This document shows positions 1 through 64,000 of a stretch of DNA of 64,000 nucleotides, piece by piece; position 1 is the first letter of the stretch; the number at the start of each line of letters is the position of its first letter. Location of the stretch: the IMG/VR virus record IMGVR_UViG_2061766007_000970. One strand, 5' to 3'. The notes below the pieces were generated by a model. That model ran no database searches. It had not been told where the DNA came from and worked only from the letters and a program-made list of their open reading frames with translations. This DNA comes from an uncultured virus (IMG/VR IMGVR_UViG_2061766007_000970) (taxonomy: Duplodnaviria > Heunggongvirae > Uroviricota > Caudoviricetes). The position numbers and the translations under genes were made by a program.

Positions 1-2
1 TA

Positions 3-164
3 TATTATGACGCTGATTCGTCTTGGAAAATGGTTCCTTTTTATAAGAATTGCTATAGAGAATTTAGATGCGTGGGCACTCGCAGCGTTACTGAAGACGA
101 AATATCTCGGACGTATGCCGTTCTTCTCGTTAATGGCGGCTCTTACACCGAAAGTCAAACGTAA
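3..164 (+). CDS. 3' end of a hypothetical (probably tail-associated) protein
   Basis: Open frame YYDADSSWK...YTESQT* whose TAA overlaps the AGGAG RBS of the next gene. Confidence 0.45.
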   Translation, partial: YYDADSSWKMVPFYKNCYREFRCVGTRSVTEDEISRTYAVLLVNGGSYTESQT

Positions 165-174
165 GGAGATTTAA

Positions 175-2928
175 ATGGCTACTGAAGTTGAATATGTCAA
201 TTATAAAGATTTTGTCGCCGATCTTGAATCGACTGAAGCTCCCGGCGTTGATGATGTAACCGTTGTCAGTAACGAAACTGACGGCCCGCGCACCATTCCC
301 GCCAATACCTCCGCATTAACGAATACCGCAACGGACTCCGATCTGACCACTGATGCGAGCTTCGAGCTGCAAACTGCAACCGGCAAAAAGAAGGTCCCTG
401 CGAACTTGCTTGCCAAAGCAAGCGATTTAGGTGTATTAGTATCGACGATAGACTTGAACGATTCGAGCCTATGGACTAATTCGCAAATCGACTCGACTAA
501 CGGTAGCGTTTCGGCTAGCGATTCTAGGTTGAGCACCCCGGATAGCTTGGCGCTTGCGCCCAATACGATATTCGATTACACGAAAGGTGCGAATATTACG
601 TCGCTTTCGATATATGTTTACGCTTACGAAGATGACGGAACCTTTATTTCCGGACTAATTTCGGTGGAGAATTTCCCGACGTGGATTCAGAGCCATCCCG
701 AAGCTAAACTATTTAAGTTGTCGATGATTCCGACAGGTTCTGTGGCTGTTATACCGTCCAACCTTGACGACATCGTGACATTCAATGCGGATGTGTACGT
801 GTATAACGTAGCGTCAAAAGAGTACGTCGATAACCTCTGCGATTCTTTGCAGGAGGCCATCGAAGACATCGAGACGGGAGATTTGAAAGTTGTTGTCGAT
901 TTGAATTCGTCTGCCAAGTGGCGTGACGGGGGGCTGAACACAACGACTGGCAATAGCGAGTCTAACTCGTCCAGGATGCACAGCGTCGATCTGTATCTTA
1001 CGGACGATTCTGTCATTTCGTTCACGATGAAATCCGGCTATTCGTTGCAGACGTGGAATGCGATGTGCTACAAGATGGACGGGACTTATCTTGGCTACGT
1101 GAACGCGACAAATATAACCGGCGGTGCCGTGTCCGTAATCAAGACCCAGTATCCTCTTACAGACAAGATAAAGATTGAAGTCAGACTGAGCAGCGGAACG
1201 GCGTCTGCGTCGAACGTGACTAACATACTTTCTTTTGCTGCGACTTTGTACGAGAATCCGTATGCGACGAAGGAATACGTCGATGCGGCCATTGCGGCTT
1301 CCGGCGGCGGTGGAGGTGGCGGCGGCGGAGGAGGTGATACGCCTACCGCTTATCTAGACCTCAACGACTCCAGTCTCTGGGGCACGTGGACTATCGACGG
1401 TAACTATGGCAATAGATACGATTCAGGCTCCAACGGGAAACGTCTCGCGACTAACGACATGCTTGAAATCGACCCGACGTCGGTTTTCTCTTTCACGAAG
1501 GGAGCCAGTGCGTCGTTCCTTGGAAATACCGTGTATTTCTACGCGTACACGGAAAACGGTACTTTCATCGCAGGACTTCAGAACGTTTCAACGTTGGCAA
1601 CGTTTGTCCAAAACAACCCTACCGCAAAGAAGTTCTATCTTGCCATAATCAACGTTTCCGGCGTCGAATGTTCTGCTGCGAACTTGTCCAACATAATCAC
1701 GTTCAACCAGCCAATCAAGGTTAGCTCCGATTACGCGACGAAGACGTATGTAGATACGGCCGTGGCGCAGTGCGTGGCTCCGCTTTCAGCAAGGATAGGC
1801 GCCATAGACGCCAAGATGACACGCTCGTATGACCTTAACGACCCGGACATGTGGGAAAACTACGGCATCGGTACTCACGACGGGTTGCCATATTCTGCCG
1901 ACGGTCGAATTTCGACAAAGCTTCTTGAGTTACAGGCAGGCAGCACGTTCACGATAACGATGAAGAGCGGAGTGACCGCATCAAATGCGAACTACTATTG
2001 CTACGCAGCGGACGGTTCGTACATCGACAACCCGCTGATTCAGCAGACCGGAAACGTTGTCACTATTGCTTCAATCTTGACCGCCAATCCGACTACGAAG
2101 TTTGTCCGGCTCGGATTTGTCTCGATTTCGGGGACTACCGCGAGTTCGGAAAACATCGCGAACATCGCCACGTTCGCGAATACGCTCTATACTGAACGTT
2201 ACGTCACCCACGAGGAATTGAAGGAGGCCGCTTCGGGCGGTTCGGGAAATTCCATCCTCAAGGGAAAGAAATGGTACGCTTGCGGTGACAGTTTCACCGA
2301 GGGTGTTTCGGACCCGTTCCCTGACGGAAAGTACCAAGGGCAGAACAAGTCCTATCCTCTCTATGTCGGTCTTCGTAACGACATGACGGTCGTAAACTTC
2401 GCGGTGTCCGGTTCCACGATCGGCTACAAGGCGGGAACGTCAACGGCGCAGGACAGCTTCACGTATCCATCTACGGGACGCCTGTACCAGATTCCGCAGG
2501 ACGTTGACTACATCACGTTGAAGTTCGGCATCAATGACGGTCCGGGACACAAGAACATCCCTCTTGGCACAATCAGCGACAACACGACAGAAACAGAGTA
2601 CGGTGCGTGGAACGTTGTCCTTGAGTATCTTATAACCAATTACCCGTTCGCAAAGATAGGCGTAATCGTGTCCAACGGTTGCGACAATACGGACTACCCG
2701 CAGGCGGCGAAGGATTGCGCCGAAAAATGGGGCGTCGCCGTGCTGGATGAAAACTTCGACTACAACGTCCCGCTGTTGCATCGTGTGAACGGCAAGCCGA
2801 ATGTTGCACAGGCGGCTCACGACCTGCGTTTGCAACAGTTCCGCGTAAGTGCCGACAACACGCACCCGAACGCTCATGCTATGGAATTTGAATCGACGTT
2901 TGTCGAAGAATTTTTAATGAGGCTTTAA
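175..2928 (+). CDS. Phage tail fibre/spike protein with four internal repeats and a C-terminal SGNH/GDSL hydrolase
   Basis: RBS AGGAG; repeats starting DLN(D/S)xxxW; A(S/T)K(E/T)YVD linkers; poly-Gly hinge; SGNH blocks GDSFT, GINDG, DNTHPN. Confidence 0.75.
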   Translation: MATEVEYVNYKDFVADLESTEAPGVDDVTVVSNETDGPRTIPANTSALTNTATDSDLTTDASFELQTATGKKKVPANLLAKASDLGVLVSTIDLNDSSLWTNSQIDSTNGSVSASDSRLSTPDSLALAPNTIFDYTKGANITSLSIYVYAYEDDGTFISGLISVENFPTWIQSHPEAKLFKLSMIPTGSVAVIPSNLDDIVTFNADVYVYNVASKEYVDNLCDSLQEAIEDIETGDLKVVVDLNSSAKWRDGGLNTTTGNSESNSSRMHSVDLYLTDDSVISFTMKSGYSLQTWNAMCYKMDGTYLGYVNATNITGGAVSVIKTQYPLTDKIKIEVRLSSGTASASNVTNILSFAATLYENPYATKEYVDAAIAASGGGGGGGGGGGDTPTAYLDLNDSSLWGTWTIDGNYGNRYDSGSNGKRLATNDMLEIDPTSVFSFTKGASASFLGNTVYFYAYTENGTFIAGLQNVSTLATFVQNNPTAKKFYLAIINVSGVECSAANLSNIITFNQPIKVSSDYATKTYVDTAVAQCVAPLSARIGAIDAKMTRSYDLNDPDMWENYGIGTHDGLPYSADGRISTKLLELQAGSTFTITMKSGVTASNANYYCYAADGSYIDNPLIQQTGNVVTIASILTANPTTKFVRLGFVSISGTTASSENIANIATFANTLYTERYVTHEELKEAASGGSGNSILKGKKWYACGDSFTEGVSDPFPDGKYQGQNKSYPLYVGLRNDMTVVNFAVSGSTIGYKAGTSTAQDSFTYPSTGRLYQIPQDVDYITLKFGINDGPGHKNIPLGTISDNTTETEYGAWNVVLEYLITNYPFAKIGVIVSNGCDNTDYPQAAKDCAEKWGVAVLDENFDYNVPLLHRVNGKPNVAQAAHDLRLQQFRVSADNTHPNAHAMEFESTFVEEFLMRL

Positions 2929-2943
2929 AAAAAGAGGTAAACT

Positions 2944-3477
2944 ATGTATAGTGTATATGCAGTTCTTGATTCGAGCTACACCTTCACAGGTAACTCAAGA
3001 CAGGCTTCGTTCGGTGTCGAAGCAGATGCAGCGCTGGAGTGTCACTCGCTTTCTTTTGCGCTTGCGGACGAGGTGCAGTTCAAGGGCGGTGAGTTTCGCA
3101 TCGTCCGTGCGAGGCTTTTGGCTTCGGGCGCTATTGGCCTCGCTCCCGGAAAGGAAAAAATCGCGGGCAACGTGAAGCTGAAATTCGTGACCGGAGGCGA
3201 GGATGCTTCGGGCTCATTCGAGCTTTCGTTCGTAAAGTGGGACGAGTGGGTTGATCAGGATTTACGCATCGGCGTCGCAGATTCCGCTGTTGGCAAGGAC
3301 TGCGAACTTGCGGTCATCAAGAACGGCACCACGTTCACGTGTGACGACTTCAATATCGACTCTGCGTACTCCGGCGAAACTGTCGTCCCGATGCTCGAGC
3401 TCGAAATCGAGGCGGAACGTGACTCCGTAACGAGGAGGATGACTCATGGGTATGTACAAAATAAGTTCGATATATAA
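2944..3477 (+). CDS. Hypothetical phage protein (beta-rich, likely structural)
   Basis: 177-aa ORF with GAGG RBS between the tail gene and the DGR target. Confidence 0.6.
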   Translation: MYSVYAVLDSSYTFTGNSRQASFGVEADAALECHSLSFALADEVQFKGGEFRIVRARLLASGAIGLAPGKEKIAGNVKLKFVTGGEDASGSFELSFVKWDEWVDQDLRIGVADSAVGKDCELAVIKNGTTFTCDDFNIDSAYSGETVVPMLELEIEAERDSVTRRMTHGYVQNKFDI

Positions 3478-4583
3478 GGGCGGTCACGGCGTGTACCGCT
3501 CCGGCATTTACAAGGGCGTGAACGTCGTTGTTTCGCGCCCCAATCAGGGCGACGCGGTGTACGTGCCGACCACGAGCGTGTATAGCTCGGCAACTCCTGG
3601 CAGCGGCGTTACGGAAGGCTCTGTGACGTTCGTCGCTGGCGATACCGTTGACGACGCCAAGATGACGGCGGCGGGCTTCACCGCGCTCGGCGTCGTGGCG
3701 AGCGTGAGCGGCAACAAGTGCTACGTGCTGTATAAGAACGTTGGTGCTGCCGGTCCTTTCTTTACCGGCGCGACATCTTCTGCATATACCATTCCGTCCG
3801 ACAAGCTTTCCGATGCAGACATTAATAAAATCAAGGCTGGAGACGCCGAGGATACGCAGGGTCTTGTCGGCTTCCGCGCAACCTGCCAAATAGACGTGCT
3901 GTTTGCGTGGCTGACGGGCCGAGGCGGCGAGAGAGAGAACGAGGGCTGGAACGGCGGTACTAACGGGTTGCGAAACGACTTTCTTAACGGGGCCGACTGG
4001 GGCCTGACACTCGGTCCTGCGGCATCCGACATTACGGCTCATGACACTGCGACGTACAAGGTGGCCGAAACTATCGCCAAGTTTGGTGCAGGCGAGGCGN
4101 NNNNNNNNNCGGTTGGCGTATCCGAGCTCGCTGGCGAGCAATTCCGTCGTCTTCCAGGATGGCAAGGCGGCGACGAAGGTACTTGTCGATGCGAATGAGG
4201 CCGACAATTCGGCCTTCTTCCGAGTTGCGCAATTTGCCTACAACCATAACCTGACATGGGGTTCATACGGTCAGTTTGCGAATGTGGACGGACTTCGTCG
4301 TGGTGACTGGTTCCAGCCTGGGCTCGGCATCGTACAGGACATCTTCAGGCACGTCAAGTACACGCTCGAGAACCCTGCCGCAGACATATTTAACAAGACG
4401 CTGTCGAAAATCGGAGGCGGCGCGCTACAGCTTAACACGAACTCGATCAATTCGCGCTACTGGCTTCCCTTTGTCCGTTCCCGCTCCCTTGGCTGGAATT
4501 TGTACGCCACCGGGGCTTTCTACGGCAGCTACCCCCTGTACACCAACGGTCGGGCGTTGTCGGTTGCGCTCTTGGAAATTTAA
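3446..4583 (+). CDS. DGR target protein 1 (C-terminal C-type-lectin-like variable domain); interrupted by N gap 4100-4109
   Basis: ORFs 3446-4198 and 4041-4583 join across the gap; GDWFQP and YWLP...GW...G...RALSV C-terminus; 3' end matches the TR. Confidence 0.85.
4465..4574 (+). repeat. DGR variable repeat VR1
   Basis: 110 bp colinear with TR 5490-5599; 19 mismatches, all at TR adenines. Confidence 0.95.
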
Positions 4584-4598
4584 CATTTAACCTTCTTC

Positions 4599-4621
4599 GG
4601 CGCGGCCTTCAAAGCCGCGCC
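4599..4621 (+). promoter_or_regulatory. GC hairpin/cruciform downstream of VR1 (DGR target-recognition element)
   Basis: GGCGCGGC-CTTCAAA-GCCGCGCC; identical copy after VR3 at 9799-9821. Confidence 0.8.
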
Positions 4622-4644
4622 CGCAACTAAAAAGGATCTCGAAA

Positions 4645-5469
4645 GTGTCAAAGAAAGTCGTCGATACTCCGATATACGTGGATACCTACAAGCTGGTTGG
4701 TATCGTGTACGGTCTGCGGTTTTCGATTCCAAAACGAGACAGGGCCGTTCTCGGCGACAGGCTCCTTGACGCGGCGACTGCGATGCTTGTCGAGTTCACT
4801 CTTTCTTACAAGTTGCGCGGAAACGAGAAGGTGGTTCACACGGACAGATTCCTCGCGCATTTTGAAGTGCTGAAAGGTCTGATGCGGCTGTGTATCGACA
4901 AGAAGGTGCTGCCTGGAAAAAAGTGCGTAGAATCATACGAATACATACAAAGAATTGACGATGGCATAGTCGCGTGGCGAGAAAGGATCGCCCGCGAAGT
5001 ACGGTCAACGACGGCATCAAACAATGGCCGCCATTCCGGCATGCAAGAACAGTTAAGAGGAGGCGANNNNNNNNNNAACTTGCGCTTCGCCATCCCGAAG
5101 CGCGACAGGGCTGTGCTTGGCGACAGGCTCCTTGACGCGGCGACTGCGATGCTTGTTGAGTTTACTCTTTCTTACAAGTTGCGCGGAAACGAGAAGGTTG
5201 TTCACACGGACAGGTTCCTTGCGCATTTCGAGGTGTTGAAAGGTCTGATGCGGCTGTGTATCGACAAGAAGGTGTTGCCCGGGAAAAAGTGCGTAGAATC
5301 ATACGAGTACATACAGAGAATTGACGATGGCATAATCGCGTGGCGAGAAAGAATTGCCCGCGAAGTACGGTCAACGGCGGCGTCAAACAATGGCTGTCGT
5401 TCCGGCGTGCAAGAACAGTTAAGAGGAGGCGACGGTATCATGAATACCAGTTCCGGCAGTGCGCCTTGA
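4645..5469 (+). CDS. avd: DGR accessory variability determinant (four-helix bundle, ~152 aa), present as two overlapping haplotype copies joined by Ns
   Basis: GTG start with AAGGA RBS; PIY..TYKL...PK.DR..LG.RL...GI.AW pattern; lies between VR and TR. Confidence 0.85.
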   Translation: MSKKVVDTPIYVDTYKLVGIVYGLRFSIPKRDRAVLGDRLLDAATAMLVEFTLSYKLRGNEKVVHTDRFLAHFEVLKGLMRLCIDKKVLPGKKCVESYEYIQRIDDGIVAWRERIAREVRSTTASNNGRHSGMQEQLRGGXXXXNLRFAIPKRDRAVLGDRLLDAATAMLVEFTLSYKLRGNEKVVHTDRFLAHFEVLKGLMRLCIDKKVLPGKKCVESYEYIQRIDDGIIAWRERIAREVRSTAASNNGCRSGVQEQLRGGDGIMNTSSGSAP

Positions 5470-5489
5470 TGCAGCTTCGGCTGCGGCGG

Positions 5490-5599
5490 TTCCCTTTGTC
5501 CGTTCCCGCTCCAATGGCTGGAATTTGAACAACAACGGGAATTTCAACGGCAACAACAACCTGAACAACAACAATCGGGCGTTGTCGGTTGCGAACTTG
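5490..5599 (+). ncRNA. DGR template repeat (TR)
   Basis: Intergenic between avd and RT; every adenine lies in an AAC/AAT codon in the target frame; matches three VRs. Confidence 0.95.
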
Positions 5600-5626
5600 A
5601 CTAATGCAGGCCGTTCGGTGGATAGT

Positions 5627-6167
5627 ATGGTATTGCTAGATGAATTGCTAGAGACCTATTTCGTTGCGCGTAGCAACAAGCGCCGCTCGAGAGACGCGGT
5701 ATTGTTCGAGATGTGCTTTGAAAAGTCTCTCGTCCGTCTATGCAATGACCTGAACGGGCGCAGGCTCGATACTACCCCGAACTATGCCTTCGTCGTTTTT
5801 AGTCCCAAGGCGAGAGAAATTTTCGCCACGGCGATGTACGTGCGCATCGTGCATCACTACCTGGACCGCAAGTTGCGCCCGATATACGAGGACGTGCTTT
5901 CGGACCGTACCTACAACAACCGCAAGGGAAAAGGCTTGCACGCCTGCATTGCGAACTTTCGCGAGGATGTGCGCGAGATGACCTGCAACTACACGCGTGA
6001 CGCCTGGATAGTCCACATNNNNNNNNNNCCGAGAGGATGTGCGCGAGATGACCTGCAACTACACTCGCGATGCCTGGATTGTCCACATGGACCTCAAGGG
6101 CTATTTTCCGAACGCGTACGTAGAGATTGCGCTTGCGCAGCAACTTGACCTGATTGAACGCTACTAT
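5627..6167 (+). CDS. DGR reverse transcriptase, N-terminal half (two overlapping contigs)
   Basis: AR.NKR, PK.REIFA, RIVHH, R.GKG, DLKGYF motifs; immediately downstream of the TR. Confidence 0.9.
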
Positions 6168-6177
6168 NNNNNNNNNN

Positions 6178-6639
6178 AAGCGACCCGACCGCGATCGGTA
6201 CGACCATCGAGGCCATCGATTCCCTCACGCAGAATACGAACGGCGAGATTACCGCGACGAAGAAGACTATCCGCTCCGGCACCACGTCGCAGACAGGTGT
6301 CGTGCAGCTCAAGGGCAGTATCGCTGCAAGCGAGAGCGACGATTCTAAGGCTGCGACCCCGAAGGCGGTGCGCGATGCAATCAATGCGCTGGATGTTGCC
6401 GAAGTCGGCGGTACAGGCAAGTACATCAAGGCCGTGCGCGAGGCGGACGGCAAGATTGTTGCGACCGAAGAGACGATGGACACGACGCCGACGGAAGGCT
6501 CGCAGAAGGCTGTCACGTCGGGCGGCGTGAAGGCTGCAATCGACGCCATAGACCCGGGCAATACCGGCATGGGCGAGGTGGTGGCCGCAGCGTTGAACGA
6601 TCTCGACGCGCGAGTCCGCGCCAACGAGGAGGCTGTATC
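6178..6639 (+). CDS. Phage tail-fibre protein fragment
   Basis: GTTSQTGVVQL...AATPKAV tail-fibre repeat motif; bounded by gaps. Confidence 0.65.
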
Positions 6640-6682
6640 NNNNNNNNNNNNNNNNNNNNNNNNNNNNNNNNNNNNNNNNNNN

Positions 6683-7391
6683 GGGGTCTCTCGACTAACG
6701 ACTTCACGGATGCGTACAAGGGCAACGTGGACGAGAACACGTCGGCAAGACACTCGCACACTAACAAGGCCCTGCTTGACAACANNNNNNNNNNAGACAA
6801 AGTCGAAGGCAAGGGTCTCTCGACTAACGACTTCACGGATGCGTACAAGGGCAACGTTGACGCGAACACGTCGGCAAGACACTCGCACACTAACAAGGCC
6901 CTGCTTGACAACATCTCGCAGTCGGACATCGACAACTGGAATTCAAAGCAGGCCGCCCTGTCGTTTATGACGGACGCCGAAGTAGATGCACTTTTNNNNN
7001 NNNNNGTGCAGACATTGCTTGTCGGCGGAGAAGATGTGGCCGCGAAACTTGACGGCAAGGTAGACAAGGTCGAAGGCAAGGGTCTCTCGACTAACGACTT
7101 CACGGATGCGCTGAAGAACAAGCTCAACGGCATCGCCGCAGGTGCGGAAGTCAACGTGCAGAGCGACTGGAACCAGACGGATNNNNNNNNNNCAATTTCA
7201 CCGACACGTACAAGGACAACGTGAACGCTAACACGTCGGCAAGGCACACGCACACGAACAAGACCCTGCTTGACAACATCTCGCAGTCGGACATCGACAA
7301 CTGGAATTCCAAGCAGGGCGCTATCAGTTGGATGACAGACTCCGAAGTAGATGCACTTTTCACCGCGGCCTGGAATGCCGCCAACGCGTAG
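6683..7391 (+). CDS. Fragments of a head/tail fibre protein with DKVEGKGLSTNDFT repeats
   Basis: Recurrent KVDKVEGKGLSTNDFTD and HSHTNKALLD motifs on four small contigs; stop at 7389-7391. Confidence 0.6.
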
Positions 7392-7403
7392 GAGGTGACT
7401 TAA

Positions 7404-7574
7404 ATGCCGAATACATACGATGACAAGGCCATCAAAGGCTCGCAGCTTGAAAGGCTGACTACGAAGGTGTTGGAGAAGGTCGTTGAGAAGCAGGATATAA
7501 TCGACGCTGCCTACGACTCGACGAACCACCGACTGAAATTGAACAACGTGACGATAACCGTCCCGAACGCATAG
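7404..7574 (+). CDS. Small hypothetical protein (56 aa, MPNTYDDKAI...)
   Basis: GGAGGTG RBS; its TAG overlaps the RBS of the next gene. Confidence 0.6.
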   Translation: MPNTYDDKAIKGSQLERLTTKVLEKVVEKQDIIDAAYDSTNHRLKLNNVTITVPNA

Positions 7575-7586
7575 GAGATTTAGACC

Positions 7587-9783
7587 ATGGCAAGCTATAT
7601 AAACAAGTACGACGATGCCGCCGACTATTCGGCGGACGCTTCTGCCCGTGCGGCTCTCGGCAAGAGCACGGTTTCGCTCGAGGCCGACTCCGGCAAGGTG
7701 CACTTCGACGGCGTGAACGTTGTTGTTTCGCGTCCCAAGCAGGGCGACGCGGTGTATGTTCCGACAACGAGCGTGTACAGCACGGCCACTCCTGGCAGCG
7801 GTGTTGCCGAAGGCTCGGTGACGTTCGTTTCCGGAGATACCGTTGACGACGCCAAGATGTCTGCGGCGGGATTTACCGCACTCGGTGTCGTGGCGAGCGT
7901 GCGTGGAAATAAGTGCTACGTGCTGTACAAGACTGTCGGTGCCGCAGTGCCGTTCTTTACTGGTGCGACTTCTTCCTCTTACACGATTCCGTCCGACAAA
8001 CTTTCCGATGCCGANNNNNNNNNNAGTTTCGCTCGAGGCCGACTCCGGCAAGGTGCACTTCGACGGAGTGAACGTCGTTGTTTCGCGTCCCAAGCAGGGC
8101 GACGCGGTGTATGTTCCGACCACGAGCGTGTACAGTGCGGCCACTCCGGGTAGCGGCGTTACGGAAGGCTCTGTGACGTTCGTCGCTGGCGATACCGTTG
8201 ACGACGCCAAGATGACGGCGGCGGGATTTACCGCACTCGGTGTCGTAGCGAGCGTGCGCGGAAACAAGTGCTACGTGCTGTACAAGACTGTCGGCGCTGC
8301 GGGGCCGTTCTTTACCGGCGCGACTTCTTCCTCTTACACGATTCCGNNNNNNNNNNTTCGGTGCCGAAGGGCCGTTCTTTACTGGTGCGACTTCTTCCTC
8401 TTATACGATTCCGTCCGACAAACTTTCCGATGCCGACCTTGCTAAAATCACGGCTGGCGACGCGAAGGATACTCAGGGACTTGTCGGCTACCGTGCGACA
8501 TGCAGCGTAGACGTGCTGTTCGCGTGGCTCACTGGTCGTGGCGGCGCGAGCAAGAACGAGGGGTGGAACGGCGGTACTAACGGGTTGCAGAACGACTTTC
8601 TTAACGGGGCTGACTGGGGTCTGACGCTTGGTCCTGCGGCATCCAGCATTACGGCTCATGACGCTACGACGTACAAGGTGGCCGAAACTATCGCCAAGTT
8701 TGGTGCAGGCGAGGCGGGCTTCCGAAAGTATCTTGAATCTCGTAGATTGGCGTATCCGTGCTCGCTGGCGAGCAATTCCGTCGTCTTCCAGGACGGCAAN
8801 NNNNNNNNNCGACTGGGGTCTGACGCTTGGTCCTGCGGAATCCAGCATTACGGCTCATGACGCCACGACGTACAAGGTGACTGAAACTATTGCCAAGTTT
8901 GGTACAGGCGAGGCGGGCTTCCGCAAATATTTGGAATCTCGCAGGCTTGCGTATCCGTGCTCGCTGGCGAGCAATTCCGTCGTCTTCCAGGACGGCAAGG
9001 CTGCGACGAAGGTGCTTGTCGATGCGAATGATGCAGACAATTCGGCCTTCTTCCGAGTTGCGCAATTTGCCTACAACCATGACCTGACATGGGGTTCCTA
9101 CGGTCAGTTCGCGAATGTAGACGGGCTTCGCNNNNNNNNNNGGACAATTCGGCATTCTTCCGAGTTGCGCAGTTCGCCTACAACCATAACCTGACATGGG
9201 GTTCCTACGGCCAGTTTGCGAATGTGGACGGACTTCGCCGTGGCGATTGGTTCCAGCCTGGGCTCGGCATCGTGCAGGACGTCTTCAGGCACGTCAAGTA
9301 TACGCTCGAAAGCCCTGCTGCCGACGTGTTCAACAAGACGCTGTCGAAAATCGGCGGCAGCACNNNNNNNNNNCGTGGCGATTGGTTCCAGCCCGGGCTC
9401 GGTATCGTGCAGGACATCTTCAGGCACGTCAAGTATACGCTCGAGAGTCCTGCTGCCGACGTATTCAACAAGACGCTGTCGAAAATCGGCGGCAGCACGC
9501 TTCAGCTTAACACTAACTCGAACGATTCGCGCTATTGGCTTCCCTTTGTCCGTTCCCGCTCCGGTGGCTGGAGTTTGCCATACAGCGGGTTTTTCACCGG
9601 CAGCACCCCCATGCACTACATCAGTCGGGCGTTGTCGGTCGCGCTCTTGGATATTTAACCTTCCACCTTATTCGNNNNNNNNNNAATGGCTGGAATTTGA
9701 ACAGCACCGGGTATTTCATCGGCGGCTCCAACCCCCTGACCTACAACTTTCGGGCGTTGTCGGTCGCGCTCTTGGATATTTAA
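7587..9783 (+). CDS. DGR target protein 2, tiled as overlapping fragments of at least two haplotypes
   Basis: AGGAG RBS; body from GVNVVVSRP onward nearly identical to target 1; ends in VR2 or VR3. Confidence 0.85.
9540..9649 (+). repeat. DGR variable repeat VR2
   Basis: 110 bp colinear with the TR; mismatches at adenines plus three non-A differences. Confidence 0.9.
9685..9774 (+). repeat. DGR variable repeat VR3 (5' part in gap)
   Basis: Adenine-position mismatches to the TR, one extra codon, and GTC for TR GTT. Confidence 0.9.
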
Positions 9784-9798
9784 CCTTCCACCTTATTC

Positions 9799-9821
9799 GG
9801 CGCGGCCTTCAAAGCCGCGCC
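9799..9821 (+). promoter_or_regulatory. GC hairpin downstream of VR3
   Basis: Identical to 4599-4621 although the flanks differ. Confidence 0.8.
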
Positions 9822-9843
9822 TGCACACCAAAAGGATCTCCGC

Positions 9844-10176
9844 GTGTCAAAGAAAGTCGTCGATACACCGATATACATAGATACCTACAAGCTCGTGGGT
9901 ATCGTGTATAACCTGCGCTTTGCGATACCGAAGCGCGATAGGGCCGTGCTCGGCGACAGGCTTCTTGATGCCGTGACGGCAATGCTCGTTGAGTTTACGC
10001 TGTCATACAAGTTGCGCGGAAACGAGAAGGTAGTCCACACTGACAGATTCCTCGCNNNNNNNNNNACTCGTGGGCATCGTGTATAACCTGCGCTTTGCGA
10101 TACCGAAGCGCGATAGGGCCGTGCTTGGCGACAGGCTCCTTGACGCCGTGACGGCAATGCTCGTTGAGTTTACGCT
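9844..10176 (+). CDS. avd: Avd, partial additional haplotype copies
   Basis: MSKKVVDTPIYIDTYK..., near-identical protein to the 4645 copy with many synonymous changes. Confidence 0.8.
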
Positions 10177-10259
10177 NNNNNNNNNNGTTATTTCTGTCGC
10201 CGTATTTTTCTTTGGAAAAATACTTTTCGACGAAAATGATTGGAAGGGTAAAAAATAGT

Positions 10260-10727
10260 ATGTCGAAAGTTGTTCTTGAAAGTGCTAAAATTTTAAAGCC
10301 TTTAAATGTTAGAAATTTTACATATAAAGAAACCAATTTTTACGAGTTTCAGCGTGAATTTCAGATGCTAATCCATACCAATCGAGGTGATTACTTGTGG
10401 ACCGTTCTTCCTCCGTACACGAGTAATTGCGGCTCGATTCCGTGGCTTGGCCAAAAGGTTTTGCGTGTAAAATCTTTTGATCCTGACAACGAATTGCAAA
10501 ACGCTTTTTTCTTTTTCCACGACGACCTTTACCAAAAAAAAGGCTACAACATTTTCAATCGCGATGATTCAGACGCTCTTTGCCGTGGCGGTCTTCGCGA
10601 GGCTGGGTTGTCTCGATTCCAGGCATCTACGATAGACTTCTTTTTGATGCTCGGTGCTTGGGGACACTGGGGCGATAATGAATATCACAACAAAGATTGC
10701 TTGAGTAGTCTTGTACCTTGCAAATAA
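10260..10727 (+). CDS. DUF1353-like phage protein
   Basis: SIP..., HDDLY, R.DSD.L.R..LR pattern; homologous to 33924-34385. Confidence 0.6.
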   Translation: MSKVVLESAKILKPLNVRNFTYKETNFYEFQREFQMLIHTNRGDYLWTVLPPYTSNCGSIPWLGQKVLRVKSFDPDNELQNAFFFFHDDLYQKKGYNIFNRDDSDALCRGGLREAGLSRFQASTIDFFLMLGAWGHWGDNEYHNKDCLSSLVPCK

Positions 10728-10853
10728 CTTGTGCCTAAATCATTGTAAACACTAACTGCAAAAACGATATTCGTCTTGAGAGATTAAGAGAGCGGCTGAA
10801 TTCGGAAATTCCGGAGGAAGCCTTTAAAACACCACAATCAAGGAGATGATGAT

Positions 10854-11360
10854 ATGGTGTATCAAGACGACAACAAAGAGTACGCCTCTAAAGGCGTCGG
10901 TACTGCCGGTCTTACGACCGGTATCATCGGAACTGTCCTCGGTTCCGGAATTCTTAACAATGGCATTGCTGGCATTTTCGGCGGTAACCAAAATCCGACT
11001 GCAAGCCCTGTGTATCAGTTGGCTCAGAAGGATAACGAAATCGCACTGCTCAAAGCTCAGCAGTATTCGGACAACAAGTTTTTCGCTTTGTCCGAAAAAG
11101 TTGCAGGGCTTGAGACGAAGATTGTTGCAATCGAAACTGCTGCACCGCTTCGCGACAAGATTCTGTCTGACAGTATCTTGAATTTGCAAAAGCAGATGTC
11201 TGAAATCTCTGTGCGTAGGGTCCCGAACTACGCACTTGATCCGGGATATGGCCCTGCGTTCGTTGCCCCGATGCCGCCTCCGGGCTACGCATTGCAGCCT
11301 ATCGTGCAGAACGGCACTACAGTCACTCCGGCCGCGACTACTACGGCTCAGGCTGCATAG
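10854..11360 (+). CDS. Hypothetical protein: Gly-rich hydrophobic N-terminus (YASKGVGTAGL), coiled coil, Pro-rich tail
   Basis: AAGGAG RBS; first gene of a tight three-gene operon. Confidence 0.75.
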   Translation: MVYQDDNKEYASKGVGTAGLTTGIIGTVLGSGILNNGIAGIFGGNQNPTASPVYQLAQKDNEIALLKAQQYSDNKFFALSEKVAGLETKIVAIETAAPLRDKILSDSILNLQKQMSEISVRRVPNYALDPGYGPAFVAPMPPPGYALQPIVQNGTTVTPAATTTAQAA

Positions 11361-11374
11361 TGTGGAGGTGATGC

Positions 11375-11749
11375 ATGCTTATTTCGTTTGACAAGGCTTT
11401 CGATGGTCTTATTGCCTTTATGGCCGAACAGACTTCGAAAATAACGGACAACATTGTAAAGTGGTTCTCTATCGGTGGACTCGCTGTCGCGAAAATCAAT
11501 CCTGGACCGTTGAAAAATACAATACGTCCTGTGCTTGAAATGCTCAGTGTCTTGCATGATGGGATGGTTGACATCGACCTGCTGAAGGTTGCTTTCGATG
11601 AGGCCTTTAAAGCTGTTCCTGAAATCACCTATCGCAAGTTTGTATTCAACAAAGACGATGCTTGTGGTCTTGTCGCGAAATTGCGTGAGATCGCTTCTGC
11701 CGAAATGCGGCAGACGCAGATGACTGCGTCTGGCACGGAGGTTGGATGA
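11375..11749 (+). CDS. Hypothetical protein (operon gene 2)
   Basis: GGAGGTG RBS; ATGA overlap with the next gene. Confidence 0.75.
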   Translation: MLISFDKAFDGLIAFMAEQTSKITDNIVKWFSIGGLAVAKINPGPLKNTIRPVLEMLSVLHDGMVDIDLLKVAFDEAFKAVPEITYRKFVFNKDDACGLVAKLREIASAEMRQTQMTASGTEVG

Positions 11750-11973
11750 TGACTGACAAAATGAAAAAAGTGCTTGAACGCACAGAAGAAACGCTTTGCC
11801 GTCACCTGGAAGACTTGAACGATCAAGTTGATGCAAACGGTGGCCGCATGAAGGATCACAAGGTTCTTGATGGCATCAAGGATGCTCTTAAGTCCTTGTG
11901 GTACAAAAAGGAAATTATGGGCGGTGCTGACGTTGTCAAGACGGCGGCAAAATCGATGCCTGCCATGATGTAA
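11746..11973 (+). CDS. Hypothetical helical protein (operon gene 3)
   Basis: GGAGG RBS; followed by a terminator. Confidence 0.7.
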   Translation: MMTDKMKKVLERTEETLCRHLEDLNDQVDANGGRMKDHKVLDGIKDALKSLWYKKEIMGGADVVKTAAKSMPAMM

Positions 11974-11992
11974 CTTATCAGTGGATTCTTCG

Positions 11993-12028
11993 AGACGACT
12001 TGCAGTAATGCGAGTCGCCTTTTTTTTT
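11993..12028 (+). terminator. Rho-independent terminator
   Basis: CGACTTGCA-GTAA-TGCGAGTCG stem followed by T9. Confidence 0.75.
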
Positions 12029-12077
12029 ATGTGCCTAAAATGTGTCGAACATTTATTTATTATTTACTTTGACGAGC

Positions 12078-12491
12078 ATGACAATCGTTGATTATGCTTT
12101 GACATTTTTGGGTCGCCCGTACATTTGGGGTGGTGACGGATCCGGTAAGTACTGTGGCGGTTTTGATTGCTCTGGGCTTGTTGTCGAATGCTTACGTGCT
12201 TTTGGCCATGTGGACTGCGATTTGACCGCACAAGGTCTGTATGATTATTTGACTGGCTGTGGTTGCGAGAAAGCAGAATATCTTTATTGGAAGCCGTCTG
12301 ACGTACTCTTTTTCGGCAAAAGCAGGAACTGCATTACTCATGTAGCTATAGCTATTGGTGATGGCCTGATGGTCGAGGCTGGAGGCGGCGGATCCAAATG
12401 CAAAACCTTAGAGGCTTCTACAGGAATGGTTCGGGTGCGTCCGATATTTTACAGAAAAGACTTTGTGGCGGGTTTAAGGATGCCTGATTAG
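12078..12491 (+). CDS. NlpC/P60 cell-wall peptidase (putative endolysin)
   Basis: G.PYIWGG, GFDCSGLV, THVAI motifs. Confidence 0.9.
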   Translation: MTIVDYALTFLGRPYIWGGDGSGKYCGGFDCSGLVVECLRAFGHVDCDLTAQGLYDYLTGCGCEKAEYLYWKPSDVLFFGKSRNCITHVAIAIGDGLMVEAGGGGSKCKTLEASTGMVRVRPIFYRKDFVAGLRMPD

Positions 12492-12724
12492 AAGTATGCA
12501 CTTTTTTATACACTTTTTAATTAGCGTTTTTCGAAATTGAACGAAAATAAGTAAAAGTGTGTGAAAGTAAATAAATATGATTGTATGTGAAAAATACAAG
12601 TAATTAAAACAAAATGGCAAAAATGGGCGAAAATAAAAATTTTTACTTTCTTTCGCTCGCAAAACATTATACTTTCGTGATTCTCAACAGAATCAAGTCT
12701 TTAAAGTTGTGTATNNNNNNNNNN

Positions 12725-13521
12725 TTTTGCAGACGAAGAGTGGTATTCCGTTGTACAACTGCGGTGTTGGTGGCGAAAATTCGAAGGATATTATTGCTCG
12801 TCAAGGTGGTGATATTATGATGCTTTTCACGAGCGATAACCCGAACATCGTAATTCCCGCGACTACTGATGCTGTAGAAATCAGAACGAACAATATAAAA
12901 ACACTTTTTGGAAATTATGCCCATCCGCTTGCTCAGCCTGGTGGCTACGTGAACCCCGTCACACTTAACGGCATCAAGGGAACTCTGTCGCTATCGTCTA
13001 GCAAATATTACTTTACCCGCAGTGAAGCGGGTGAAGCCAAGACCATTGATAGGGATGCAAGGATTGTGACCTATGGCGATGTAAAGTATAACTCTCCATA
13101 TCTTATGATAATCTTTATTGGCCAAAATGGCGGGTGGAGCGATGCTGCTGAACTCATCGACCAGCACAATAAGATGATAGCCCATTCCAGTGCGAAGCAC
13201 GTACTTGTTCTAGGGTTGTCGAGTGGTACTACTGAAAGCAGGGCAGATTATGAAGCTGCGATGAAGGCTGAATTTGGGCGGTACTTTGTGAGCATCCGTC
13301 AGTATCTTGCACATCCTATCTATGACGAGAACAATCAAATTGTGTCTTGTTACGGACTTGCGGACGAAGGACTTACTCCGAGTGCGAACGATTTAGAAAA
13401 AATAGCAATCGGTCAAGTCCCGAGCCAATTGCTTGCAGACGGAGTTCACTATACGGACGCGACAAAGACGGTTATCGGAAACATGCTCTACAAGTATTGT
13501 CAAGACCTCGGTATTTTCTAA
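12725..13521 (+). CDS. C-terminal part of an SGNH-like hydrolase/tail protein
   Basis: N.GVGGE.S..I.ARQG, IFIGQNGG, DGVHY; 5' end in gap. Confidence 0.65.
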
Positions 13522-13809
13522 GACGATCGATCGTTGGCGTAATGGTATTCGCAAGTGCATTGATTCTAATTTGTCTTTAATGGAATATCCGAGGATTGTG
13601 TAATGATAAACGAACACGCAGAATGGCGAAAGTTCTTGCAGCCGCTTGTGACGGGGCTTGTCACCCTCATGGCGATTGCTACGCTGTACTTGCAACGAAG
13701 TGCAATTTAAAAAAAGGTGTAAAAAATGGATTTGTAACGGCTAGATTCTTATGAATGGTCTCCGCTGTGCAACAGCGAAGTTGCTGTAGACAATCCGTAA
13801 CGAGGCTGT

Positions 13810-14025
13810 ATGGACATAGCGTCAGTATTCGAAACAATCGGCAACGTGCTTGGCTATCCCGCCATGCTCTTAATCTTTTGGCTTTACATCAAGGTAAAGG
13901 ATACCGAGAAGCGTTTGCAGCAGGGTGACTCCGACATGAAGGAGATGCTCAAACTCATCACCGACATACGCATCGACGTTGCCGTGCTTCGCGGAAAGAA
14001 AGAGGATAGGGAGGGCGAAAAGTGA
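13810..14025 (+). CDS. Holin-like protein (one TM helix + coiled coil)
   Basis: Hydrophobic N-terminus, charged tail; homologous to 33661-33927; in the lysis module. Confidence 0.55.
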   Translation: MDIASVFETIGNVLGYPAMLLIFWLYIKVKDTEKRLQQGDSDMKEMLKLITDIRIDVAVLRGKKEDREGEK

Positions 14026-14229
14026 CCAAGACAATTATCGCATTATCAGTTTGCAACATAATAGGATTGATTTTGATCCTTATTCCGGAAATGTGACATG
14101 GGGTTAGTTTGTTCTATANNNNNNNNNNCTTTTTTATACACTTTTTCAAAAAAAAGAAAGTCCGGGATTAATCCCGGACCGCTAGTCCTTGAACCAATTA
14201 TAGCATCATGGTTCGCACTCGTCAACCGT

Positions 14230-15228
14230 CTATTTGTAAACTTCGCTTATTGCCTTTTCGGAATCGGTGTCGAGGATGTGACCGTATGTGTCGATTGTCA
14301 TCGTGATGTTTTCGTGACGCATCAAGTCCCTGACTACCATAAGATTTATACCCTTATTCGCTCGTAGGATGTTCGATCCAAAAGAGTGCCTGAAGCGATG
14401 TGCATGAGCTTTTCCTGGGAATCCTTCCGGAATGGCTTTTTGGGCAGACTTCCTCAGCTTGTACTTCGAAAATTTAAAATTCCACTCGCCGTCATAACGG
14501 TCGATTTCTCTCTTCAATCTTGGACACACTGGGATTGTTGCCGGCTTGTCGCCTTTACCGACAACGTGTATTTTCCCATCGTAGATTTTTTCTGGCCGCA
14601 TTGCGACGGCTTCGCTAACGCGTAAACCGGCAAACGCCATGAGAGACCACAAGAGACGTGTCTTTGGATCGGGTGCGTTCGCGATTATCCTGTCGATTTG
14701 GTCTATCGTCCAAAAGTCTCGGTGAGTTTTAGTTACTTTTCTTTTGGGAATCGCTTTTTTTATTGGATTTTTGGGAAGCAGTTCGAGTACATCGACGACG
14801 AAATTGAAAAAGGTCGCAAGAATGGTTTTCTTGTGCATATATGTTCGCGAGGAATTTTGTTCGGTATTTTTCAGAAACGCCTCATTTATTTCTTTTGTCG
14901 TTATTGAAGAAACGGGCCTGTCGAAAAGTGGCCTGATTGAATCTACACCATTGACTATTACATACACGCTTGCAGGCTTTACGCCCTTGGATCTTTCGTA
15001 CTGTTCGAATTTGATAACGGCTTCTCCTAGAGTCATTGTTTCGGCTTTGTCTTTGATGTCAAAGTCGCCGGCTTTCAGCCGTTCTTGCATGCGAAACTTG
15101 GCTTCGGTTTTGCTTGACGTGCCGAGGCTAAAATAATGGGTTTTCCCTTTTGCGTGCGGGTCGGGAACTCGTGCGTACCAAGTTTGTATGTTTTTTGATT
15201 TGTTCTTTTGGACTAGCGTTACGGCCAT
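14230..15228 (-). CDS. int: Tyrosine integrase (phage A)
   Basis: GLRVSE, GKGDK, HRFRH, RHENI..T..Y catalytic motifs. Confidence 0.95.
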   Translation of the reverse strand: MAVTLVQKNKSKNIQTWYARVPDPHAKGKTHYFSLGTSSKTEAKFRMQERLKAGDFDIKDKAETMTLGEAVIKFEQYERSKGVKPASVYVIVNGVDSIRPLFDRPVSSITTKEINEAFLKNTEQNSSRTYMHKKTILATFFNFVVDVLELLPKNPIKKAIPKRKVTKTHRDFWTIDQIDRIIANAPDPKTRLLWSLMAFAGLRVSEAVAMRPEKIYDGKIHVVGKGDKPATIPVCPRLKREIDRYDGEWNFKFSKYKLRKSAQKAIPEGFPGKAHAHRFRHSFGSNILRANKGINLMVVRDLMRHENITMTIDTYGHILDTDSEKAISEVYK

Positions 15229-15231
15229 GTG

Positions 15232-15480
15232 TTACCTTGTCTTTCTTCTTGATGCCATTATTCGTTTGGTTCTTCTGTCGAGCCATGTTTCTACAGCGGC
15301 TTTGCTAAAAAGATATCCTCCGGGATGGATTTTAGGTTCGATGTTGTTGTCGCGGATTTCTTTGGACAAGGTTGTCTGCTTGACGCCCATAGCATCCATA
15401 GCTCCGATGGTGGTATAGTATTCGTCATCGAGATAGATGACTGTCTTTTGCGAAAAATCAAGAGATGTTTTTGCTGTCAT
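15232..15480 (-). CDS. Excisionase-like HTH protein
   Basis: Small basic HTH directly upstream of the integrase. Confidence 0.65.
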   Translation of the reverse strand: MTAKTSLDFSQKTVIYLDDEYYTTIGAMDAMGVKQTTLSKEIRDNNIEPKIHPGGYLFSKAAVETWLDRRTKRIMASRRKTR

Positions 15481-15533
15481 TTTTTTTCTCCTTCTTTTAC
15501 AATAAAATCTCTAAACTGATATTGAAAATTTCT

Positions 15534-18500
15534 TCATTCCAGCCACAAAAGGCTTGCATTTTGTGGCAAATATCCAATAGTTTTTTCANNNNNNNNNNCC
15601 CAGCCACAAAAGGCTTGCATTTTGTGGCAAATATCCAATAGTTTTTTCAATTCCGGGACGTTCATTTCTTCTGGCGTTTTCGGCGCTTTGTTGCAGAGCC
15701 ATTTCTTTGGAGGGCGTTTCATGATTATATCTCTCCTGGTTCGAGTTCTACGATGGATGAATGTGTCAGCGGAAATTCGAGGAAACGACGGTCTTCGATA
15801 TCCTTGAAATCTTTTAATCTTACGACGGTCGTGTTCTTTAGAATCTTTTTTATTTGGGGCCATTTTCTGCCGTAAAGCTGGTGCATACTGTTGTTGAATA
15901 GCTTGTTGCGCTTGGCTTTCGATTTTCGCATCACGCCTCCTTATCTTAGTGAAAAATTTTTAGACTTTCCTTGTTTGATTTTTATATAACATTCCGGGCA
16001 AACCTTGGCGTTTATGCCGTGAGCCGTTCCTAATCTATATATAGTGCCAGTTACTTTTACAAGCGGCTCCCTGTCGTCAGAAACTCCACATCCAGAGCAA
16101 AATTCAGTAAATAACAATCCCATTTTTACTTGTCCTTGAATTTATCTGCAAGCGCAAGCCAAAGCGATTTGTACTTGTAATGAATTGTTATTTGTTTATT
16201 GTATTCGTCTGCCAATTCTTCACTACCTGCACCATAAAAGAGGTCTTTGAAATGTGTCGCATTCATTTCAGCGATTACAGACCTCAACAAGCACCGCTTG
16301 TACTTGTGGTGACGGAGTTCCTTTTCTGCCTTTGCTTGAATCACGTACAAACCTTGTGCGTAATCGTGGACTTGCTTTTGCAATTCCGCAATCTCCGCAT
16401 TGCGTTCATCAAGAATGGCGTCAGTTAGCTTTTTATCATCTCGTAAATCAGCATTGTCACTTTTCAGCGCCGCAATCACCTTGTCGGCTTCCGCCTTAAG
16501 ATAGCACGGCACATAAGACATATCCTTGTTCAACATTAACTGATGCTTCAGTTCGCTCATTTGTACACCTCCGCCTTGGCTCGGCATTTTGCTTCTGCTA
16601 TATTTATTGCTTTCTGCATTTGTTTGCAAGCTTCGTCGAATGTGTTAAATCCGTCGTTCCAAAATCTTGAATTGCAATGCGTGTATTTCCGCAAATATTC
16701 GTCAACGGCAAATCGGCTTAACGCTAAAGCCCTCGCAAGCCACAGCGCACGCTGAGTCTTGCAAATCTGCTTTGCGTTTAATTTCAGCCCTTCGCACATG
16801 GATTCTATGCTTTCAATGTGGACTTTTCTAACGTTTTCAAGTCGCTTTATTTCGTATTTCAGTTCCGCGTTCTCGCGCTTGAGGCTTTCGTATTCCTCAA
16901 GCGGTATCTCGCACGTCATGATTGGCGGGTGTTCAGCGCCGGGGTGCGTGGGGTAGTGTTTTACGTTGTGTTTATTGTTCATCGCTTACTCCTTTTCTTC
17001 TGTAACTTCCATTCTATAGCGTTTGCCGTTTATTGAAAAAATGAAAACTTGTTTATTCGAGAGTAAAAACTGAGCTGCCGCGCCAATGGCTTCGTCAGTT
17101 ACAGGTGACTTTGTTTTCCAAACGCCGGGTTTAATTATCGTACCTGCGTAGATTGCTGATAAGCCGCATCCAACGTGATAATCTGCCATATTTACGCGAC
17201 TCCTTTGTAAATGTGGACGGTCATTGTCCCGGCGTCCTGGAGCGTGAACGTAATTTCGAACGGGACTCCAGCGAGAATATTCGCTGCCTTGCGTCTGGCC
17301 TTCCATGCCTTCTGCACTTCGAGTCTGTGAGCGCGCCATGCGGGGTCTTCGCGATGGGTGTAGAAGTATCTTAAGCTTTTACGTCTGCAAGCAAGCTTGC
17401 CTTTTTCTGTTGCACGATAGCGTTTGCTGCGGTCGTGGGCGGACTTCTTGCCGGCCGGACTTTGTTCCCATGCCTTATGCTGTGCGATTCGTTTTGGTGA
17501 CTTATCGTAAATCCTGTCGAGGTTTCGCCTGTTACGTTTGACTGGGTCTTCGACGAGGCATGTTTTCACGTTGCCGTGTGCCTCCGTTCGTTCAGCGATT
17601 AGAGATTCCCAGTCCTGCATAAACTTCCTTTACTCTTTCGTTTAGTAGTTTGTTTACGTATTTTTTGCACTTGCGTTTTACGACTCCCCACACATGGAAT
17701 TGTAATCTCATGTTGTCGAATCTGTGCTTGTACTTGCTTTCTAGGTGGTTAATGGCGTTCTTCAACAGCAACTGTGTAGTTCTCGCTCGTTCTGCACGTT
17801 CCGTAAAAAGTTGTCTCTTGAGTTTGCATACAAGATTGTCAACCGCATTCGCGTAATACACATCGACATAACGGTCATCTTCTTCCATACGGACGCGTTT
17901 TAATTCTTTGATGGAGTTCATGTTTCTTCCTTGATAGGTTATAATTCCTGTTGAATTTATCGCGGCGTTGCCGATGATGATTTTTAATCGTTCTTGGACG
18001 TTGCAAACAACGCCTTCCCAGTAATCTTGACCTTTGCCGTCGTCTGCGAAGCCGCATGCACTTGACATCGCTTCGGCATGGGTTTTCAAGAGCTGCAAAT
18101 CGGTGGCGGACATCTCGTCAATGCGTTGTGACGGGCGGTTGTTGTAAAGCCTAAATTTTCGTCTGATTATGCTCATGGGTGGCCTCTGGCATTGGTGTTT
18201 TCGGCATCCAGCATTCCACTTCTTTTGGCAAAAATTCACATCCCCAGCCTGGGGCTGATGCATAAAAAATGCAATGCGACGGATTTAAAAACATTTGTTT
18301 GTAAACGCCAAGAAAACGCTCTCTTACTCCACTGTCGCCTTCAAAAAGATGTCGGCGTGCAATGAACTCGACTTCTTGATTTATTTCCGGAAGCTTATCA
18401 CTTGGCGATATCCATTCGCATTTTAATGCAACGGTTTCTCCATTGAACGATTCGTCTATAGCCTGGAAAATGTCGTTGTAGGCATTGGCGAGTATTGTGG

Positions 18501-19225
18501 CTGTGGTGAATTCGCCTTTGTACGTGCCTTTTGCTTTTCGATTAGCAATAGTCTGATCAATCAATCCTGCCTGCCAGGAGATTCTTTTTTCGAGGCGTTC
18601 GTGGATTATTTTTCTGATTTCCTTTATCTGGTCGTCGATGCCGTCGATGCCATATATCTTGTTTTGCTCGACAAGAAAATAACGAATGCTGTTGAGTTCT
18701 TCGAGCCGACGGCGAAAACGATGCAGCATCGTCGATGCGTAACCGGCATCATCTTTCTTGAGGTTTTCTTGCAGAATGTCAAGATTCTTTTCGAGATATT
18801 CTATGTAATTCATTTGAATTTCCTTGGCTTTAGTTTTTTCCAGTGTTCCGGATCTATAACGCAAGATGTGCAGACAAACTTGACTCCGCGTTGGAAACAC
18901 CACTTGCGATATCCACAGATGCCGCAAGTGGTGTAGGTTTTGAATTCTATTTCAGATGTCATTCGCTATTCGTTTTAATTGATCGTGCAAATCTTCAAGG
19001 CATCCGCTAAACGTTTTGTAAACTTTGACTATTGCTTTTGATGTGTAGTATTGGAGCGCTAATAAACTTTCTAAAGTTTCTTTTGATAACATTTGTTTTT
19101 CTTGATAAAGTCTTGTTTTTGAAAAGTCACTATACATCGATCTCGTTGATTCTAGCTGCTTTAGAAAGTTTTCAGTTTCTCGTTCGTCTTGCTCGCGCTG
19201 TCTTTCATAATCTTCTTCGAACATT
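15534..19225 (-). other. Cluster of small hypothetical early genes (e.g. 16126-16560, 16557-16982, 17192-17620, 18151-18813)
   Basis: Tightly packed co-oriented ORFs with overlapping starts/stops; no recognisable motifs. Confidence 0.6.
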
Positions 19226-19228
19226 ATT

Positions 19229-19738
19229 TCACCTAAATGTTTTGTTTTCGGCTTTGCTCTTTTGCTGTTCTTGATAAAGTTCTTTGGTTTTGTCGCCTTT
19301 GGTTTCAAGGTATATTTCGAACCAGATGTCAAGATCTTCCTTTTTGTAAAAGAATCTTTTGCCAACTTTTTTGGAGTCCAGTTCGCTGTTCTTTCTGGCA
19401 TTCGAAATAATCTGTAAGTTTATTCCCAAATATTCATGTGCCTGTTCAATGGTCAGGTAACCGAGGCTGTTCATTCTTTTTATGTTGGCGCTTTCTGTTT
19501 CTTGTTCCTTGTTGTCTTGGTTTTCCGTCGTTTCGCTGGCATTATTTTGAACTGCGGGTTCTACGGCATTTTCATCTTGCGCAGGTTCGTAATACGCTGT
19601 TAACGCTTTTGCGATGATCTCCATGATTTTAAGTTTCTTGCCATTTTTTTTTGCTTCGGCTTGATCGTCGATGATGCCGTTGAACGCAAATACAGGTAAG
19701 TTGCATTTCCCTTGTATTGATATTGTTTTAATTTCCAT
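19229..19738 (-). CDS. DNA-binding protein with C-terminal excisionase-type HTH
   Basis: YLTIEQAHEYLG...KVGKRFFY; counterpart of 48256-48744. Confidence 0.65.
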   Translation of the reverse strand: MEIKTISIQGKCNLPVFAFNGIIDDQAEAKKNGKKLKIMEIIAKALTAYYEPAQDENAVEPAVQNNASETTENQDNKEQETESANIKRMNSLGYLTIEQAHEYLGINLQIISNARKNSELDSKKVGKRFFYKKEDLDIWFEIYLETKGDKTKELYQEQQKSKAENKTFR

Positions 19739-19739
19739 T

Positions 19740-20438
19740 TTAATTTTCTCCTTCTTTTTCTTTGTTGTTTTCAATTTCAGATTCCGCGAAGTAGGACTGG
19801 ATTACAGCCTTTGACGGTACGACTTCGATGTCGTGCTTATTTTGCCTGAGCGGCCATGCGACTAGCATCAAGCCGCTCAGCGTTGCGATGTGGCAGCCTT
19901 CGGCTTCCGCACCGTACAGGATGTTTGCGATGGTTTCTGTAACGATGGGTAAAACGCCAAAGGCGTCCGCGACGGAATCCAGCACGCCGATTTCGCCTGG
20001 GCGGAATGTCGCCCCTGTTGCAGAAACATTCTGCAAAGATTCTGCTGGCGGCAACATGCTGAGCAAGTTGGGATAAGGGAGTTCGGTGTCTTCGAGCTTT
20101 TCGTAGCTCGGATTATCGAGACCGAGACCGTATTCCATGACAAATTCTTCTTTCTTTTCGGCGGTGACGAGTGCACGGCCATTGAGGTAGTTCAGGACCT
20201 GCATGTCTGCGTAGAAAGCGAGTTCCTGGAGTACGTCAATCTTGCTAAAGTCTTCGTACTGGTTCAGGTCCAAAACGGCTGCTACGCGTCCGTCCGTGGC
20301 GATGGCGTGAGCGGTGCGGTTAGGCACGAAAACGCACTTGAGGATGTTGGAGCCGGTTCCCTTCTTTGCAGAGATTTTCTTGCCCATGATTTTGAGGGCT
20401 GCAGCGGTCTTTTCGAATGGAGATTTTTCGCGTGACAT
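19740..20438 (-). CDS. Beta-clamp (DnaN)-like phage protein
   Basis: ATDGR and YPN....LP motifs; homologous to 46359-47069. Confidence 0.45.
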   Translation of the reverse strand: MSREKSPFEKTAAALKIMGKKISAKKGTGSNILKCVFVPNRTAHAIATDGRVAAVLDLNQYEDFSKIDVLQELAFYADMQVLNYLNGRALVTAEKKEEFVMEYGLGLDNPSYEKLEDTELPYPNLLSMLPPAESLQNVSATGATFRPGEIGVLDSVADAFGVLPIVTETIANILYGAEAEGCHIATLSGLMLVAWPLRQNKHDIEVVPSKAVIQSYFAESEIENNKEKEGEN

Positions 20439-20441
20439 AGT

Positions 20442-22118
20442 TTATTCCTCTTCGTTTTCTGGATTTTTGTTTTCGGCATCATCGCCAATTTCGTCGTTGG
20501 CGCGGCGTTCGAATTCTTCGCGGCTGTCCATCTCAAGGAACTCACGGATATCGTCATCTACGCCGTTGTACCAGTTCACGATGTGGTCGGCTACTTCGTC
20601 GAGGAAGTCGTCTTCTGCGCTGTACAGGTGTTTCAGGTAGGTTTCCTGGTTGCCGTTTTCGTCTTCGTGAACGCGGTTGAGGATTGCCAGGATGAAAGCT
20701 TTTGCTGTCCTGCTGATGTTGCCGAAAACGCCCTTGAGCTTGTTTGCGACAATCCTTTTTTCTTCTTCGCTCGCTTCACGGCGGATTTTTTCGCGACGCT
20801 TGTAATCCATGTGATTCATTTGCCAGTCCCACGAATCCGGGTTTTCGTTGCGGGCCGGATCGGCGGCTTCGTTTCCGTAACCTTCGTGGCGGAACACGTG
20901 GCCCCATTCTGCGGTCTTTTCGTTCACCCAGAACATCGGCTTCTTGCCTTCGGCGATGCTATCCTTGACAAACTCACGTTCGTCTTCTTCTTCCGTCGAA
21001 GTGCTGACATATCCGTTCCATTCGTTCTCGGCATCCATGCGGTCATCTTCGGGGACTTCTTCGAGACCGTCCTTGAGGAACTTCTTTCGCCAGTATTCTG
21101 CTTCTTTTTTGACCTTGTCCTCGAAGCATTCACGGTCGAGGCAGTAGCTGCACTGCACGTCGCCGAACAGATCCAGCTGGCGGTCGCTCCGCTTTTCGCA
21201 ATTGCGACAAAGCTTCTTCGCGTCAAACGGTGCACGTTCAAGTAGCGGGCGGGCATCCATGACGGCACGCTTGAGTTCTTCCGGATTTTTCCGCGTGGCA
21301 AATTCCAAATATTTGGTCACGTCTTCTGGGCTGCACATGGTCAGCACTTCGGCGTGACCAAGGTTGATGCGGCCTTCGGCGAGATACTTCATCGCCTTGT
21401 CGCCAAGCTCGGTGATGCGGCGGCGGCCTTCTGCCCAGCGGGCGGACTTGCCGAACATGGCCCCGATTTCCGTGCGGGTCTTGCCCTGGGCAAAGAGATT
21501 TGCGACTGCGTTCGCCTCGTCAACCGCGTTCATGTTCTCGCGGACGATGTTCTCCGTCGTCGCGAGCGTGTATGCGGTCTCAGCGTCGGCCTCGATGATT
21601 GTGCAGGGGACTTTCTGCATGCCCAGTTCGCGGCATGCCTTGTAGCGGCGGCTACCTGCGATGACTTCGAACGTGCCATCGTCAAGCGGACGCACGGTGA
21701 TGTTTTGCAGCAACCCGTTAGCGTTGATGCTCGCTTTCAAGTCTTCGACGCTTCCGATTTCTGAGCGTGGATTGTTCGGGTTCTCGCGGATTTTCGAGAC
21801 CGCAATTTCCCTGAATTTATCTTGATTCATGTCTTGATCCTTCTTTGAGTTTTTAAACTTTCTCCCTCCGGCGGCTGAACAATTAAGCATAGGAGGTTTT
21901 GTGTGAGTGTTGTGGCGTGCGCCACTGCCGCCATCGGGATTTAAACTTTGTCCGTCAATTTCTTGCAAGCGTTCTTCAATCGCGTCGATTTCCTTCTTGC
22001 CCGGAAATTCGAGGCCGTGACGCTTGCAGAAGTTGCGGCATGCGCGGATGCTCCTGCCTTGCGGCAAGACTCCCAGCTGGACGAACCTTTTGTCAACGTT
22101 TGTCCATGACTTGTACAT
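20442..22118 (-). CDS. ParB/RepB/Spo0J-family protein with N-terminal extension and Cys cluster (alternative start 21830)
   Basis: NPR, GLLQNITVR, IAGSRR, ENIVRE, HTH, C..C...C.D..C. Confidence 0.9.
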   Translation of the reverse strand: MYKSWTNVDKRFVQLGVLPQGRSIRACRNFCKRHGLEFPGKKEIDAIEERLQEIDGQSLNPDGGSGARHNTHTKPPMLNCSAAGGRKFKNSKKDQDMNQDKFREIAVSKIRENPNNPRSEIGSVEDLKASINANGLLQNITVRPLDDGTFEVIAGSRRYKACRELGMQKVPCTIIEADAETAYTLATTENIVRENMNAVDEANAVANLFAQGKTRTEIGAMFGKSARWAEGRRRITELGDKAMKYLAEGRINLGHAEVLTMCSPEDVTKYLEFATRKNPEELKRAVMDARPLLERAPFDAKKLCRNCEKRSDRQLDLFGDVQCSYCLDRECFEDKVKKEAEYWRKKFLKDGLEEVPEDDRMDAENEWNGYVSTSTEEEDEREFVKDSIAEGKKPMFWVNEKTAEWGHVFRHEGYGNEAADPARNENPDSWDWQMNHMDYKRREKIRREASEEEKRIVANKLKGVFGNISRTAKAFILAILNRVHEDENGNQETYLKHLYSAEDDFLDEVADHIVNWYNGVDDDIREFLEMDSREEFERRANDEIGDDAENKNPENEEE

Positions 22119-22121
22119 CGG

Positions 22122-22661
22122 CTAGTCCTTGAACAGGGAACGGAATGCACGGAGTCCACGCATATGGGCTTTCGCATCTTCGAGTGCGCTGTGTGCCTTG
22201 CCGTTTTCTTCTGCGGACTTGATAATCGGGAACTCCTTTTTCAGAGTCCGGTAATCGCAATGATCCCAGAAGTTCCACGGGAAATGGTAGCCGAAGTGTG
22301 CGAAAAAATGCTTGAGAATCGGGAAATCGAAATCCGTTCCGCAACTCCAGACCTTGAAATCGTCTTTCTTGCCCATGGCGAAATTCTTGTAGCACCAAGC
22401 CTTGAAATCCGCGATGCCTTCTTTCGGGTCGTCCTTTCCGCCAAACGATTCGTCGAACACTTCCTTGTCCTTTTTACGCCACCAGTCCATAGTGGAGAGA
22501 TCGTCCTGAAAGCCTTCCTCGACGAGCTTGAGAATGTTGAAGCGGCGGTAGAATTCGCACTGGTTGCCGTCGCGGTCGAAGCCGAACGCCCCAATTGTGA
22601 GAACTTTGCAGCCGGGATTCTGCCCGGTGGTCTCGATGTCGATCATCAGTTCGTTTTTCAT
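22122..22661 (-). CDS. DEDDh 3'-5' exo(ribo)nuclease (Rv2179c-like)
   Basis: MIDIET, WW, FDFPIL, DYRT, H.ALEDA. Confidence 0.85.
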   Translation of the reverse strand: MKNELMIDIETTGQNPGCKVLTIGAFGFDRDGNQCEFYRRFNILKLVEEGFQDDLSTMDWWRKKDKEVFDESFGGKDDPKEGIADFKAWCYKNFAMGKKDDFKVWSCGTDFDFPILKHFFAHFGYHFPWNFWDHCDYRTLKKEFPIIKSAEENGKAHSALEDAKAHMRGLRAFRSLFKD

Positions 22662-22938
22662 AATCCTTCCTTTGAGTTTGTTTGTTAAAACTTGGCGATG
22701 CCCTTGTATTCGCAGTGCTTGAACATCGTGATTTTGATTGCTTTCACGGAGTCTGCGATGAAGCGTGTCTTCGAGCGTTCGATGAACTTGCAGATATCGC
22801 TTACGTCCGGGTGCGGCTTTCCGCTGACTTTCACTTCTGTAATCTTCTTCTGGTCCGTGAATACGCTGACGACGTAAGAGCCGAACCGCGTTTCGCCTTT
22901 GAGCCTTGTGACTTCCATGCATCCCTCCGGGCTTGCGT

Positions 22939-23409
22939 TTAGAACGGCAAGTCTTCCATGTCGGCCTGTTGCTGGGCTTCGTAGGCTTGCTGGAATTCCG
23001 TCTTCGGCTTTTGCTGGCCTTGCGGCTGGCCCTGCGTTGCCGTGCCGTTGCCTTTCGCCGTTCCGCTGGACTTCGGCTTCGCCATCTTCCGCATCTCTGT
23101 GACGAGCACGTAGATTTCGTTATGCTGTTCGTTCGTCTGCGAATTCACCCAGTTGTTATTGCGGAGCTTGCCTTCGACCATCACGCGGTCGCCCTTTGCG
23201 AACTGCATGCGGCTTAGCGTCGTCGCGAGGTTACCCCACGCGGTGCACTTAACCCAAGTGCTCTTGCTTTTCCACTCGTTGCCTTCCTTGTACGGTTCGC
23301 TTGTGCAGACGTCAAAAGTGAATCGCGGCTGGTTCTGCGAACTGAGTATATATTTCGGGTTGTCGCCCAAGTTACCGATAACTTCATAAAAATTCTTGAA
23401 AAGGCTCAT
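22939..23409 (-). CDS. ssb: Single-stranded DNA-binding protein
   Basis: IGNLG.NP, W.....WG, KGD.V.VEG.L, acidic DLPF tail. Confidence 0.95.
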   Translation of the reverse strand: MSLFKNFYEVIGNLGDNPKYILSSQNQPRFTFDVCTSEPYKEGNEWKSKSTWVKCTAWGNLATTLSRMQFAKGDRVMVEGKLRNNNWVNSQTNEQHNEIYVLVTEMRKMAKPKSSGTAKGNGTATQGQPQGQQKPKTEFQQAYEAQQQADMEDLPF

Positions 23410-23971
23410 TTCAATTCTCCGTTCCATTCCTTAGGATATCTTACAGGTTGGCTTCGTGGGTCGCTTTCAGGCAAGAGCCGTGGCGAAAGTGACGGATCTT
23501 CGCCGTTGCGGATGCCGTTGTAATTCATGGCCAATAACCGTGTAGCCCTGCGGACAAATTCCCTGCTACCGCCGTTGGCACATTTCTCTTCGTCTCGTCG
23601 GAGAATGTACCAGGAATATTCCTTTTCCCAGCCAACCTTAAGGCACAGCATGTGCAGGGCGGTCCTGTAGTTGTGCTGCTTGATAACCTGTTGTACAAAT
23701 TCCGGACGCTTGACCATGGCTTACCTATCCTTCGGCAATACCTGCGACAGCCATCGCGAAAAGGAACATCGCGAAACCGAAGCCGGTTGCCAATCCAATT
23801 AAACAGTCCTTCATCACTTGCCTCCGTAAAATTCGACGGCTATATAGAGAGCGGCTGTAGCGATGGCGAAAAACGCGGCGAGGATGCAGACATCGCTGAT
23901 GATGAGGGACTTTTCGTCCGGGTTCTCGTTCAGCCACTTGATAGCGGCCTTTACGTTATCGACGAGTTTTT

Positions 23972-25066
23972 TCATCCTGCCTTTCTCCTTTCGGCTTCGG
24001 CCTTGCAGTAGGCGGTGCAATGGCCTTTCCAGTTGTTGATTGCGACTCCGTCCTTGTCGCAGCCTGGGCGGTCCACGAAGTTCATCTGGTACCACATCCG
24101 GGCGTCGTCAATATCGAGGTTCCTGTCGAGGGCGAAGAGCCTCACGTCCTCGGAGCTTCTCGGCGGGGAGTTCGCCTGCGGCTTCTGCGGTCGGTGACGC
24201 TGGTTGTGGTTGATGACGAACTGCGGGGGAGTGTTGCCCGCCGGATGGCTAGAACCGGCGGACAACGTTTTTCGCCCCTCTCCAGGGCTAGGCATTACCA
24301 GAGCCTCAAAAGAATCCCCTGCGGCGGATGTTCTAGATTCCAGTGCACCACCGTTTCCGGCGTCGGTCATGTTCTCGGAGTCCTTACGGATATCCGCATC
24401 CGTCGCAGGTTCTTCGCGACCGCGCTTGTGGCGGTCGCTCTGGTCATTTGCCGGACTGTCCGGCTGAGCAGCATTCGTGCCGTCTTCGGGACTGCATGAC
24501 GGCGATGCATGCCGACAGCTTGAGCTGTTGTCCCGGGTCTTCGCGTTTTGTCTACACTTATCTAGTCCAGGCATGTCGAGAGCTAAAGGGTTGGAGACTG
24601 TGGTAGTACGGGCAACAGCGACGTTTCCGTCAGTCTCTCCGCCAGCAGCCTCGCGGCGTGCTGAGTCTCCGTTGTTTGTGCTTTCCTTGTCGGGTACTTG
24701 GTAGTTACCTGAGGCGGTTTCTTGGTCGTTAAATTCTTCGAGGCCGTTGCCGCTTTCGTCCGGGGCATTACCGTTCCCGGCGACCTCTTGAGACTTTTGC
24801 TTCTGCTTGCGGGCCTTGGCACTGGCTTTACCGCCTTTCTTGCCAGCTTCCGATTTGGCAGAATATTTCTCGTTGGCAGTTGTTAGCATATCTTTCGTGA
24901 GTTCGTCTTCGGAATCGATATTGCAAAAAAGAAGGTCTTCAGCCATCTTTCTTACCCAATTGGCTAGGCTATCATTGTCGTTGCCAAAATTGTGGACGAT
25001 TCTTGCAAAATCGAGAATCGACAGAGGAACCCATTTAGGTTGCCATGTGACGTTATCTTTAACCAT
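23972..25066 (-). CDS. Putative replication initiator/replisome organiser
   Basis: AGKKGGKASAKAR motif, long low-complexity linker, INNWK C-terminus; syntenic with 55176-56165. Confidence 0.55.
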   Translation of the reverse strand: MVKDNVTWQPKWVPLSILDFARIVHNFGNDNDSLANWVRKMAEDLLFCNIDSEDELTKDMLTTANEKYSAKSEAGKKGGKASAKARKQKQKSQEVAGNGNAPDESGNGLEEFNDQETASGNYQVPDKESTNNGDSARREAAGGETDGNVAVARTTTVSNPLALDMPGLDKCRQNAKTRDNSSSCRHASPSCSPEDGTNAAQPDSPANDQSDRHKRGREEPATDADIRKDSENMTDAGNGGALESRTSAAGDSFEALVMPSPGEGRKTLSAGSSHPAGNTPPQFVINHNQRHRPQKPQANSPPRSSEDVRLFALDRNLDIDDARMWYQMNFVDRPGCDKDGVAINNWKGHCTAYCKAEAERRKAG

Positions 25067-25226
25067 TAACAACCATGTTCTTGTGGAGTTCTTTGATTGC
25101 CATGTTGACAATCATCTTACCGCTTACAGATGATATCGGAATGTTGAGCTTTTGAGAAATCGTTTTTGCGAGTTCCCTTTCCATCATTTCAGATTCTTCT
25201 GTAATTTCACGTAGTATTTTGGCCAT
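25059..25226 (-). CDS. Small RHH-like regulator (55 aa, MAKILREIT...)
   Basis: Hand-translated; KMIVNMAIKELH resembles KSIVIDAVKEMH of the syntenic 56149-56325. Confidence 0.5.
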   Translation of the reverse strand: MAKILREITEESEMMERELAKTISQKLNIPISSVSGKMIVNMAIKELHKNMVVNG

Positions 25227-25587
25227 GATTCTACCTTAGCCATCGATGATGATGGTTACTACGTTTAAACCAGGAGTAAACAATTCGGCAATTTTGAGGG
25301 CTGTCTTGCTATTTTCCTTCAATTGTTCGTGCTTAAATCCGTCGCCAAGCTGATCGATGATTTTTTGGTTGGTCTGGGCGACTCCGTTCAAAACTTCCCA
25401 CACGAATCTTTTTTCGGTCTCGTTCAGCTTGATTGTTTTGATGTCGGTCATGATAGCCTCGCTTGTTTGTTTTAAAAACAAAGTTTTTGATTTACAATTG
25501 AAAATATATAAACTGAAAAACAAAAAAGCAATAGGTAAACAAAAAAAATTTGTTTTTTAATCAAATGATTTTTAAATTTTGCTTTGG

Positions 25588-25956
25588 ATGGATATTGAAG
25601 CTTACAGACTGAGAAAAAAGAAAACGGTTGCAGATTTAGCTGAAATGCTAGGAGTTAAAGAAGCCGCCGTTTACAATTACAAGTACGGAAAAAGTAAACC
25701 GTCTTATGAATCCATCGAAAAGATGTTACTTGATGGGGCCTACATATCTGAAGTCTTTTCTGATTCTGTTCAAGATAAGGTTATAATGGCTCTTCGAGAA
25801 TGTCTCAAGGCTCCCGTCCTTGGCGGTCAGCTTCCTCCGGAAATCGCCAACGACCCGGACTTCCTCGCCGGTCAAAATCAGGCCTTGAAAGACATCGAGG
25901 CTAAAATTGAGGCTCGCATCACGGCAAAGCTCAAAGCAAAAGGAATAGACCTTTAA
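25588..25956 (+). CDS. CI-like XRE HTH repressor (phage A)
   Basis: LAEMLGV....VYNY..G.SKP; divergent from the early operon. Confidence 0.8.
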   Translation: MDIEAYRLRKKKTVADLAEMLGVKEAAVYNYKYGKSKPSYESIEKMLLDGAYISEVFSDSVQDKVIMALRECLKAPVLGGQLPPEIANDPDFLAGQNQALKDIEAKIEARITAKLKAKGIDL

Positions 25957-26056
25957 ACACTATAAAAACTGGATGGGGTGTGGCGACCGTCGAAACTTTT
26001 GGGCCTAAAAAATGAAATAGGAAAAAACAGAACTTATATTTTAAAGGAGAAAAAAA

Positions 26057-26161
26057 ATGAAAGGAGCTATTTCATGTGCAACGATGGAAACAGGTGCAAA
26101 GGTACCGAATCTCCCGACGCCGGAACCGCCTCCGCCAGCGAAACAGGCTTGTGGAAACTGA
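26057..26161 (+). CDS. Pro-rich micropeptide (34 aa) overlapping the next gene
   Basis: AAGGAG RBS; MKGAISCATMETGAKVPNLPTPEPPPPAKQACGN*. Confidence 0.45.
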   Translation: MKGAISCATMETGAKVPNLPTPEPPPPAKQACGN

Positions 26162-26619
26162 AGTTCAACACGTTCTACTCATACAAGTGGCATGCCGGCC
26201 TTTACCGTTTCTGGAAGTTTTGGGAAGAGGCTACCGCCATCCTTCCGGTGCTTCTCAGCCTGTCGGTTGTAGGCAACGCCGCCGATAAAATTGACCCCGA
26301 GTGCAGCCTGGTCCTTGCTGCGGTAAGCACGCTTCTTTCGCTGTTCTCGATCGCCAAGGGCTTTGGCGCCAAGGCTGCGTTTTACAGTTCGCAAAGCAAG
26401 CGGTATCTGTCGCTGTTTACCCGCGAAGAACTCCCGGATGCCGTCAGCAAGTTGAACGATCTAAACAACGAGTTTGTCAAAATTCAGGAAGACGACCGAG
26501 AGGAAGGCTTGGATACCTACGACATAAGCTGCTACAACAAGGCCGCCGTCAAGATGGGTGTGCCCGACGCGTGTAAGCCGTTGTCCTGGCTTCGTAAAAT
26601 TACAATGTGTTTCTTTTAG
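26074..26619 (+). CDS. Two-TM SLATT-like membrane protein
   Basis: Own AAGGAG RBS; helix-TM-TM-helical tail; counterpart of 57008-57529. Confidence 0.55.
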   Translation: MCNDGNRCKGTESPDAGTASASETGLWKLKFNTFYSYKWHAGLYRFWKFWEEATAILPVLLSLSVVGNAADKIDPECSLVLAAVSTLLSLFSIAKGFGAKAAFYSSQSKRYLSLFTREELPDAVSKLNDLNNEFVKIQEDDREEGLDTYDISCYNKAAVKMGVPDACKPLSWLRKITMCFF

Positions 26620-26632
26620 CGTTCGGAACGAC

Positions 26633-26666
26633 AAAAGCCCGGATTTCTCCGGGCTGTTTTTTTTTC
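26633..26666. terminator. Bidirectional terminator
   Basis: AAAA-GCCCGGA-TTTC-TCCGGGC-T tract between convergent genes; same stem at 57537-57554. Confidence 0.8.
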
Positions 26667-26667
26667 T

Positions 26668-27084
26668 TTAGACAAACTGGATTTCCAGGCGTTTTCCCAT
26701 GCTTTGGGCGATGCGCTTTAGCATCTTGACGCTTAAATTTGCCTTGCGGCTTTCGAGCCGCTGGTACGCCTGTTTTGTCATGCCCATTTCACGGGCGATT
26801 GTTGCTTGCGGTACTTTTCCGCGTGCGGCTGCCACTTGTAGTGCCACGGCGAGTTCAGGATCTACTTCTATACGGTAAAGTCCTTTGCTTTCGTTGGCTT
26901 TTGTCTTGCTGACGGGTAACGGTTCGCCGTCAAAGACGTCTTCGAGAGTGAGTTCCATCGCCTCACGTGCTCTCTCAAGTGCCTCTTCAAGCGTATTTCC
27001 CTGCGTAAAGCACCCGTCAAGGTCGGGGAACGATACGGAGTAGCCGCCGTCCTTCTCCTTGGTTAGTTTCGCAGTATAGTTCAT
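26668..27084 (-). CDS. hicB: HicB antitoxin with C-terminal HTH
   Basis: GYSVSFPDLDGCFTQG.TLEEA motif. Confidence 0.95.
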   Translation of the reverse strand: MNYTAKLTKEKDGGYSVSFPDLDGCFTQGNTLEEALERAREAMELTLEDVFDGEPLPVSKTKANESKGLYRIEVDPELAVALQVAAARGKVPQATIAREMGMTKQAYQRLESRKANLSVKMLKRIAQSMGKRLEIQFV

Positions 27085-27203
27085 ATTAGCTCCATTGGGT
27101 TGTCTTTTTTTTATTGTCTTATTTCTTAATCGTTGGTTTTTATTTTTTTTCTGTCTATTATTCCTTTTTTTTTTGAATGTGCTAAAGAAAATGGGGAGGG
27201 ACT

Positions 27204-27398
27204 CTATTTGAGTCCCGCCTGCTTCTTGATCGATTTTTCCGTTCCGGGCTTCAAGACTTCCTTCAATCCGTGCCCCGCCGGGATTGTGACCTTGTGGCCT
27301 TTGTCGTCGGCGAAGCGGAAGTGGGAGCCTTTGGACCTGATTTTCCGGAAACCGTTCGATTCAAGAAGTTTTACCATTTCTTTTACTGTCGTTTCCAT
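27204..27398 (-). CDS. hicA: HicA mRNA interferase toxin
   Basis: GF...RSKGSH...VTIP...L.PGT..SI.KQAGL. Confidence 0.95.
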   Translation of the reverse strand: METTVKEMVKLLESNGFRKIRSKGSHFRFADDKGHKVTIPAGHGLKEVLKPGTEKSIKKQAGLK

Positions 27399-27740
27399 GT
27401 TTATAATATATAATATATTTTGACGAATATCAATATATATATTGACTTTTTATAAAAAATACCGGGCTAAATTAACCCGCGTTAACCAATTTTTAACGTT
27501 TGAAGTTAAATTGTGTTTTTCGCCTTGCGATTTGCAAGGTTTTTGCGTATATTTTAGATACTCTCAAGGCCTGACCGTGGACTCATCTCCAAATCAGCGG
27601 GCGACGATCTCTCTTATCATCTCGATCGCCTCTTCCACGGTCAGGCTTTTTTCGAACACTTTCAGCAAAATTGCATAAATATAACCCATCGTTTTCACAC
27701 GCCCCTCGCGTCTAATTCCTACTATTTTGATATAAATATA

Positions 27741-27805
27741 ACACTTTTTGTGATACAAATATCACTTTTTGTGAAACTTTTTATAAAAAGTTCTACTTTT
27801 TGTAG
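27741..27805. promoter_or_regulatory. Putative operator array AC-TTTTT-GT upstream of the second HTH gene
   Basis: acACTTTTTGTga, tcACTTTTTGTga, ctACTTTTTGTag. Confidence 0.55.
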
Positions 27806-27828
27806 GATTTTAGAGTATATTTTAGGGC

Positions 27829-28176
27829 ATGGTTAATGTTCAGGACTTTATCAACCGCACCGGGATTGGCTCTCACAAGGAGCTTGCAGACAGGCTTGGA
27901 ATCAAAAAGAGGGCCGTCGATAGCTGGAGTTCGGGCGACAGATACCCGACTTACGAGATGATTGGTCAACTTTTCAGGATGGGGATGACGCTGGAGGAGC
28001 TTTTCGGCAAGGAGATTGCCAATATCGTTAAAGCCCAGCTAAAAGCCGAGTTGCTTGAAGAGCAGGCGAAGAACGCGGATGCCGCTTTCGAGCGCAAAGC
28101 GGAATTTTTCCTCAAAAAAATCATTTCGAAAATCGACAAGACCGACATTGACGCATCAGAAGGAGATAACAGATGA
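27829..28176 (+). CDS. XRE HTH regulator
   Basis: ELADRLGI....VDSW..G.RYP. Confidence 0.8.
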   Translation: MVNVQDFINRTGIGSHKELADRLGIKKRAVDSWSSGDRYPTYEMIGQLFRMGMTLEELFGKEIANIVKAQLKAELLEEQAKNADAAFERKAEFFLKKIISKIDKTDIDASEGDNR

Positions 28177-28412
28177 CACCAGAAGAGTACGAGGTTGCTT
28201 TCTGCAAGGGCAGACGGCAAGAGATGGAAGATTTCGTCGAGTGGCTTGACGACCATGTAACGGTCGCCAAGTCCGCGCTTGCTGACGGAGTTTCGAGCGA
28301 AAAGGTGCTGGAACGCACGATCGAGTTCATGGACCAGCTCGCACGCCGGATGGAGAAAAAGCTCGAAAAAGGGCCAAAGCTCATATCCGTCGGGGTGACG
28401 GAAAAGGGCTGA
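28173..28412 (+). CDS. Hypothetical protein
   Basis: AAGGAG RBS; ATGA overlap with the HTH gene. Confidence 0.6.
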   Translation: MTPEEYEVAFCKGRRQEMEDFVEWLDDHVTVAKSALADGVSSEKVLERTIEFMDQLARRMEKKLEKGPKLISVGVTEKG

Positions 28413-28498
28413 AGTTGACGGAATTAACCGATTTTTGACAATTAAAGTTAAAACACTTTGACGCCTCGCGTGCTGAAATGTATATTTAAGACAGATAA

Positions 28499-28966
28499 GT
28501 GAGTGTTGTGTCAATGATCCAATCCAAAAATAAATACAGCGTTTCCGATGACGAGGTTAAAATCGACATCGAGGCTCTTGAAAAGGAGCTGGATAATTCC
28601 GACTGGTCCCGTGGATGGGAACAGGGCCAAATCGACGCTATCAAGGCGATGCAAGACAATTTATTGCCCAGAAACGACCTTGTACTCCGTTCGGCTGAAA
28701 TCATCGTCAAGATGATGAAGAAAAAGTTCGGAGATGTGTTTGGCCGCGTTTTTGCAGGTTTTAACGGCAATTATGATGAACCGGCTGTCTTGCTTTGCCT
28801 CAAGGACGGTGCAAGCTGCAAGCGTGGCGATGTTATCACGTATGGTGTCGATATCTTGCCCGGTTTCGAATCTTCGGGGCTAATCCCACTGCGAGTGCTT
28901 GCCACTAGGCAGAAATCGACTGATTTTGAAACTGTCGCAAGCGACTTCCAGTTCGAGAGAAAGTAA
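28499..28966 (+). CDS. Hypothetical protein, possible degenerate MNT-like antitoxin
   Basis: Translationally coupled (TAATG) to a HEPN gene. Confidence 0.45.
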   Translation: MSVVSMIQSKNKYSVSDDEVKIDIEALEKELDNSDWSRGWEQGQIDAIKAMQDNLLPRNDLVLRSAEIIVKMMKKKFGDVFGRVFAGFNGNYDEPAVLLCLKDGASCKRGDVITYGVDILPGFESSGLIPLRVLATRQKSTDFETVASDFQFERK

Positions 28967-29439
28967 TGCCAAGCTACGATAAGCATGTTGCCCAGGCGAA
29001 ACACAACAGGTCGCTTGTGACAGAACTGAGTGCGGATTATTGCGACTGGATTGTGACGGTCTGTTTTTATTCCGTGCTTCACATGGTCGAGGCCATGATT
29101 TACGAGTGCGAACACTTGCGTGCTCCGTCAAACCCGTTACCAAGGTTTTCGACGCAAAGGACTCTTGTCAAGATTTCGGGCGTAAAGCATTCGTCTGAGC
29201 TTTCCAAGAACTATTGCAGAAACGGTCATGAACTCCGCGATTGCCTGATCAGTGACAATTTTTGGTATTTTAAGGGCGTAGGCAGGTCGTGCATGATTCT
29301 GCGTGGCGTTTCTCAAAGTGCCAGATACGATTGTCAAGAGATTGACGGGGATGATGCCGATTTTGCACGCGACAAGCTGTTCGAGGCCGTAACGGACTTT
29401 AACGCGTGGGCAATCCCGAAAAACCTTGAAACAGTATAA
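28966..29439 (+). CDS. HEPN-domain protein (putative RNase toxin)
   Basis: H..QA.HN, DWIVTVCFYSVLHMVEA, S.SARY pattern. Confidence 0.7.
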   Translation: MPSYDKHVAQAKHNRSLVTELSADYCDWIVTVCFYSVLHMVEAMIYECEHLRAPSNPLPRFSTQRTLVKISGVKHSSELSKNYCRNGHELRDCLISDNFWYFKGVGRSCMILRGVSQSARYDCQEIDGDDADFARDKLFEAVTDFNAWAIPKNLETV

Positions 29440-29458
29440 TTAATTACCCAATATCCCT

Positions 29459-29483
29459 CCCCGGCGTTGTCCGGGGCTTTTTT
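29459..29483 (+). terminator. Rho-independent terminator
   Basis: CCCCGG-CGTTGT-CCGGGG + T tract. Confidence 0.7.
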
Positions 29484-29490
29484 ATGTGTC

Positions 29491-29571
29491 TGCTAGACGT
29501 TCAACGGACGTTTGAACGTCTAGCACTGCTTAACGTTTGCTTGAAGCACTGCTTAACGTTTGCTTGAAGCA
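29491..29571. repeat. 14-bp inverted repeat followed by a 23-bp tandem repeat running into a gap
   Basis: TGCTAGACGTTCAA/TTGAACGTCTAGCA; (AGCACTGCTTAACGTTTGCTTGA)x2 plus a partial third copy. Confidence 0.85.
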
Positions 29572-29581
29572 NNNNNNNNNN

Positions 29582-30292
29582 GTCGGCGACGACGAGGATG
29601 ATCTGAAGTACATGATGGCCTCGTGTATGCGTGCCGACCCTGCACGGCATTGCGGCGTATATGTTCCGCGTTCAAACTGGTACGCGATTGCTCCGGAAAA
29701 GAGTCTGTTCAACAAGCCGGTAGGCACGGGAGGTGCGATAGGATTTCTTTGCTGGCAAAACGCGATGGGTCACTATATCAACAATGTCGTGAAGTGGCTG
29801 CAGACGTTTGGTTTTTTACGTGTCGTTGTATTCGTCGACGATATCTATATCGTGACTACCGACAAGGCGAAATTCCTCTCGATGATGCCGCAGATACGCG
29901 CAAGGCTTTCCGCTTTGAAGGTACGGCTGAACGAAAAGAAATTCTACTGCCAGCACTATTCGAAAGGCGTGCACATGCTCGGCAGTCGCATAAAATTCGA
30001 CCGCGAGTATGCCGACAACGGCGCGGTGCGTCGAGCATTTGCGAAGATCGAGGAATGGAGGAACGAACGGAGCATCCATTGGAAAATCGCTCGTCTGCTT
30101 TCGTCGATGAATACCTACATCGGAATTTTCAGAACAAAGAATATGCGGAATGTCGCCGAGCGATTCAGGCATGAAGTGCTGACATCGTTCAGGCGGTATT
30201 TGCAATGGAATGACAAGAAGAACTGCTTTGCGCTGCGTGCCCGCTACGGTTTTCGTGCGGTGCTTCGGCGCAAGTACAAGGTGAGGCTGTGA
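29582..30292 (+). CDS. DGR reverse transcriptase, C-terminal half
   Basis: KSLF...GGAIGFLCWQ, FVDD, LNEKK..QH.SKGV.MLG, S.NTY.G; plausibly continues the fragment ending at 6167. Confidence 0.9.
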   Translation, partial: VGDDEDDLKYMMASCMRADPARHCGVYVPRSNWYAIAPEKSLFNKPVGTGGAIGFLCWQNAMGHYINNVVKWLQTFGFLRVVVFVDDIYIVTTDKAKFLSMMPQIRARLSALKVRLNEKKFYCQHYSKGVHMLGSRIKFDREYADNGAVRRAFAKIEEWRNERSIHWKIARLLSSMNTYIGIFRTKNMRNVAERFRHEVLTSFRRYLQWNDKKNCFALRARYGFRAVLRRKYKVRL

Positions 30293-32647
30293 TGGCTAGT
30301 TATGACTTGAAGGCGATTTTGGGCGAAAAGTTAAGGTATCTTACTGACAAGATTCTCAAGGCGCTTGTTGACTGCATGTGCACGGTAGGAGCGTCGTTGT
30401 GCAGCCTGGACAAGCGCGTGTCCGCCCTTGAGAGCGTTGAAATCCCGGAAGGTGGCTACAAGCCCATGCAGGAGCCCGTGGCGTCGCCGATCGCGAGCGG
30501 TACGGCCATCCAGTTTATTGACTCGATTTTGCAGGACGCTACTGGTCGCACGACCTCGACTAAGAAGACTGTCAGGAGCGCTAGTGGGAGCCAGTCAGGA
30601 GTGATGAGCTCGGCGCACTACACCAAGTTGAATGCACTCTATTCAAAAGAAGAGCTTGACAATCTGTTTGATGGCAAGGTGGACAAGGTGCCTGCTGCCA
30701 CGGCAGGAAATATAGTCGTGTTCAACAGCACCGGAAATATCGCTAGCGCAGGCAAGAAGGNNNNNNNNNNAGCGTCTTACTGAAAAGACGCTCAAGGCGC
30801 TTGTTGACTGCATGTGTACGGTAGGAGCGTCGTTGTGCAGTTTGGACAAGCGAGTATCCGCCCTTGAAAGCGTGGAGCTCCCGGAAGGCGGCTACAAGCC
30901 AATGCAGGAGCCCGTGGCATCGCCGAGCGCAAGCGGCACGGCCATTCAGTTTATTGAATCCGTATCGCAGGACGCTACCGGTCGCATGACTGCGACAAAG
31001 AAAACTGTTCGCACGGGAAGTGGTTCACAGACTGGAGTGCTGAAGTTGTCGGATTCTACCAGTTCCATTTTGGGAGTGAATGGGGGAATTGCTGCGACTC
31101 CGGCTGCAGTGAAGGCTGCTTACGATTTTGCAAGCGGCAAGGTGAGCCATACGTCCGTGACTTCGCTTGCGGACTGGGACACGCTCACCGACACGGGCAT
31201 CTACGAGATTACGTCGCAGGCGAGCGGTGTGGCCCATTCCCCCGAATCTGGTATCATGACGCTTCTCGTCATGAAGGCGGGTTCGTTCATCACGCAGACC
31301 GCCGTAGGAAAGGAAGTCTACAAGCGATGCTACACTTCCGGATCATGGACGGATTGGCAGAGGTGCAACGAGTTCGTAACGACATACAATTCCAGCACTC
31401 CGAGTTTTGCCGCGACCAAGACTGCATACGCAAGCGGAGCGGACATCGTCTGTATCGAGAACGAGAGCGGGCAGGGCGGTACGTTCGACCACGTCGCGAG
31501 ATTGCAGGAAGTTGTCTACGAGAGCGGGAATATCAGCAAGTTCGTGTTCGCGATAAGCCGCTGCCTGAACGCTTCCAACATTGGGGAAATCGTCAAGTAC
31601 GAGTATGCGTCTAGCGGGTGGACAAAGAGCGTTTCGAAGGTGGTTGAATCAGAGTATGTCCGCCAGCAGCACGAAAACGAGATCAACTTCAAGAACGTCC
31701 CGGCGACTCCTTCGTCGGGCGGCAGCAACATTAGCCGTGTGTGGTTCAATTATCGCAACGGGGATACTGACGCTTCCGACTCCGGAAAATTGATTACTGA
31801 ATATAGGTTTGGCAACCGCAACGGTTCGACAAGCGGAGTAAAGCTAGTGGCAGACGAGTTCTCGGGGCTTGCAGCATCCGCGGCCAACTACAGGTTTGCA
31901 GGGCAGGACTATCCGATAGGAGAAGCTATTGGTGGGAAGCAGAATGCGCTGACTTTCACGGATGTCTACAACTCGACGAGCAACCGCGTCGTTGTTGAAT
32001 CTACGTTGAAGTCAAGAATGGGCTCGTACATGTTGTTGCTCAACAACCAGCCCGACGAGGAAAATCCTGTAATCGGGTGGGGTATGTTTACTGACGTCGG
32101 AGAGGAGATTGCGTCAGGTGTTCTTTCTTCAAGTGGTGATATGCAGGGGCAGCAGTTCCTCGACCAGATTGTCTACAAGGCGATGGGTCATGATGATTTT
32201 AATACGCTGCCAAGCAGATCTCCTGTTCTCGACATCATCAACGTCGGAAAGTTTTCGAACATGGCGACCGACTACTTCACCATGCATCCAGCTAGAGGAT
32301 GGATGTCGCAAAATGTAAGGCGCGAATGGCCGCAAAGGGTTAGAATCCGACTGACTCTAAACAACATTCGTAATGGGTCGTCGGGAAACGTACAGATTCA
32401 GGCCGGAGGACGAGTAAACAGCGAGGCTTATTTCAATCATGGAAATATATGGGTTGATGGCGTATTGACCGAGACGCCAAAATCGGGAGACCCGAGAGAG
32501 TGGGATGACGGAAGACTCAACATCGCATCGCTCGGAAGTGTACCTGCGAACGGTAGCCGTACGTGGGAAATCATGTACTGGAAGACATCTAACCCTGGAG
32601 CGGTAATCAATTATAACGAATACGTAGTCGTCACGACAATCAAATAG
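30289..32647 (+). CDS. Tail-fibre protein, two haplotypes sharing the N-terminus (30289-30760 partial; 30771-32647)
   Basis: GVLKL...AATPAAVKAAYD, TG.Y...P...W.DW fibre motifs; start overlaps the RT stop. Confidence 0.75.
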
Positions 32648-32658
32648 GAGAACGCATT

Positions 32659-33657
32659 ATGGCAGACAACAACGAACAAGAGACTTTCGAGGAAAGCATC
32701 ACCAGCCTCGACCTCATGAGGCAGGAGCAGGAGAGCGCACACCCGACCGACACGCCCGCACTCACGGACATGGTGTACGCGCAGCACGGCACGGGCAGCG
32801 ACCGCAACAGGGTCTGGACGCTGTCGGAGATTTTCGCGCTGTTCGCTACCGGGTCGATTTCAGAACTTATCATTCCTGCGCAGGGTGGAAGGGCGGTGCT
32901 AAACGGCAACAAGCTCAAGTTTGAGGTGGTCGACGGTGGAGGAGAACCTACCGGATACAAGGCCGAGTTTGCCTACAACGGAGGAATCAAGTTCACGGAA
33001 AATAACGTGCTGAAGTTTGGTATAGCGAGAACTTCTAATAACGGACCTTTCGACGCCACGTTCTATGACGGGACTATTGATGTTGGAGGTGGTGATGGAG
33101 ACTCTCGCGTTCTCGTAAACAAGTGGGTGCGTGCGTACACACACAACCCTGCCGAAGGACAGCCGAAAGCTACGATTGACGCCAAAGACTGCATCGCAAT
33201 CGTTCGCAAGAAGGTGTTGTCTGGGCAGGACGACTACGGCATCGAGGAAGTCGTAATCGGACCGGACGGCATCGAGTTCTGGTCGGAAATCAGCCCGGAC
33301 GGAACGACCGTGGGCACGCTTTCCAAGGTGCGCACGATTCCGTTCTACGGTGCTGCCGACACGGACTTGGACAACGTGGTCATCCTGGGCGCCAACGGCG
33401 AGAGTGGCGGCAACTGGCAGAAGGCTAGCGAGTGGACACACAAGGGGCAGACGAAGTACGTGTTCAACAACAGCAGCGAGAGCAAGAGCGTGACCTACTA
33501 TACGGTATGGTACAACAGCAGTCATCAGTGGCAAATTGTCGATGGAAACGGAGTGACGATGACTATCGAGCCGTACGGCATGCGCAAGTTCGTGTACAGC
33601 GGCGTCAACAAGACTGTCGAGTCCGTGTCGTTCGCCGCGCTGATTGCGGAGAGGTAG
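32659..33657 (+). CDS. Hypothetical tail-associated protein
   Basis: 332-aa beta-rich ORF, AGGAG RBS. Confidence 0.65.
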   Translation: MADNNEQETFEESITSLDLMRQEQESAHPTDTPALTDMVYAQHGTGSDRNRVWTLSEIFALFATGSISELIIPAQGGRAVLNGNKLKFEVVDGGGEPTGYKAEFAYNGGIKFTENNVLKFGIARTSNNGPFDATFYDGTIDVGGGDGDSRVLVNKWVRAYTHNPAEGQPKATIDAKDCIAIVRKKVLSGQDDYGIEEVVIGPDGIEFWSEISPDGTTVGTLSKVRTIPFYGAADTDLDNVVILGANGESGGNWQKASEWTHKGQTKYVFNNSSESKSVTYYTVWYNSSHQWQIVDGNGVTMTIEPYGMRKFVYSGVNKTVESVSFAALIAER

Positions 33658-33660
33658 CGT

Positions 33661-33927
33661 ATGGACACGCTTTCAATTTTCGGTGACATCGGGAACGTGC
33701 TGGGGTACCCCGCAATGCTCCTTATCTTCTGGTTGTACACCCGCGTGAAAGACCTCGAGAAGAGGCTGAACGAGGGCAACGACCGCTTCGACAAGCTGGA
33801 ATCGGGAATGGACAAGCTGGAATCGGGAATGGGAGAAATCAAGCACCAGCTCGGAGTGATACAGGGACAGCTTTCCATGATCACACGCAGCAGCCCGAGC
33901 CACACTCCCGAAGAGAGGCCGCTATGA
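33661..33927 (+). CDS. Holin-like protein
   Basis: IGNVLGYPAMLLIFWLY shared with 13810-14025. Confidence 0.55.
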   Translation: MDTLSIFGDIGNVLGYPAMLLIFWLYTRVKDLEKRLNEGNDRFDKLESGMDKLESGMGEIKHQLGVIQGQLSMITRSSPSHTPEERPL

Positions 33928-34385
33928 AGGTAAAGGTCGTAATAGCATACCCGCAGATGCTGAAGGTCACGCCCATCGGCAACCGCCTCTACAAGGTGGC
34001 CGAGGATGTCGGTGTTGACATCCACACCGACGAGGGGTGCTTCCGGTTCAAGTTCTACAAGGGGTTCGTCACCAACTTCCGTTCGGGTGGCGTGGCGGTG
34101 GACTGCTTCGTCGACCAGGTGGGCGACGAGAAGAAGGCGCTCTGCTACCTCGTCCATGACGCGATGTACACGCCGTGCGATGCGCTGAAACTTGAGCATC
34201 CGGTAAGCAGGAAGAAGGCCGACGAGATTCTTCGCGCTGGACTCCGCTACAGCGGGATGGGAGCCTTCAAGGCCGGACTTGTCTACAACAGCGTGCGCCT
34301 TTTCGGTGGATCCGCATACGAGGAGGACGACGCCCTCACAAGCACAAATTCCAAGCTGTTCAGGTTTGAGTGGACGGACAGGTGA
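33924..34385 (+). CDS. DUF1353-like phage protein
   Basis: GFVTNFRS, VHDAMY, RKKADEILR, VRLFG. Confidence 0.75.
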   Translation: MKVKVVIAYPQMLKVTPIGNRLYKVAEDVGVDIHTDEGCFRFKFYKGFVTNFRSGGVAVDCFVDQVGDEKKALCYLVHDAMYTPCDALKLEHPVSRKKADEILRAGLRYSGMGAFKAGLVYNSVRLFGGSAYEEDDALTSTNSKLFRFEWTDR

Positions 34386-34449
34386 AAGGCGCGTGTTTGC
34401 GAGGAATTTTCTCGCAGAACTACGCAAAAACACAAAAAAAGGAGCGAAA

Positions 34450-34860
34450 ATGACTATCAGCGAATACGCGCAGAAATTTATCGGAAGGCCCTACGTATGG
34501 GGCGGCGATGGCTCCGGCAAGTGCGGCGGCGGTTTCGACTGCTCGGGCCTCGTCCTCGAGTGCTTGTGGGCTTTTGGCGTCTTGCCGAAGGGCGACATGA
34601 CTGCGCAGGGCATCTACAAGGCGCTCAAGAAGAAGAGCTGGAAGAAGGTAGCCAAGGGCGGCGAGAAGGACGCGGACGTGCTTTTCTTCGGCAAGGACGT
34701 CGAGCATATAACGCACGTCGCCATGTGCATTGGTGACGGCCTAATGGTGGAAGCCGGAGGAGGTACGAGCAAGTGCACGAGCGCGGCGACGAGCACGGGC
34801 ATGGTGTGGATCCGTCCCATCGCGTGGCGAAACAACCTTGTGGCGGCATTGCGGGAATGA
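34450..34860 (+). CDS. NlpC/P60 peptidase (putative endolysin)
   Basis: GRPYVWGG, GFDCSGLV, THVAM. Confidence 0.9.
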   Translation: MTISEYAQKFIGRPYVWGGDGSGKCGGGFDCSGLVLECLWAFGVLPKGDMTAQGIYKALKKKSWKKVAKGGEKDADVLFFGKDVEHITHVAMCIGDGLMVEAGGGTSKCTSAATSTGMVWIRPIAWRNNLVAALRE

Positions 34861-34940
34861 TGCTTACGTTTGCTTTCTTTGTGGCAATTATCGTCGCTGG
34901 ATGCGTTCTATTCGACGATGACGACTGGAAGGGATTGTAG
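34857..34940 (+). CDS. 27-aa membrane peptide
   Basis: MMLTFAFFVAIIVAGCVLFDDDDWKGL*; similar to the LFDENDWKGKK* fragment at 10187-10258. Confidence 0.5.
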   Translation: MMLTFAFFVAIIVAGCVLFDDDDWKGL

Positions 34941-35335
34941 CTTGTCTGCAAACTAAATTTATACCAATTTTCCGAAAACGCCTTTTGGCGTGACTATCTC
35001 TGTAGATTTGAAAACGACCGCTGGGAAANNNNNNNNNNTTTGCGGATGGAAAATTCCAATTGTTCCCAGGACATTTTGTGCGTAATTTACTGCAGCGAGT
35101 TTCTCGTTGCTTTTAAAGCATTTGACTTCGATTTGGCTTGTGATAATTGTTTCGTGGATGGAGTCTTTTTTCGGAGGGTCGAACGTTTTTGTGCTGGTGA
35201 CAAAGAATACAGGAAATCCATTTTGTTTTCCGAATTCCATGAGCATTTTGTCTAGATCTTTTTTGTANNNNNNNNNNNNNNNNNNNNNNNNNNNNNNNNN
35301 NNNNNNNNNNNNNNNNNNNNNNNNAGTTTTGTCAT

Positions 35336-35515
35336 TCATTTTCCTGCCTCCAGGTAGTTGTCGATGAGCCAGCGGATGAAGGCGCTTGTGCTGCCGATGA
35401 TCGACGGCGCGACTCCGGCAAGCGCGGCTTTTCTCTGGGCACTTTCCAGGTCTTCGCAGTCCAGCATGACGTTCACGCGGGAAAGCGGTTTTTCACGTTC
35501 AAGCGGGCGTGGCAT
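35336..35515 (-). CDS. Small RHH-like regulator (59 aa); second haplotype at 36739-36918
   Basis: MPRP...RVNVMLD...STSAFIRWLID. Confidence 0.65.
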   Translation of the reverse strand: MPRPLEREKPLSRVNVMLDCEDLESAQRKAALAGVAPSIIGSTSAFIRWLIDNYLEAGK

Positions 35516-35517
35516 GG

Positions 35518-36045
35518 CTAGTCCTCCTCCCTGCTGCTGAATGCGTTTATGAAAGCGTCACCCCTGCCATCGACGAGCATGGCGAGGTTCGCGGTTTCAC
35601 TTTCTGCGAATTCGGTCTCGTCGTCGTCCAGGACGTAGATGGTGCTGTTGTCGACGGTGACTACCACGTTGTCCGGCGTGTTATTGTCGTCGACCCACGA
35701 CTCGATAATCTTGCGGGCCGCTCGTTCGTCGCGCTCGTCCGGCGATTCGTAGTTGTCCTCGTTGGCGCTGTCGTTGATTACAGCATTGCGCCATTCCTCG
35801 TATTCCGCGTCGCTGTCGAAGTCTTCGCGGGTCTCGTCGCTGTTGGCGTAGGTGTTGTACTTCTCGCCGTCGAATTCGCCCGTCTTCCACGACTCGTCGT
35901 GTGTCGTGAAGTAGTCCTCGGCGTACTCGCCTGTGGAACGGATGCCGATGTTGGCCTTGACCTTCCATGTTCCGTAGCCGTCGCTGAACACCTGGACGGA
36001 GACCTTCATCTCTTCGATAGCTTCTTTGATTGTGTACTTGCGCAT
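35518..36045 (-). CDS. Highly acidic hypothetical protein (175 aa); second haplotype at 37250-37777
   Basis: GCGAGGT RBS; 46 D/E vs 17 K/R by hand count. Confidence 0.8.
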   Translation of the reverse strand: MRKYTIKEAIEEMKVSVQVFSDGYGTWKVKANIGIRSTGEYAEDYFTTHDESWKTGEFDGEKYNTYANSDETREDFDSDAEYEEWRNAVINDSANEDNYESPDERDERAARKIIESWVDDNNTPDNVVVTVDNSTIYVLDDDETEFAESETANLAMLVDGRGDAFINAFSSREED

Positions 36046-36370
36046 AGTGACCTCGCTTTGTTTGGGGTTTAAATGTTTTTTTTTTTGAAAGTTTTGAAAT
36101 TAAACAGCCATATTCCAAAGTTTTTCGCTANNNNNNNNNNTCTGGATAGCTGCTTTCGTTGTCCGTCACAACCGTATAAGGAATGCCGTCAATCAAGATG
36201 CGAAAGACAATCATATTGTCTTGTTTGAATTTTTCATAAAGTCGTTTGATGTAGCCGTATTTTAGTCCGTTCTTTTCGAGTTCTTTTTTGAAATCATCTT
36301 TGGCTACGCACATCGGACCAATCGTGAATCTTTCCATTTTTATTTCTCCTTTAGATATATCTGTTTTACT

Positions 36371-36742
36371 TTATCGAATTTTTTCATAATCATTTGAACG
36401 GACCTGTGTTACTTGCGGATGGAAAATTCCAAGTGTTCCCAGGACTTTTTGTGCGTAATTTGCTGCAGCGAGTTTCTCGTTGCTTTTAAAGCATTTGACT
36501 TCGGTCTGGCTTGTGATGATAGTGCCGTGGATAGGGTCTTTTTGCGGCGGGTCAAAAAAATTTGTGCTGATGACAAAGAATACAGGAAAACCATTTTGTT
36601 TTCCGAATTCCATGAGCATTTTGTCTAGATCTTTTTTGTATCGTTCGGTAAATATTTCTGTTGTAAGCTTGTCAGGCTTTGACGTGTCATAATTAAAAGG
36701 AATGTCAACGTGGATGTTCTCTTTTTGGGTTTGGTCATTCAT
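36371..36742 (-). CDS. Hypothetical protein (second haplotype 34959-35339)
   Basis: Two near-identical copies, each coupled to the RHH gene. Confidence 0.65.
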   Translation of the reverse strand: MNDQTQKENIHVDIPFNYDTSKPDKLTTEIFTERYKKDLDKMLMEFGKQNGFPVFFVISTNFFDPPQKDPIHGTIITSQTEVKCFKSNEKLAAANYAQKVLGTLGIFHPQVTQVRSNDYEKIR

Positions 36743-36910
36743 TTTCCGCTCTCCAGGTAGTTGTCGATAAGCCAGCGAATAAAAGCGCTGGTGCTGCCGA
36801 TGATCGATGGCGCGACTCCGGCCAGGGCGGCTTTTCTCTGGGCGCTTTCCAGGGCTTCGCAGTCCAGCATGACGTTCACGCGGGAAAGCGGTTTTTCACG
36901 TTTTAATGGT

Positions 36911-37234
36911 CTAGGCATTTTTCGGGCTCTCCTTTCCGTCCAAAGTCTTGCTTACCTTATGGTAGATGTTAAAGACTAAATCTAAGCCCATCCTCGATCG
37001 CAGGGGGCTGTGGTGGCAAATGTGGTAGAACAGATCTGAATGATTCCACCCAAGCGATTGCCGTTTAGTCTTGATGGCTTCTACCAAGTGCTTAGCGATG
37101 TCATCCACATCCTGTTTGGTAGGTTCATCGTCAATGCTATATGGCAAGGTGTAGGCTACGTCATAGGTCTTGCTGTTCTGCAATTCAAAAAAGAAAATAT
37201 GGGGATTGTTAAGATGGTGGTTGTAGTGGTTCAT
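36911..37234 (-). CDS. Hypothetical protein present in only one haplotype
   Basis: Inserted between the acidic gene and the RHH gene. Confidence 0.6.
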   Translation of the reverse strand: MNHYNHHLNNPHIFFFELQNSKTYDVAYTLPYSIDDEPTKQDVDDIAKHLVEAIKTKRQSLGWNHSDLFYHICHHSPLRSRMGLDLVFNIYHKVSKTLDGKESPKNA

Positions 37235-38225
37235 ACGGGTGTTCCTTAGTTAGGGCTCCTCCCTGCTGTTGAATGCGTTGATGAACGCGTCACCCCTTCC
37301 ATCGACCAGCATGGCTAAGTTCGCTGTTTCACTTTCGGCGAAATTGCGCTCTTCCTCGTCAAGGATATAGATTGTGCTATTGTCGGCGGTGACTACCACG
37401 TTGCCCGGCGTGTTATTGTAGTCGACCCAGGACTCGATAATCGTCCGGGCGGCGCGTTCATTGCGCTCGTCGGGCGATTCGTAGTTGTCCTCGTTGGCGC
37501 TGTCGTTGATTACAGCATCTCTCCATTCCTCGTACTCCGCGTCACTGTCGAAGTCTTCGCGGGCCTGATCGCTGTTGGCGTAGGTGTTGTACTTCTCGCC
37601 GTCGAATTCGCCCGTCTTCCACTCTTCGTCGTGGGTGGTGAAGTAGTCCTCGGCGTACTCGCCAGTGGAGCGGAGGCCGATGTTTGCCTTGACCTTCCAA
37701 GTGCCGTACCCGTCGCTGAACACTTGGACGGTGTCCTTCATTTCTTCGATTGCTTCGTTTATCGTGTACTTTCGCATAGTGACCTCGCTTTGTTTGGGGT
37801 TTAAATGTTTTTTGAAAGTTTTGAAATTAAACAGCCATATTCCAAAGTTTTTCGCTAGTGCAGACGCGGTGGGCGAATTCTTCATCCTTGATCGTGGCGA
37901 GAACAGCATAGCCCTTAGCGCACATCTTCACTTCATTGCGAGTGAGTATTTTGGCAACAAAACCCTGAAACTTGCCGAAGCAGTCCATTTCTTCGACGTT
38001 CTTGCTGAAGAAAGTGATGATTCCGTCGAAGATGTCGATGTCGATGCGAGAAAGCCCGTTTTGTTATTTACATCTATAATATACACACTTTACGCACAAA
38101 ACACAAGTATAATTTTGTAAAAATTCTATTTACAAAACAAGCGGGCGAAAAATCGCATTTTTTAGGCTGTGACCAAAAAATGACCATGGTCTGTGCGAGC
38201 CTTTAATCACAATAAAATAAAATAA

Positions 38226-38633
38226 CTTCAGGATCTCGCTGGCAGTTTTCGGTGCGTACTTGGTTGCAATGATGGTCGAAAAGTCGACGGCGTCCTTGTC
38301 GCTGACCTGGGACACGAGCTTTTTGCCTCTCGATGCAGTCCAGTCGAGAAAATACGAAAGTCGTAGCTGGTATGCTCGGACGGTTGCGTCGCTCGCGGAG
38401 TTGGCAACCTCGATAGAGTCGACAAACTTGTTCTTGAGCTCGACCAGGTGCGCGTCAGGCTTGTCACTCGCGAAACCTTCCGGAAGAAACTTCTGTGCGT
38501 TCATCAGATCAAGCCAGGCGATGGCGTCGGCCTTTTTCTTGGTGCCGAGCGAAATCACGTGGAACAGACCGTTCTCTGCGATTCGGCCGTACCAGGTCAT
38601 GTTGCCCCTGCGCTTGTGCTTTTGGAAGATGCT
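38226..38633 (-). pseudogene. Truncated integrase (N-terminal part only)
   Basis: Matches 41036-41443, but homology stops after SEILK at an ungapped junction. Confidence 0.7.
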
Positions 38634-38643
38634 NNNNNNNNNN

Positions 38644-39012
38644 GCTCTTGTAGGCAATATCAAGTTCGACGAAGGCCCGAAGGACACGAGTACGACGGCC
38701 ATCAAGCGCATTGTTCCTCGCGACGATTTGCTGATTCCGGCCCGCAAGAAGAACTATCGGGACCTGAAAGGACGCTACTACAACAGGCTTGTACCGTACC
38801 GCGTTTTGAAATCTAAAGATTCCCGTTAGGTGTCTGAGGTTGTTTTTCCGGGCCCCTTGGGGGCATAATGAAAAAAATGGGCTGTAATGAAATTTTTTTT
38901 GATTTNNNNNNNNNNCTTGAAACCGGCACGTAAGAAATACCACGATCTCAAGGGACGATATTACAACAGGCTCGTGCCGTACCGCGTTCTGAAATCTAAA
39001 GATTCTCGTTAA
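38644..39012 (+). CDS. 3' ends of a host gene, two haplotypes (38644-38829, 38916-39012)
   Basis: Basic tail ...DLKGRYYNRLVPYRVLKSKDSR*, reminiscent of Fibrobacter C-terminal domains; precedes a tRNA promoter. Confidence 0.55.
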
Positions 39013-39099
39013 TCGCCAGGCATGCGGGTCTCTTTTCGACCATAATGAAAAAAAATAGGGTTGTAGCGAAATTTTTTTTGATTTTTTCTTAAAAACCCC

Positions 39100-39128
39100 T
39101 TGACAACCCTTTTCAATTATTCTATTAT
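39100..39128 (+). promoter_or_regulatory. Sigma70 promoter of the tRNA gene
   Basis: TTGACA-17 bp-TATTAT followed by a GC-rich discriminator. Confidence 0.75.
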
Positions 39129-39149
39129 TGTGCGCGTCCAAGCGACAAT

Positions 39150-39169
39150 GGATGATTAGCTCAGTTGGT
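39150..39169 (+). tRNA. 5' part of host tRNA-Lys(CTT), truncated by gap
   Basis: GGATGATTAGCTCAGTTGGT; GGATGAT is complementary to ATCATCC at 39472-39478. Confidence 0.8.
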
Positions 39170-39282
39170 NNNNNNNNNNCAAACCTTGTTCTTCTTCCAG
39201 ATATTCCAGAAGGCTTCCTTTGCTTCGTAACAGTTTTCAAAGTTCGTCATGGTGACCTCGCTTGTTTGTTATTTACATCTAT

Positions 39283-39311
39283 AATATACACACTTTACAC
39301 ACGAAAAGCAA
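39283..39311 (-). promoter_or_regulatory. Sigma70-like promoter of the att-proximal operon (similar copy near 38078-38106)
   Basis: TTGCTT-17 bp-TATATT on the minus strand. Confidence 0.6.
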
Positions 39312-39430
39312 GTATAATTTTGTAAAAATTTCGTTTACAAAATAAGCGGGCGAAAAATCGCATTTTTTAGGTCGTGACCAAAAAATGGCCATGCACGTCT
39401 GAGCCTTAGTGCTATGCACTAAAAAGACAT

Positions 39431-39479
39431 CAGCTGACTCTTAATCAGCGGGTCGCAGGTTCGACCCCTGCATCATCCA
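39431..39479 (+). other. att core: 3' 49 nt of tRNA-Lys(CTT)
   Basis: Anticodon arm GCTGA-CTCTTAA-TCAGC, T arm GGTTCGA, acceptor 3' strand; no tRNA 5' half upstream; ~1 kb from the integrase. Confidence 0.85.
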
Positions 39480-39700
39480 CTAGAGTGCCGATTTCGTCAA
39501 GATTTCGGCACTTTTTTTATAATTTCGGCTGTTTTTGCGCCTGGAAAAATGCCGATTTTTGCCGAAATTCATAAAATTCACTATTTGCCGTTTTTGGCGT
39601 AATTTTGCCGTTTTTCGTGGTTGCGTGTGGATGTAGTCACCATTTTGTAACCACCTAAAAACCAAAATAAACGCCGATTACGGCGCTTTGTTTTTAGGAT

Positions 39701-40027
39701 CTATTCTACTCCTATTACGCGGGCGATGCGCCTCATTTTTTCGAGCGGATATCTGTAATAGTCCTTGGCTGTTCGTTTCACTTTAAATGCGCCCAGGTGA
39801 ATGAGCGTGAAATTCCATTGCATCAGTTTTGGAGATAGTTCTATAGCGTGTTCAATAAAAAGTTTGCTTAGGGGATGGTTTCTTCTGTGCCCATTTCGAG
39901 ACGACTTTTTGTGCTCTATGCGGACCTCGACTATATGTCTGAAAATGCCGTCATCTTCTCGGGGCGCGTCTACTTCTTTTCTTATGATGTTGTAGTGTTT
40001 TGAATTGTAGTCCTGGAGCAAGAACAT
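39701..40027 (-). CDS. Hypothetical protein between att and integrase (duplicate at 40071-40241)
   Basis: 108-aa ORF, two haplotypes. Confidence 0.5.
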   Translation of the reverse strand: MFLLQDYNSKHYNIIRKEVDAPREDDGIFRHIVEVRIEHKKSSRNGHRRNHPLSKLFIEHAIELSPKLMQWNFTLIHLGAFKVKRTAKDYYRYPLEKMRRIARVIGVE

Positions 40028-40435
40028 TCCCGCCTTCAGTAATTTTTCGATATCCTTTTCNNNNNNNNNNGAAAAGTTCGCTTAGAGGATGGTTTCTTCT
40101 GTGCCCATTTCGAGACGACTTTTTGTGCTCTATGCGGACCTCGATTATATGTCTGAAAATGCCGTCATATTCTCGGGGCGTATCTACTTCTTTTCTTATG
40201 ATGTTGTAGTGCTTGGCGTTGTAATCCTGGAGCAGGAACATTCCCGCCTTCAGTAATTTTNNNNNNNNNNAACATCGTTAAAAATCTTGCGACTTTCTTT
40301 CTCTATTTGTTTGAATACTGGCGGAACGTGATCTGTTTCGAATGGAATCGGCGCGTGGCCAAAGCGCAACAGATGGTTCTGCTCTGGAGTGATTTCGGAT
40401 TCTTTGATTATTGTATCCATTGTGTCCTCAATATA

Positions 40436-41443
40436 CTAAATCGCGTTGATTGCATTCTTAAGGTCGTCCTGCATCAGGTGTGAGTAAGTGTTCAGGGTGA
40501 TGTCGATGGATTCGTGGCGCATGAGCTGCTGGACCGCCTTGACGTTCACGCCCGAGCGGATAAGGTTGCTGGCGAAGCTGTGCCTGAATTTATGGTTGTT
40601 CGCTCCATCCGGATCCAGGCCCGCCTTGATGACGGCAGCGCGGAGCGTGCGGATGCTCGTTGTATTGTTGGCGAACGTGCCTGTGGCCACGATGGTTTCG
40701 TCCGGGTTCCCGGGCTCGCCAAGCTCGTTTTTGAGGCGTTCGGAGACCGGAACGGCGGCCAGCTTGTCGCCCTTGCCGACGAGCGTGATTTTGCCGTCAG
40801 CGACGTCTTTCCAGCGCAAATCGCGGGCCTCGAAATAGCGGGGCCCGGCGAAGGCCATGAGCGCCCAGAACTTGCGAAATGCCGTGCTCGGAGCTGCAGC
40901 CAGGATGGCGTTGATTTCCTCGGGCATCCAGAAGCCTTTTGCGGTGCGTTTGAGCTTCGGCCGGCGCACGTATTCGAACGGGTTCCCGATGGTCTTGTAG
41001 ATGCGTTGCGAGAAAGAGAACATGGCCTTGGTGAGCTTCAAAATCTCGCTGGCGGTCTTCGGCGCGTATTTGGTGGCGATGACGGTCGAAAAGTCGACGG
41101 CGTCCTTGTCGCTTACCTGGGAAACGAGCGTCTTGCCTCTCGATGCGGTCCAGTCGATAAAATATGAAAGTCGCAGCTGGTATGCGCGGACGGTCGCGTC
41201 GCTTGCGGAGTTTGCGACCTCGATGGAATCGACGAACTTGTTCTTGAGCTCGACCAGGTGCGCGTCGGGCTTGTCGCTCGCGAATCCTTCCGGAAGAAAC
41301 TTCTGCGCGTTCATCAGATCGAGCCAGGCGATGGCGTCGGCCTTTTTCTTGGTGCCGAGGGAAATGACGTGGAACAGGCCGTTTTCCGATATGCGGCCGT
41401 ACCAGGTCATGTTGCCCCTGCGCTTGTGCTTTTGGAAGATGCT
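40436..41443 (-). CDS. int: Tyrosine integrase (phage B), start in gap
   Basis: AG.R..EA, GKGDK, HKFRH, RHESI..T..Y. Confidence 0.95.
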   Translation of the reverse strand, partial: SIFQKHKRRGNMTWYGRISENGLFHVISLGTKKKADAIAWLDLMNAQKFLPEGFASDKPDAHLVELKNKFVDSIEVANSASDATVRAYQLRLSYFIDWTASRGKTLVSQVSDKDAVDFSTVIATKYAPKTASEILKLTKAMFSFSQRIYKTIGNPFEYVRRPKLKRTAKGFWMPEEINAILAAAPSTAFRKFWALMAFAGPRYFEARDLRWKDVADGKITLVGKGDKLAAVPVSERLKNELGEPGNPDETIVATGTFANNTTSIRTLRAAVIKAGLDPDGANNHKFRHSFASNLIRSGVNVKAVQQLMRHESIDITLNTYSHLMQDDLKNAINAI

Positions 41444-41524
41444 NNNNNNNNNNNNNNNNNNNNNNNNNNNNNNNNNNNNNNNNNNNNNNNNNNNNNNNNN
41501 NNNNNNNNNNNNNNNNNNNNNNNN

Positions 41525-41677
41525 CTTGTTGGTCACGAAATCATAGAATGGTAATGGAGGCGAGAGCTTGCCTTCCTTCGTCTTGGCAATGAGAGTGCTG
41601 ATGTAAGAGCGTGAAAAGCCGGAAAAATCGACGAGATCTTTCACGCTGAAGCATGATTTTCCTGCGATGTTTTTCAT
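41525..41677 (-). CDS. Excisionase-like protein, partial
   Basis: FSVKDLVDFSGFSRSYI HTH upstream of the integrase. Confidence 0.55.
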
Positions 41678-41689
41678 CTTCTTCCCCTT

Positions 41690-42124
41690 CTAGTTGTGTT
41701 CGACGAGCTGCTTGCTGACGTCGTCAAAGTCGAATTTTGTGTAGGCCCAGCTTTGCGGGGCGGTGTCGATGCCGAAATTCTGGAGCGTCTTCGGTGTGTC
41801 GAACTTTTTCGGGCGCTCGACGCCCCATGCGCAAAGATGCTTGCGCGGCTCCTGGTACGCATTCAGGTCCTCTGCAGCGATGCAACCTTCTTCGAGGATC
41901 TTGCGTTGACGCTCGTCGGCCTTCGTCCAGTCGACGTCCTGGAATCGCTTCGTTCCGGCCCAAAGAAAGTAACCGGTGACGCGGTGGACGGGAGCCGTCT
42001 CGTACAGGAAAATCTTCATGCGCGGGTAATAGATTTGCGGGAAAGATTTTCTGAATTCGATAGTCTTCTCTCCGGAGAAAATCTTCTCGGCCCACTTCGG
42101 ATGTATCGCGAGGATGATGTTCAT
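41690..42124 (-). CDS. ASCH-domain protein
   Basis: I.PKWAEKIFSGEKTIEFRK, YET.P, APQSW.Y. Confidence 0.85.
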   Translation of the reverse strand: MNIILAIHPKWAEKIFSGEKTIEFRKSFPQIYYPRMKIFLYETAPVHRVTGYFLWAGTKRFQDVDWTKADERQRKILEEGCIAAEDLNAYQEPRKHLCAWGVERPKKFDTPKTLQNFGIDTAPQSWAYTKFDFDDVSKQLVEHN

Positions 42125-43935
42125 TTTGGCTCCAGTTAAATTGCGTGGTCATTCCACCATTCTTTGTCAATTTTTCCTTTTTCTGGAATGCTTCTCAGCG
42201 GGACAACTTCTGCGTCAACTTCTGCGCAGATTCCGTCTCCTGGATAATAGTCGATGTGGACTTCTCCAAAAGAGATTCTTTTCTGCAGCTTGCGTTCTGC
42301 TTTTCCGCATGCACTATCAAATGTTATGCGGGCTTTCATTATTTGTTCGTCGTTCATTTCGTTGCCTCATTTCTTTTCTCGTAGATGGATTCATTGACTA
42401 GCGAACCTTCTGCGAGAAGTTTGCGTAAGTCGTGGCGACCGTATGTCATTATTAATTCGTCGATGTCGTGGTATTTCCCGGTTTTTACGTCGACATAAAA
42501 GATCTCGTTGTGGTGGATTTGTGGTAGGTCCCATCCGAGATAGTTTTCCTTGCTGTTTTCGGTTTACGTTCTGTCTTGAATTTTATTGCGGATAAAGTCG
42601 ATAATTTTGGGAACGAGAAAAACTCCGACCAAATACCCGAATAATAATCCTAGAAAGAAAAATATTTTCAAATCCATTTTAATCCTCCGAATGTCTCTTG
42701 ATGTTTATTTCTTTGCTGATTTGAAAAGCGGGTCCTTGCCTCATCCAATGGCGTTCATTTTTGCTTCTTGAAAGTTGCCGCAAACGTTTATTTGTGAGTG
42801 CGTTGTGCGTGTGGCCGCCTTTCCGTTTTGGCTTGTAAAATGGATAGTCGTTGAATTTGAGGGTGTTTCCTGGAAAAACGACTGTTGCGCTACATTTATA
42901 CCATCCGCCATCATCCTTTTCTTTGGATGTGTGCCATGAGTATCTGTTCATTTTTATTTCTCCTTTAATTTTTCGTGCATTCCTTTTCGGCATGTTTCGC
43001 ATAGCCTGATTTTCATCAGCGACCGCTTTAGCGTCGCGCTTGTCGTCGGCTTGATCTGTTGGCACCACCAGCACTTCATTGACGCCTCAGTTGTAAGAAA
43101 AGTGAACCAGCGTCACTGCGTATGCGATGGCGTAGATGACAAGTGTCACGACGACGGCTTGAATCTTTTGCTTCGTATTCATTCAAGCCTCGTTTTCTTT
43201 TTTCGTGATTGTGCAGATTCCTTGGCATTCTGGGCAACGCGCTGAAGCGTGGTCAAATTCCGTCGAGCCTTTTTTAATTGCAACAGTGCATTCGGTCGTG
43301 CCAAATTCGCATTCGCAATTAAAGCACTTGAACCGACGGAAACGGTTTCCGTGTTTGAAGATTTCTTGCATTTTACGCATCCTTGTGAATTAGTTGCAGA
43401 AAATAGTCCCACATGGGATTCTCTGCGAGTGCGGTCCAAATTTTGATCCATTTTGAGAAACTGAAACTGCTCGAATGGCATCTCATATCCAAGGGTCGGC
43501 CGAGTTCGCAACCCCATTCTGAATTCAAATAATCAACCATCGTCTTGCAGCGCTTTTGTGCGTGGCGGCGGATGGTAGAACTGAATGTGTATTTGTCGTT
43601 AATTCTTTCAAGTTTTTGACTTTTAAGTTCGTTTCGCAGGCTTTCGTTGTTACGTAGAAGATTCGCTTTGTCTTTTCTTAGTTGAGCATTGTTAGAGCGG
43701 GTGCGCTCTACTTCGTTCCAATGCTTGAACATGACGTTCGCTATTTGGCCTATTGTGGATTGAAGGTCAAGCCCTCTGCAATATTGGGGGTCGCGAATCA
43801 TTGAAATCACTTTGTCTTTCAGGTTGTCGATGTGATTGTCAACATCTATTCTCAGATAGACTTGCGCCAGCTCGTGCTTGCCCGTGTTGTAGTATTCAAC
43901 GTAAACGTCGTCGACGCCTCTTGCTTTCAGTTCGC

Positions 43936-44937
43936 TCATTTCCCAGTCTCCTCAAAAAGATCTTGTTGACCGTTGTTTACCTGGACTTTTCGCAGCATGT
44001 CGAGAAGTCCGAATTTTATCATGATGGTTTCATACATTTTCGGATGGTGTTTTCTGGCGTATTCCAAGTTTCGACAATCACCGTGCGCAATAGGTACCGG
44101 GCAAAACATGCAGCCAGTCCTTGAGCATCCGGTGAGCATGTATTTTCCGTCAACTTTCACTACGTCGCCATACATTGGCGACAATTCGATTCGGTGATCT
44201 ACGATGTATCTTAAAACATATTGCTCGGTCCATAGCGCGAGCGGAGTGCTTTTGTGGCGTGTGCCGTTGAAAGAATTGCATCCGCTTTTCATCCAGCCGA
44301 TTGAACGCCTGAAAGATTCTTCGGCTCTTGTTCCAATGATTGGACTCTTTTCCTGCTCTAGTTCATAATCGCGCATTGGCTTCTCTTTCATGAGCTTGCA
44401 ACAGTCTGGTGAAATTTTTACACCGCAGTCCATGAGGTATGCCCACTTTTTGAATCTGCTTTTGTATCTGTTTGGATTGCCGTCTTTGTCTTTTCCGGAA
44501 AGTCCATTTATCGCGTATTTGCTTCCCTTTTTGGCGTCCTGGATAAACATGGAAACTTCTTTACTTGGGTAAACTATTCCGTCTTCTTTCAGGATCTTCG
44601 GGAAATGCTTGACTGGGTGTACTTCGATGACATTAGGAAACGTGCGAACGAATTTAACCTGTTCAGGAAATTCAATTCCAGTGTTTGCAAAAACGGCAAG
44701 CACGTCGGGATAGATGGAGCGCACAAGATGGAGTAATGCAAGCGAATCCTTTCCGCCGGAAAAAGAAACGTAGACGCCATTCTCGCCTTCATGTTGTACG
44801 AATTCGCGAATCACGTCGAGAGCGTGTTTGACTTTCCACTCATAAGGTTTTCGCTGGAGTCGCCTTAGCTCTTCGGCCGGTTCGCGCTTTAGTGATGCGA
44901 TTATTTTTTCGTCGCTATCATTTTCAGGTGTGCACAT
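43936..44937 (-). CDS. PAPS reductase-family protein
   Basis: SFSGGKDS PP-loop, CC..MK, G.RAEES..R, RTGC.FC. Confidence 0.9.
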   Translation of the reverse strand: MCTPENDSDEKIIASLKREPAEELRRLQRKPYEWKVKHALDVIREFVQHEGENGVYVSFSGGKDSLALLHLVRSIYPDVLAVFANTGIEFPEQVKFVRTFPNVIEVHPVKHFPKILKEDGIVYPSKEVSMFIQDAKKGSKYAINGLSGKDKDGNPNRYKSRFKKWAYLMDCGVKISPDCCKLMKEKPMRDYELEQEKSPIIGTRAEESFRRSIGWMKSGCNSFNGTRHKSTPLALWTEQYVLRYIVDHRIELSPMYGDVVKVDGKYMLTGCSRTGCMFCPVPIAHGDCRNLEYARKHHPKMYETIMIKFGLLDMLRKVQVNNGQQDLFEETGK

Positions 44938-46358
44938 AATCGCTCCTTCAAAGCTTCAGCCAATCATCGTCTTGACGCGGCTCGTCCCTTTCAAAGATCA
45001 AGTCGATAATCAGCAGCCNNNNNNNNNNGATATAATTTCCACTGCTAAACCATTCGATAAATCCCATCGAGCATCGTTCACAAAGTCTTGCGGTTTTCGT
45101 GCCCGCTCGAATTAGGTTGGTGAACGATATAAGCGAATCACTTTCGTTGTCCTTTATTTCTCTCTGGCATCTTCCGCACTTCATGGTAATTCTCACTTTC
45201 TCAAAGCTTCAGCCAATCATCGTCTCGACGAGGCTCGTCCATTTCAAAGATCAAATCGATAATCAGCAGCCAGATTGCGCGGACGAGCAGGCCGATGCCG
45301 CCAATGAATACGATGCCGATTCCTAGCAGCTCGATGCACTGCATCATCCCGGAATCACGGCCGGCATCGAACAGGCCGACGTGGCTTCCGAGGATTACGG
45401 CTCCGAGCACAAAGAGTGCGCAACTGATGACGACTATATATTCTTTCATCGATGAACTCCGATTACTTTTGGATGGGCGAAAAAGATTGACTTGTTGCGG
45501 CGACAAAATAGTCAGCTCCGCATTTCTTGCACTTGTAACGAGTGCAAATCGTTCCGCGAAGCTTGACAAACGAATCGACTTTCAAAAATTTCCTGGAATG
45601 GCATGTCGATGCGCCGATTGCGAAGCGGCATTTTTCGGGCAATTTCGAATAGACTTTGTGCCCTCTGTAATCTAGTTTCGTATCTTGACTCATTCTCCAT
45701 CCTCCGGGGGTTGGGGCATGTACGTCCAGTGCGTGATTTCGTCAATACAAATAGGGACTCCGCTGCCGTCTGTCCATATTGGGTTACCGAACTGGTCTTT
45801 CTTGTCTTGGAGCTTCAACATCGAATATCCTTTGCCGTTCCAGTCGTCACCACCGTAACAGATGACGTACTCGTCAACGGGAGCCGGATCTTTATCCATG
45901 CGGTGCCATTGCTGGTGTTTTTTCAGGTTTTCGTTCTCTTGCTTTAAAGCTTTATTTTCCTTCAGCAGTCGCTGGTGCTCGTCGCGCTTGATTTCGACCA
46001 TGTCATGGCCGTCATGCGTTGGGTACGTCCGTTTGTGGTTCGCTATGGTCATGGTCTAAATCCTTGTTTAATGAATCGTTCGTTCGGTCCGTCGATGGTG
46101 CATGCGGTGCAGACGTACTTGCCTTCGATCTCGGCGCACCACTTGCGGTATCCGCATTCGCCGCATTCCTCGTAATGCTCGAAAGCTTTCCGGTCAAGCC
46201 GTTCCAGCCGTCGCCTGGCTTCGGTTCTCGTCAGGCTCTTGCCTGGCTTTGTACGTCCGGCTTTCACACGCCTCCGGCTGCGAAGCAAAGCACACCCACG
46301 ACGACGGCGATGACTGCCGCCGTCATGATGGCGTCCTTGATGATGGATGCCTTTTCAA

Positions 46359-47069
46359 TCATTCGGACTCCGTCTCGGTTTCGTCTTCTTTCTGGTCGCG
46401 CCAGTTCTTGTAATTGTTGTCGCAAGGGTCCTTGTCCGGTGCCGTGCGAATAGCATCGAAGTAATGGCCTCGCGCGGGCATCTCTTCGAGAAATTCGTGC
46501 GGCGTTCGGTACGGCATGACGCCGACAAGCAATCCGTTGTAAAATGCGACGTGAATGGAACAGTCGCTCTTGCCGTACAGCCTTTCCGTGACGGAGTTGG
46601 TCGTGTTTTTCTCCGCTGCGGTCACGACCTTGTCGATTGCCAAGAGATTGCTGGGCAAGAAACTTGCGTGCGTGTCGGTAACGTGTTTTAGTCCTTCTGT
46701 CGTTGGCAAGACGTTCAGGATGTTCGGGTAGTCAAATTCCTTGACGTCGGTGTCTGCGAGTCCGTTGCCGAAATTCTTGACGAAAGTTTCCTTCTTCTTT
46801 GCGCTGATCAGGGCGAATCCGTTGGAAAATTCAATCGCCTGCATGTCGGCGTAAAAAGCCAGTTCGTTGATTTCGGCGGGGTCCATGTGACCGTACATGT
46901 CGAGGATGGCAACCTTGTGGCCATCTGAAGCGTATGCGTTTTCGTCAGTCCTGCTGATGAATACGGCCATGAGGGCGGCTCTGTTGTTCTTGACTTTCGC
47001 CGTACATTGCTTGGCCATTGCCTTCAATGTGTTGGCGAGGATTTCGAATGCAGTCTTTTCCTTAGACAT
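46359..47069 (-). CDS. Beta-clamp (DnaN)-like phage protein
   Basis: ASDGHK, YPN...VLP, GVMPYR. Confidence 0.5.
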   Translation of the reverse strand: MSKEKTAFEILANTLKAMAKQCTAKVKNNRAALMAVFISRTDENAYASDGHKVAILDMYGHMDPAEINELAFYADMQAIEFSNGFALISAKKKETFVKNFGNGLADTDVKEFDYPNILNVLPTTEGLKHVTDTHASFLPSNLLAIDKVVTAAEKNTTNSVTERLYGKSDCSIHVAFYNGLLVGVMPYRTPHEFLEEMPARGHYFDAIRTAPDKDPCDNNYKNWRDQKEDETETESE

Positions 47070-47745
47070 TTCTGTTTCTCCTGGTTGTCCATGTTTTTTC
47101 GATTCTTTTTCTTTTCCGTTCCGGGTCTATCGCCTCGTTGATTTGGGTGTTCAACCGTCCCAGAGTGAGGGCCGCAAGGCATTGCGCACGGTATAGCGGG
47201 TCGTTTGCGTAGTGCTGGCGTCCCTGCTCTTGCGGCGTGACGCATGCAATGTTCTCGATGTCGAGATTGTACTTGTTGCCGTCCTTGAATATGACGACCA
47301 TCCGGCCGTCGATAGGACCGTGGGCGCGTTCGTAGATCAGGCGTGCGAGGCTTTCACGCTTGCCCGAAGTGCAACGCCAGTAGAAACCGGATTTACTCCA
47401 GGCGTAGTTTTTGCCTTCGAACACGATTGTCTCGTTGCGCTTCTTTTTGGAATCCGGATTGACCTGGATTCCGTGTTTCCTTGCGATTTTCATTACCGTG
47501 GTGTAGGAAATCCCGTACTTCCTGGCAGTGGCACGCACCTTTCCGGTCTTCTGCAGTTCCTTGATTACAGAGCCGGTGACAAACTTGGTGCAGTTGCGCT
47601 GGACCTTGAACGATTTCTTGAGTACCGGGTAGAAGCTGAAGTCCAGGCGGAATGCCTTGGTGTACGCGCTGTGGAGCGTCCTTCCCGGAGGAAGGATGTT
47701 GTTGCGCAGCATGGCGATTTCGTCTTCTGTCCACTTGTTTTTCAT
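47062..47745 (-). CDS. HNH-like endonuclease with N-terminal Myb-like and HTH segments
   Basis: RLIYE..HGPI...FKDGNK.N....NI. Confidence 0.65.
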   Translation of the reverse strand: MKNKWTEDEIAMLRNNILPPGRTLHSAYTKAFRLDFSFYPVLKKSFKVQRNCTKFVTGSVIKELQKTGKVRATARKYGISYTTVMKIARKHGIQVNPDSKKKRNETIVFEGKNYAWSKSGFYWRCTSGKRESLARLIYERAHGPIDGRMVVIFKDGNKYNLDIENIACVTPQEQGRQHYANDPLYRAQCLAALTLGRLNTQINEAIDPERKRKRIEKTWTTRRNRNV

Positions 47746-48255
47746 CAGGCGTCCCCGTTCGCACGTTTTGCGGGCAGCAAAGTACATCCGCGCGCTTCCA
47801 GTCGAGCCTTCTGTTCGGCAAGAGCTTCGCGGCTCGCGTGCGGCTCGATGTCGCGGAATGTGGAACCGAAAGCGCTGTCGACCGGGATCATCCCGGTTGC
47901 ACGGACGAAGTTGGTCGCTTCGCGGGCCATGTCGGTGATACCCTTGCCGAGCAAGGCAATGGAATTCGCCTCCTGCGGGGTAATCTTCTTTTCCTTGAGG
48001 TCGCGCATGGCGTCGAGCATCATCGAGGTTGCCTGGAACATGGGGGAGCTGGATTTCTCGTTACTCATCATCGTCCTCCTTGTTTTCGTGGTTGCCATCC
48101 TTGTTGAAGCAGAAGGCTCCGAGGCTCAAGACCTTGCACCCGACCCGCTGTCCGGTGGTTTTGATGTCAATCATCAGTTCGTTACGCATTGAGTAGTCTC
48201 CTGTTTTGGTTTGCTGATAAACATCCTTGCGTACGTTGCTCTTTCACGCATTTTT

Positions 48256-48744
48256 TTAAGCTGTTCTTCCGTATAAACTCGCTTTTTCAGTTTTTTCTTC
48301 TGAATGGGGGGGGGGTAGAGTCGCTTTGTCGGTTTTATAAACCTTGTGATTTCTATGGTTGTTAAGCCATTTCTTAACGTCTTGTGGGTTGAAGTAATGC
48401 CTTTTGCCGATGTAGAAGAATTTTATTTCGTTATATTTGACGGCATTGTAAATTATGCTGCTGCTGTTTTTACGTTTCGTCTGCTCGTCGATAAAGGACA
48501 TGGCGTCTTTCACAGTCCAGCATTCGCTATTGTTTATGGTGTTTTCGCAACGTTCGTCATCCGCATCGTTTTCTTCGATAAGGGGTGCGTTTTGGGCTCC
48601 GTGTTTAAGAATGAATTTTTCATGGATGAGACTCTTGACGATTTGTTGTGCAGTCATTTCGTTGCCTTCGCGAATGCTGTCGATGCGAAGTTCTTTGAGT
48701 TCATCCATTTCTTCTTGATTGAAGTAAAATTCGAGGTTGGGCAT
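48256..48744 (-). CDS. DNA-binding protein with excisionase-type HTH
   Basis: WTVKDA...IGKRHYF....V.KWL. Confidence 0.6.
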   Translation of the reverse strand: MPNLEFYFNQEEMDELKELRIDSIREGNEMTAQQIVKSLIHEKFILKHGAQNAPLIEENDADDERCENTINNSECWTVKDAMSFIDEQTKRKNSSSIIYNAVKYNEIKFFYIGKRHYFNPQDVKKWLNNHRNHKVYKTDKATLPPPHSEEKTEKASLYGRTA

Positions 48745-48746
48745 AA

Positions 48747-51700
48747 TTAGTCATCCTCCTTGTTTTCGGAATCTTCGTTGCTGTCTTCGTTGCTGCTTTG
48801 GTTGTTTTCTTCGTTTTTCTTTTCGTGAATGCGCTTGATTTCGTCTTCGACCTCATCGTCTACGGGTTCCGCGTCTTTCGGATTTCCGTACGTGATGATG
48901 GAGTACATTTTCCGGAGGGTGTCTATGTCGTACATTCTTCCGAGAATGTGCTCGACACTTCCGAGAATGGCGTCGTGGATATCGCAAGGCCTTACTTGGT
49001 CGTCAATGTCGGAAAAGCCTATGCGTTCATCTATGTTTTTCTTGATTCCCAAAACATCGAATTGCGATTCGTGAATGGTGTCGTCGAGGTCGTAAACGCA
49101 GAATAAAAGCAGTGCAATGATGTCGTCCTTATCTCCGTCTTTTTCAATCTTTGCCTTGATTGCTTTGCGGATGCGTGACTTGGTCATGTCTTCCTTGGTG
49201 CTTCGGAATTGATAATCCTTTCTTTCTTTTTCTTCTTCGGCCTCCCGTTCCTCTTCGGTTTCTTCGTGGTAGTCGGGCAGGTCGCGCTTGTCGTAGTATT
49301 CTAGCGTCTTGCCGGTGGCCGCATCGACAAGGATTCGCTTCTGGATGCCNNNNNNNNNNGGTGCGGTAGCAACCTTCAAGCTCGCGCTTGAATACGTTGT
49401 CCGGGAGGTCGGCAATCTTTGCGGCCGCGTCAAGGCCGATTACGCCTTCCTTGACCTTCTTCAGCACCTTGTCGCCAGCGTCGGCGAGTTTCTTGCGCAC
49501 AAGCACCCAACGGAGTGTGCGGCCGAAATGCTTCGCGATTGCGGAGGGCGTCTTCTTCTTTCCGGANNNNNNNNNNGTCGGGCAGATCTCGCTTGTCGTA
49601 GTATTCGAGCATCTTGCCGGTAGCCGCGTCGACCAGGATGCGCTTCTGGACTCTAGCCTCTTCTGCCTTTTTGATGTTCTTGTCGTCCCAGTGTCTGATT
49701 TCGAAATTATACGCCTCGTCTTCGTAATCGGTATTCTTGCCGGTGAACTTACCGAGGCGTGCATTCCTGCCTTCTTCCTGGAGCTTCTTCACCTTGGCTT
49801 CTGCGGCCTTCTTGGCCTTGCGTGCCCAGCAATTCGGATCGAGGCAGTAGGCTTTCGGTTCGTTCTCGAACAGGTCTGCCTGGCATGCGCTGCACTTGTC
49901 GCACTTCAGGCAGGCTTCGTGCTCGAACGGTGCGCGGCTCAGGTCCTTGTGGTAACGGTCCAGAACTCCGTCGATGAAATACTTGTCNNNNNNNNNNATC
50001 GGGCAGGTCGCGCTTATCGAAGTATTCAAACGTCTTGATAGTAGCAGCGTCGACAAGGATTCTCTTCTGGATGCCGGCTTCGTTGGCTTGCTTCTGTCCG
50101 CTGCTGTCATACTTGTCGATTTCAAACTTGTCGGCTTCGTCCATGCAGTCTACACCGTAACTGGAGAACTTACCGATACGAGCATTCCTGCCTTCTTCCT
50201 GGAGTTTCTTCATCTTGGCCTCTGCGGCCTTCTTGGCCTTGCGAGCCCAGCAATTTGGATCGAGGCAGTAGGCCTTCGGCTCGTTCTCGAACAGGTCAGC
50301 CTGACAAGCGCTGCACTTGTCGCACTTGAGGCAAGCTTCGTGTTCGAACGGTGCGCGGCTCAGGTCCTTGTGGTAACGGTCCAAGACTCCGTCAATGAAA
50401 TACTTGTCGGTGCGATAGCAGCCTTCGAGTTCGCGCTTGAAGACGTTGTCCGGGAGGTCGGCAATCTTTGCGGCCTGGGCAAGTTCGATGGTGCCTTCCT
50501 TGACCTTCTTCAGAACCTTGTCGCCTGCGTCGGCGAGTTTCTTGCGGACCAGCACCCAGCGGAGCGTGCGTCCGAAATGCTTGGCGATGGCGGAGGGCGT
50601 CTTCTTCTTTCCGGAAAGAGCCTTCACGGCCATGCACTCNNNNNNNNNNNNNNNNNNNNNNNNNNNNNNNNNNNNNNNNNNNNNNNNNNNNNNNNNNNNN
50701 NNNNNNNNNNNNNNNNNNNNNNNNNNNNNNNNNNNNNNNNNNNNNNNTGGTTACCTTCGTCCAGGACGGTAATCGGGTTCACGATACCGTGTGCGTGGAT
50801 GGAGTTCAGCAAGTCCTCGATGTCCTTGACCTCGCGGATGTTGTCGCTTGCCTTGACGTTCTTCACGTCGAGCACGCGGAAGTTGTAGGCCCGTTCTTCT
50901 GCCTTTTCGTGTTCCGGTGCGGGCTTTGCCGCCTTGACCGCTGCGGGCTTCTTTACGGCCTTCGCGTCCTTGATCTGCAAGTTTGCGTTTTTGTTTTTGT
51001 TTGTCTTTACCATATCATGCCTTTCTGGTTGGTTGAATTTTTCTTCTATTCTCTTGACTAGCCTTTCGTTTTCGTCGAATTCGCGCTTGCCTGCGAAGGG
51101 GATGCCGTTGNNNNNNNNNNGTTCGAGTTTCCTTCGTCGAGCACGGTAATCGGGTTCACGATACCGTGTTCTTGGATGGATGCGAGCAGGTCGTCGATGA
51201 CCTTGACCTCGCGGATGTTGTCGCTTGCCTTGACGTTCTTCACGTCGAGCNNNNNNNNNNCGCGCATCTGCGCCTTTGCATCTTCCAGGGCGTTGTGTGC
51301 CGCCACGTTGCCTTCGGCTTCCTTTACGCCGTTGAAGCAGTTCTTGATGGTGCGGTAGTCGTATTGCGTCCAGAACATCCACGGGAACCCGAAGCCGAAG
51401 CGCTTGAAAAATTCCTTCAGGATGGGAAAATCGAAATCGAGACCGTTGCACCAGACGCGGAAACCGTCATACTTGCCGGTGCTGAAATTCTTGTAGAAGA
51501 ACTTCTTGAAATCGCTGATGCCGTCTGCGGGCCCGGTCGTGCCTCCAAACGCTTCCTTGCGGGCTTCCTCGCTCTGGCGTGCCCACCAGTCGAGCGTTGC
51601 CTGGTCGTCGATGAGTCCTTCTGCTGCCTGCTCTTCCGTGCTGAAGCGGCGGNNNNNNNNNNCGTGCGGTAGCAACCTTCGAGCTCGCGCTTGAATACGT

Positions 51701-52520
51701 TATCCGGGAGGTCGGCAATCTTTGCGGCCGCGTCAAGGCCGATTACGCCTTCCTTGACCTTCTTCAGCACCTTGTCGCCAGCGTCGGCGAGCTTCTTGCG
51801 AACCAGCACCCAGCGGAGCGTACGGCCGAAATGCTTCGCGATTGCGGAGGGCGTCTTCTTCTTTCCGGAAAGTGCCTTCACGGCCATGCACTCTTCGTAT
51901 GGCGTCATGTCCATGCGGGTAATATTTTCGGTGAGCGAGATTTCCTCGACGCCTTCGCGGTCCTTGAGCATTACGTGGCAGGGAATCTTCTTGAGCCCGA
52001 GCTGGACTGCGGCCGCAAACCTGCGGAACCCTGCGATGACCTTGAAACTCTGGTTGCCATCGTCGAGCACGGTAATCGGGTTCACGATACCGTGTTCCTG
52101 GATGGATGCGAGCAGGTCGTCGATTTCCTTGACCTCGCGGATGTTGTCGCTTGCCTTGACGTTCTTTACGTCGAGCACGCGGAAGTTGTATGCGCGTTCG
52201 TCGGGATTCGCTGCAGCCTTGCCTGCGGGGACATTGGTCGCTGCCTTCGTGGCGGCCTTGGCCTTTGCCACGGTTTTCGCACCGTTGGCGCTGGCCGGGG
52301 TGGTTTTCTTGGGTTGTGGTTTTGTCATGATGATGCCTTGTGGTTGTGTGAATTTTTTTTCGAGTTCCTTGTTTTCTTCGAAGGATTTTTTTCCTGGAAA
52401 CGGGATGCAGTGCCGGCGGCAGAACATCAGGCAAGCGCGGTACGTGCGTCCGGTGGGCTGTCGTCCTGCGCGGAGCACTGCGAGGTCGCTGTTCATCCAC
52501 GGTCTGGAATTCTTCGACAC
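48747..52520 (-). CDS. ParB-family protein tiled as fragments of several haplotypes (region also holds an exonuclease fragment 51261-51652)
   Basis: NIRE, GIVNPITV, IAGFRR, ENITR, C.KC.KC...C.D..C on overlapping contigs. Confidence 0.85.
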
Positions 52521-52532
52521 TTTCCGGCTCCT

Positions 52533-53078
52533 CTATGCGACTTTTTCAATGAGCTCGTAGAAAGCGCGAAGTCCGCGAAGCTGTGCCTTGGCGTCTTCGA
52601 GCGCGGTGTGCTTGCCGGTGTTTTTCTCGGCATTCTTGATTTCCGGGAAAATGTTCTTGACTGTCCTGTAATCGTATTGTGTCCAAAATTTCCACGGGAA
52701 CTTGAACCCGAAACGCCTTGAAAATTCCTTGAGGATCGGGAAGTCGAAATCCAGCCCGCAGCACCAGACGCGGAAATCGTCGTACCTGTCAGTGCTGAAA
52801 TTTTCGTAGAACCAGAGCTTGAAATCACGGATTCCTTCGGCGGGGTCGTCTTTCCCGCCAAACGCCTCGGCGCGTGCGGTTTCGCTCTGGGTGGCCCACC
52901 AGTTGACGGTGTCCTCTTCGTCGATAAGTCCAGCTTCGCCCATCTTGGAATGGTCAAAGCGTCGGTAAAATTCGACGTATTCCCTGCGCATGTTGAACCC
53001 GGCCGCGCCAATGCTCAACACCTTGTATCCTGGATTCTGCCCTGTCGTTTCGATATCGATCATGAGTTCGTTTTTCAT
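52533..53078 (-). CDS. DEDDh 3'-5' exo(ribo)nuclease
   Basis: MIDIET...FDFPIL...HTALEDA; counterpart of 22122-22661. Confidence 0.85.
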   Translation of the reverse strand: MKNELMIDIETTGQNPGYKVLSIGAAGFNMRREYVEFYRRFDHSKMGEAGLIDEEDTVNWWATQSETARAEAFGGKDDPAEGIRDFKLWFYENFSTDRYDDFRVWCCGLDFDFPILKEFSRRFGFKFPWKFWTQYDYRTVKNIFPEIKNAEKNTGKHTALEDAKAQLRGLRAFYELIEKVA

Positions 53079-53808
53079 TCTTTTAGCTCCTTTGCGTGTT
53101 AATGATGCTTACGATTTCCCCGTTGCGGATGAGTTCGGCCGTAATCAGTGTGACCGCGTTGTTGAAGTCCGGGTGCGTGATGCTGAATGTTTCCGCCTTT
53201 GCGGCAATCCATTTCGGCGCGATTCCTTCGATCGTCACTTTCCCGATCTGGTCCCCGATCTTTTCGAGTTTCAATGTGTACGGTCTTCCTGAGTTTTTGG
53301 CCTTGATTACGGTCATGCTTGCCTCCATTCGGGCGGATATCTGAGTGGTTCTGTTCCAAAAAGTTTCTTGTTGCAGCAAGGGTCCGGGCACCTGTGGACG
53401 TCGTAGTTGAAAGCCAGGAGCCTGGTCATCTTGCGGCGGAACTCGGTGATTTCGCCGATGGTCGCGTCCGCGTCCCGGCGGCGGATCAGGCGGAAAAAGT
53501 CGTTCCTGCGGCCGAGGCGTTCGCACAGCTTCTCGAACGCCTTCCAAAAGTTACTGCGGCGCACGGCGCGTGCTGCCATGTCGGGCGTGATGCTGAATGA
53601 ATCCTTCCTGCGCTTGACCATTGTCTGCTCCCTAGCGGCTCGGCGTTTCCGCGACGTGGATGTCCTTGACCTGTTCGAACCTGAGCGATGCGTGGCCGTG
53701 GTCCCAGGAATACTGGATGGCGTCGGCGATGGTCATGATGCCCAGCGGTTCGAATTCGCCCTTGCTGTTTTTCATCTCGAAGTAGAAAAGCTTTCCCATT
53801 GTCGCCTC

Positions 53809-54216
53809 CTAGAACGGCAAATCGTCGTCTTCGGGAATGGTGCCCTGCTGCATGGCCGCTGCGGTATCTTCGGCGGCGGCGTCCTTGTCGCTGCGCTTCT
53901 TCTGCACGAGCTCGATTTTCTTGCAATTCAGCACCTTTTCGCGGTGCGCGATACCGTCGTTGTCAACCCACTCGTTGTTTTCCATGCGTCCAGATACGCA
54001 CACCTTGTCGCCCTGTCCCAGGTGAACCTTGCGGATGTAATTCGCGCTGCCCCAGATGACCACGTTGTGCCAGTCGGTGGTGCGGGAACCGTCTTCGTTC
54101 TTGTAATCGCGATCGACGGCGATGGAGAAACGGGTGCGCTCGTTGCCGTTGGGGAGTGTGGTGATTTCGGGGTTCTTGGCGAGACGGCCAATAAAAACGC
54201 ATATATTCGTTGACAT
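53809..54216 (-). CDS. ssb: Single-stranded DNA-binding protein
   Basis: IGRL..NPE, DWH.VV.WG, DDDLPF tail. Confidence 0.95.
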   Translation of the reverse strand: MSTNICVFIGRLAKNPEITTLPNGNERTRFSIAVDRDYKNEDGSRTTDWHNVVIWGSANYIRKVHLGQGDKVCVSGRMENNEWVDNDGIAHREKVLNCKKIELVQKKRSDKDAAAEDTAAAMQQGTIPEDDDLPF

Positions 54217-55175
54217 TTATCCTCCAATCAGGTGGGTAGTAAGTTCGTTGACGATGGCGGTCGCTTCGCTCACGACCGCGTTGTGGTCCATCGGCGGCAA
54301 AATCTTCTTGCCGGCGGCGACGAGCGGGCGGTACACGGCCGCAAGCTGCCTGAATGCCGGCAATGTGCGGAGGTCGCCGTCTTCCTTCTTCGGGAGCCAA
54401 TAATGCGACACGTCCTGCGTGCTGCGGTAGCCTATCGAGCGCTTCTTGCAGCAGTATTCCAGGTCGGCGATTGTCGCGGCGTGCGGGAACATGCCGATGT
54501 CCTCGTGGTAGTCGTGCGCGTCGTTGAACAGGTTGCGGAGCTGCGCCGTGCAACAGGGGAGGGCGTCGATGCACCTGACGGTGAAGACCATTTCCTCGCC
54601 GTCGATTTTCTGGGCACCGTACTTCACGCGGTCGATCTTCACCAGCGTCTCGATGACCTGGAGCCTAAGCGCCTTCGAAAGCCTGTTGACCTGTTCCTGG
54701 ATGTTTTCCATATTTTGCTATTCTTTCGTTAGAGGTTCAAGATGATTGACGACACGATTACAGACATTGACAGTCCTGTTTTCTGCGAGGCTAAATGGTT
54801 TGATCCTGACTTGGAGTTGTACGACCGACATGGCGGGACTTATGCGGTTTCGGATGTCTCGCTTCAGGACTGGCAAGAGCTCTATCGGGAGCGGGATCAT
54901 GATTGTTGCCTAAAGATTCTTCAGGAGCATCCAGGCTACCGGTATATTTCCCGTAGATAGTATCCCAGAATTCCATCGACATTCCGCTTGTGAACGGTTC
55001 CTTTGTCGTCGTTATGGTCTCGACGAACAAGTTGTCGCCAAGCTTGTGGAATGTGCCTACTGCGTCCATTCCTCTTTTCTTCATGCCGGGCAAAACCGAT
55101 TTGGCTATCAGCCACGAACCGATGCTCTTGAGGAGCCGAAACTTGACGTTTCGCAGTTTGGTGGAAAAGTGATTC

Positions 55176-56165
55176 TTACTCATTTGCGGCCTCGTTTGTG
55201 AACATGGACGTGCGGAGCCATTCGTTGCGGTCGTCGCTGTCCTTCTGCTTGAATGTGCGGCCATCGCCGTTGGCGGCGCGTTGCTGCGCGTTCTTCTTGT
55301 TGATTTCGGCTGTTTCCAGGCGGACCTTCCTTTCCTTGATCTTCTGGACTTCCTGCCATACCCAGTTGCCGTAACGGAGCACGGCCGCGTGGTTGCGGTA
55401 CTTTTTCTTGAGCTTCGGGTTGTTCTCGAGCGCGGAATCGAGTATTTCGATGGCGGTCGGGAGGTCGGGCCCGTACACCTCGCGGAGGTGGTGGCCGTCG
55501 GCGTCGGTGAGCAGCACGTTCTTGCAGGTGCCGTAGGCATTCTTTTCGGGCGGCGGCAACAGCGAAAGCTCGTTGCGCACGGGGGACTTGCCGGAATGGC
55601 TAGCCGGCTTTGAGTCACAACCTCTCAGGGAGTCGCCCCCCGTGCGCGTGTCTAGGGCCAAATTTTTGGCAGATCTCCCCGATCCCGTCGTGGCGGCATC
55701 GCTGCCGTCGCTCAAGTCCCGGGACCCCTCGCGGAAGTCCCCATCTGCCAAGGCCTTGTCGGCCTCTGAGGTGCGCACTGCGCTTTCAGCTACACTTGTG
55801 TCCGTTTTGGGCCCGGAGGTTTCGGACGCCTCCGTTGGCGTATTACAGGCCTTGCTTTCGCCTTCCTTGTCGGGTGTTGTAGCCTCGGCCGTTTCCTGGC
55901 CGTAAATTTCCGCGTTGCGGCGAAGGCGGTTCTGGTACGTGTTTGCGTCGTGATTTTGCTTTTCAAGCATTTTTGATTGCGAGCGATTGTAATATGAGCG
56001 GACGAACGGGTCGGTGTTCGGGTCGAGACAGCCGGAACAGCAGTCGATGACCATCTTGCGGCACCACGCGCCGAGCTGCGCGTCCGTCATGCCTTGAATG
56101 TGTGTCGCCATTGCCGTCATATCGAAGCTCACATATTGTGCGATGGTGTTACGCCTGCGTGCCAT
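55176..56165 (-). CDS. Putative replication initiator/replisome organiser
   Basis: MTDAQLG N-terminus, long linker, YG..KNVLLTD...Y.NH.A C-terminal domain. Confidence 0.6.
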   Translation of the reverse strand: MARRRNTIAQYVSFDMTAMATHIQGMTDAQLGAWCRKMVIDCCSGCLDPNTDPFVRSYYNRSQSKMLEKQNHDANTYQNRLRRNAEIYGQETAEATTPDKEGESKACNTPTEASETSGPKTDTSVAESAVRTSEADKALADGDFREGSRDLSDGSDAATTGSGRSAKNLALDTRTGGDSLRGCDSKPASHSGKSPVRNELSLLPPPEKNAYGTCKNVLLTDADGHHLREVYGPDLPTAIEILDSALENNPKLKKKYRNHAAVLRYGNWVWQEVQKIKERKVRLETAEINKKNAQQRAANGDGRTFKQKDSDDRNEWLRTSMFTNEAANE

Positions 56166-56325
56166 GTTGCGACTCCTTGAGTCTGGAGTGCATTTCCTTT
56201 ACTGCGTCGATGACGATTGATTTGTTGCTTAATGCTTCAAAGCGTGCGGCGCGAACAGCTCTGATTTCGTCAAACATCTGAGTCATTTCAGGCGGTAGTT
56301 TTACTTGAACGCATTCTGCTGGCAT
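56149..56325 (-). CDS. Small RHH-like regulator in the Cro position (58 aa, MPAECVQVKLP...)
   Basis: Hand-translated; GAGG RBS; divergent from CI. Confidence 0.55.
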   Translation of the reverse strand: MPAECVQVKLPPEMTQMFDEIRAVRAARFEALSNKSIVIDAVKEMHSRLKESQHGTQA

Positions 56326-56334
56326 ATTGTTTCC

Positions 56335-56423
56335 TCTAAGATTTTTAGACTGAAATCTAATTTTACTAGAAATCTAATCTAACTTTCTTAGATTGTCAAT
56401 ACTTTTTGTCTATTTTTTTTAGA
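56335..56423. promoter_or_regulatory. Four 15-bp palindromic operators TCTAA-N5-TTAGA (lysis/lysogeny switch)
   Basis: 56335-56349, 56356-56370, 56378-56392, 56409-56423, each within one mismatch of the consensus. Confidence 0.75.
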
Positions 56424-56463
56424 TTTTTTTTGGAATTGGTATGTTGTTTTCTATTTTTCGTGT

Positions 56464-56889
56464 ATGGAAAACGATTATTTGCACAAAATCAGCATCAAAA
56501 AGATATCCGAAGACACTGGATTGTCTGCTGAAGAAGTTGCAAAGTTGGCTGGTATAAAGACAGCGAAGAATCTCGGCAAATGGGCGCAAAGTAAGCCCGA
56601 TGGAGCGCGGCCGAACTATAATGCCTTTGTCCGTTTGTTTCAGGCTGGAGCTACAGTCGAAACGCTTTTCGGCGTCGACTACAAACCCAAGCAGACCGCG
56701 CCCGCCGTCCCGTCGCCGGATTTCATCGCGGCTCACCCGGACCTGCTCGAAGGTCTCCAGGAACAGCTCATGACCGACATCGTGGCCGACCTCAAGAAAA
56801 AGGGAATCTTCTCCGAGGACAATATCCGCGACATCGTCCGCCAGGAAATCGACCGCCTGCTCCCCGGCAAAACCGACCCCAAAATTTAA
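56464..56889 (+). CDS. CI-like HTH repressor (phage B)
   Basis: EEVAKLAGI....LGKW...RP.Y; syntenic with 25588-25956. Confidence 0.75.
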   Translation: MENDYLHKISIKKISEDTGLSAEEVAKLAGIKTAKNLGKWAQSKPDGARPNYNAFVRLFQAGATVETLFGVDYKPKQTAPAVPSPDFIAAHPDLLEGLQEQLMTDIVADLKKKGIFSEDNIRDIVRQEIDRLLPGKTDPKI

Positions 56890-56948
56890 GTTGTTACATT
56901 CGTATTGATTGCTTAACCGAATTAACCTAGTTTTAAAGGAGTGAAGTT

Positions 56949-57005
56949 ATGGGTAAAAAGAATGAATCTGGCCCAGCTACAAATACACCGCCAATTCCGA
57001 GGTAA
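56949..57005 (+). CDS. Pro-rich micropeptide (18 aa)
   Basis: AAGGAG RBS; MGKKNESGPATNTPPIPR*; stop 2 nt before the next ATG. Confidence 0.5.
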   Translation: MGKKNESGPATNTPPIPR

Positions 57006-57007
57006 TT

Positions 57008-57529
57008 ATGTCGAAAGAAGATTTGCAATGGGATATTGAATCGAAATTACGTGTATCCCTTGCTTATGCGGGATACAGGCATTCTTTCTTTACTGGATTG
57101 AACATAGCACTATGCATTGTTGCGCTTGCTTCGCTTTGGCTTTCTGGTGCCGTGTTTGCTGGTGAGTGGCCTCGTGTGTCTATGGCGCTTAACATAGTTT
57201 GCTCGGTGGCTCTCGTTGTCGATGTCGCTCTAAACATAAAGGGGCTTAACGGCTTCTGGTCTGCGATGTACGACGGTTACAACGAAATGCTTTCAGAACT
57301 GTTCAGAATACAGGAAAACGCTTCCGTTGAACAACTTTCCGAACTCAGGTCAAGGGTGCTTGCCTTCGATGGTCGTTGTAAATCAGTAAAGAATGCGCTC
57401 GGCCTTATCGCCTGGAATGACGCTTGCGTCCAGATGGGCAAGTCGGAACATGTCAAGCCTGTTCCATGGTATAAACGTTGGACGGCGAACCTTTTCTCGT
57501 GGGGTTCCGTCGCCGACAATTTCAAATAA
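57008..57529 (+). CDS. Two-TM SLATT-like membrane protein
   Basis: Two hydrophobic helices; N.A.V.MG...KP..W C-terminus shared with 26074-26619. Confidence 0.6.
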   Translation: MSKEDLQWDIESKLRVSLAYAGYRHSFFTGLNIALCIVALASLWLSGAVFAGEWPRVSMALNIVCSVALVVDVALNIKGLNGFWSAMYDGYNEMLSELFRIQENASVEQLSELRSRVLAFDGRCKSVKNALGLIAWNDACVQMGKSEHVKPVPWYKRWTANLFSWGSVADNFK

Positions 57530-57582
57530 ACGAAAAGCCCGGATTTCTCCGGGCCTTAATTTTTTTTTGTGTGTGGTGCGAG

Positions 57583-57999
57583 TTACACGAACTGGACTTC
57601 CAGGCGCTTGCCCATGCTCTCGGCGATGCGCTTTAGCATCTTGACGCTCAGGTTCGCCTTCGGGTCTTCAAGGCGCTGGTAGGCCTGCTTGGTCATGCCC
57701 ATTTCGCGGGCTACGGTTGCCTGTGGCACCTTGCCGCGAGCTGCGGCCACCTGGAGGGCAATAGCGAGTTCGGGGGCCACGTCGATGCGGTAGAGGCCCT
57801 TCTTCTCGTTTGCCTTTGTCTTGCATTCCGGCAGCGGGTCGCCGTCGAACACGTCTTCGAGGGTGAGTTCCATCGCTTCGTTCGCCATTGCGAGCGCTTC
57901 TTCAAGGGTGTCGCCCTGCGTAAAGCACCCGTCCAGATCGGGAAAGCTTACGGAGTAGCCACCATCCTTTTCCTTGGTGAGTTTTGCAGTGTAGTACAT
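57583..57999 (-). CDS. hicB: HicB antitoxin
   Basis: FPDLDGCFTQGDTLEEA + HTH. Confidence 0.95.
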   Translation of the reverse strand: MYYTAKLTKEKDGGYSVSFPDLDGCFTQGDTLEEALAMANEAMELTLEDVFDGDPLPECKTKANEKKGLYRIDVAPELAIALQVAAARGKVPQATVAREMGMTKQAYQRLEDPKANLSVKMLKRIAESMGKRLEVQFV

Positions 58000-58063
58000 C
58001 TTATACCTCGTCTTCTAATTGTTCGTCTTCGTCTTGTGTACTTTTCAAAGAGAGGGGAGGGGC

Positions 58064-58258
58064 CTATTTCAGCCCCGCCTGCTTCTTTATCGACTTTACC
58101 GTTCCAGGCTTCAAGGTTTCGTTCATTCCGTGCCCTGCCGGTATCGTGACTTTGTGTCCCTTGTCGTCAGCGTAGCGGAAGTGCGAACCTTTTGACCTGA
58201 TTTGCCGGAATCCGTTCGATTTAAGAAGTTTTATCATCTCTTTCACTTTGATTTCCAT
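58064..58258 (-). CDS. hicA: HicA toxin
   Basis: RSKGSH...VTIP...KQAGL. Confidence 0.95.
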   Translation of the reverse strand: MEIKVKEMIKLLKSNGFRQIRSKGSHFRYADDKGHKVTIPAGHGMNETLKPGTVKSIKKQAGLK

Positions 58259-58422
58259 GTCTATAATATACATTATATTTTGACTATTGTCAATATATAT
58301 TTTGACAATTTTTATAATTTATTTATTACAAAATAGTTGTATATTATTATTTCGCAACAATTGATGAAAAATGTATTTTACTAAAAAAATAAAATATTGT
58401 ATATTTGTTGTTGGAGATTGCT

Positions 58423-58677
58423 ATGACAACCAGGGAACTGCTTAGTCGATACTACAAATATTTCATGGATCATCTTGACGAGATTTTTGCCAAGTACAAG
58501 GGCAAGTTTATCGTCATCAAGGATGATGCTATTGTCGGTGCGTATTCTAGCGAGTCGGAGGCTTATTCCGAGTCTGTCAAGAAATTCGCTTTAGGCGAAT
58601 TCCTTATCCAGGAATGCAAGTCGGCCAACAAGGATAGCTATACGCAAACGTTCAGGTCGAGGGTTCGCTTTTGCTGA
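58423..58677 (+). CDS. DUF5678-like small protein
   Basis: YF....E...KY.GKFIVIK...IVG.Y....A pattern; coupled to the protease gene. Confidence 0.6.
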   Translation: MTTRELLSRYYKYFMDHLDEIFAKYKGKFIVIKDDAIVGAYSSESEAYSESVKKFALGEFLIQECKSANKDSYTQTFRSRVRFC

Positions 58678-59204
58678 ACGAGCTGAATTCTCGATCATTT
58701 ACAAAAACCTATGGAAGGCTAGTCCAGGAACTCGATACACCCGTTAGAGTTGCCGACCCGTCTAGTAGAAACTTTGTCGGTTTGCAGGCGGTCTGGGATA
58801 CTGGTGCCACTAATTCCGTAATTACAAGGTCGGCTGCTGAAAAATGCGGCTTGACTCCTGTTGGTGTCGAAAATGTTTCGGGTGTTACTGGGACTATGCA
58901 GGTCCCGGCTTATTTCGTGACAATAGAGCTCCCGAATAAAATCGAATTGGATCTTAGGGTCACTGAAGGCGACGATTGTATAGGTTGCGACGTGCTTATC
59001 GGGATGGATGTAATTTCGATGGGTGACTTTTGTGTTACGAACAGAAACCGTTTGACTGTTTTCAGCTTCAGGGTGCCGTCGATAGAGACGACGGACTATG
59101 TCCGCAGCTTCAACCAAAAGGTCGTCGGCAAGGCTGGAAGGAATGATAAATGCCCGTGCGGTTCTGGTAAGAAAGTCAAGGATTGCCACGGAAAAAATAT
59201 TTGA
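58671..59204 (+). CDS. Retropepsin-like (clan AA) aspartyl protease with C-terminal SEC-C motif
   Basis: WDTGAT, LIGMD; GRNDKCPCGSGKK.K.CHG. Confidence 0.85.
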   Translation: MLNELNSRSFTKTYGRLVQELDTPVRVADPSSRNFVGLQAVWDTGATNSVITRSAAEKCGLTPVGVENVSGVTGTMQVPAYFVTIELPNKIELDLRVTEGDDCIGCDVLIGMDVISMGDFCVTNRNRLTVFSFRVPSIETTDYVRSFNQKVVGKAGRNDKCPCGSGKKVKDCHGKNI

Positions 59205-61021
59205 CCTCTAGCCGCCTCCGGGCGGCTTTCTTTTTGCCCGTAAAAATATGTTGTTACATTTTCGTGCGCGGCTCCGCCAATGAACCTATATTCATGGCAT
59301 GGCAAAGAAAATTATCAAAACGGTCGAAGAACCTCAGGAAGGCAACGTCCTTTACGCCCTGGACAAGGAGCAGTTCCAGGCGATCATCAGCGAAACGCTC
59401 AAGGCCCAGGAGGCTTCCTTGAACGCCATGAAGCGTATTGCCGAGTCGATGGTTGCTTTTAAGTTCTAGAACCCGTCGAATCCTATTGTCGTGACGAATG
59501 TCGCAGATCCCCGCTGCGGCATCGTCTTTCTTTTTACGCTCTGCAGGTATTTCCCTGCGGCCATCAATATTTCATTTGCGGATAGCTTCCTATAGGCGAG
59601 AATCGTCAGTACGAAATCGCCTTGTTTGAACGTGTTCTTGACTTGCGGCATCCTGACGCTATCCATGACGACCTCCATGTGTTTTTGTCAATATAACATT
59701 TCCGCGCTTAAAAGAGAAAAAGAACCAAAAAGAGAAAAGTGGTAATTATCACTTCAATCTACATCTATAAATACATTCTAATTACTACTATAGATATATA
59801 GATAAGAGTCAACCCCCATTTTAAACCCTGTTTTTAAACCTAGTTTATAAACATGTTGAAATTTTTCTTTTCATTACAAAACACACGCGCTTCGCAAATT
59901 CGGCGGATTTCCGTGTGTGCGGAGCTGCATCATCGTCGGCGCACATCATGGCCGTCGTCGCGCATGGCGNNNNNNNNNNCCCTACATTTCCGCATGCGGA
60001 AATTTTTCTTTTCATTACAAAACACGCTCGCTTCGCAAATTCAGCGGATTTCCGTGTGTACGGAGCTGCATCATCGTCGGCGCACATCATGGCCGTCGTC
60101 GCGCATGGCGTGCCTCTGGATCGTCTTTCGTGGTTGCGGGCCATCAATGCTCTTGGTAGATTGATGGCTTCTACGCGCGTCCTGGGCCCGTTCCCGCGTC
60201 GTGTGCGTCAACGTATGCAGGCGGGCAAAAGAGGGCTCTGTGGGCCGCGCCGTGCGGCCGTGGCTATGCCTGCAAGGTGCCCGCGCCCGGGTGGACGAGT
60301 GGCCAAATTCGCGCAAATTTCGCGGTTAACAAGTTAACGCAGGGGCGGGCCCCNNNNNNNNNNGGCGTCAACGTATGCAGGCAGGCAAAAGAGGGCGCTG
60401 TGGGCCGCGCAGTGCGGCCGTGGCCGTGCCTGCAAGGTGCCCGCGCCCGGGTGGGCGAGTGGCCAAATTCGCGCAAATTTCGCGGTTAACAAGTTAACGC
60501 AGGGATGGNNNNNNNNNNAAAGTGCTACCACAAGGTGGTTTCGGCGCAGCAGTGGACGATCAAGAAGGACCGCAGCAAGGTCACTACTCCGACTCGCGGG
60601 CAAATGGCCGCCGGTTACGACAACATCGATGCCCAGGCTACGGCCCACATTCTCGGTAACGAGAATCCGCAGGCCCCGAAGCCCGTTTCGGCTCCTGTCC
60701 AGGGNNNNNNNNNNTCCCGGGTTGCCGGGTGATTTTTTCGTGTTACCAAAATTAACTCTTTAACGGCGTTTTCGGTTAATCTTGGTTTAGAGGTTAACAA
60801 TGGACTACCAACGCCACCAACATTCATACACGGACGAAGAACTTGAATCAGGGGCCCAGTTTGCCAAACAGATCGGTGTCTCTGGTGCGGCAGTATCGAA
60901 GGCGACCGCCAAGGGACGGCTCGACANNNNNNNNNNCCTTAGATTGGGGTCCGCTTTTTCTTGTGTCAAAAATTAACCGAATTAACCTTTTTTCGTCTAT
61001 TTATGGTTTAGAGGTTTACAC

Positions 61022-61735
61022 ATGGACTACCAACGCCACCAACATTCCTACCCGGACGATGAACTTGAATCGGGTGCGCAGTTTGCCAAACAGATCGGTG
61101 TCTCTGGTGCGGCAGTATCGAAGGCAACCGCCAAGGGACGGCTCGACACTTTCCGGAATTCGCGTGGCGAAAAGTGCTACCACAAGGTAGTTTCTGCGCA
61201 GCAGTGGACGCTCAAGAAGGATCGCAGTAAGGTCACCACGCCGACTCGCGGGCAAATGGCCGCCGGTTACGACAATTTGGACGCCCAGGCGACGGCTCAC
61301 ATTCTTGGTAACGAGAATCCGCAGGCCCCGAAGCCCGTTTCGGCTCCTGTCCAGGGAATTGATTTCGGATCCGTGATGCAGGAACGCCAGGAATTTGAAG
61401 TTTCGAGAGCGGAAAAAGAGTTCCATAACGCCAGAGTCGCCAAGTTTAAGGCCGACGAACTTGAAGGTCGCCTTGTCGACAAGCAGACGGTGTTCCTGAA
61501 GGCCTACCAGATTGGAGCCATGATCCAGGAAAAGGTCATGAACATGTACGTGCAGCTTGCTCCGAAGATTGTTGGCCATATCCAGGAGCAGTTAAGCATG
61601 TCCGGAATCGAGGCTGAAAAGCTGCGCGTGGCCATGAAGGACTCTAACCACGAAATCGGTGAAATCATCCGTAAGGAATCGATTACGGTGCTCAAGGACT
61701 TGAGCGACCGCACTCCGGAGAACTTTTTAGACTGA
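61022..61735 (+). CDS. terS: Terminase small subunit (other haplotype fragments at 60519-60926)
   Basis: N-terminal HTH, EL.GRLV motif; coupled to the large subunit. Confidence 0.75.
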   Translation: MDYQRHQHSYPDDELESGAQFAKQIGVSGAAVSKATAKGRLDTFRNSRGEKCYHKVVSAQQWTLKKDRSKVTTPTRGQMAAGYDNLDAQATAHILGNENPQAPKPVSAPVQGIDFGSVMQERQEFEVSRAEKEFHNARVAKFKADELEGRLVDKQTVFLKAYQIGAMIQEKVMNMYVQLAPKIVGHIQEQLSMSGIEAEKLRVAMKDSNHEIGEIIRKESITVLKDLSDRTPENFLD

Positions 61736-63621
61736 TGTCTGAACAGCTGACAGAACCGACTGCCGTTGCGCAGAAATTCGAGAACACGCTGCCTTATACA
61801 GGCAACGTGGATTTCTGCCTTGGCGGGTTGATTCAGGGGCTCACGCCGCCCAAAGATCAGACGATTAGCCAGTGGGCGGCCGAAAACCGACTTTTGGCTG
61901 GCGAGGCGTCCGCTTCGAAGGGCAAGTGGACTAATGAGCGCACTCCTTACCTGGTTGAAATAATGGATATGCTTAGCCCGCAGAGCCCCTGCAGCGATGT
62001 GGCCTTTATGAAAGGCTCGCAGATTGGCGGTACCGAGTGCATGATTAACACGGCTCTCTACTACATGCTGCAAAGCCCGTGCCCGATTGGCCTTTACCAG
62101 ACTACTGACGATGCCGCCGCAGATTTCGAACGCCAAAGATTGGCTCCGACATTTACCGCGATGAAGATGGACCAGTATTTCACGGGCGACACGGCCGGCT
62201 GCAAGGAGTATCCGGGTGGCATCTTCTTTCTCGGTTCAGGTGGATCCGCTTCGCAGCTTCGTTCGAAGCCCCTGCAGGTTGTTCTTTGTGACGAAATCTC
62301 GGGTTGGCCGCTGGACTGCAACGGCGAAGGCGACCCGTGCGACCTGGTGAAGCGCAGAACGACAAACTTTCCGCGCAGAAAGCGCTTCTGGAACTCGACG
62401 CCGACCATCAAGGGCAAGTGCCGCATCACAAAGAAGTTCGAGACAGGAGACCAGCGCTACTACAACGTTCCGTGCCCGCATTGCGGTGAGCTGCACGTGT
62501 GGGAATTTAAGAACATGGTGTGGGACAAGGATTCTTCCGGAAACCACTTGCCGTTTACCGTGCGCATGAAGTGTCCGCATTGCGGTGGCGAATACCAGGA
62601 ATGGCGAAAGACGGAACTGATGGCACAGGGGCAGTGGGTGCCCACTAACCCGAATGGGGCTTACCCGAGCTACCATTTGGGCGCGTTCTATAGCCCGCTC
62701 GGGTGGTATTCTTGGGAAGAAATCGTTATCGATTTTTTGGAAGCGCAGGGCGACCCGCAAAAACTGAAGGTGTGGACCAACAACGTGGAGGGCCGTGCCT
62801 GGGACGAAGAAAACCAGGTCCGGCATGATTTCTCGGAATTGTTCTTGCGTCGCGAAAATTACGGTTGCGAGGTCCCTGACGGTGCGGTAATCTTGACGGC
62901 CGGCGTGGATACCCAGGACGACCGTCTTGAAGTGGAAATTGTCGGTTGGGGTCGCGGGCTCGAAAGCTGGAGCATCGATTACATAATTATTCCGGGAAAC
63001 CCGAACCAGGATGACGTGTGGGAAACTCTTGACGACATCCTGATTAACGCGAGCTATGCCAAGGCTGACGGTACGCAGCTGTATGTGGCTGCGGCCCTTG
63101 TGGACTCGGGCGGCCACAAGACCACGGCCGTGTACAAGTATTGCGCAAAGCGGGAATGGCGGCGCATTTACGCGAGCATCGGTGCGCGTGGCCCTAACAG
63201 GCCCGTTATTAGTCGCCCCGGATCCACGAAAAAGTCCTCTGCAGAGAATGCGAAGCTGATTACCGTGGGCACCGATACAATCAAGGACTGGTTCTTCAAT
63301 GTGCTTACGTTCGAAAAACCGGGCCCCGGATATTGCCATTTCCCGATGAAAGATGCCTACAATCAGGAACATTTCAAGCAGCTTGCCGAATCCGAAGTGA
63401 AAAAGTCACACATGAGTCGCGGGTTCTTGACTTATTCCTACGAAAAAATATATGATAGAAACGAGCCGCTCGACTGTCGAGTGTATGCCCGTGCGGCAAT
63501 CAACCTGGTCGGGATAGATGTGGATAAGCTGGCTGATTCCGGAAAGAGCTATACCAGGAATCCGGCAAAGAAGATTCCTATCCGAAAAGGCTTTGTGGTG
63601 AGCCAAGGAGTGAAACTATGA
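61735..63621 (+). CDS. terL: Terminase large subunit, lambda gpA family
   Basis: TPYL.E.MD, KGSQIGGTE, DE, STPT, CPHCG x2, GVDTQDDRL, RNE.LDC.VY. Confidence 0.95.
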   Translation: MSEQLTEPTAVAQKFENTLPYTGNVDFCLGGLIQGLTPPKDQTISQWAAENRLLAGEASASKGKWTNERTPYLVEIMDMLSPQSPCSDVAFMKGSQIGGTECMINTALYYMLQSPCPIGLYQTTDDAAADFERQRLAPTFTAMKMDQYFTGDTAGCKEYPGGIFFLGSGGSASQLRSKPLQVVLCDEISGWPLDCNGEGDPCDLVKRRTTNFPRRKRFWNSTPTIKGKCRITKKFETGDQRYYNVPCPHCGELHVWEFKNMVWDKDSSGNHLPFTVRMKCPHCGGEYQEWRKTELMAQGQWVPTNPNGAYPSYHLGAFYSPLGWYSWEEIVIDFLEAQGDPQKLKVWTNNVEGRAWDEENQVRHDFSELFLRRENYGCEVPDGAVILTAGVDTQDDRLEVEIVGWGRGLESWSIDYIIIPGNPNQDDVWETLDDILINASYAKADGTQLYVAAALVDSGGHKTTAVYKYCAKREWRRIYASIGARGPNRPVISRPGSTKKSSAENAKLITVGTDTIKDWFFNVLTFEKPGPGYCHFPMKDAYNQEHFKQLAESEVKKSHMSRGFLTYSYEKIYDRNEPLDCRVYARAAINLVGIDVDKLADSGKSYTRNPAKKIPIRKGFVVSQGVKL

Positions 63622-64000
63622 TGGATTTTCATGTGACGTGCAATGTCGATAAGCTGCTGAAGGGCGTGCGCGACGTGCGCGAAAAACAACTGCCGTATGC
63701 CATGAAGGAGGCGGTTAACGCCAATGCGTTCCGGGCTCGCCGAGCTCTCATCAAGGATTATCCTCGTAAGTTTACTATGCGTTCGAAAGGATTGCCAAAC
63801 CTGATCCGTATCGACAAGGCTGACAAGAAGGTGCCTGCGGCCCGCATTTTCCTGGACAAGTTGTTTATGGCCCGCCAGGAATACGGTGGGGAAAAGGTCG
63901 CAAAGCCTGGAAAGGGCGTGGCTGTGCCGCGTCCTGGCGTTACCGAGAAGGGTGGGTTAACATCAAAGGGTTCTGTCAAGCCGGGTTACTACGTTTCGGC
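63618..64000 (+). CDS. Phage morphogenesis/neck-like protein, runs off the window
   Basis: AAGGAG RBS, ATGA overlap with terL; MMDFHVTCNVDKLLKG...KQLPYAM..AVN. Confidence 0.5.
   Translation, partial: MMDFHVTCNVDKLLKGVRDVREKQLPYAMKEAVNANAFRARRALIKDYPRKFTMRSKGLPNLIRIDKADKKVPAARIFLDKLFMARQEYGGEKVAKPGKGVAVPRPGVTEKGGLTSKGSVKPGYYVS

Follow-up and report, generated by a model that had tools for sequence, protein, structure and literature searches.

A likely BPP-1-type DGR of temperate bovine-rumen tailed phages on a scaffold that combines several genomes

Results

A DGR cassette beside a tail-fibre gene

The window, by which we mean the whole 64,000-nucleotide stretch analysed here (IMG/VR record IMGVR_UViG_2061766007_000970), carries near its left end a tail-fibre gene followed by a target gene with a variable repeat (VR), avd, a template repeat (TR) and a reverse transcriptase (RT) gene. 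We compared it throughout with L001 (IMGVR_UViG_3300031998_000136), a gapless relative with the intact order fibre, target, avd, TR, RT, fibre. Types A and B are the two phage contexts set out below.

175..2928, plus strand: tail-fibre protein of 917 aa whose C-terminal domain is a GDSL/SGNH esterase; it lies upstream of the cassette in the type A context
3446..4583, plus strand: target gene 1, type A, with a short N-terminus, from ORFs; predicted C-terminal C-type-lectin fold
4465-4574, plus strand: VR1; mutable part 4488-4549, shared GC-rich 3' element 4550-4568, then the IMH-like end
4599-4621, plus strand: GC hairpin 3' of VR1, with stems GGCGCGGC and GCCGCGCC and a 7-nt loop
4645..5066, plus strand: avd allele a, linked to VR1, cut by the gap at 5067
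5077..5469, plus strand: avd allele b, linked to the TR and RT, 90.6% identical to allele a over 352 nt
5490-5599, plus strand: TR
5627..6018, plus strand: RT codons 1-130, 96% identical to the L001 RT
6030..6167, plus strand: RT codons 112-157 by alignment to L001, a second allele overlapping the preceding piece
29582..30292, plus strand: RT codons 158-393 with the IGFLCWQ and FVDD motifs and the stop codon, colinear with L001 7194-8152

The protein encoded by 175..2928 matched the tail-fiber family phrog_5240 (E = 5.7e-18) and Pfam Lipase_GDSL_2 (35.6 bits against a cutoff of 32.9). All four DGR parts are present: a target with a predicted C-type-lectin fold, a predicted Avd four-helix bundle, a TR and a DGR-clade RT. 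The order target/VR, hairpin, avd, TR, RT is the one the earlier note had read, and with the fibre in front it is shared with BPP-1, L001, L003 and L004. An Rfam search of 3000-10400 gave no family at E<=1, a tRNA search of the whole window found none, and the nearest virus record (G001) had no match to the DGR cassette.

The TR and VR1 differ at template adenines

The 110-nt TR contains 30 A, 30 C, 26 T and 24 G, and in the target's frame all 30 adenines fall within AAY codons. The count of 14 such codons and 28 adenines first given for it is correct for the mutable part; the whole TR has 15 and 30. VR1 lies at the target 1 ORF's 3' end, 9 nt before the stop codon (4581-4583), and aligns to the TR without gaps over 110 positions, with 19 mismatches, all 19 at TR adenines (hypergeometric P = 5.7e-14), exactly as claimed before. 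Not all 19 appear to be mutagenic. The last two (5594/5595, AA>CT) are identical in five aligned VRs and are a single base each across eight VRs, and we read them as a fixed difference, IMH versus IMH*, between the ends of the VR and the TR. Seventeen differences in VR1 then remain as mutagenic. The window holds three matches to the constant 5' part of the TR and four to its 3' part, one pair being the TR itself.

In BPP-1, the target-recognition elements are a GC-rich stretch, an IMH that differs from the TR's IMH*, and a downstream hairpin. The VR 3' end here has all three as predicted elements: a shared 19-nt GC-rich element, ends that differ from the TR identically in all VRs, and a hairpin with an 8-bp stem (DNA fold -11.9 kcal/mol, z -2.7). 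Its stem is common to the regions downstream of VR1 and VR3 and to L001. The BPP-1 hairpin likewise lies downstream of the VR; the 7-nt loop of the window's hairpin is a point of difference from it. RNA folding of the region downstream of the TR (5596-5700) was no better than that of shuffles (z +0.99).

Predicted folds of the target and Avd

The target fold was taken from a predicted model of the L001 orthologue (pLDDT 93.7). By VIA-align, the best match of this model was the C-lec domain of 4eps_A (Z 14.7 over 203 residues, rmsd 3.2, 15% identity), followed by 8q4e_A at Z 9.4, with about 40 C-type lectins at Z 4.3-5.5 among ranks 5-50. Scores against DGR variable proteins (TvpA 4.9, Mtd 4.8, TaqVP 4.5) lay at Z<5, the tool's background range. 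VR residues 372-392 sit on the last beta strands of the model (E372-376 and E381-387). Foldseek with the whole target model found nothing in the PDB at E<=0.001, its best match again being 4eps at 1.4e-2, and Pfam gave no family at E<=0.01, including DUF1566 and Fib_succ_major, with any of the target pieces or with the target of L001. The structural match, BACOVA_04982, is a bacterial type V pilus component and not a phage tail protein. PMC10743442 describes 4EPS as a C-lec domain from a pilin of Bacteroides ovatus and notes that its surface beta-hairpin resembles those of hypermutated phage targets. The model thus places the VR on a surface-exposed C-terminal element of a predicted CLec fold, the fold that the earlier note had proposed to look for, in a tail-fibre-module protein that is presumably a receptor binder.

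Pfam bAvd-like matched the avd product at E = 4.1e-5, its 24.5-27.3 bits being under the gathering cutoff of 40, and neither a single sequence nor a 17-sequence profile of Avd found a relative in the PDB (the profile gave three chance-level rows, E above 1). A model of the Avd orthologue (pLDDT 79) has four helices and matched, by Foldseek, 4dwl_A (TM 0.83, rmsd 1.9), titled 'Avd molecule from Bordetella bacteriophage DGR', as well as the Avd chains of 8ub7 and 8ubb (probability 1.00). As modelled, the avd product is a four-helix bundle like Bordetella phage Avd.

The RT belongs to the DGR clade and carries a variant motif

The RT matched Pfam RVT_1 (30.1 bits against a cutoff of 29.6) and phrog_1423 (E = 8.6e-17), and its best solved relative was 8ub7_A (E = 1.1e-8), an entry titled as a DGR ribonucleoprotein reverse transcriptase. 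A tblastn search of 50,697 deposited phage records hit 39 of them, including BPP-1 brt and the Bacteroides uniformis DGR phages (33-35%). By sequence, the RT falls within the DGR clade; its gene adjoins the TR and lies in three pieces across gaps. These pieces tile the gapless 393-aa relative with no stop or frameshift, so that the frameshifted RT named earlier as a sign of a dead relic was not found. Together with the target fold, the Avd fold and the gene order, these relatives bear out the reading of a BPP-1-type DGR within a tail-fibre module.

The DGR RT signature is (I/V/L)GxxxSQ in domain 4 (PMC3521204, PMC7826257). In this RT it reads IGFLCWQ, which retains I, G and Q and has W in the place of S. 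By a rough regular expression, WQ also occurs in 23 of the 150 nearest cluster representatives (50%-identity clusters).

The window probably combines at least two phage types

A second set of cassette parts lies between the RT pieces.

6179..7391, plus strand: pieces of the tail-fibre C-terminus in the type B context, from several alleles that overlap
7587..9658, plus strand: target gene 2, type B, with a long N-terminus like that of L001, in six overlapping, non-identical pieces
9540-9649, plus strand: VR2, with 23 mismatches to the TR, 20 at adenines and 3 elsewhere
9685-9774, plus strand: VR3, its 5' part lost in the gap 9675-9684, with one extra codon relative to the TR
9799..9821, plus strand: GC hairpin after VR3, with the same stem as 4599-4621
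9844..10176, plus strand: only the 5' parts of avd alleles c (9844-10055) and d (10066-10176)

The region 6179..7391 has a Pfam Phage_fiber_2 match, matches itself, and is colinear with the L001 fibre (4389-4591). The window contains 43 N runs, with alternative alleles side by side, and four of these gaps (at 4100, 5067, 6019 and 6168) fall at 3446-6167. That at 4100-4109 breaks target gene 1 and hides about nine codons; an independent full-length homologue of 384 aa (P0037) matched the target 1 N-terminus (86% over 218 aa). Two stretches are duplicated across gaps, one in avd (4715-5066 and 5081-5432, 90.6% identical) and one in the RT gene (5960-6018 and 6030-6088, 91.5% identical). The cassette at 3446-6167 had been called complete. 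That description fails because the RT is split, with 157 of 393 codons at the cassette and the rest 23.4 kb away on the scaffold; avd is also duplicated there, amid the four gaps.

Nor do the three VRs, which are mutually different as the earlier note had said, represent three captured alleles of one locus. They lie on separately assembled pieces whose flanks are 12-16% different: the upstream flanks of VR1 and VR2 are 88.0% identical (146/166), and identity over the hairpin together with the 5' part of avd is 83.7% (236/282). A hairpin and an avd allele of its own come after VR1, and likewise after VR3; the VR2 piece stops before the hairpin. The avd alleles of the VR1 piece and the TR piece are only 90.6% identical, which points to different strains or haplotypes. 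By these comparisons, VR2 and VR3 belong to sister cassettes of that of VR1, with flanks 84-88% identical. Two differences in VR2 are C>A changes at TR positions other than adenines, which we counted against our best explanation.

Overlapping pieces are non-identical all along 7193-10176, and the window has duplicated gene sets (two integrases, two NlpC/P60 lysins and two early-gene blocks). Among Logan contigs of run X1, from the likely source sample, the avd region is represented by two coexisting contigs, one at depth 53 and the other, which has 56 differences, at depth 35. We conclude that the window interleaves at least two phage types, with type A at 1-6167 and from 29582 onward and type B at 6178-10176; 10187-29572 is probably type B as well. 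This mixture of several haplotypes is why the RT looks truncated, avd looks duplicated and three VRs stand side by side. As N gaps conceal every critical junction, the scaffold order could in principle be a real, unusual arrangement. We rejected a real 23-kb insertion in the RT since N gaps fall at both of its borders, and a real tandem duplication of avd since the gapless relative has one avd and a VR-to-TR spacing 365 nt shorter.

Could targets 1 and 2 instead be paralogues in one genome, served by a single TR? Only one TR was found in the window, the targets differ in N-termini and neighbours as paralogues would, and two-target DGRs are documented in phages (Bacuni or nd4/nd12; PMC8143477 and PMC10743442). 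Against this, a second hairpin and a second avd follow target 2, which makes a whole second cassette, and target 2 sits inside the block that splits the RT. The gapless L001 has one VR and one TR in 15 kb. Moreover, VR3 carries three extra bases (one codon), so the window's TR cannot have templated it without an indel. The single TR copy is itself explicable, since the TR-RT region is 94% identical to L001 and TRs differ at only 1-3 of 110 positions between relatives, close enough to have been collapsed by the assembler. We consider a two-target DGR very unlikely.

Slightly less likely still is one phage genome with one complete DGR, in which VR1-VR3 would be alleles of one locus in a clonal diversifying population. 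The VRs do differ mostly at TR-adenine positions (VR1 and VR2 at 19 of 30, against 3 of 80 elsewhere). DGR hypervariability breaks assemblies at VRs, and the summed depth of X1 contigs, 195 over the constant 5' part, drops to 33 within VR1, where contigs of the VR region are fragmented (100-450 nt). The differences, however, extend to the flanks at the identities given above and through the overlapping pieces of 7193-10176; VR3 has its extra codon, VR1 and VR3 each have their own hairpin and avd allele, and target 2 differs in its N-terminus and in the genes upstream of it. Our preferred reading, which we regard as likely and hold with good confidence, is that this is a genuine BPP-1-type DGR of temperate bovine-rumen tailed phages, that the window is a multi-genome scaffold, and that the three VRs are those of sister cassettes.

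Adenine-specific diversification across the lineage

We compared eight gapless VRs with the TR, after dropping 8 of 17 loci from a pattern scan of Viral_contigs as unrelated chance 18-mer matches and excluding VR3 (gap, indel). TR adenines accounted for 138 of 153 mismatches, and 7 of the 15 at non-adenine positions were a TR polymorphism. Each of the 28 adenines in the 14 mutable codons varies, and the two of the IMH-like end show no variation. An alignment of 42 close protein homologues has the 14 AAY-coded positions among its 17 most variable columns; their entropy is 2.4-3.4 bits, compared with a mean of 0.48 over residues 1-340. Nine VRs (three from the window, six from IMG/VR loci) were all mutually different on reading the sequences. 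The TR, by comparison with those of IMG/VR relatives, differs at one position from L012 (108 nt compared), one from L023 and three from L018, whose first AAT codon is lost and now reads TCT. Among the differences listed for the Logan contigs, two fall inside the VR (4507 and 4515), both at TR-adenine positions and too few for a test. Active diversification, as first proposed, is upheld for the lineage; the comparison across loci speaks for the lineage and not for this sample. From the aligned repeats, diversification in the lineage is well supported as real.

Least likely of all is a decayed DGR whose TR/VR differences are historical, for although the RT motif does not conform to the SQ signature and L018 has lost a TR codon, the RT pieces tile the relative with no stop or frameshift, the TR keeps to 1-3 differences from three relatives' TRs (two at 1) while flanks diverge 6-16%, all nine VRs differ, and non-adenine VR positions stay TR-like (15 of 153 mismatches), which implies repeated overwriting of VR by TR.

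On the BPP-1 model, from which we infer the mechanism, an RNA of the avd 3' end, TR and RT start would be reverse-transcribed by an RT-Avd complex, and the enzyme would misincorporate opposite template adenines. Guidance for the next step would come from the GC-rich 3' element that the repeats share, from the IMH-like end and from the GC hairpin downstream. The result would be 14 randomised NNY codons in a C-terminal beta-hairpin of a C-type-lectin domain, with each of the three VRs presumably diversified by its own near-identical TR.

Relation to known DGRs, host and habitat

The cassette shares with BPP-1 (mtd-avd-TR-brt) the succession of fibre, target with 3' VR, avd, TR and RT followed by lysis genes, the adenine-specific VR/TR differences, the AAY codon design, the GC-rich 3' element with diverging VR/TR ends, and the Avd fold (4dwl). 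Identity to BPP-1 brt is 29% in the N-terminal third of the RT and about 25% overall. The two differ in RT length (328 aa in BPP-1, 393 aa here), RT motifs (IGSLTSQ and YMDD against IGFLCWQ and FVDD), TR-to-RT-start spacing (144 nt against 27 nt) and TR length (134 nt against 110 nt), and the target here is not Mtd-like in sequence (fold Z 4.8 to Mtd).

The closest RTs among the 50,697 deposited phage records are those of Bacuni phages F1/F2/F4 (33-35% full-length). These phages have the same local order of target, avd, TR and RT, then lysis and recombinase genes, are likewise temperate-type with a recombinase, and have a C-lec target of the DUF1566/Fib_succ_major/pilin-tip kind with weak pairwise similarity to the window's target in the C-terminal part (E = 8e-4). 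They have two targets carrying Pfam DUF1566/Fib_succ_major, according to PMC8143477, whereas the window's target matches no Pfam family; their RT keeps SQ (IGNLFSQ) and YVDD, and their host phylum is probably different. L001 and L002 (IMGVR_UViG_3300031853_000611) share the cassette at 84-94% DNA identity, with TRs differing from that of the window at 1/110 and 3/110 positions. They have the long type B target N-terminus, unlike the window's target 1, which is short, type A and preceded by other upstream genes.

A single homologue, a partial protein of 92% identity that NCBI annotates on a 4.9-kb contig of a Fibrobacter sp. MAG, hints weakly at the Fibrobacter-like host that the earlier note had suggested. 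A search of GTDB representative genomes with the RT gave one unrelated match at 30% identity, and so no prophage relative and no host assignment. Four sequencing runs were examined of 20 listed (11 studies), X1 and X2 from one sample and X5 and X6 from a further two studies; each of the four is labelled bovine gut or bovine metagenome. Our literature search found no paper describing a Fibrobacter-phage DGR.

Discussion

The DGR described here is of the ordinary type and rewrites the tip of a tail-fibre lectin protein. It is another cassette of an already known DGR architecture, the small twist being the IGxxxWQ variant of the RT signature motif. It adds a standard-architecture cassette from a habitat and probable host (the rumen, possibly Fibrobacter) for which few have been individually described. 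It also illustrates that, on strain-mixed metagenome scaffolds, a DGR can mimic 'several alleles captured' or a 'truncated RT' purely as the assembler breaks at the VR and sets haplotypes next to one another.

We lean, by a modest degree, toward the joint proposal that RTs with IGxxxWQ, and with FVDD instead of YxDD, form a distinct DGR subclade that has fully kept adenine-specific mutagenesis, and that the cassette is a portable module of two phage types. On this proposal the module would be common to both types at 85-95% identity, although they are divergent otherwise (68-74%), and would be joined to different fibres via alternative target N-termini. The proposed IGxxxWQ subclade would include rumen phages and, of the 150 nearest clusters at 50% identity, would take in 23 or more. 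If it is real, the signature serine would be dispensable and a bulky tryptophan would lie beside the template/dNTP pocket. The WQ variant could matter for motif-based DGR finders and for work on adenine infidelity at the RT active site.

Adenine-specific differences between TR and VR1

The target, a tail-fibre-module protein, ends in a variable repeat (VR1) whose copy, the template repeat (TR), lies between the accessory gene avd and the reverse transcriptase (RT) gene, the layout of a diversity-generating retroelement (DGR).

Features of the DGR region and of the further repeats
3446–4583, target 1 ORF, closed by VR1
4465–4574, VR1, 110 nt
4599–4621, GC hairpin 3' of VR1, 8-bp stem, -11.9 kcal/mol folded as DNA
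4645, start of the avd ORF, between VR1 and TR
5471–5484, tetraloop hairpin GCAGC-UUCG-GCUGC, between the avd stop codon and TR
5490–5599, TR, 110 nt, gapless repeat of VR1
5627, ATG start of RT, 27 nt past TR
9540–9649, VR2, 23 differences to TR, 20 at adenines
9685–9774, VR3, starting at a gap, one additional codon relative to TR

TR and VR1 differ at 19 positions, and, as an earlier note on this DNA had claimed, all 19 are adenines of the TR, which has 30 A among 110 bases (hypergeometric P = 5.7e-14). The pattern is genuine and lies far outside what chance would give. In the target reading frame all 30 TR adenines fall within 15 AAY codons; codons of the form NNY cover 15 amino acids and exclude stops.

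The last two of the 19 mismatches are a different matter. TR 5594/5595 is AA and VR1 has CT, as do all five VRs first aligned; across eight VRs these two positions are invariant, whereas each of the other 28 adenines corresponds to two to four different bases, and the matching leucine is unchanged in 42 protein homologues. Because of this invariance, the 5594/5595 difference marks a permanent divergence of the VR end from the TR end, not mutagenesis, and we take it to be the counterpart of the IMH/IMH* difference in the Bordetella phage BPP-1. Once it is set aside, VR1 has 17 mutagenic differences and 14 codons are mutable; the earlier count of 14 variable codons is therefore correct, as are the 4^28 DNA and 15^14 protein variants computed from it by the usual DGR arithmetic.

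A standard phage DGR with an unusual RT signature

Avd is barely visible to sequence searches, scoring just 24.5–27.3 bits against Pfam bAvd-like (cutoff 40) and finding no relative in PDB sequence searches. An AlphaFold model built from 17 input sequences (pLDDT 79) has four helices and matches 4dwl_A, 'Avd molecule from Bordetella bacteriophage DGR' (TM 0.83, rmsd 1.9, probability 1.00), as well as the Avd chains of the 8ub7/8ubb complexes; the top-ranked match is the related 2gsc (E 2.3e-4). The stem at 4599–4621 recurs after VR3 and after the VR of a relative. The hairpin at 5471–5484, lengthened by a CGCC/GGCG outer stem (-13.7 kcal/mol, z -2.2), is identical in two IMG/VR relatives, L001 (IMGVR_UViG_3300031998_000136) and L002 (IMGVR_UViG_3300031853_000611), and may be part of the DGR RNA.

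The RT of L001 scores 44.5 bits against Pfam RVT_1 and the C-terminal piece in the window 30.1 (cutoff 29.6). Among PDB sequences the RT has a single relative, 8ub7_A (E 1.1e-8), an entry with the title 'Diversity-generating retroelement (DGR) ribonucleoprotein reverse transcriptase'. A tblastn search of 50,697 phage records gave 39 matches, the best being the RTs of the Bacteroides uniformis DGR phages F2, F4 and F1, at 33–35% identity over the full length; BPP-1 brt was also matched, at 29% over residues 5–141. The cassette has the same order as annotated in BPP-1 (tail fibre, mtd/VR, avd, TR, brt, lysis), and in two more distant relatives, L003 and L004 (RT 42–45% identical), a repeat pair 695–826 nt apart lies directly upstream of RT. 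The RT relatives, Avd fold, gene order and TR/VR pair thus uphold the BPP-1-type reading, and we conclude that the cassette is a standard phage DGR. Literature searches on DGR with Fibrobacter, and on DGR with rumen and phage, found no description of it, and large surveys such as PMC8144416 and bioRxiv 10.1101/2024.11.15.621889 may list it already.

The cassette departs from the textbook DGR in a single respect, its RT domain-4 signature. This reads IGFLCWQ in the window (29582–30292) and IGRLLWQ in L004 (3311–4534), compared with IGSLTSQ in brt and IGNLFSQ in B. uniformis F2; the catalytic motif is FVDD here, versus YMDD or YVDD in the same comparison. The passages we cite define the signature as (I/V/L)GxxxSQ (PMC7826257, PMC3521204), and the variants given there for 15 of 155 elements are SP, SH, NQ, PA, AQ and VQ, with WQ absent (PMC3521204). 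A full-text literature search for 'GxxxWQ' found no paper. In a census of the best 150 of 2,846 hits (50%-identity cluster representatives, rough regular expression), the motif ended in SQ in 91, WQ in 23, AQ in 8 and another pair in 17, and went undetected in 11; within these best 150, the WQ forms cluster among the nearest relatives.

A composite, strain-mixed scaffold

The window contains 43 N runs, mostly exactly 10 long, and sequences on either side of many of these gaps overlap yet are non-identical (82–96% identity in self-comparison). Part of avd is present twice (4715–5066 and 5081–5432, 90.6% identity), as is part of RT (5960–6018 and 6030–6088, 91.5%), and in 7193–10176 eight pieces overlap one another in a chain, at 82–96% identity. 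L001, a 51.8-kb gapless contig, has a single target (4835–6043), avd (6106–6564) and TR (6585–6694) and an uninterrupted 393-aa RT (6722–7903), and its VR-to-TR spacing is 365 nt below that of the window, the exact length of the duplicated avd part. The piece with VR1 and the first avd allele and the piece with the second avd allele, TR and RT are therefore different haplotypes.

Correspondence of window pieces to L001
5077–6018, L001 6172–7113
6029–6166, L001 7054–7191
29583–30541, L001 7194–8152

By this mapping RT continues 23.4 kb farther along the scaffold with zero residues missing. The earlier note had described a complete cassette at 3446–6167, which does not hold, as RT resumes only at 29582. 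Nor did we find the frameshifted RT that, by the note, would count against its reading: the three RT pieces correspond to L001 RT residues 1–130, 112–157 and 158–393, and since they tile it without stop or frameshift, RT is intact in the population.

The three VRs had likewise been taken for captured alleles of one locus. Outside the VRs, however, the copies are 12–16% apart: the upstream flanks of VR1 and VR2 agree at 146/166 positions, and the copies of the hairpin plus avd start agree at 236/282. VR3 has an extra codon, so its own TR must hold four AAC codons, versus three here. The VRs belong to sister cassettes and are not alleles of one locus; a gap-ridden, strain-mixed scaffold gave rise to both 'complete' and 'three alleles captured'. 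One of the three non-adenine differences between VR2 and TR, T>C at TR position 101, is a TR strain polymorphism, because the TRs of three relatives carry it; the other two are C>A changes. VR1 and VR2 differ at 19/30 TR-adenine positions and at 3/80 others, far below the flank divergence, as repeated overwriting by a conserved TR would predict.

PHROG annotation of 44 ORFs showed two series of right-arm genes, only 68–74% identical wherever alignable.

Gene content of series I (10187–29572) and series II (29582–64000)
RT C-terminus: series I none; series II 29582–30292
Tail fibre: series I none; series II 30289–32647
NlpC/P60-type lysin: series I 12042–12488; series II 34279–34857
Tyrosine integrase: series I 14233–15228 (-); series II 40439–41410 (-)
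Early genes: series I ParB-like, exonuclease, SSB, HicB-like; series II PAPS reductase and others
Terminase: series I none; series II 61022–63618

These duplicated right arms, with the 82–96% overlaps, indicate that one scaffold combines several haplotypes and two or more phage types. On the simplest reading, a type A phage comprises 1–6167 and 29582 onward, and a type B phage is the source of 6178–10176 and probably of 10187–29572; because every junction is an N gap, we infer this split rather than observe it. In the 6178–10176 segment the order is fibre C-terminus, 56-aa ORF, target 2, hairpin and the 5' part of avd, as in L001.

Several other features were seen. HicB-like antitoxin genes lie in both early-gene blocks (26671–27084 (-) and 57586–57999 (-)), in regions 73.8% identical (26633–27455 and 57533–58317), and a phage-type PAPS reductase-like gene occupies 43939–44937 (-) (phrog_424, E 1.9e-45). 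The 917-aa fibre at 175–2928 carries a C-terminal GDSL/SGNH domain, and an isolated piece at 12727–13518, past the gap at 12715, resembles the C-terminus of tail protein phrog_28673 (E 5.4e-87); the esterase domains at these two sites may be receptor-destroying domains of depolymerase/deacetylase type. A fibre motif, 'KVEGKGLSTNDFTDAYKGNV...NTSARHSHTNKALLDNISQSDIDNWNSKQ', recurs in four pieces at 6683–7391, as an allelic stack or a tandem repeat.

Target N-termini and fold

The two targets begin differently. The short N-terminus of target 1 recurs in an independently assembled full-length protein, P0037 (384 aa; 86% over 218 aa), and that of target 2 (7587–9658) is longer and L001-like. The alternative ends lie at 3446–3514 (type A, short) and 7587–7709 (type B, long); upstream of the type A target are a 177-aa ORF and the 917-aa GDSL fibre, and upstream of the type B target are the 56-aa ORF and a Phage_fiber_2 fibre. 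Two N-termini behind different genes look like modular exchange of the virion-attachment end.

The target, for which the earlier note had suggested structure prediction, matched no Pfam family, and a model of the L001 orthologue (49 sequences, pLDDT 93.7) gave zero Foldseek matches at E<=0.001. VIA-align against 48,161 chains ranked 4eps_A best (Z 14.7, 203 residues aligned) and 8q4e_A next (Z 9.4), followed by a long run of C-type lectin domains (Z 4.3–5.5); the solved DGR variable proteins TvpA (4.9), Mtd (4.8) and TaqVP (4.5) are among the matches. According to the cited passage, 4EPS is the C-lec domain from a terminal pilin of Bacteroides ovatus, and its beta-hairpin resembles those of hypermutated phage targets (PMC10743442). 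The prediction thus bears out a C-lec-type target, and the 14 variable residues (L001 protein 372–392) lie on the last strands of the model.

Host and diversification

A run search found 20 runs from 11 studies. The four that we compared, as Logan contigs, were all labelled bovine gut or bovine metagenome; X1 and X2 are one sample, X5 and X6 two other studies. Of the clusters among 99 target homologues, just one has a named organism: its protein, incomplete and 92% identical, comes from a Fibrobacter sp. MAG and lies on a 4.9-kb contig. This is no more than a binning-based hint of a Fibrobacter host; GTDB representative genomes contained no close RT relative.

The likely source sample has the VR1 allele in both its runs, without differences and at depth 33–50, and the constant 5' part of the repeat has a summed depth of 144–195 there. 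X1 held a second avd-region allele alongside the first (depths 53 and 35). These contig depths show co-existing haplotypes, not diversification.

Comparison across the lineage is the stronger line of evidence. An IMG/VR pattern scan returned 17 loci, nine of this family (three TRs, six VRs); the other eight were unrelated and dropped. In the L002 contig, TR positions 24–25 have TCT in place of the first AAT codon of the others, and its own VR has GAT; one mutable codon seems to have disappeared from this TR after the last retrohoming. The eight gapless VRs have 153 mismatches to the window TR in total, 138 of them at adenines; the position-101 polymorphism of the TR accounts for seven of the other 15. 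Three TR–VR pairs share a contig. In two of them 14 and 17 mismatches are at adenines and 0 and 1 elsewhere, and in the third (L018/L017, on the L002 contig) 19 are at adenines and four elsewhere. Across 42 homologues at least 75% identical, the 14 AAY positions are 14 of the 17 most variable protein columns, with 7–13 different residues each; the intervening glycines, tryptophan, leucines and phenylalanine vary little or not at all. The active diversification claimed in the earlier note thus stands for the lineage and not for the source-sample contigs, and repeated adenine-directed rewriting of the target in this phage lineage is, to judge from these comparisons, well supported.

Follow-up and report, generated by a model that had tools for sequence, protein, structure and literature searches.

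The reverse transcriptase (RT) described here belongs to a sizeable lineage of DGR RTs, already catalogued and undiscussed in the literature that we searched, in which Trp takes the place of the signature Ser. We are highly confident that the surrounding element is a complete DGR of canonical architecture in a tailed phage of rumen or gut Fibrobacterota or Bacteroidota, that its RT is intact, that the unusual motifs are clade traits, and that the Ser-to-Trp change is tolerated. Judged by its sequence, the element is probably a normal, active DGR.

The window, by which we mean the whole 64,000-nucleotide stretch of DNA analysed, consists of 44 scaffolded pieces with runs of 10-108 N between them, and the order of the pieces is not that of the genome. 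Many regions of the same phage are present in duplicate, side by side in the window and 78-96% identical (two examples are given in Table 1), and therefore several strains of one phage have been co-assembled. The RT gene lies on three pieces, which we call the first, second and third. Their sum is 393 codons (130 + 27 + 236 residues), in line with the length of about 393 amino acids that the initial annotation had given for the joined halves, and translation reveals no in-frame stop in any of them. At the joint between the second and third pieces, where ERYY is followed by VGDD, nothing is missing relative to the 15 full-length homologues aligned. In a contiguous IMG/VR relative, L003, positions 7054-7191 correspond to window positions 6029-6166, and positions 7194-8152 to window positions 29583-30541. 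Because the pieces adjoin both in L003 and in the homologue alignment, the 23-kb split of the gene is a scaffolding artefact. The RT is thus, from its sequence, a single intact gene scattered over three pieces of a strain-mixed scaffold.

The three pieces are unequally related to L003 (94%, 85.5% and 81% identity for the first, second and third piece), and for this reason the joined protein may combine the haplotypes of different strains. We consider the chances about even that the 393-residue protein is an assembly composite of at least two co-occurring phage strains and not one natural allele. The many duplicates in the scaffold favor a composite, as do the SNPs in the overlap between the first and second pieces and a similarly uneven identity to the homologous protein P0001 (97%, 93% and 85%), whereas mosaicism in the relatives could also produce uneven identity. 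A composite origin would leave the claims about the motifs untouched, since the motifs hold in every homologue.

Strain-mixed metagenomic scaffolds can scatter the genes of a DGR far apart, and the piece that carries motifs 4 and 5 scarcely passes the Pfam RVT_1 threshold (30.1 bits, where 29.6 is required). The same piece matches PHROG 1423 'Reverse transcriptase' with an E-value of 8.6e-17. NCBIfam is without a DGR-RT model, and the top matches there, to group II intron RTs, reach 30-67 bits where the cut-off is 300. No second RT was found in the 64,000-nt window by tblastn. The gene immediately 3' of the RT stop codon (window 30289-32647) is tail-fibre-like, with a weak match to Pfam Phage_fiber_2. 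The N-terminal ~290 nt of this gene are present twice with 82% identity (30339-30625 and 30775-31061), separated by an N run, and represent another strain bubble.

The elements of the cassette follow one another in the order target gene with C-terminal VR, GC-rich hairpin, Avd, TR and RT (Table 1). The target gene, which has no Pfam or PHROG match, to a C-type-lectin-type fold or to any other family, lies in a region colinear with L003 4958-6527. The hairpin 3' of VR1 folds as DNA with -11.9 kcal/mol, and its placement matches that of a DGR target-recognition hairpin, the function that we infer for it. Its loop has 7 nt, in contrast to the 4-nt GRNA loop of BPP-1-type elements, which is the one that myDGR seeks, and no comparable GC hairpin was found 3' of the TR. 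The accessory gene matches PHROG 3206 'Avd protein of DGR' (E 3.7e-12) and scores 24.5 bits with Pfam bAvd, under the cut-off of 40. It is covered by two overlapping haplotype copies that form a direct repeat (4715-5014 and 5081-5380, 91% identity). A second haplotype of target gene and Avd occupies window 7587-10176 as several overlapping pieces, with VRs of its own (VR2 and the partial third variant) and without an RT piece of its own.

Table 1. Coordinates of the DGR features and of two duplicated regions in the window.
Feature	Position	Strand	Description
Target (variable protein) gene, 5' part	3446..4099	+	From the ORF list; ends at N run 4100-4109
Target gene, 3' part	4110..4583	+	Ends ...GRALSVALLEI and stop; VR at C-terminus
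VR1	4465..4574	+	110 nt, inside the target ORF that ends at 4583
GC-rich hairpin	4599..4621	+	24 nt 3' of VR1; 8-bp stem GGCGCGGC/GCCGCGCC, 7-nt loop CTTCAAA
Avd accessory gene	4645..5066	+	Ends at N run 5067-5076
Avd 3' part, second overlapping haplotype copy	5077..5469	+	Runs to the stop codon (translation)
TR	5490..5599	+	AAC-rich; in the RT frame reads NNNGNFNGNNNLNNNN
RT, first piece	5627..6018	+	Residues 1-130, MVLLDE...WIVH, 130 aa; includes MYVRIVHH
RT, second piece	6030..6167	+	19-aa overlap with the first piece (SNPs), 27 aa new; catalytic-Asp motif MDLKGYFPN; ends ERYY
VR2	9540..9649	+	In the second strain haplotype of the target gene
Third VR variant, partial	9685..9774	+	3-nt indel relative to TR
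RT, third piece	29582..30292	+	VGDDEDD...KVRL, 236 aa and stop; motifs 4 and 5, thumb
Motif 4	29729..29758	+	GGAIGFLCWQ, in frame from 29582
Motif 5	29831..29842	+	FVDD, catalytic aspartates
Duplicated region, first example	26668-26967 / 57583-57882		
Duplicated region, second example	35497-35796 / 37229-37528		

The region that contains the TR (window 5459-5626) has an open frame continuous with that of the RT, so that gene callers place the RT start inside the TR and predict proteins of 436-450 aa (P0001-P0009) whose first ~55 residues are TR-encoded (..NNNGNFNGNNNLNNNN..). Residues 1-52 of P0002, which are encoded by the TR, are predicted to be disordered (pLDDT <50).

VR1 differs from the TR at 19 positions, all of which are TR adenines (19 of 30 adenines and 0 of 80 other bases; Fisher 6e-14). 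VR2 carries 20 mismatches on adenines and 3 on other bases. When compared with each other, the two VRs differ at 19 of the 30 TR-adenine positions and at 3 of the 80 other positions, and the sequences that flank them are 88% identical. Differences of this kind would be expected if diversification is under way in the sampled population. By homology to Bordetella phage BPP-1, RT-Avd would bind an Avd-TR-RT-5' transcript and copy the TR into cDNA, often misincorporating opposite adenines, and this cDNA would then take the place of the VR at the 3' end of the tail or receptor-binding gene. The enzymatic activity of the RT, its dependence on Avd and the steps of retrohoming are all expected from this homology.

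The motifs called in the initial annotation are present as described: GGAIGFLCWQ and FVDD appear in the translation of the third piece, and MYVRIVHH, placed in the N-terminal half, lies in the first. The adenine-specific change of the VRs that it reported is likewise borne out by VR1. Schillinger et al. (2012) defined the signature [I/V/L]GxxxSQ and, in the text available, call it 'largely necessary and sufficient'. The RT of the window departs from this signature with IGFLCWQ, in which I, G and Q are present, as had been claimed, and Ser is replaced by Trp; both aspartates of motif 5 are also present. SQ occurs in 90% of the 155 DGR RTs of Schillinger et al. (2012), and the available text gives SP, SH, NQ, PA, AQ and VQ, and not WQ, for the 15 RTs that vary in the last two residues.

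Searches for WQ/FVDD homologues, which the initial annotation had proposed, reveal that these motifs are widespread among relatives. All 15 of the longer homologues from a search of 5.8 billion proteins (32-85% identity) have xIG(F/Y/R)LxW(Q/R) and xFVDD; motif 4 ends with Q in 14 of them and with R in the remaining one, P0003. A phmmer search of 1.84 billion cluster representatives with the third piece gave 523 matches at E<=1e-3, of which the best 150 were analysed. After 27 that do not span motif 4 were set aside, the remaining 123 representatives end motif 4 with SQ (71), WQ (28), AQ (6) or scattered variants. Motif 4 position 3 is F, H, R, Y, W or S in 27 of these 28 WQ representatives versus N or D in 66 of the 71 SQ representatives. 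When IMG/VR was scanned for the pattern of a 30-row alignment, 547 stretches emerged, 510 of them confirmed relatives; the best 80 of the 510 loci comprise 61 with WQ, 16 with SQ, two with MQ and one with TGA at the Trp codon.

The initial annotation regarded both motifs as non-canonical. For motif 4 this stands, because the Ser of the signature is replaced, but FVDD is ordinary. Phe for the Tyr of YxDD occurs in 14% of the 155 DGR RTs of Schillinger et al. (2012), as given in the available text, and motif 5 Phe occurs in 12 of the 71 SQ-type representatives from the best 150 of 523 matches.

To place the WQ sequences we computed a FastTree phylogeny of 154 rows, made up of 95 database proteins (330-620 aa, both motifs covered) and 59 IMG/VR loci; 21 of the 80 loci were left out because they are at least 90% identical to a retained locus. 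A single clade of 96 rows, with an SH-like support of 98, contains all 75 WQ rows, which nest among SQ-type DGR RTs, in agreement with the earlier proposal of a distinct DGR RT lineage. The remaining members of the clade are 12 SQ rows and nine that have other residues. A subclade made up of 11 of these SQ rows, with IGR(L/M)xSQ and xFMDD, is nested beside IGRLxWQ/CFVDD rows with a support of 100; in FastTree, this subclade looks like a reversal inside the WQ clade. The Asp of 'F(R)DR(I/V)VHH' is missing in 75 of 75 WQ rows and present in 39 of 57 SQ rows. Further departures of the WQ lineage are 'NNRKGxG' in place of 'NCRKGKG' and 'YFPN' in place of 'FFMS' after the first catalytic Asp. By these sequence comparisons, what is non-canonical in the motifs is a trait of the lineage, a large clade with IG(F/H/R)LxWQ and mostly xFVDD.

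In one IMG/VR locus (L043 6016-7125), a WQ-clade RT has eight in-frame TGA and no TGG codons, with TGA also at the motif 4 Trp, and this phage apparently reads TGA as Trp; of the mismatches in its TR/VR pair, 20 of 21 are on A. Three RTs of the same broad clade (L067 and L073 of IMG/VR, and P0039) have PGKIIMQ or AGMLIEQ as motif 4 and YGDD as motif 5, lack an Ile equivalent to bRT I181, and stand further from the signature in motif 4 than does the RT of the window. Despite this, the TR/VR pairs of L067 and L073 are A-biased (17 versus 2 and 18 versus 1 mismatches).

Genome matches point to the likely hosts. Among GTDB species represented by one genome each, a scan with a 10-row alignment gave WQ in 6 of 60 confirmed loci: three in Fibrobacter MAGs, two in Bacteroidales MAGs and one in a Parabacteroides MAG. 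The Fibrobacter MAG loci are the closest genome matches (54-58% identity) and are of the VFVDD type. The assignment of the carrier to tailed phages of rumen or gut Fibrobacterota or Bacteroidota shares the high confidence given above to the explanation as a whole, and the binning of phage contigs into MAGs is fallible as evidence for a host.

The bRT of phage BPP-1 serves as a structural reference for these motifs. A profile of 30 clade members matches bRT (8ub7) with an E-value of 3.9e-33, the next match being a group II maturase at 3e-12. An AF2 model of P0002, a homologue with 80-85% identity (pLDDT 86.1), has bRT 8ub7_A as its best PDB match (TM 0.80, E 3.6e-15). The profile alignment places W on S186, F on S183, and I, G and Q on I181, G182 and Q187. 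Handa et al. (NAR 2021), as far as the text is available, showed adenine misincorporation to be promoted by R74 and I181 and its frequency to be unaffected by Q187P. According to the available text of the cryo-EM preprint of Handa et al. (bioRxiv), the template base is contacted by F66, I76, I181 and G182 and the incoming dNTP by R74, I181 and Q187, whereas K29 lies at the phosphate of the template and D138, D215 and D216 are catalytic; S186 is not mentioned there. A further paper (PLoS Genet 2026; PMC12875486) makes no mention of S186, I181 or Q187. By alignment, the RT of the window has identical counterparts of F66, R74, I76, I181, G182, Q187, K29, D138, D215 and D216. Since the bRT contact residues and the catalytic aspartates are kept, the Ser-to-Trp change would be tolerated without loss of adenine-specific mutagenesis.

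The pattern of mutagenesis across the lineage agrees with this. In the best 80 of the 510 IMG/VR loci, we searched for a TR as a repeat whose first copy lies no more than 400 nt upstream of the RT. In 57 of the 61 WQ loci, the RT is immediately preceded by a TR, with a VR further upstream; no TR-VR pair was found in the remaining four (L027, L041, L042 and L061) within the sequence searched. Pooled over the 57 WQ loci, mismatches affect 971 of 1997 TR adenines versus 50 of 5025 other bases, and at least 90% of the mismatches are on A in 47 loci and less than 90% in ten. A pair was found in 15 of the 16 in-clade SQ loci, with mismatches at 245 of 569 adenines versus 7 of 1246 other bases. Because the adenine-specific TR/VR change persists with Trp, the Ser of 'SQ' is dispensable in nature.

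It is also possible, though unlikely, that the RT is active and has been re-tuned by co-varying changes (loss of the DRxVHH Asp, N/S183 to F/H/R, S186 to W and Y213 to F), such that its spectrum, efficiency or processivity differs from that of SQ-type RTs. The four changes travel together: the Asp is kept in none of the 75 WQ rows, and position 3 of motif 4 is shifted in 27 of 28 WQ representatives. For ungapped, unique TR/VR pairs (48 WQ and 14 in-clade SQ), the A-to-C/G/T spectrum is 22/41/36% versus 22/32/46% (chi-square p 0.016). Changes affect 49% of the TR adenines in WQ loci and 43% in SQ loci (p 0.02). The difference in spectrum is a hint only, because the VRs have been selected and are phylogenetically non-independent, and because it is a single comparison with a weak, uncorrected p. 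Moreover, the mismatch rates at bases other than A are alike within the test (p 0.18 for the counts given above). S186 stands outside the described bRT contacts, as named in the available preprint text, and the result reported for Q187P suggests that this end of the motif is tolerant. Somewhat less likely still is that coupled changes around the template/dNTP pocket have made the WQ lineage a naturally re-engineered DGR polymerase with a measurably different adenine-misincorporation spectrum or efficiency, of which the larger share of A-to-G and the higher proportion of adenines changed are a hint. If so, selective infidelity would have been solved a second time and independently in this lineage, which could be compared with bRT.

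That Trp for Ser and Phe for Tyr have left the RT catalytically dead or impaired, and that the A-specific VR differences are a relic or were made in trans by a canonical DGR RT of the phage or its host, is very improbable: motif 4 does depart from the signature as worded in the available text of Schillinger et al. (2012), but the ORF is intact, none of the catalytic aspartates or reported contact residues has been lost, 57 of 61 independent WQ loci have their own A-biased TR/VR adjoining the RT, the tblastn search of the window revealed no other RT, Phe for Tyr is common in accepted DGR RTs to judge by the same text, and W is fixed throughout a deep clade, to about 31-32% identity, which speaks for a functional enzyme under purifying selection.

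The preferred reading thus remains that of an intact RT whose motifs are those of its clade. A whole phage lineage uses Trp for the textbook Ser and still achieves clean adenine-specific diversification. The initial annotation saw in this RT a natural test of which residues adenine mutagenesis needs. The test does show that the Ser is dispensable, but it is weaker than claimed, because R74, I181, Q187 and the other bRT residues reported to matter are all retained. The candidates for selective infidelity are narrowed to the kept residues, namely the equivalents of I181, G182, Q187, R74, F66 and I76, and the WQ lineage provides natural sequences for back-mutation tests.

A further suggestion, that screens based on SQ and YxDD could miss this clade, does not hold for the main catalogues. 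RT detection by Roux et al. (2021) relies on HMMs and repeats, and that of myDGR on blastx against 155 RTs; neither Roux et al. (2021) nor the myDGR paper describes an SQ/YxDD string filter. Because detection is based on similarity, the lineage has been found and not missed. The first 4.0 million characters of the RT file of Roux et al. (2021) contain AIGFLCWQ three times, AIGFLIWQ twice, AIGFLVWQ once and AIGHLIWQ four times, and thus 10 WQ motifs versus 3037 SQ motifs in the same stretch (IGNLTSQ 2563, IGNLSSQ 474). The three AIGFLCWQ entries belong to DGR clade 3 and are viral, from rumen, with an A-bias of 1.000, a Phage_struct target and RT lengths of 394, 381 and 373. The initial annotation had held that its reading would fail if the motifs were common in catalogued DGR RTs, and this is partly the case, since WQ RTs are present in that clade of the catalogue.

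The word 'motif' is absent from the text of Roux et al. (2021) that was searched, as are the motif terms sought in Wu et al. (2018; PMC5758913), and a full-text literature search, with subscription-only papers outside its scope, found no mention of a WQ variant of the DGR RT. Because the lineage is part of the largest published DGR catalogue and its behavior is canonical, the understanding of DGRs is unchanged. Filters for DGR RTs that do use motif strings should admit IGxxx[SWAMNTV]Q and [YF]xDD; Babkin et al. (2024; PMC11054128), in the text available, report an SP-type RT as missed by myDGR.

Among the closest known systems is a cluster of 19 sequences in Roux et al. (2021), Meta_2049941000__900MB_Assembly_331030 of DGR clade 3, whose members have AIGFLCWQ and VFVDD like the RT of the window. 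Their RTs of 373-394 aa are viral and from rumen, with FCB bacteria as the associated group, a Phage_struct target (PC_00023) and an A-bias of 1.000; they represent the same lineage, and their sequences are not identical to that of the window. A precedent for departure from GxxxSQ is the DGR RT of an epsilon crAss-like phage with GxxxSP, described in the available text of PMC11054128. That RT is of another lineage and is changed at the Gln (SQ to SP), not at the Ser.

The nearest RT in a named cultured phage is that of Bacteroides phage Bacuni_F1/F2/F4 (MT635598 and relatives), with 33% identity. These phages have the gene order of the window, with Avd and a DUF1566-type target, and share the framework KSLF...G.G.AIG...NSYLG, whereas their RT has the canonical AIGNLFSQ, RYVDD and FEDRIVHH. 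With the bRT and Avd of Bordetella phage BPP-1 (PDB 8ub7 and related entries), the window has in common the logic of target-VR, Avd, TR and RT and the adenine-specific TR/VR differences. In contrast, its RT has ~21% identity to bRT, with W for S186, F for S183, F for Y213 and V for D83. It exceeds bRT by ~65 residues and has, between motifs 3 and 4, an insertion also present in Bacteroides-phage RTs.
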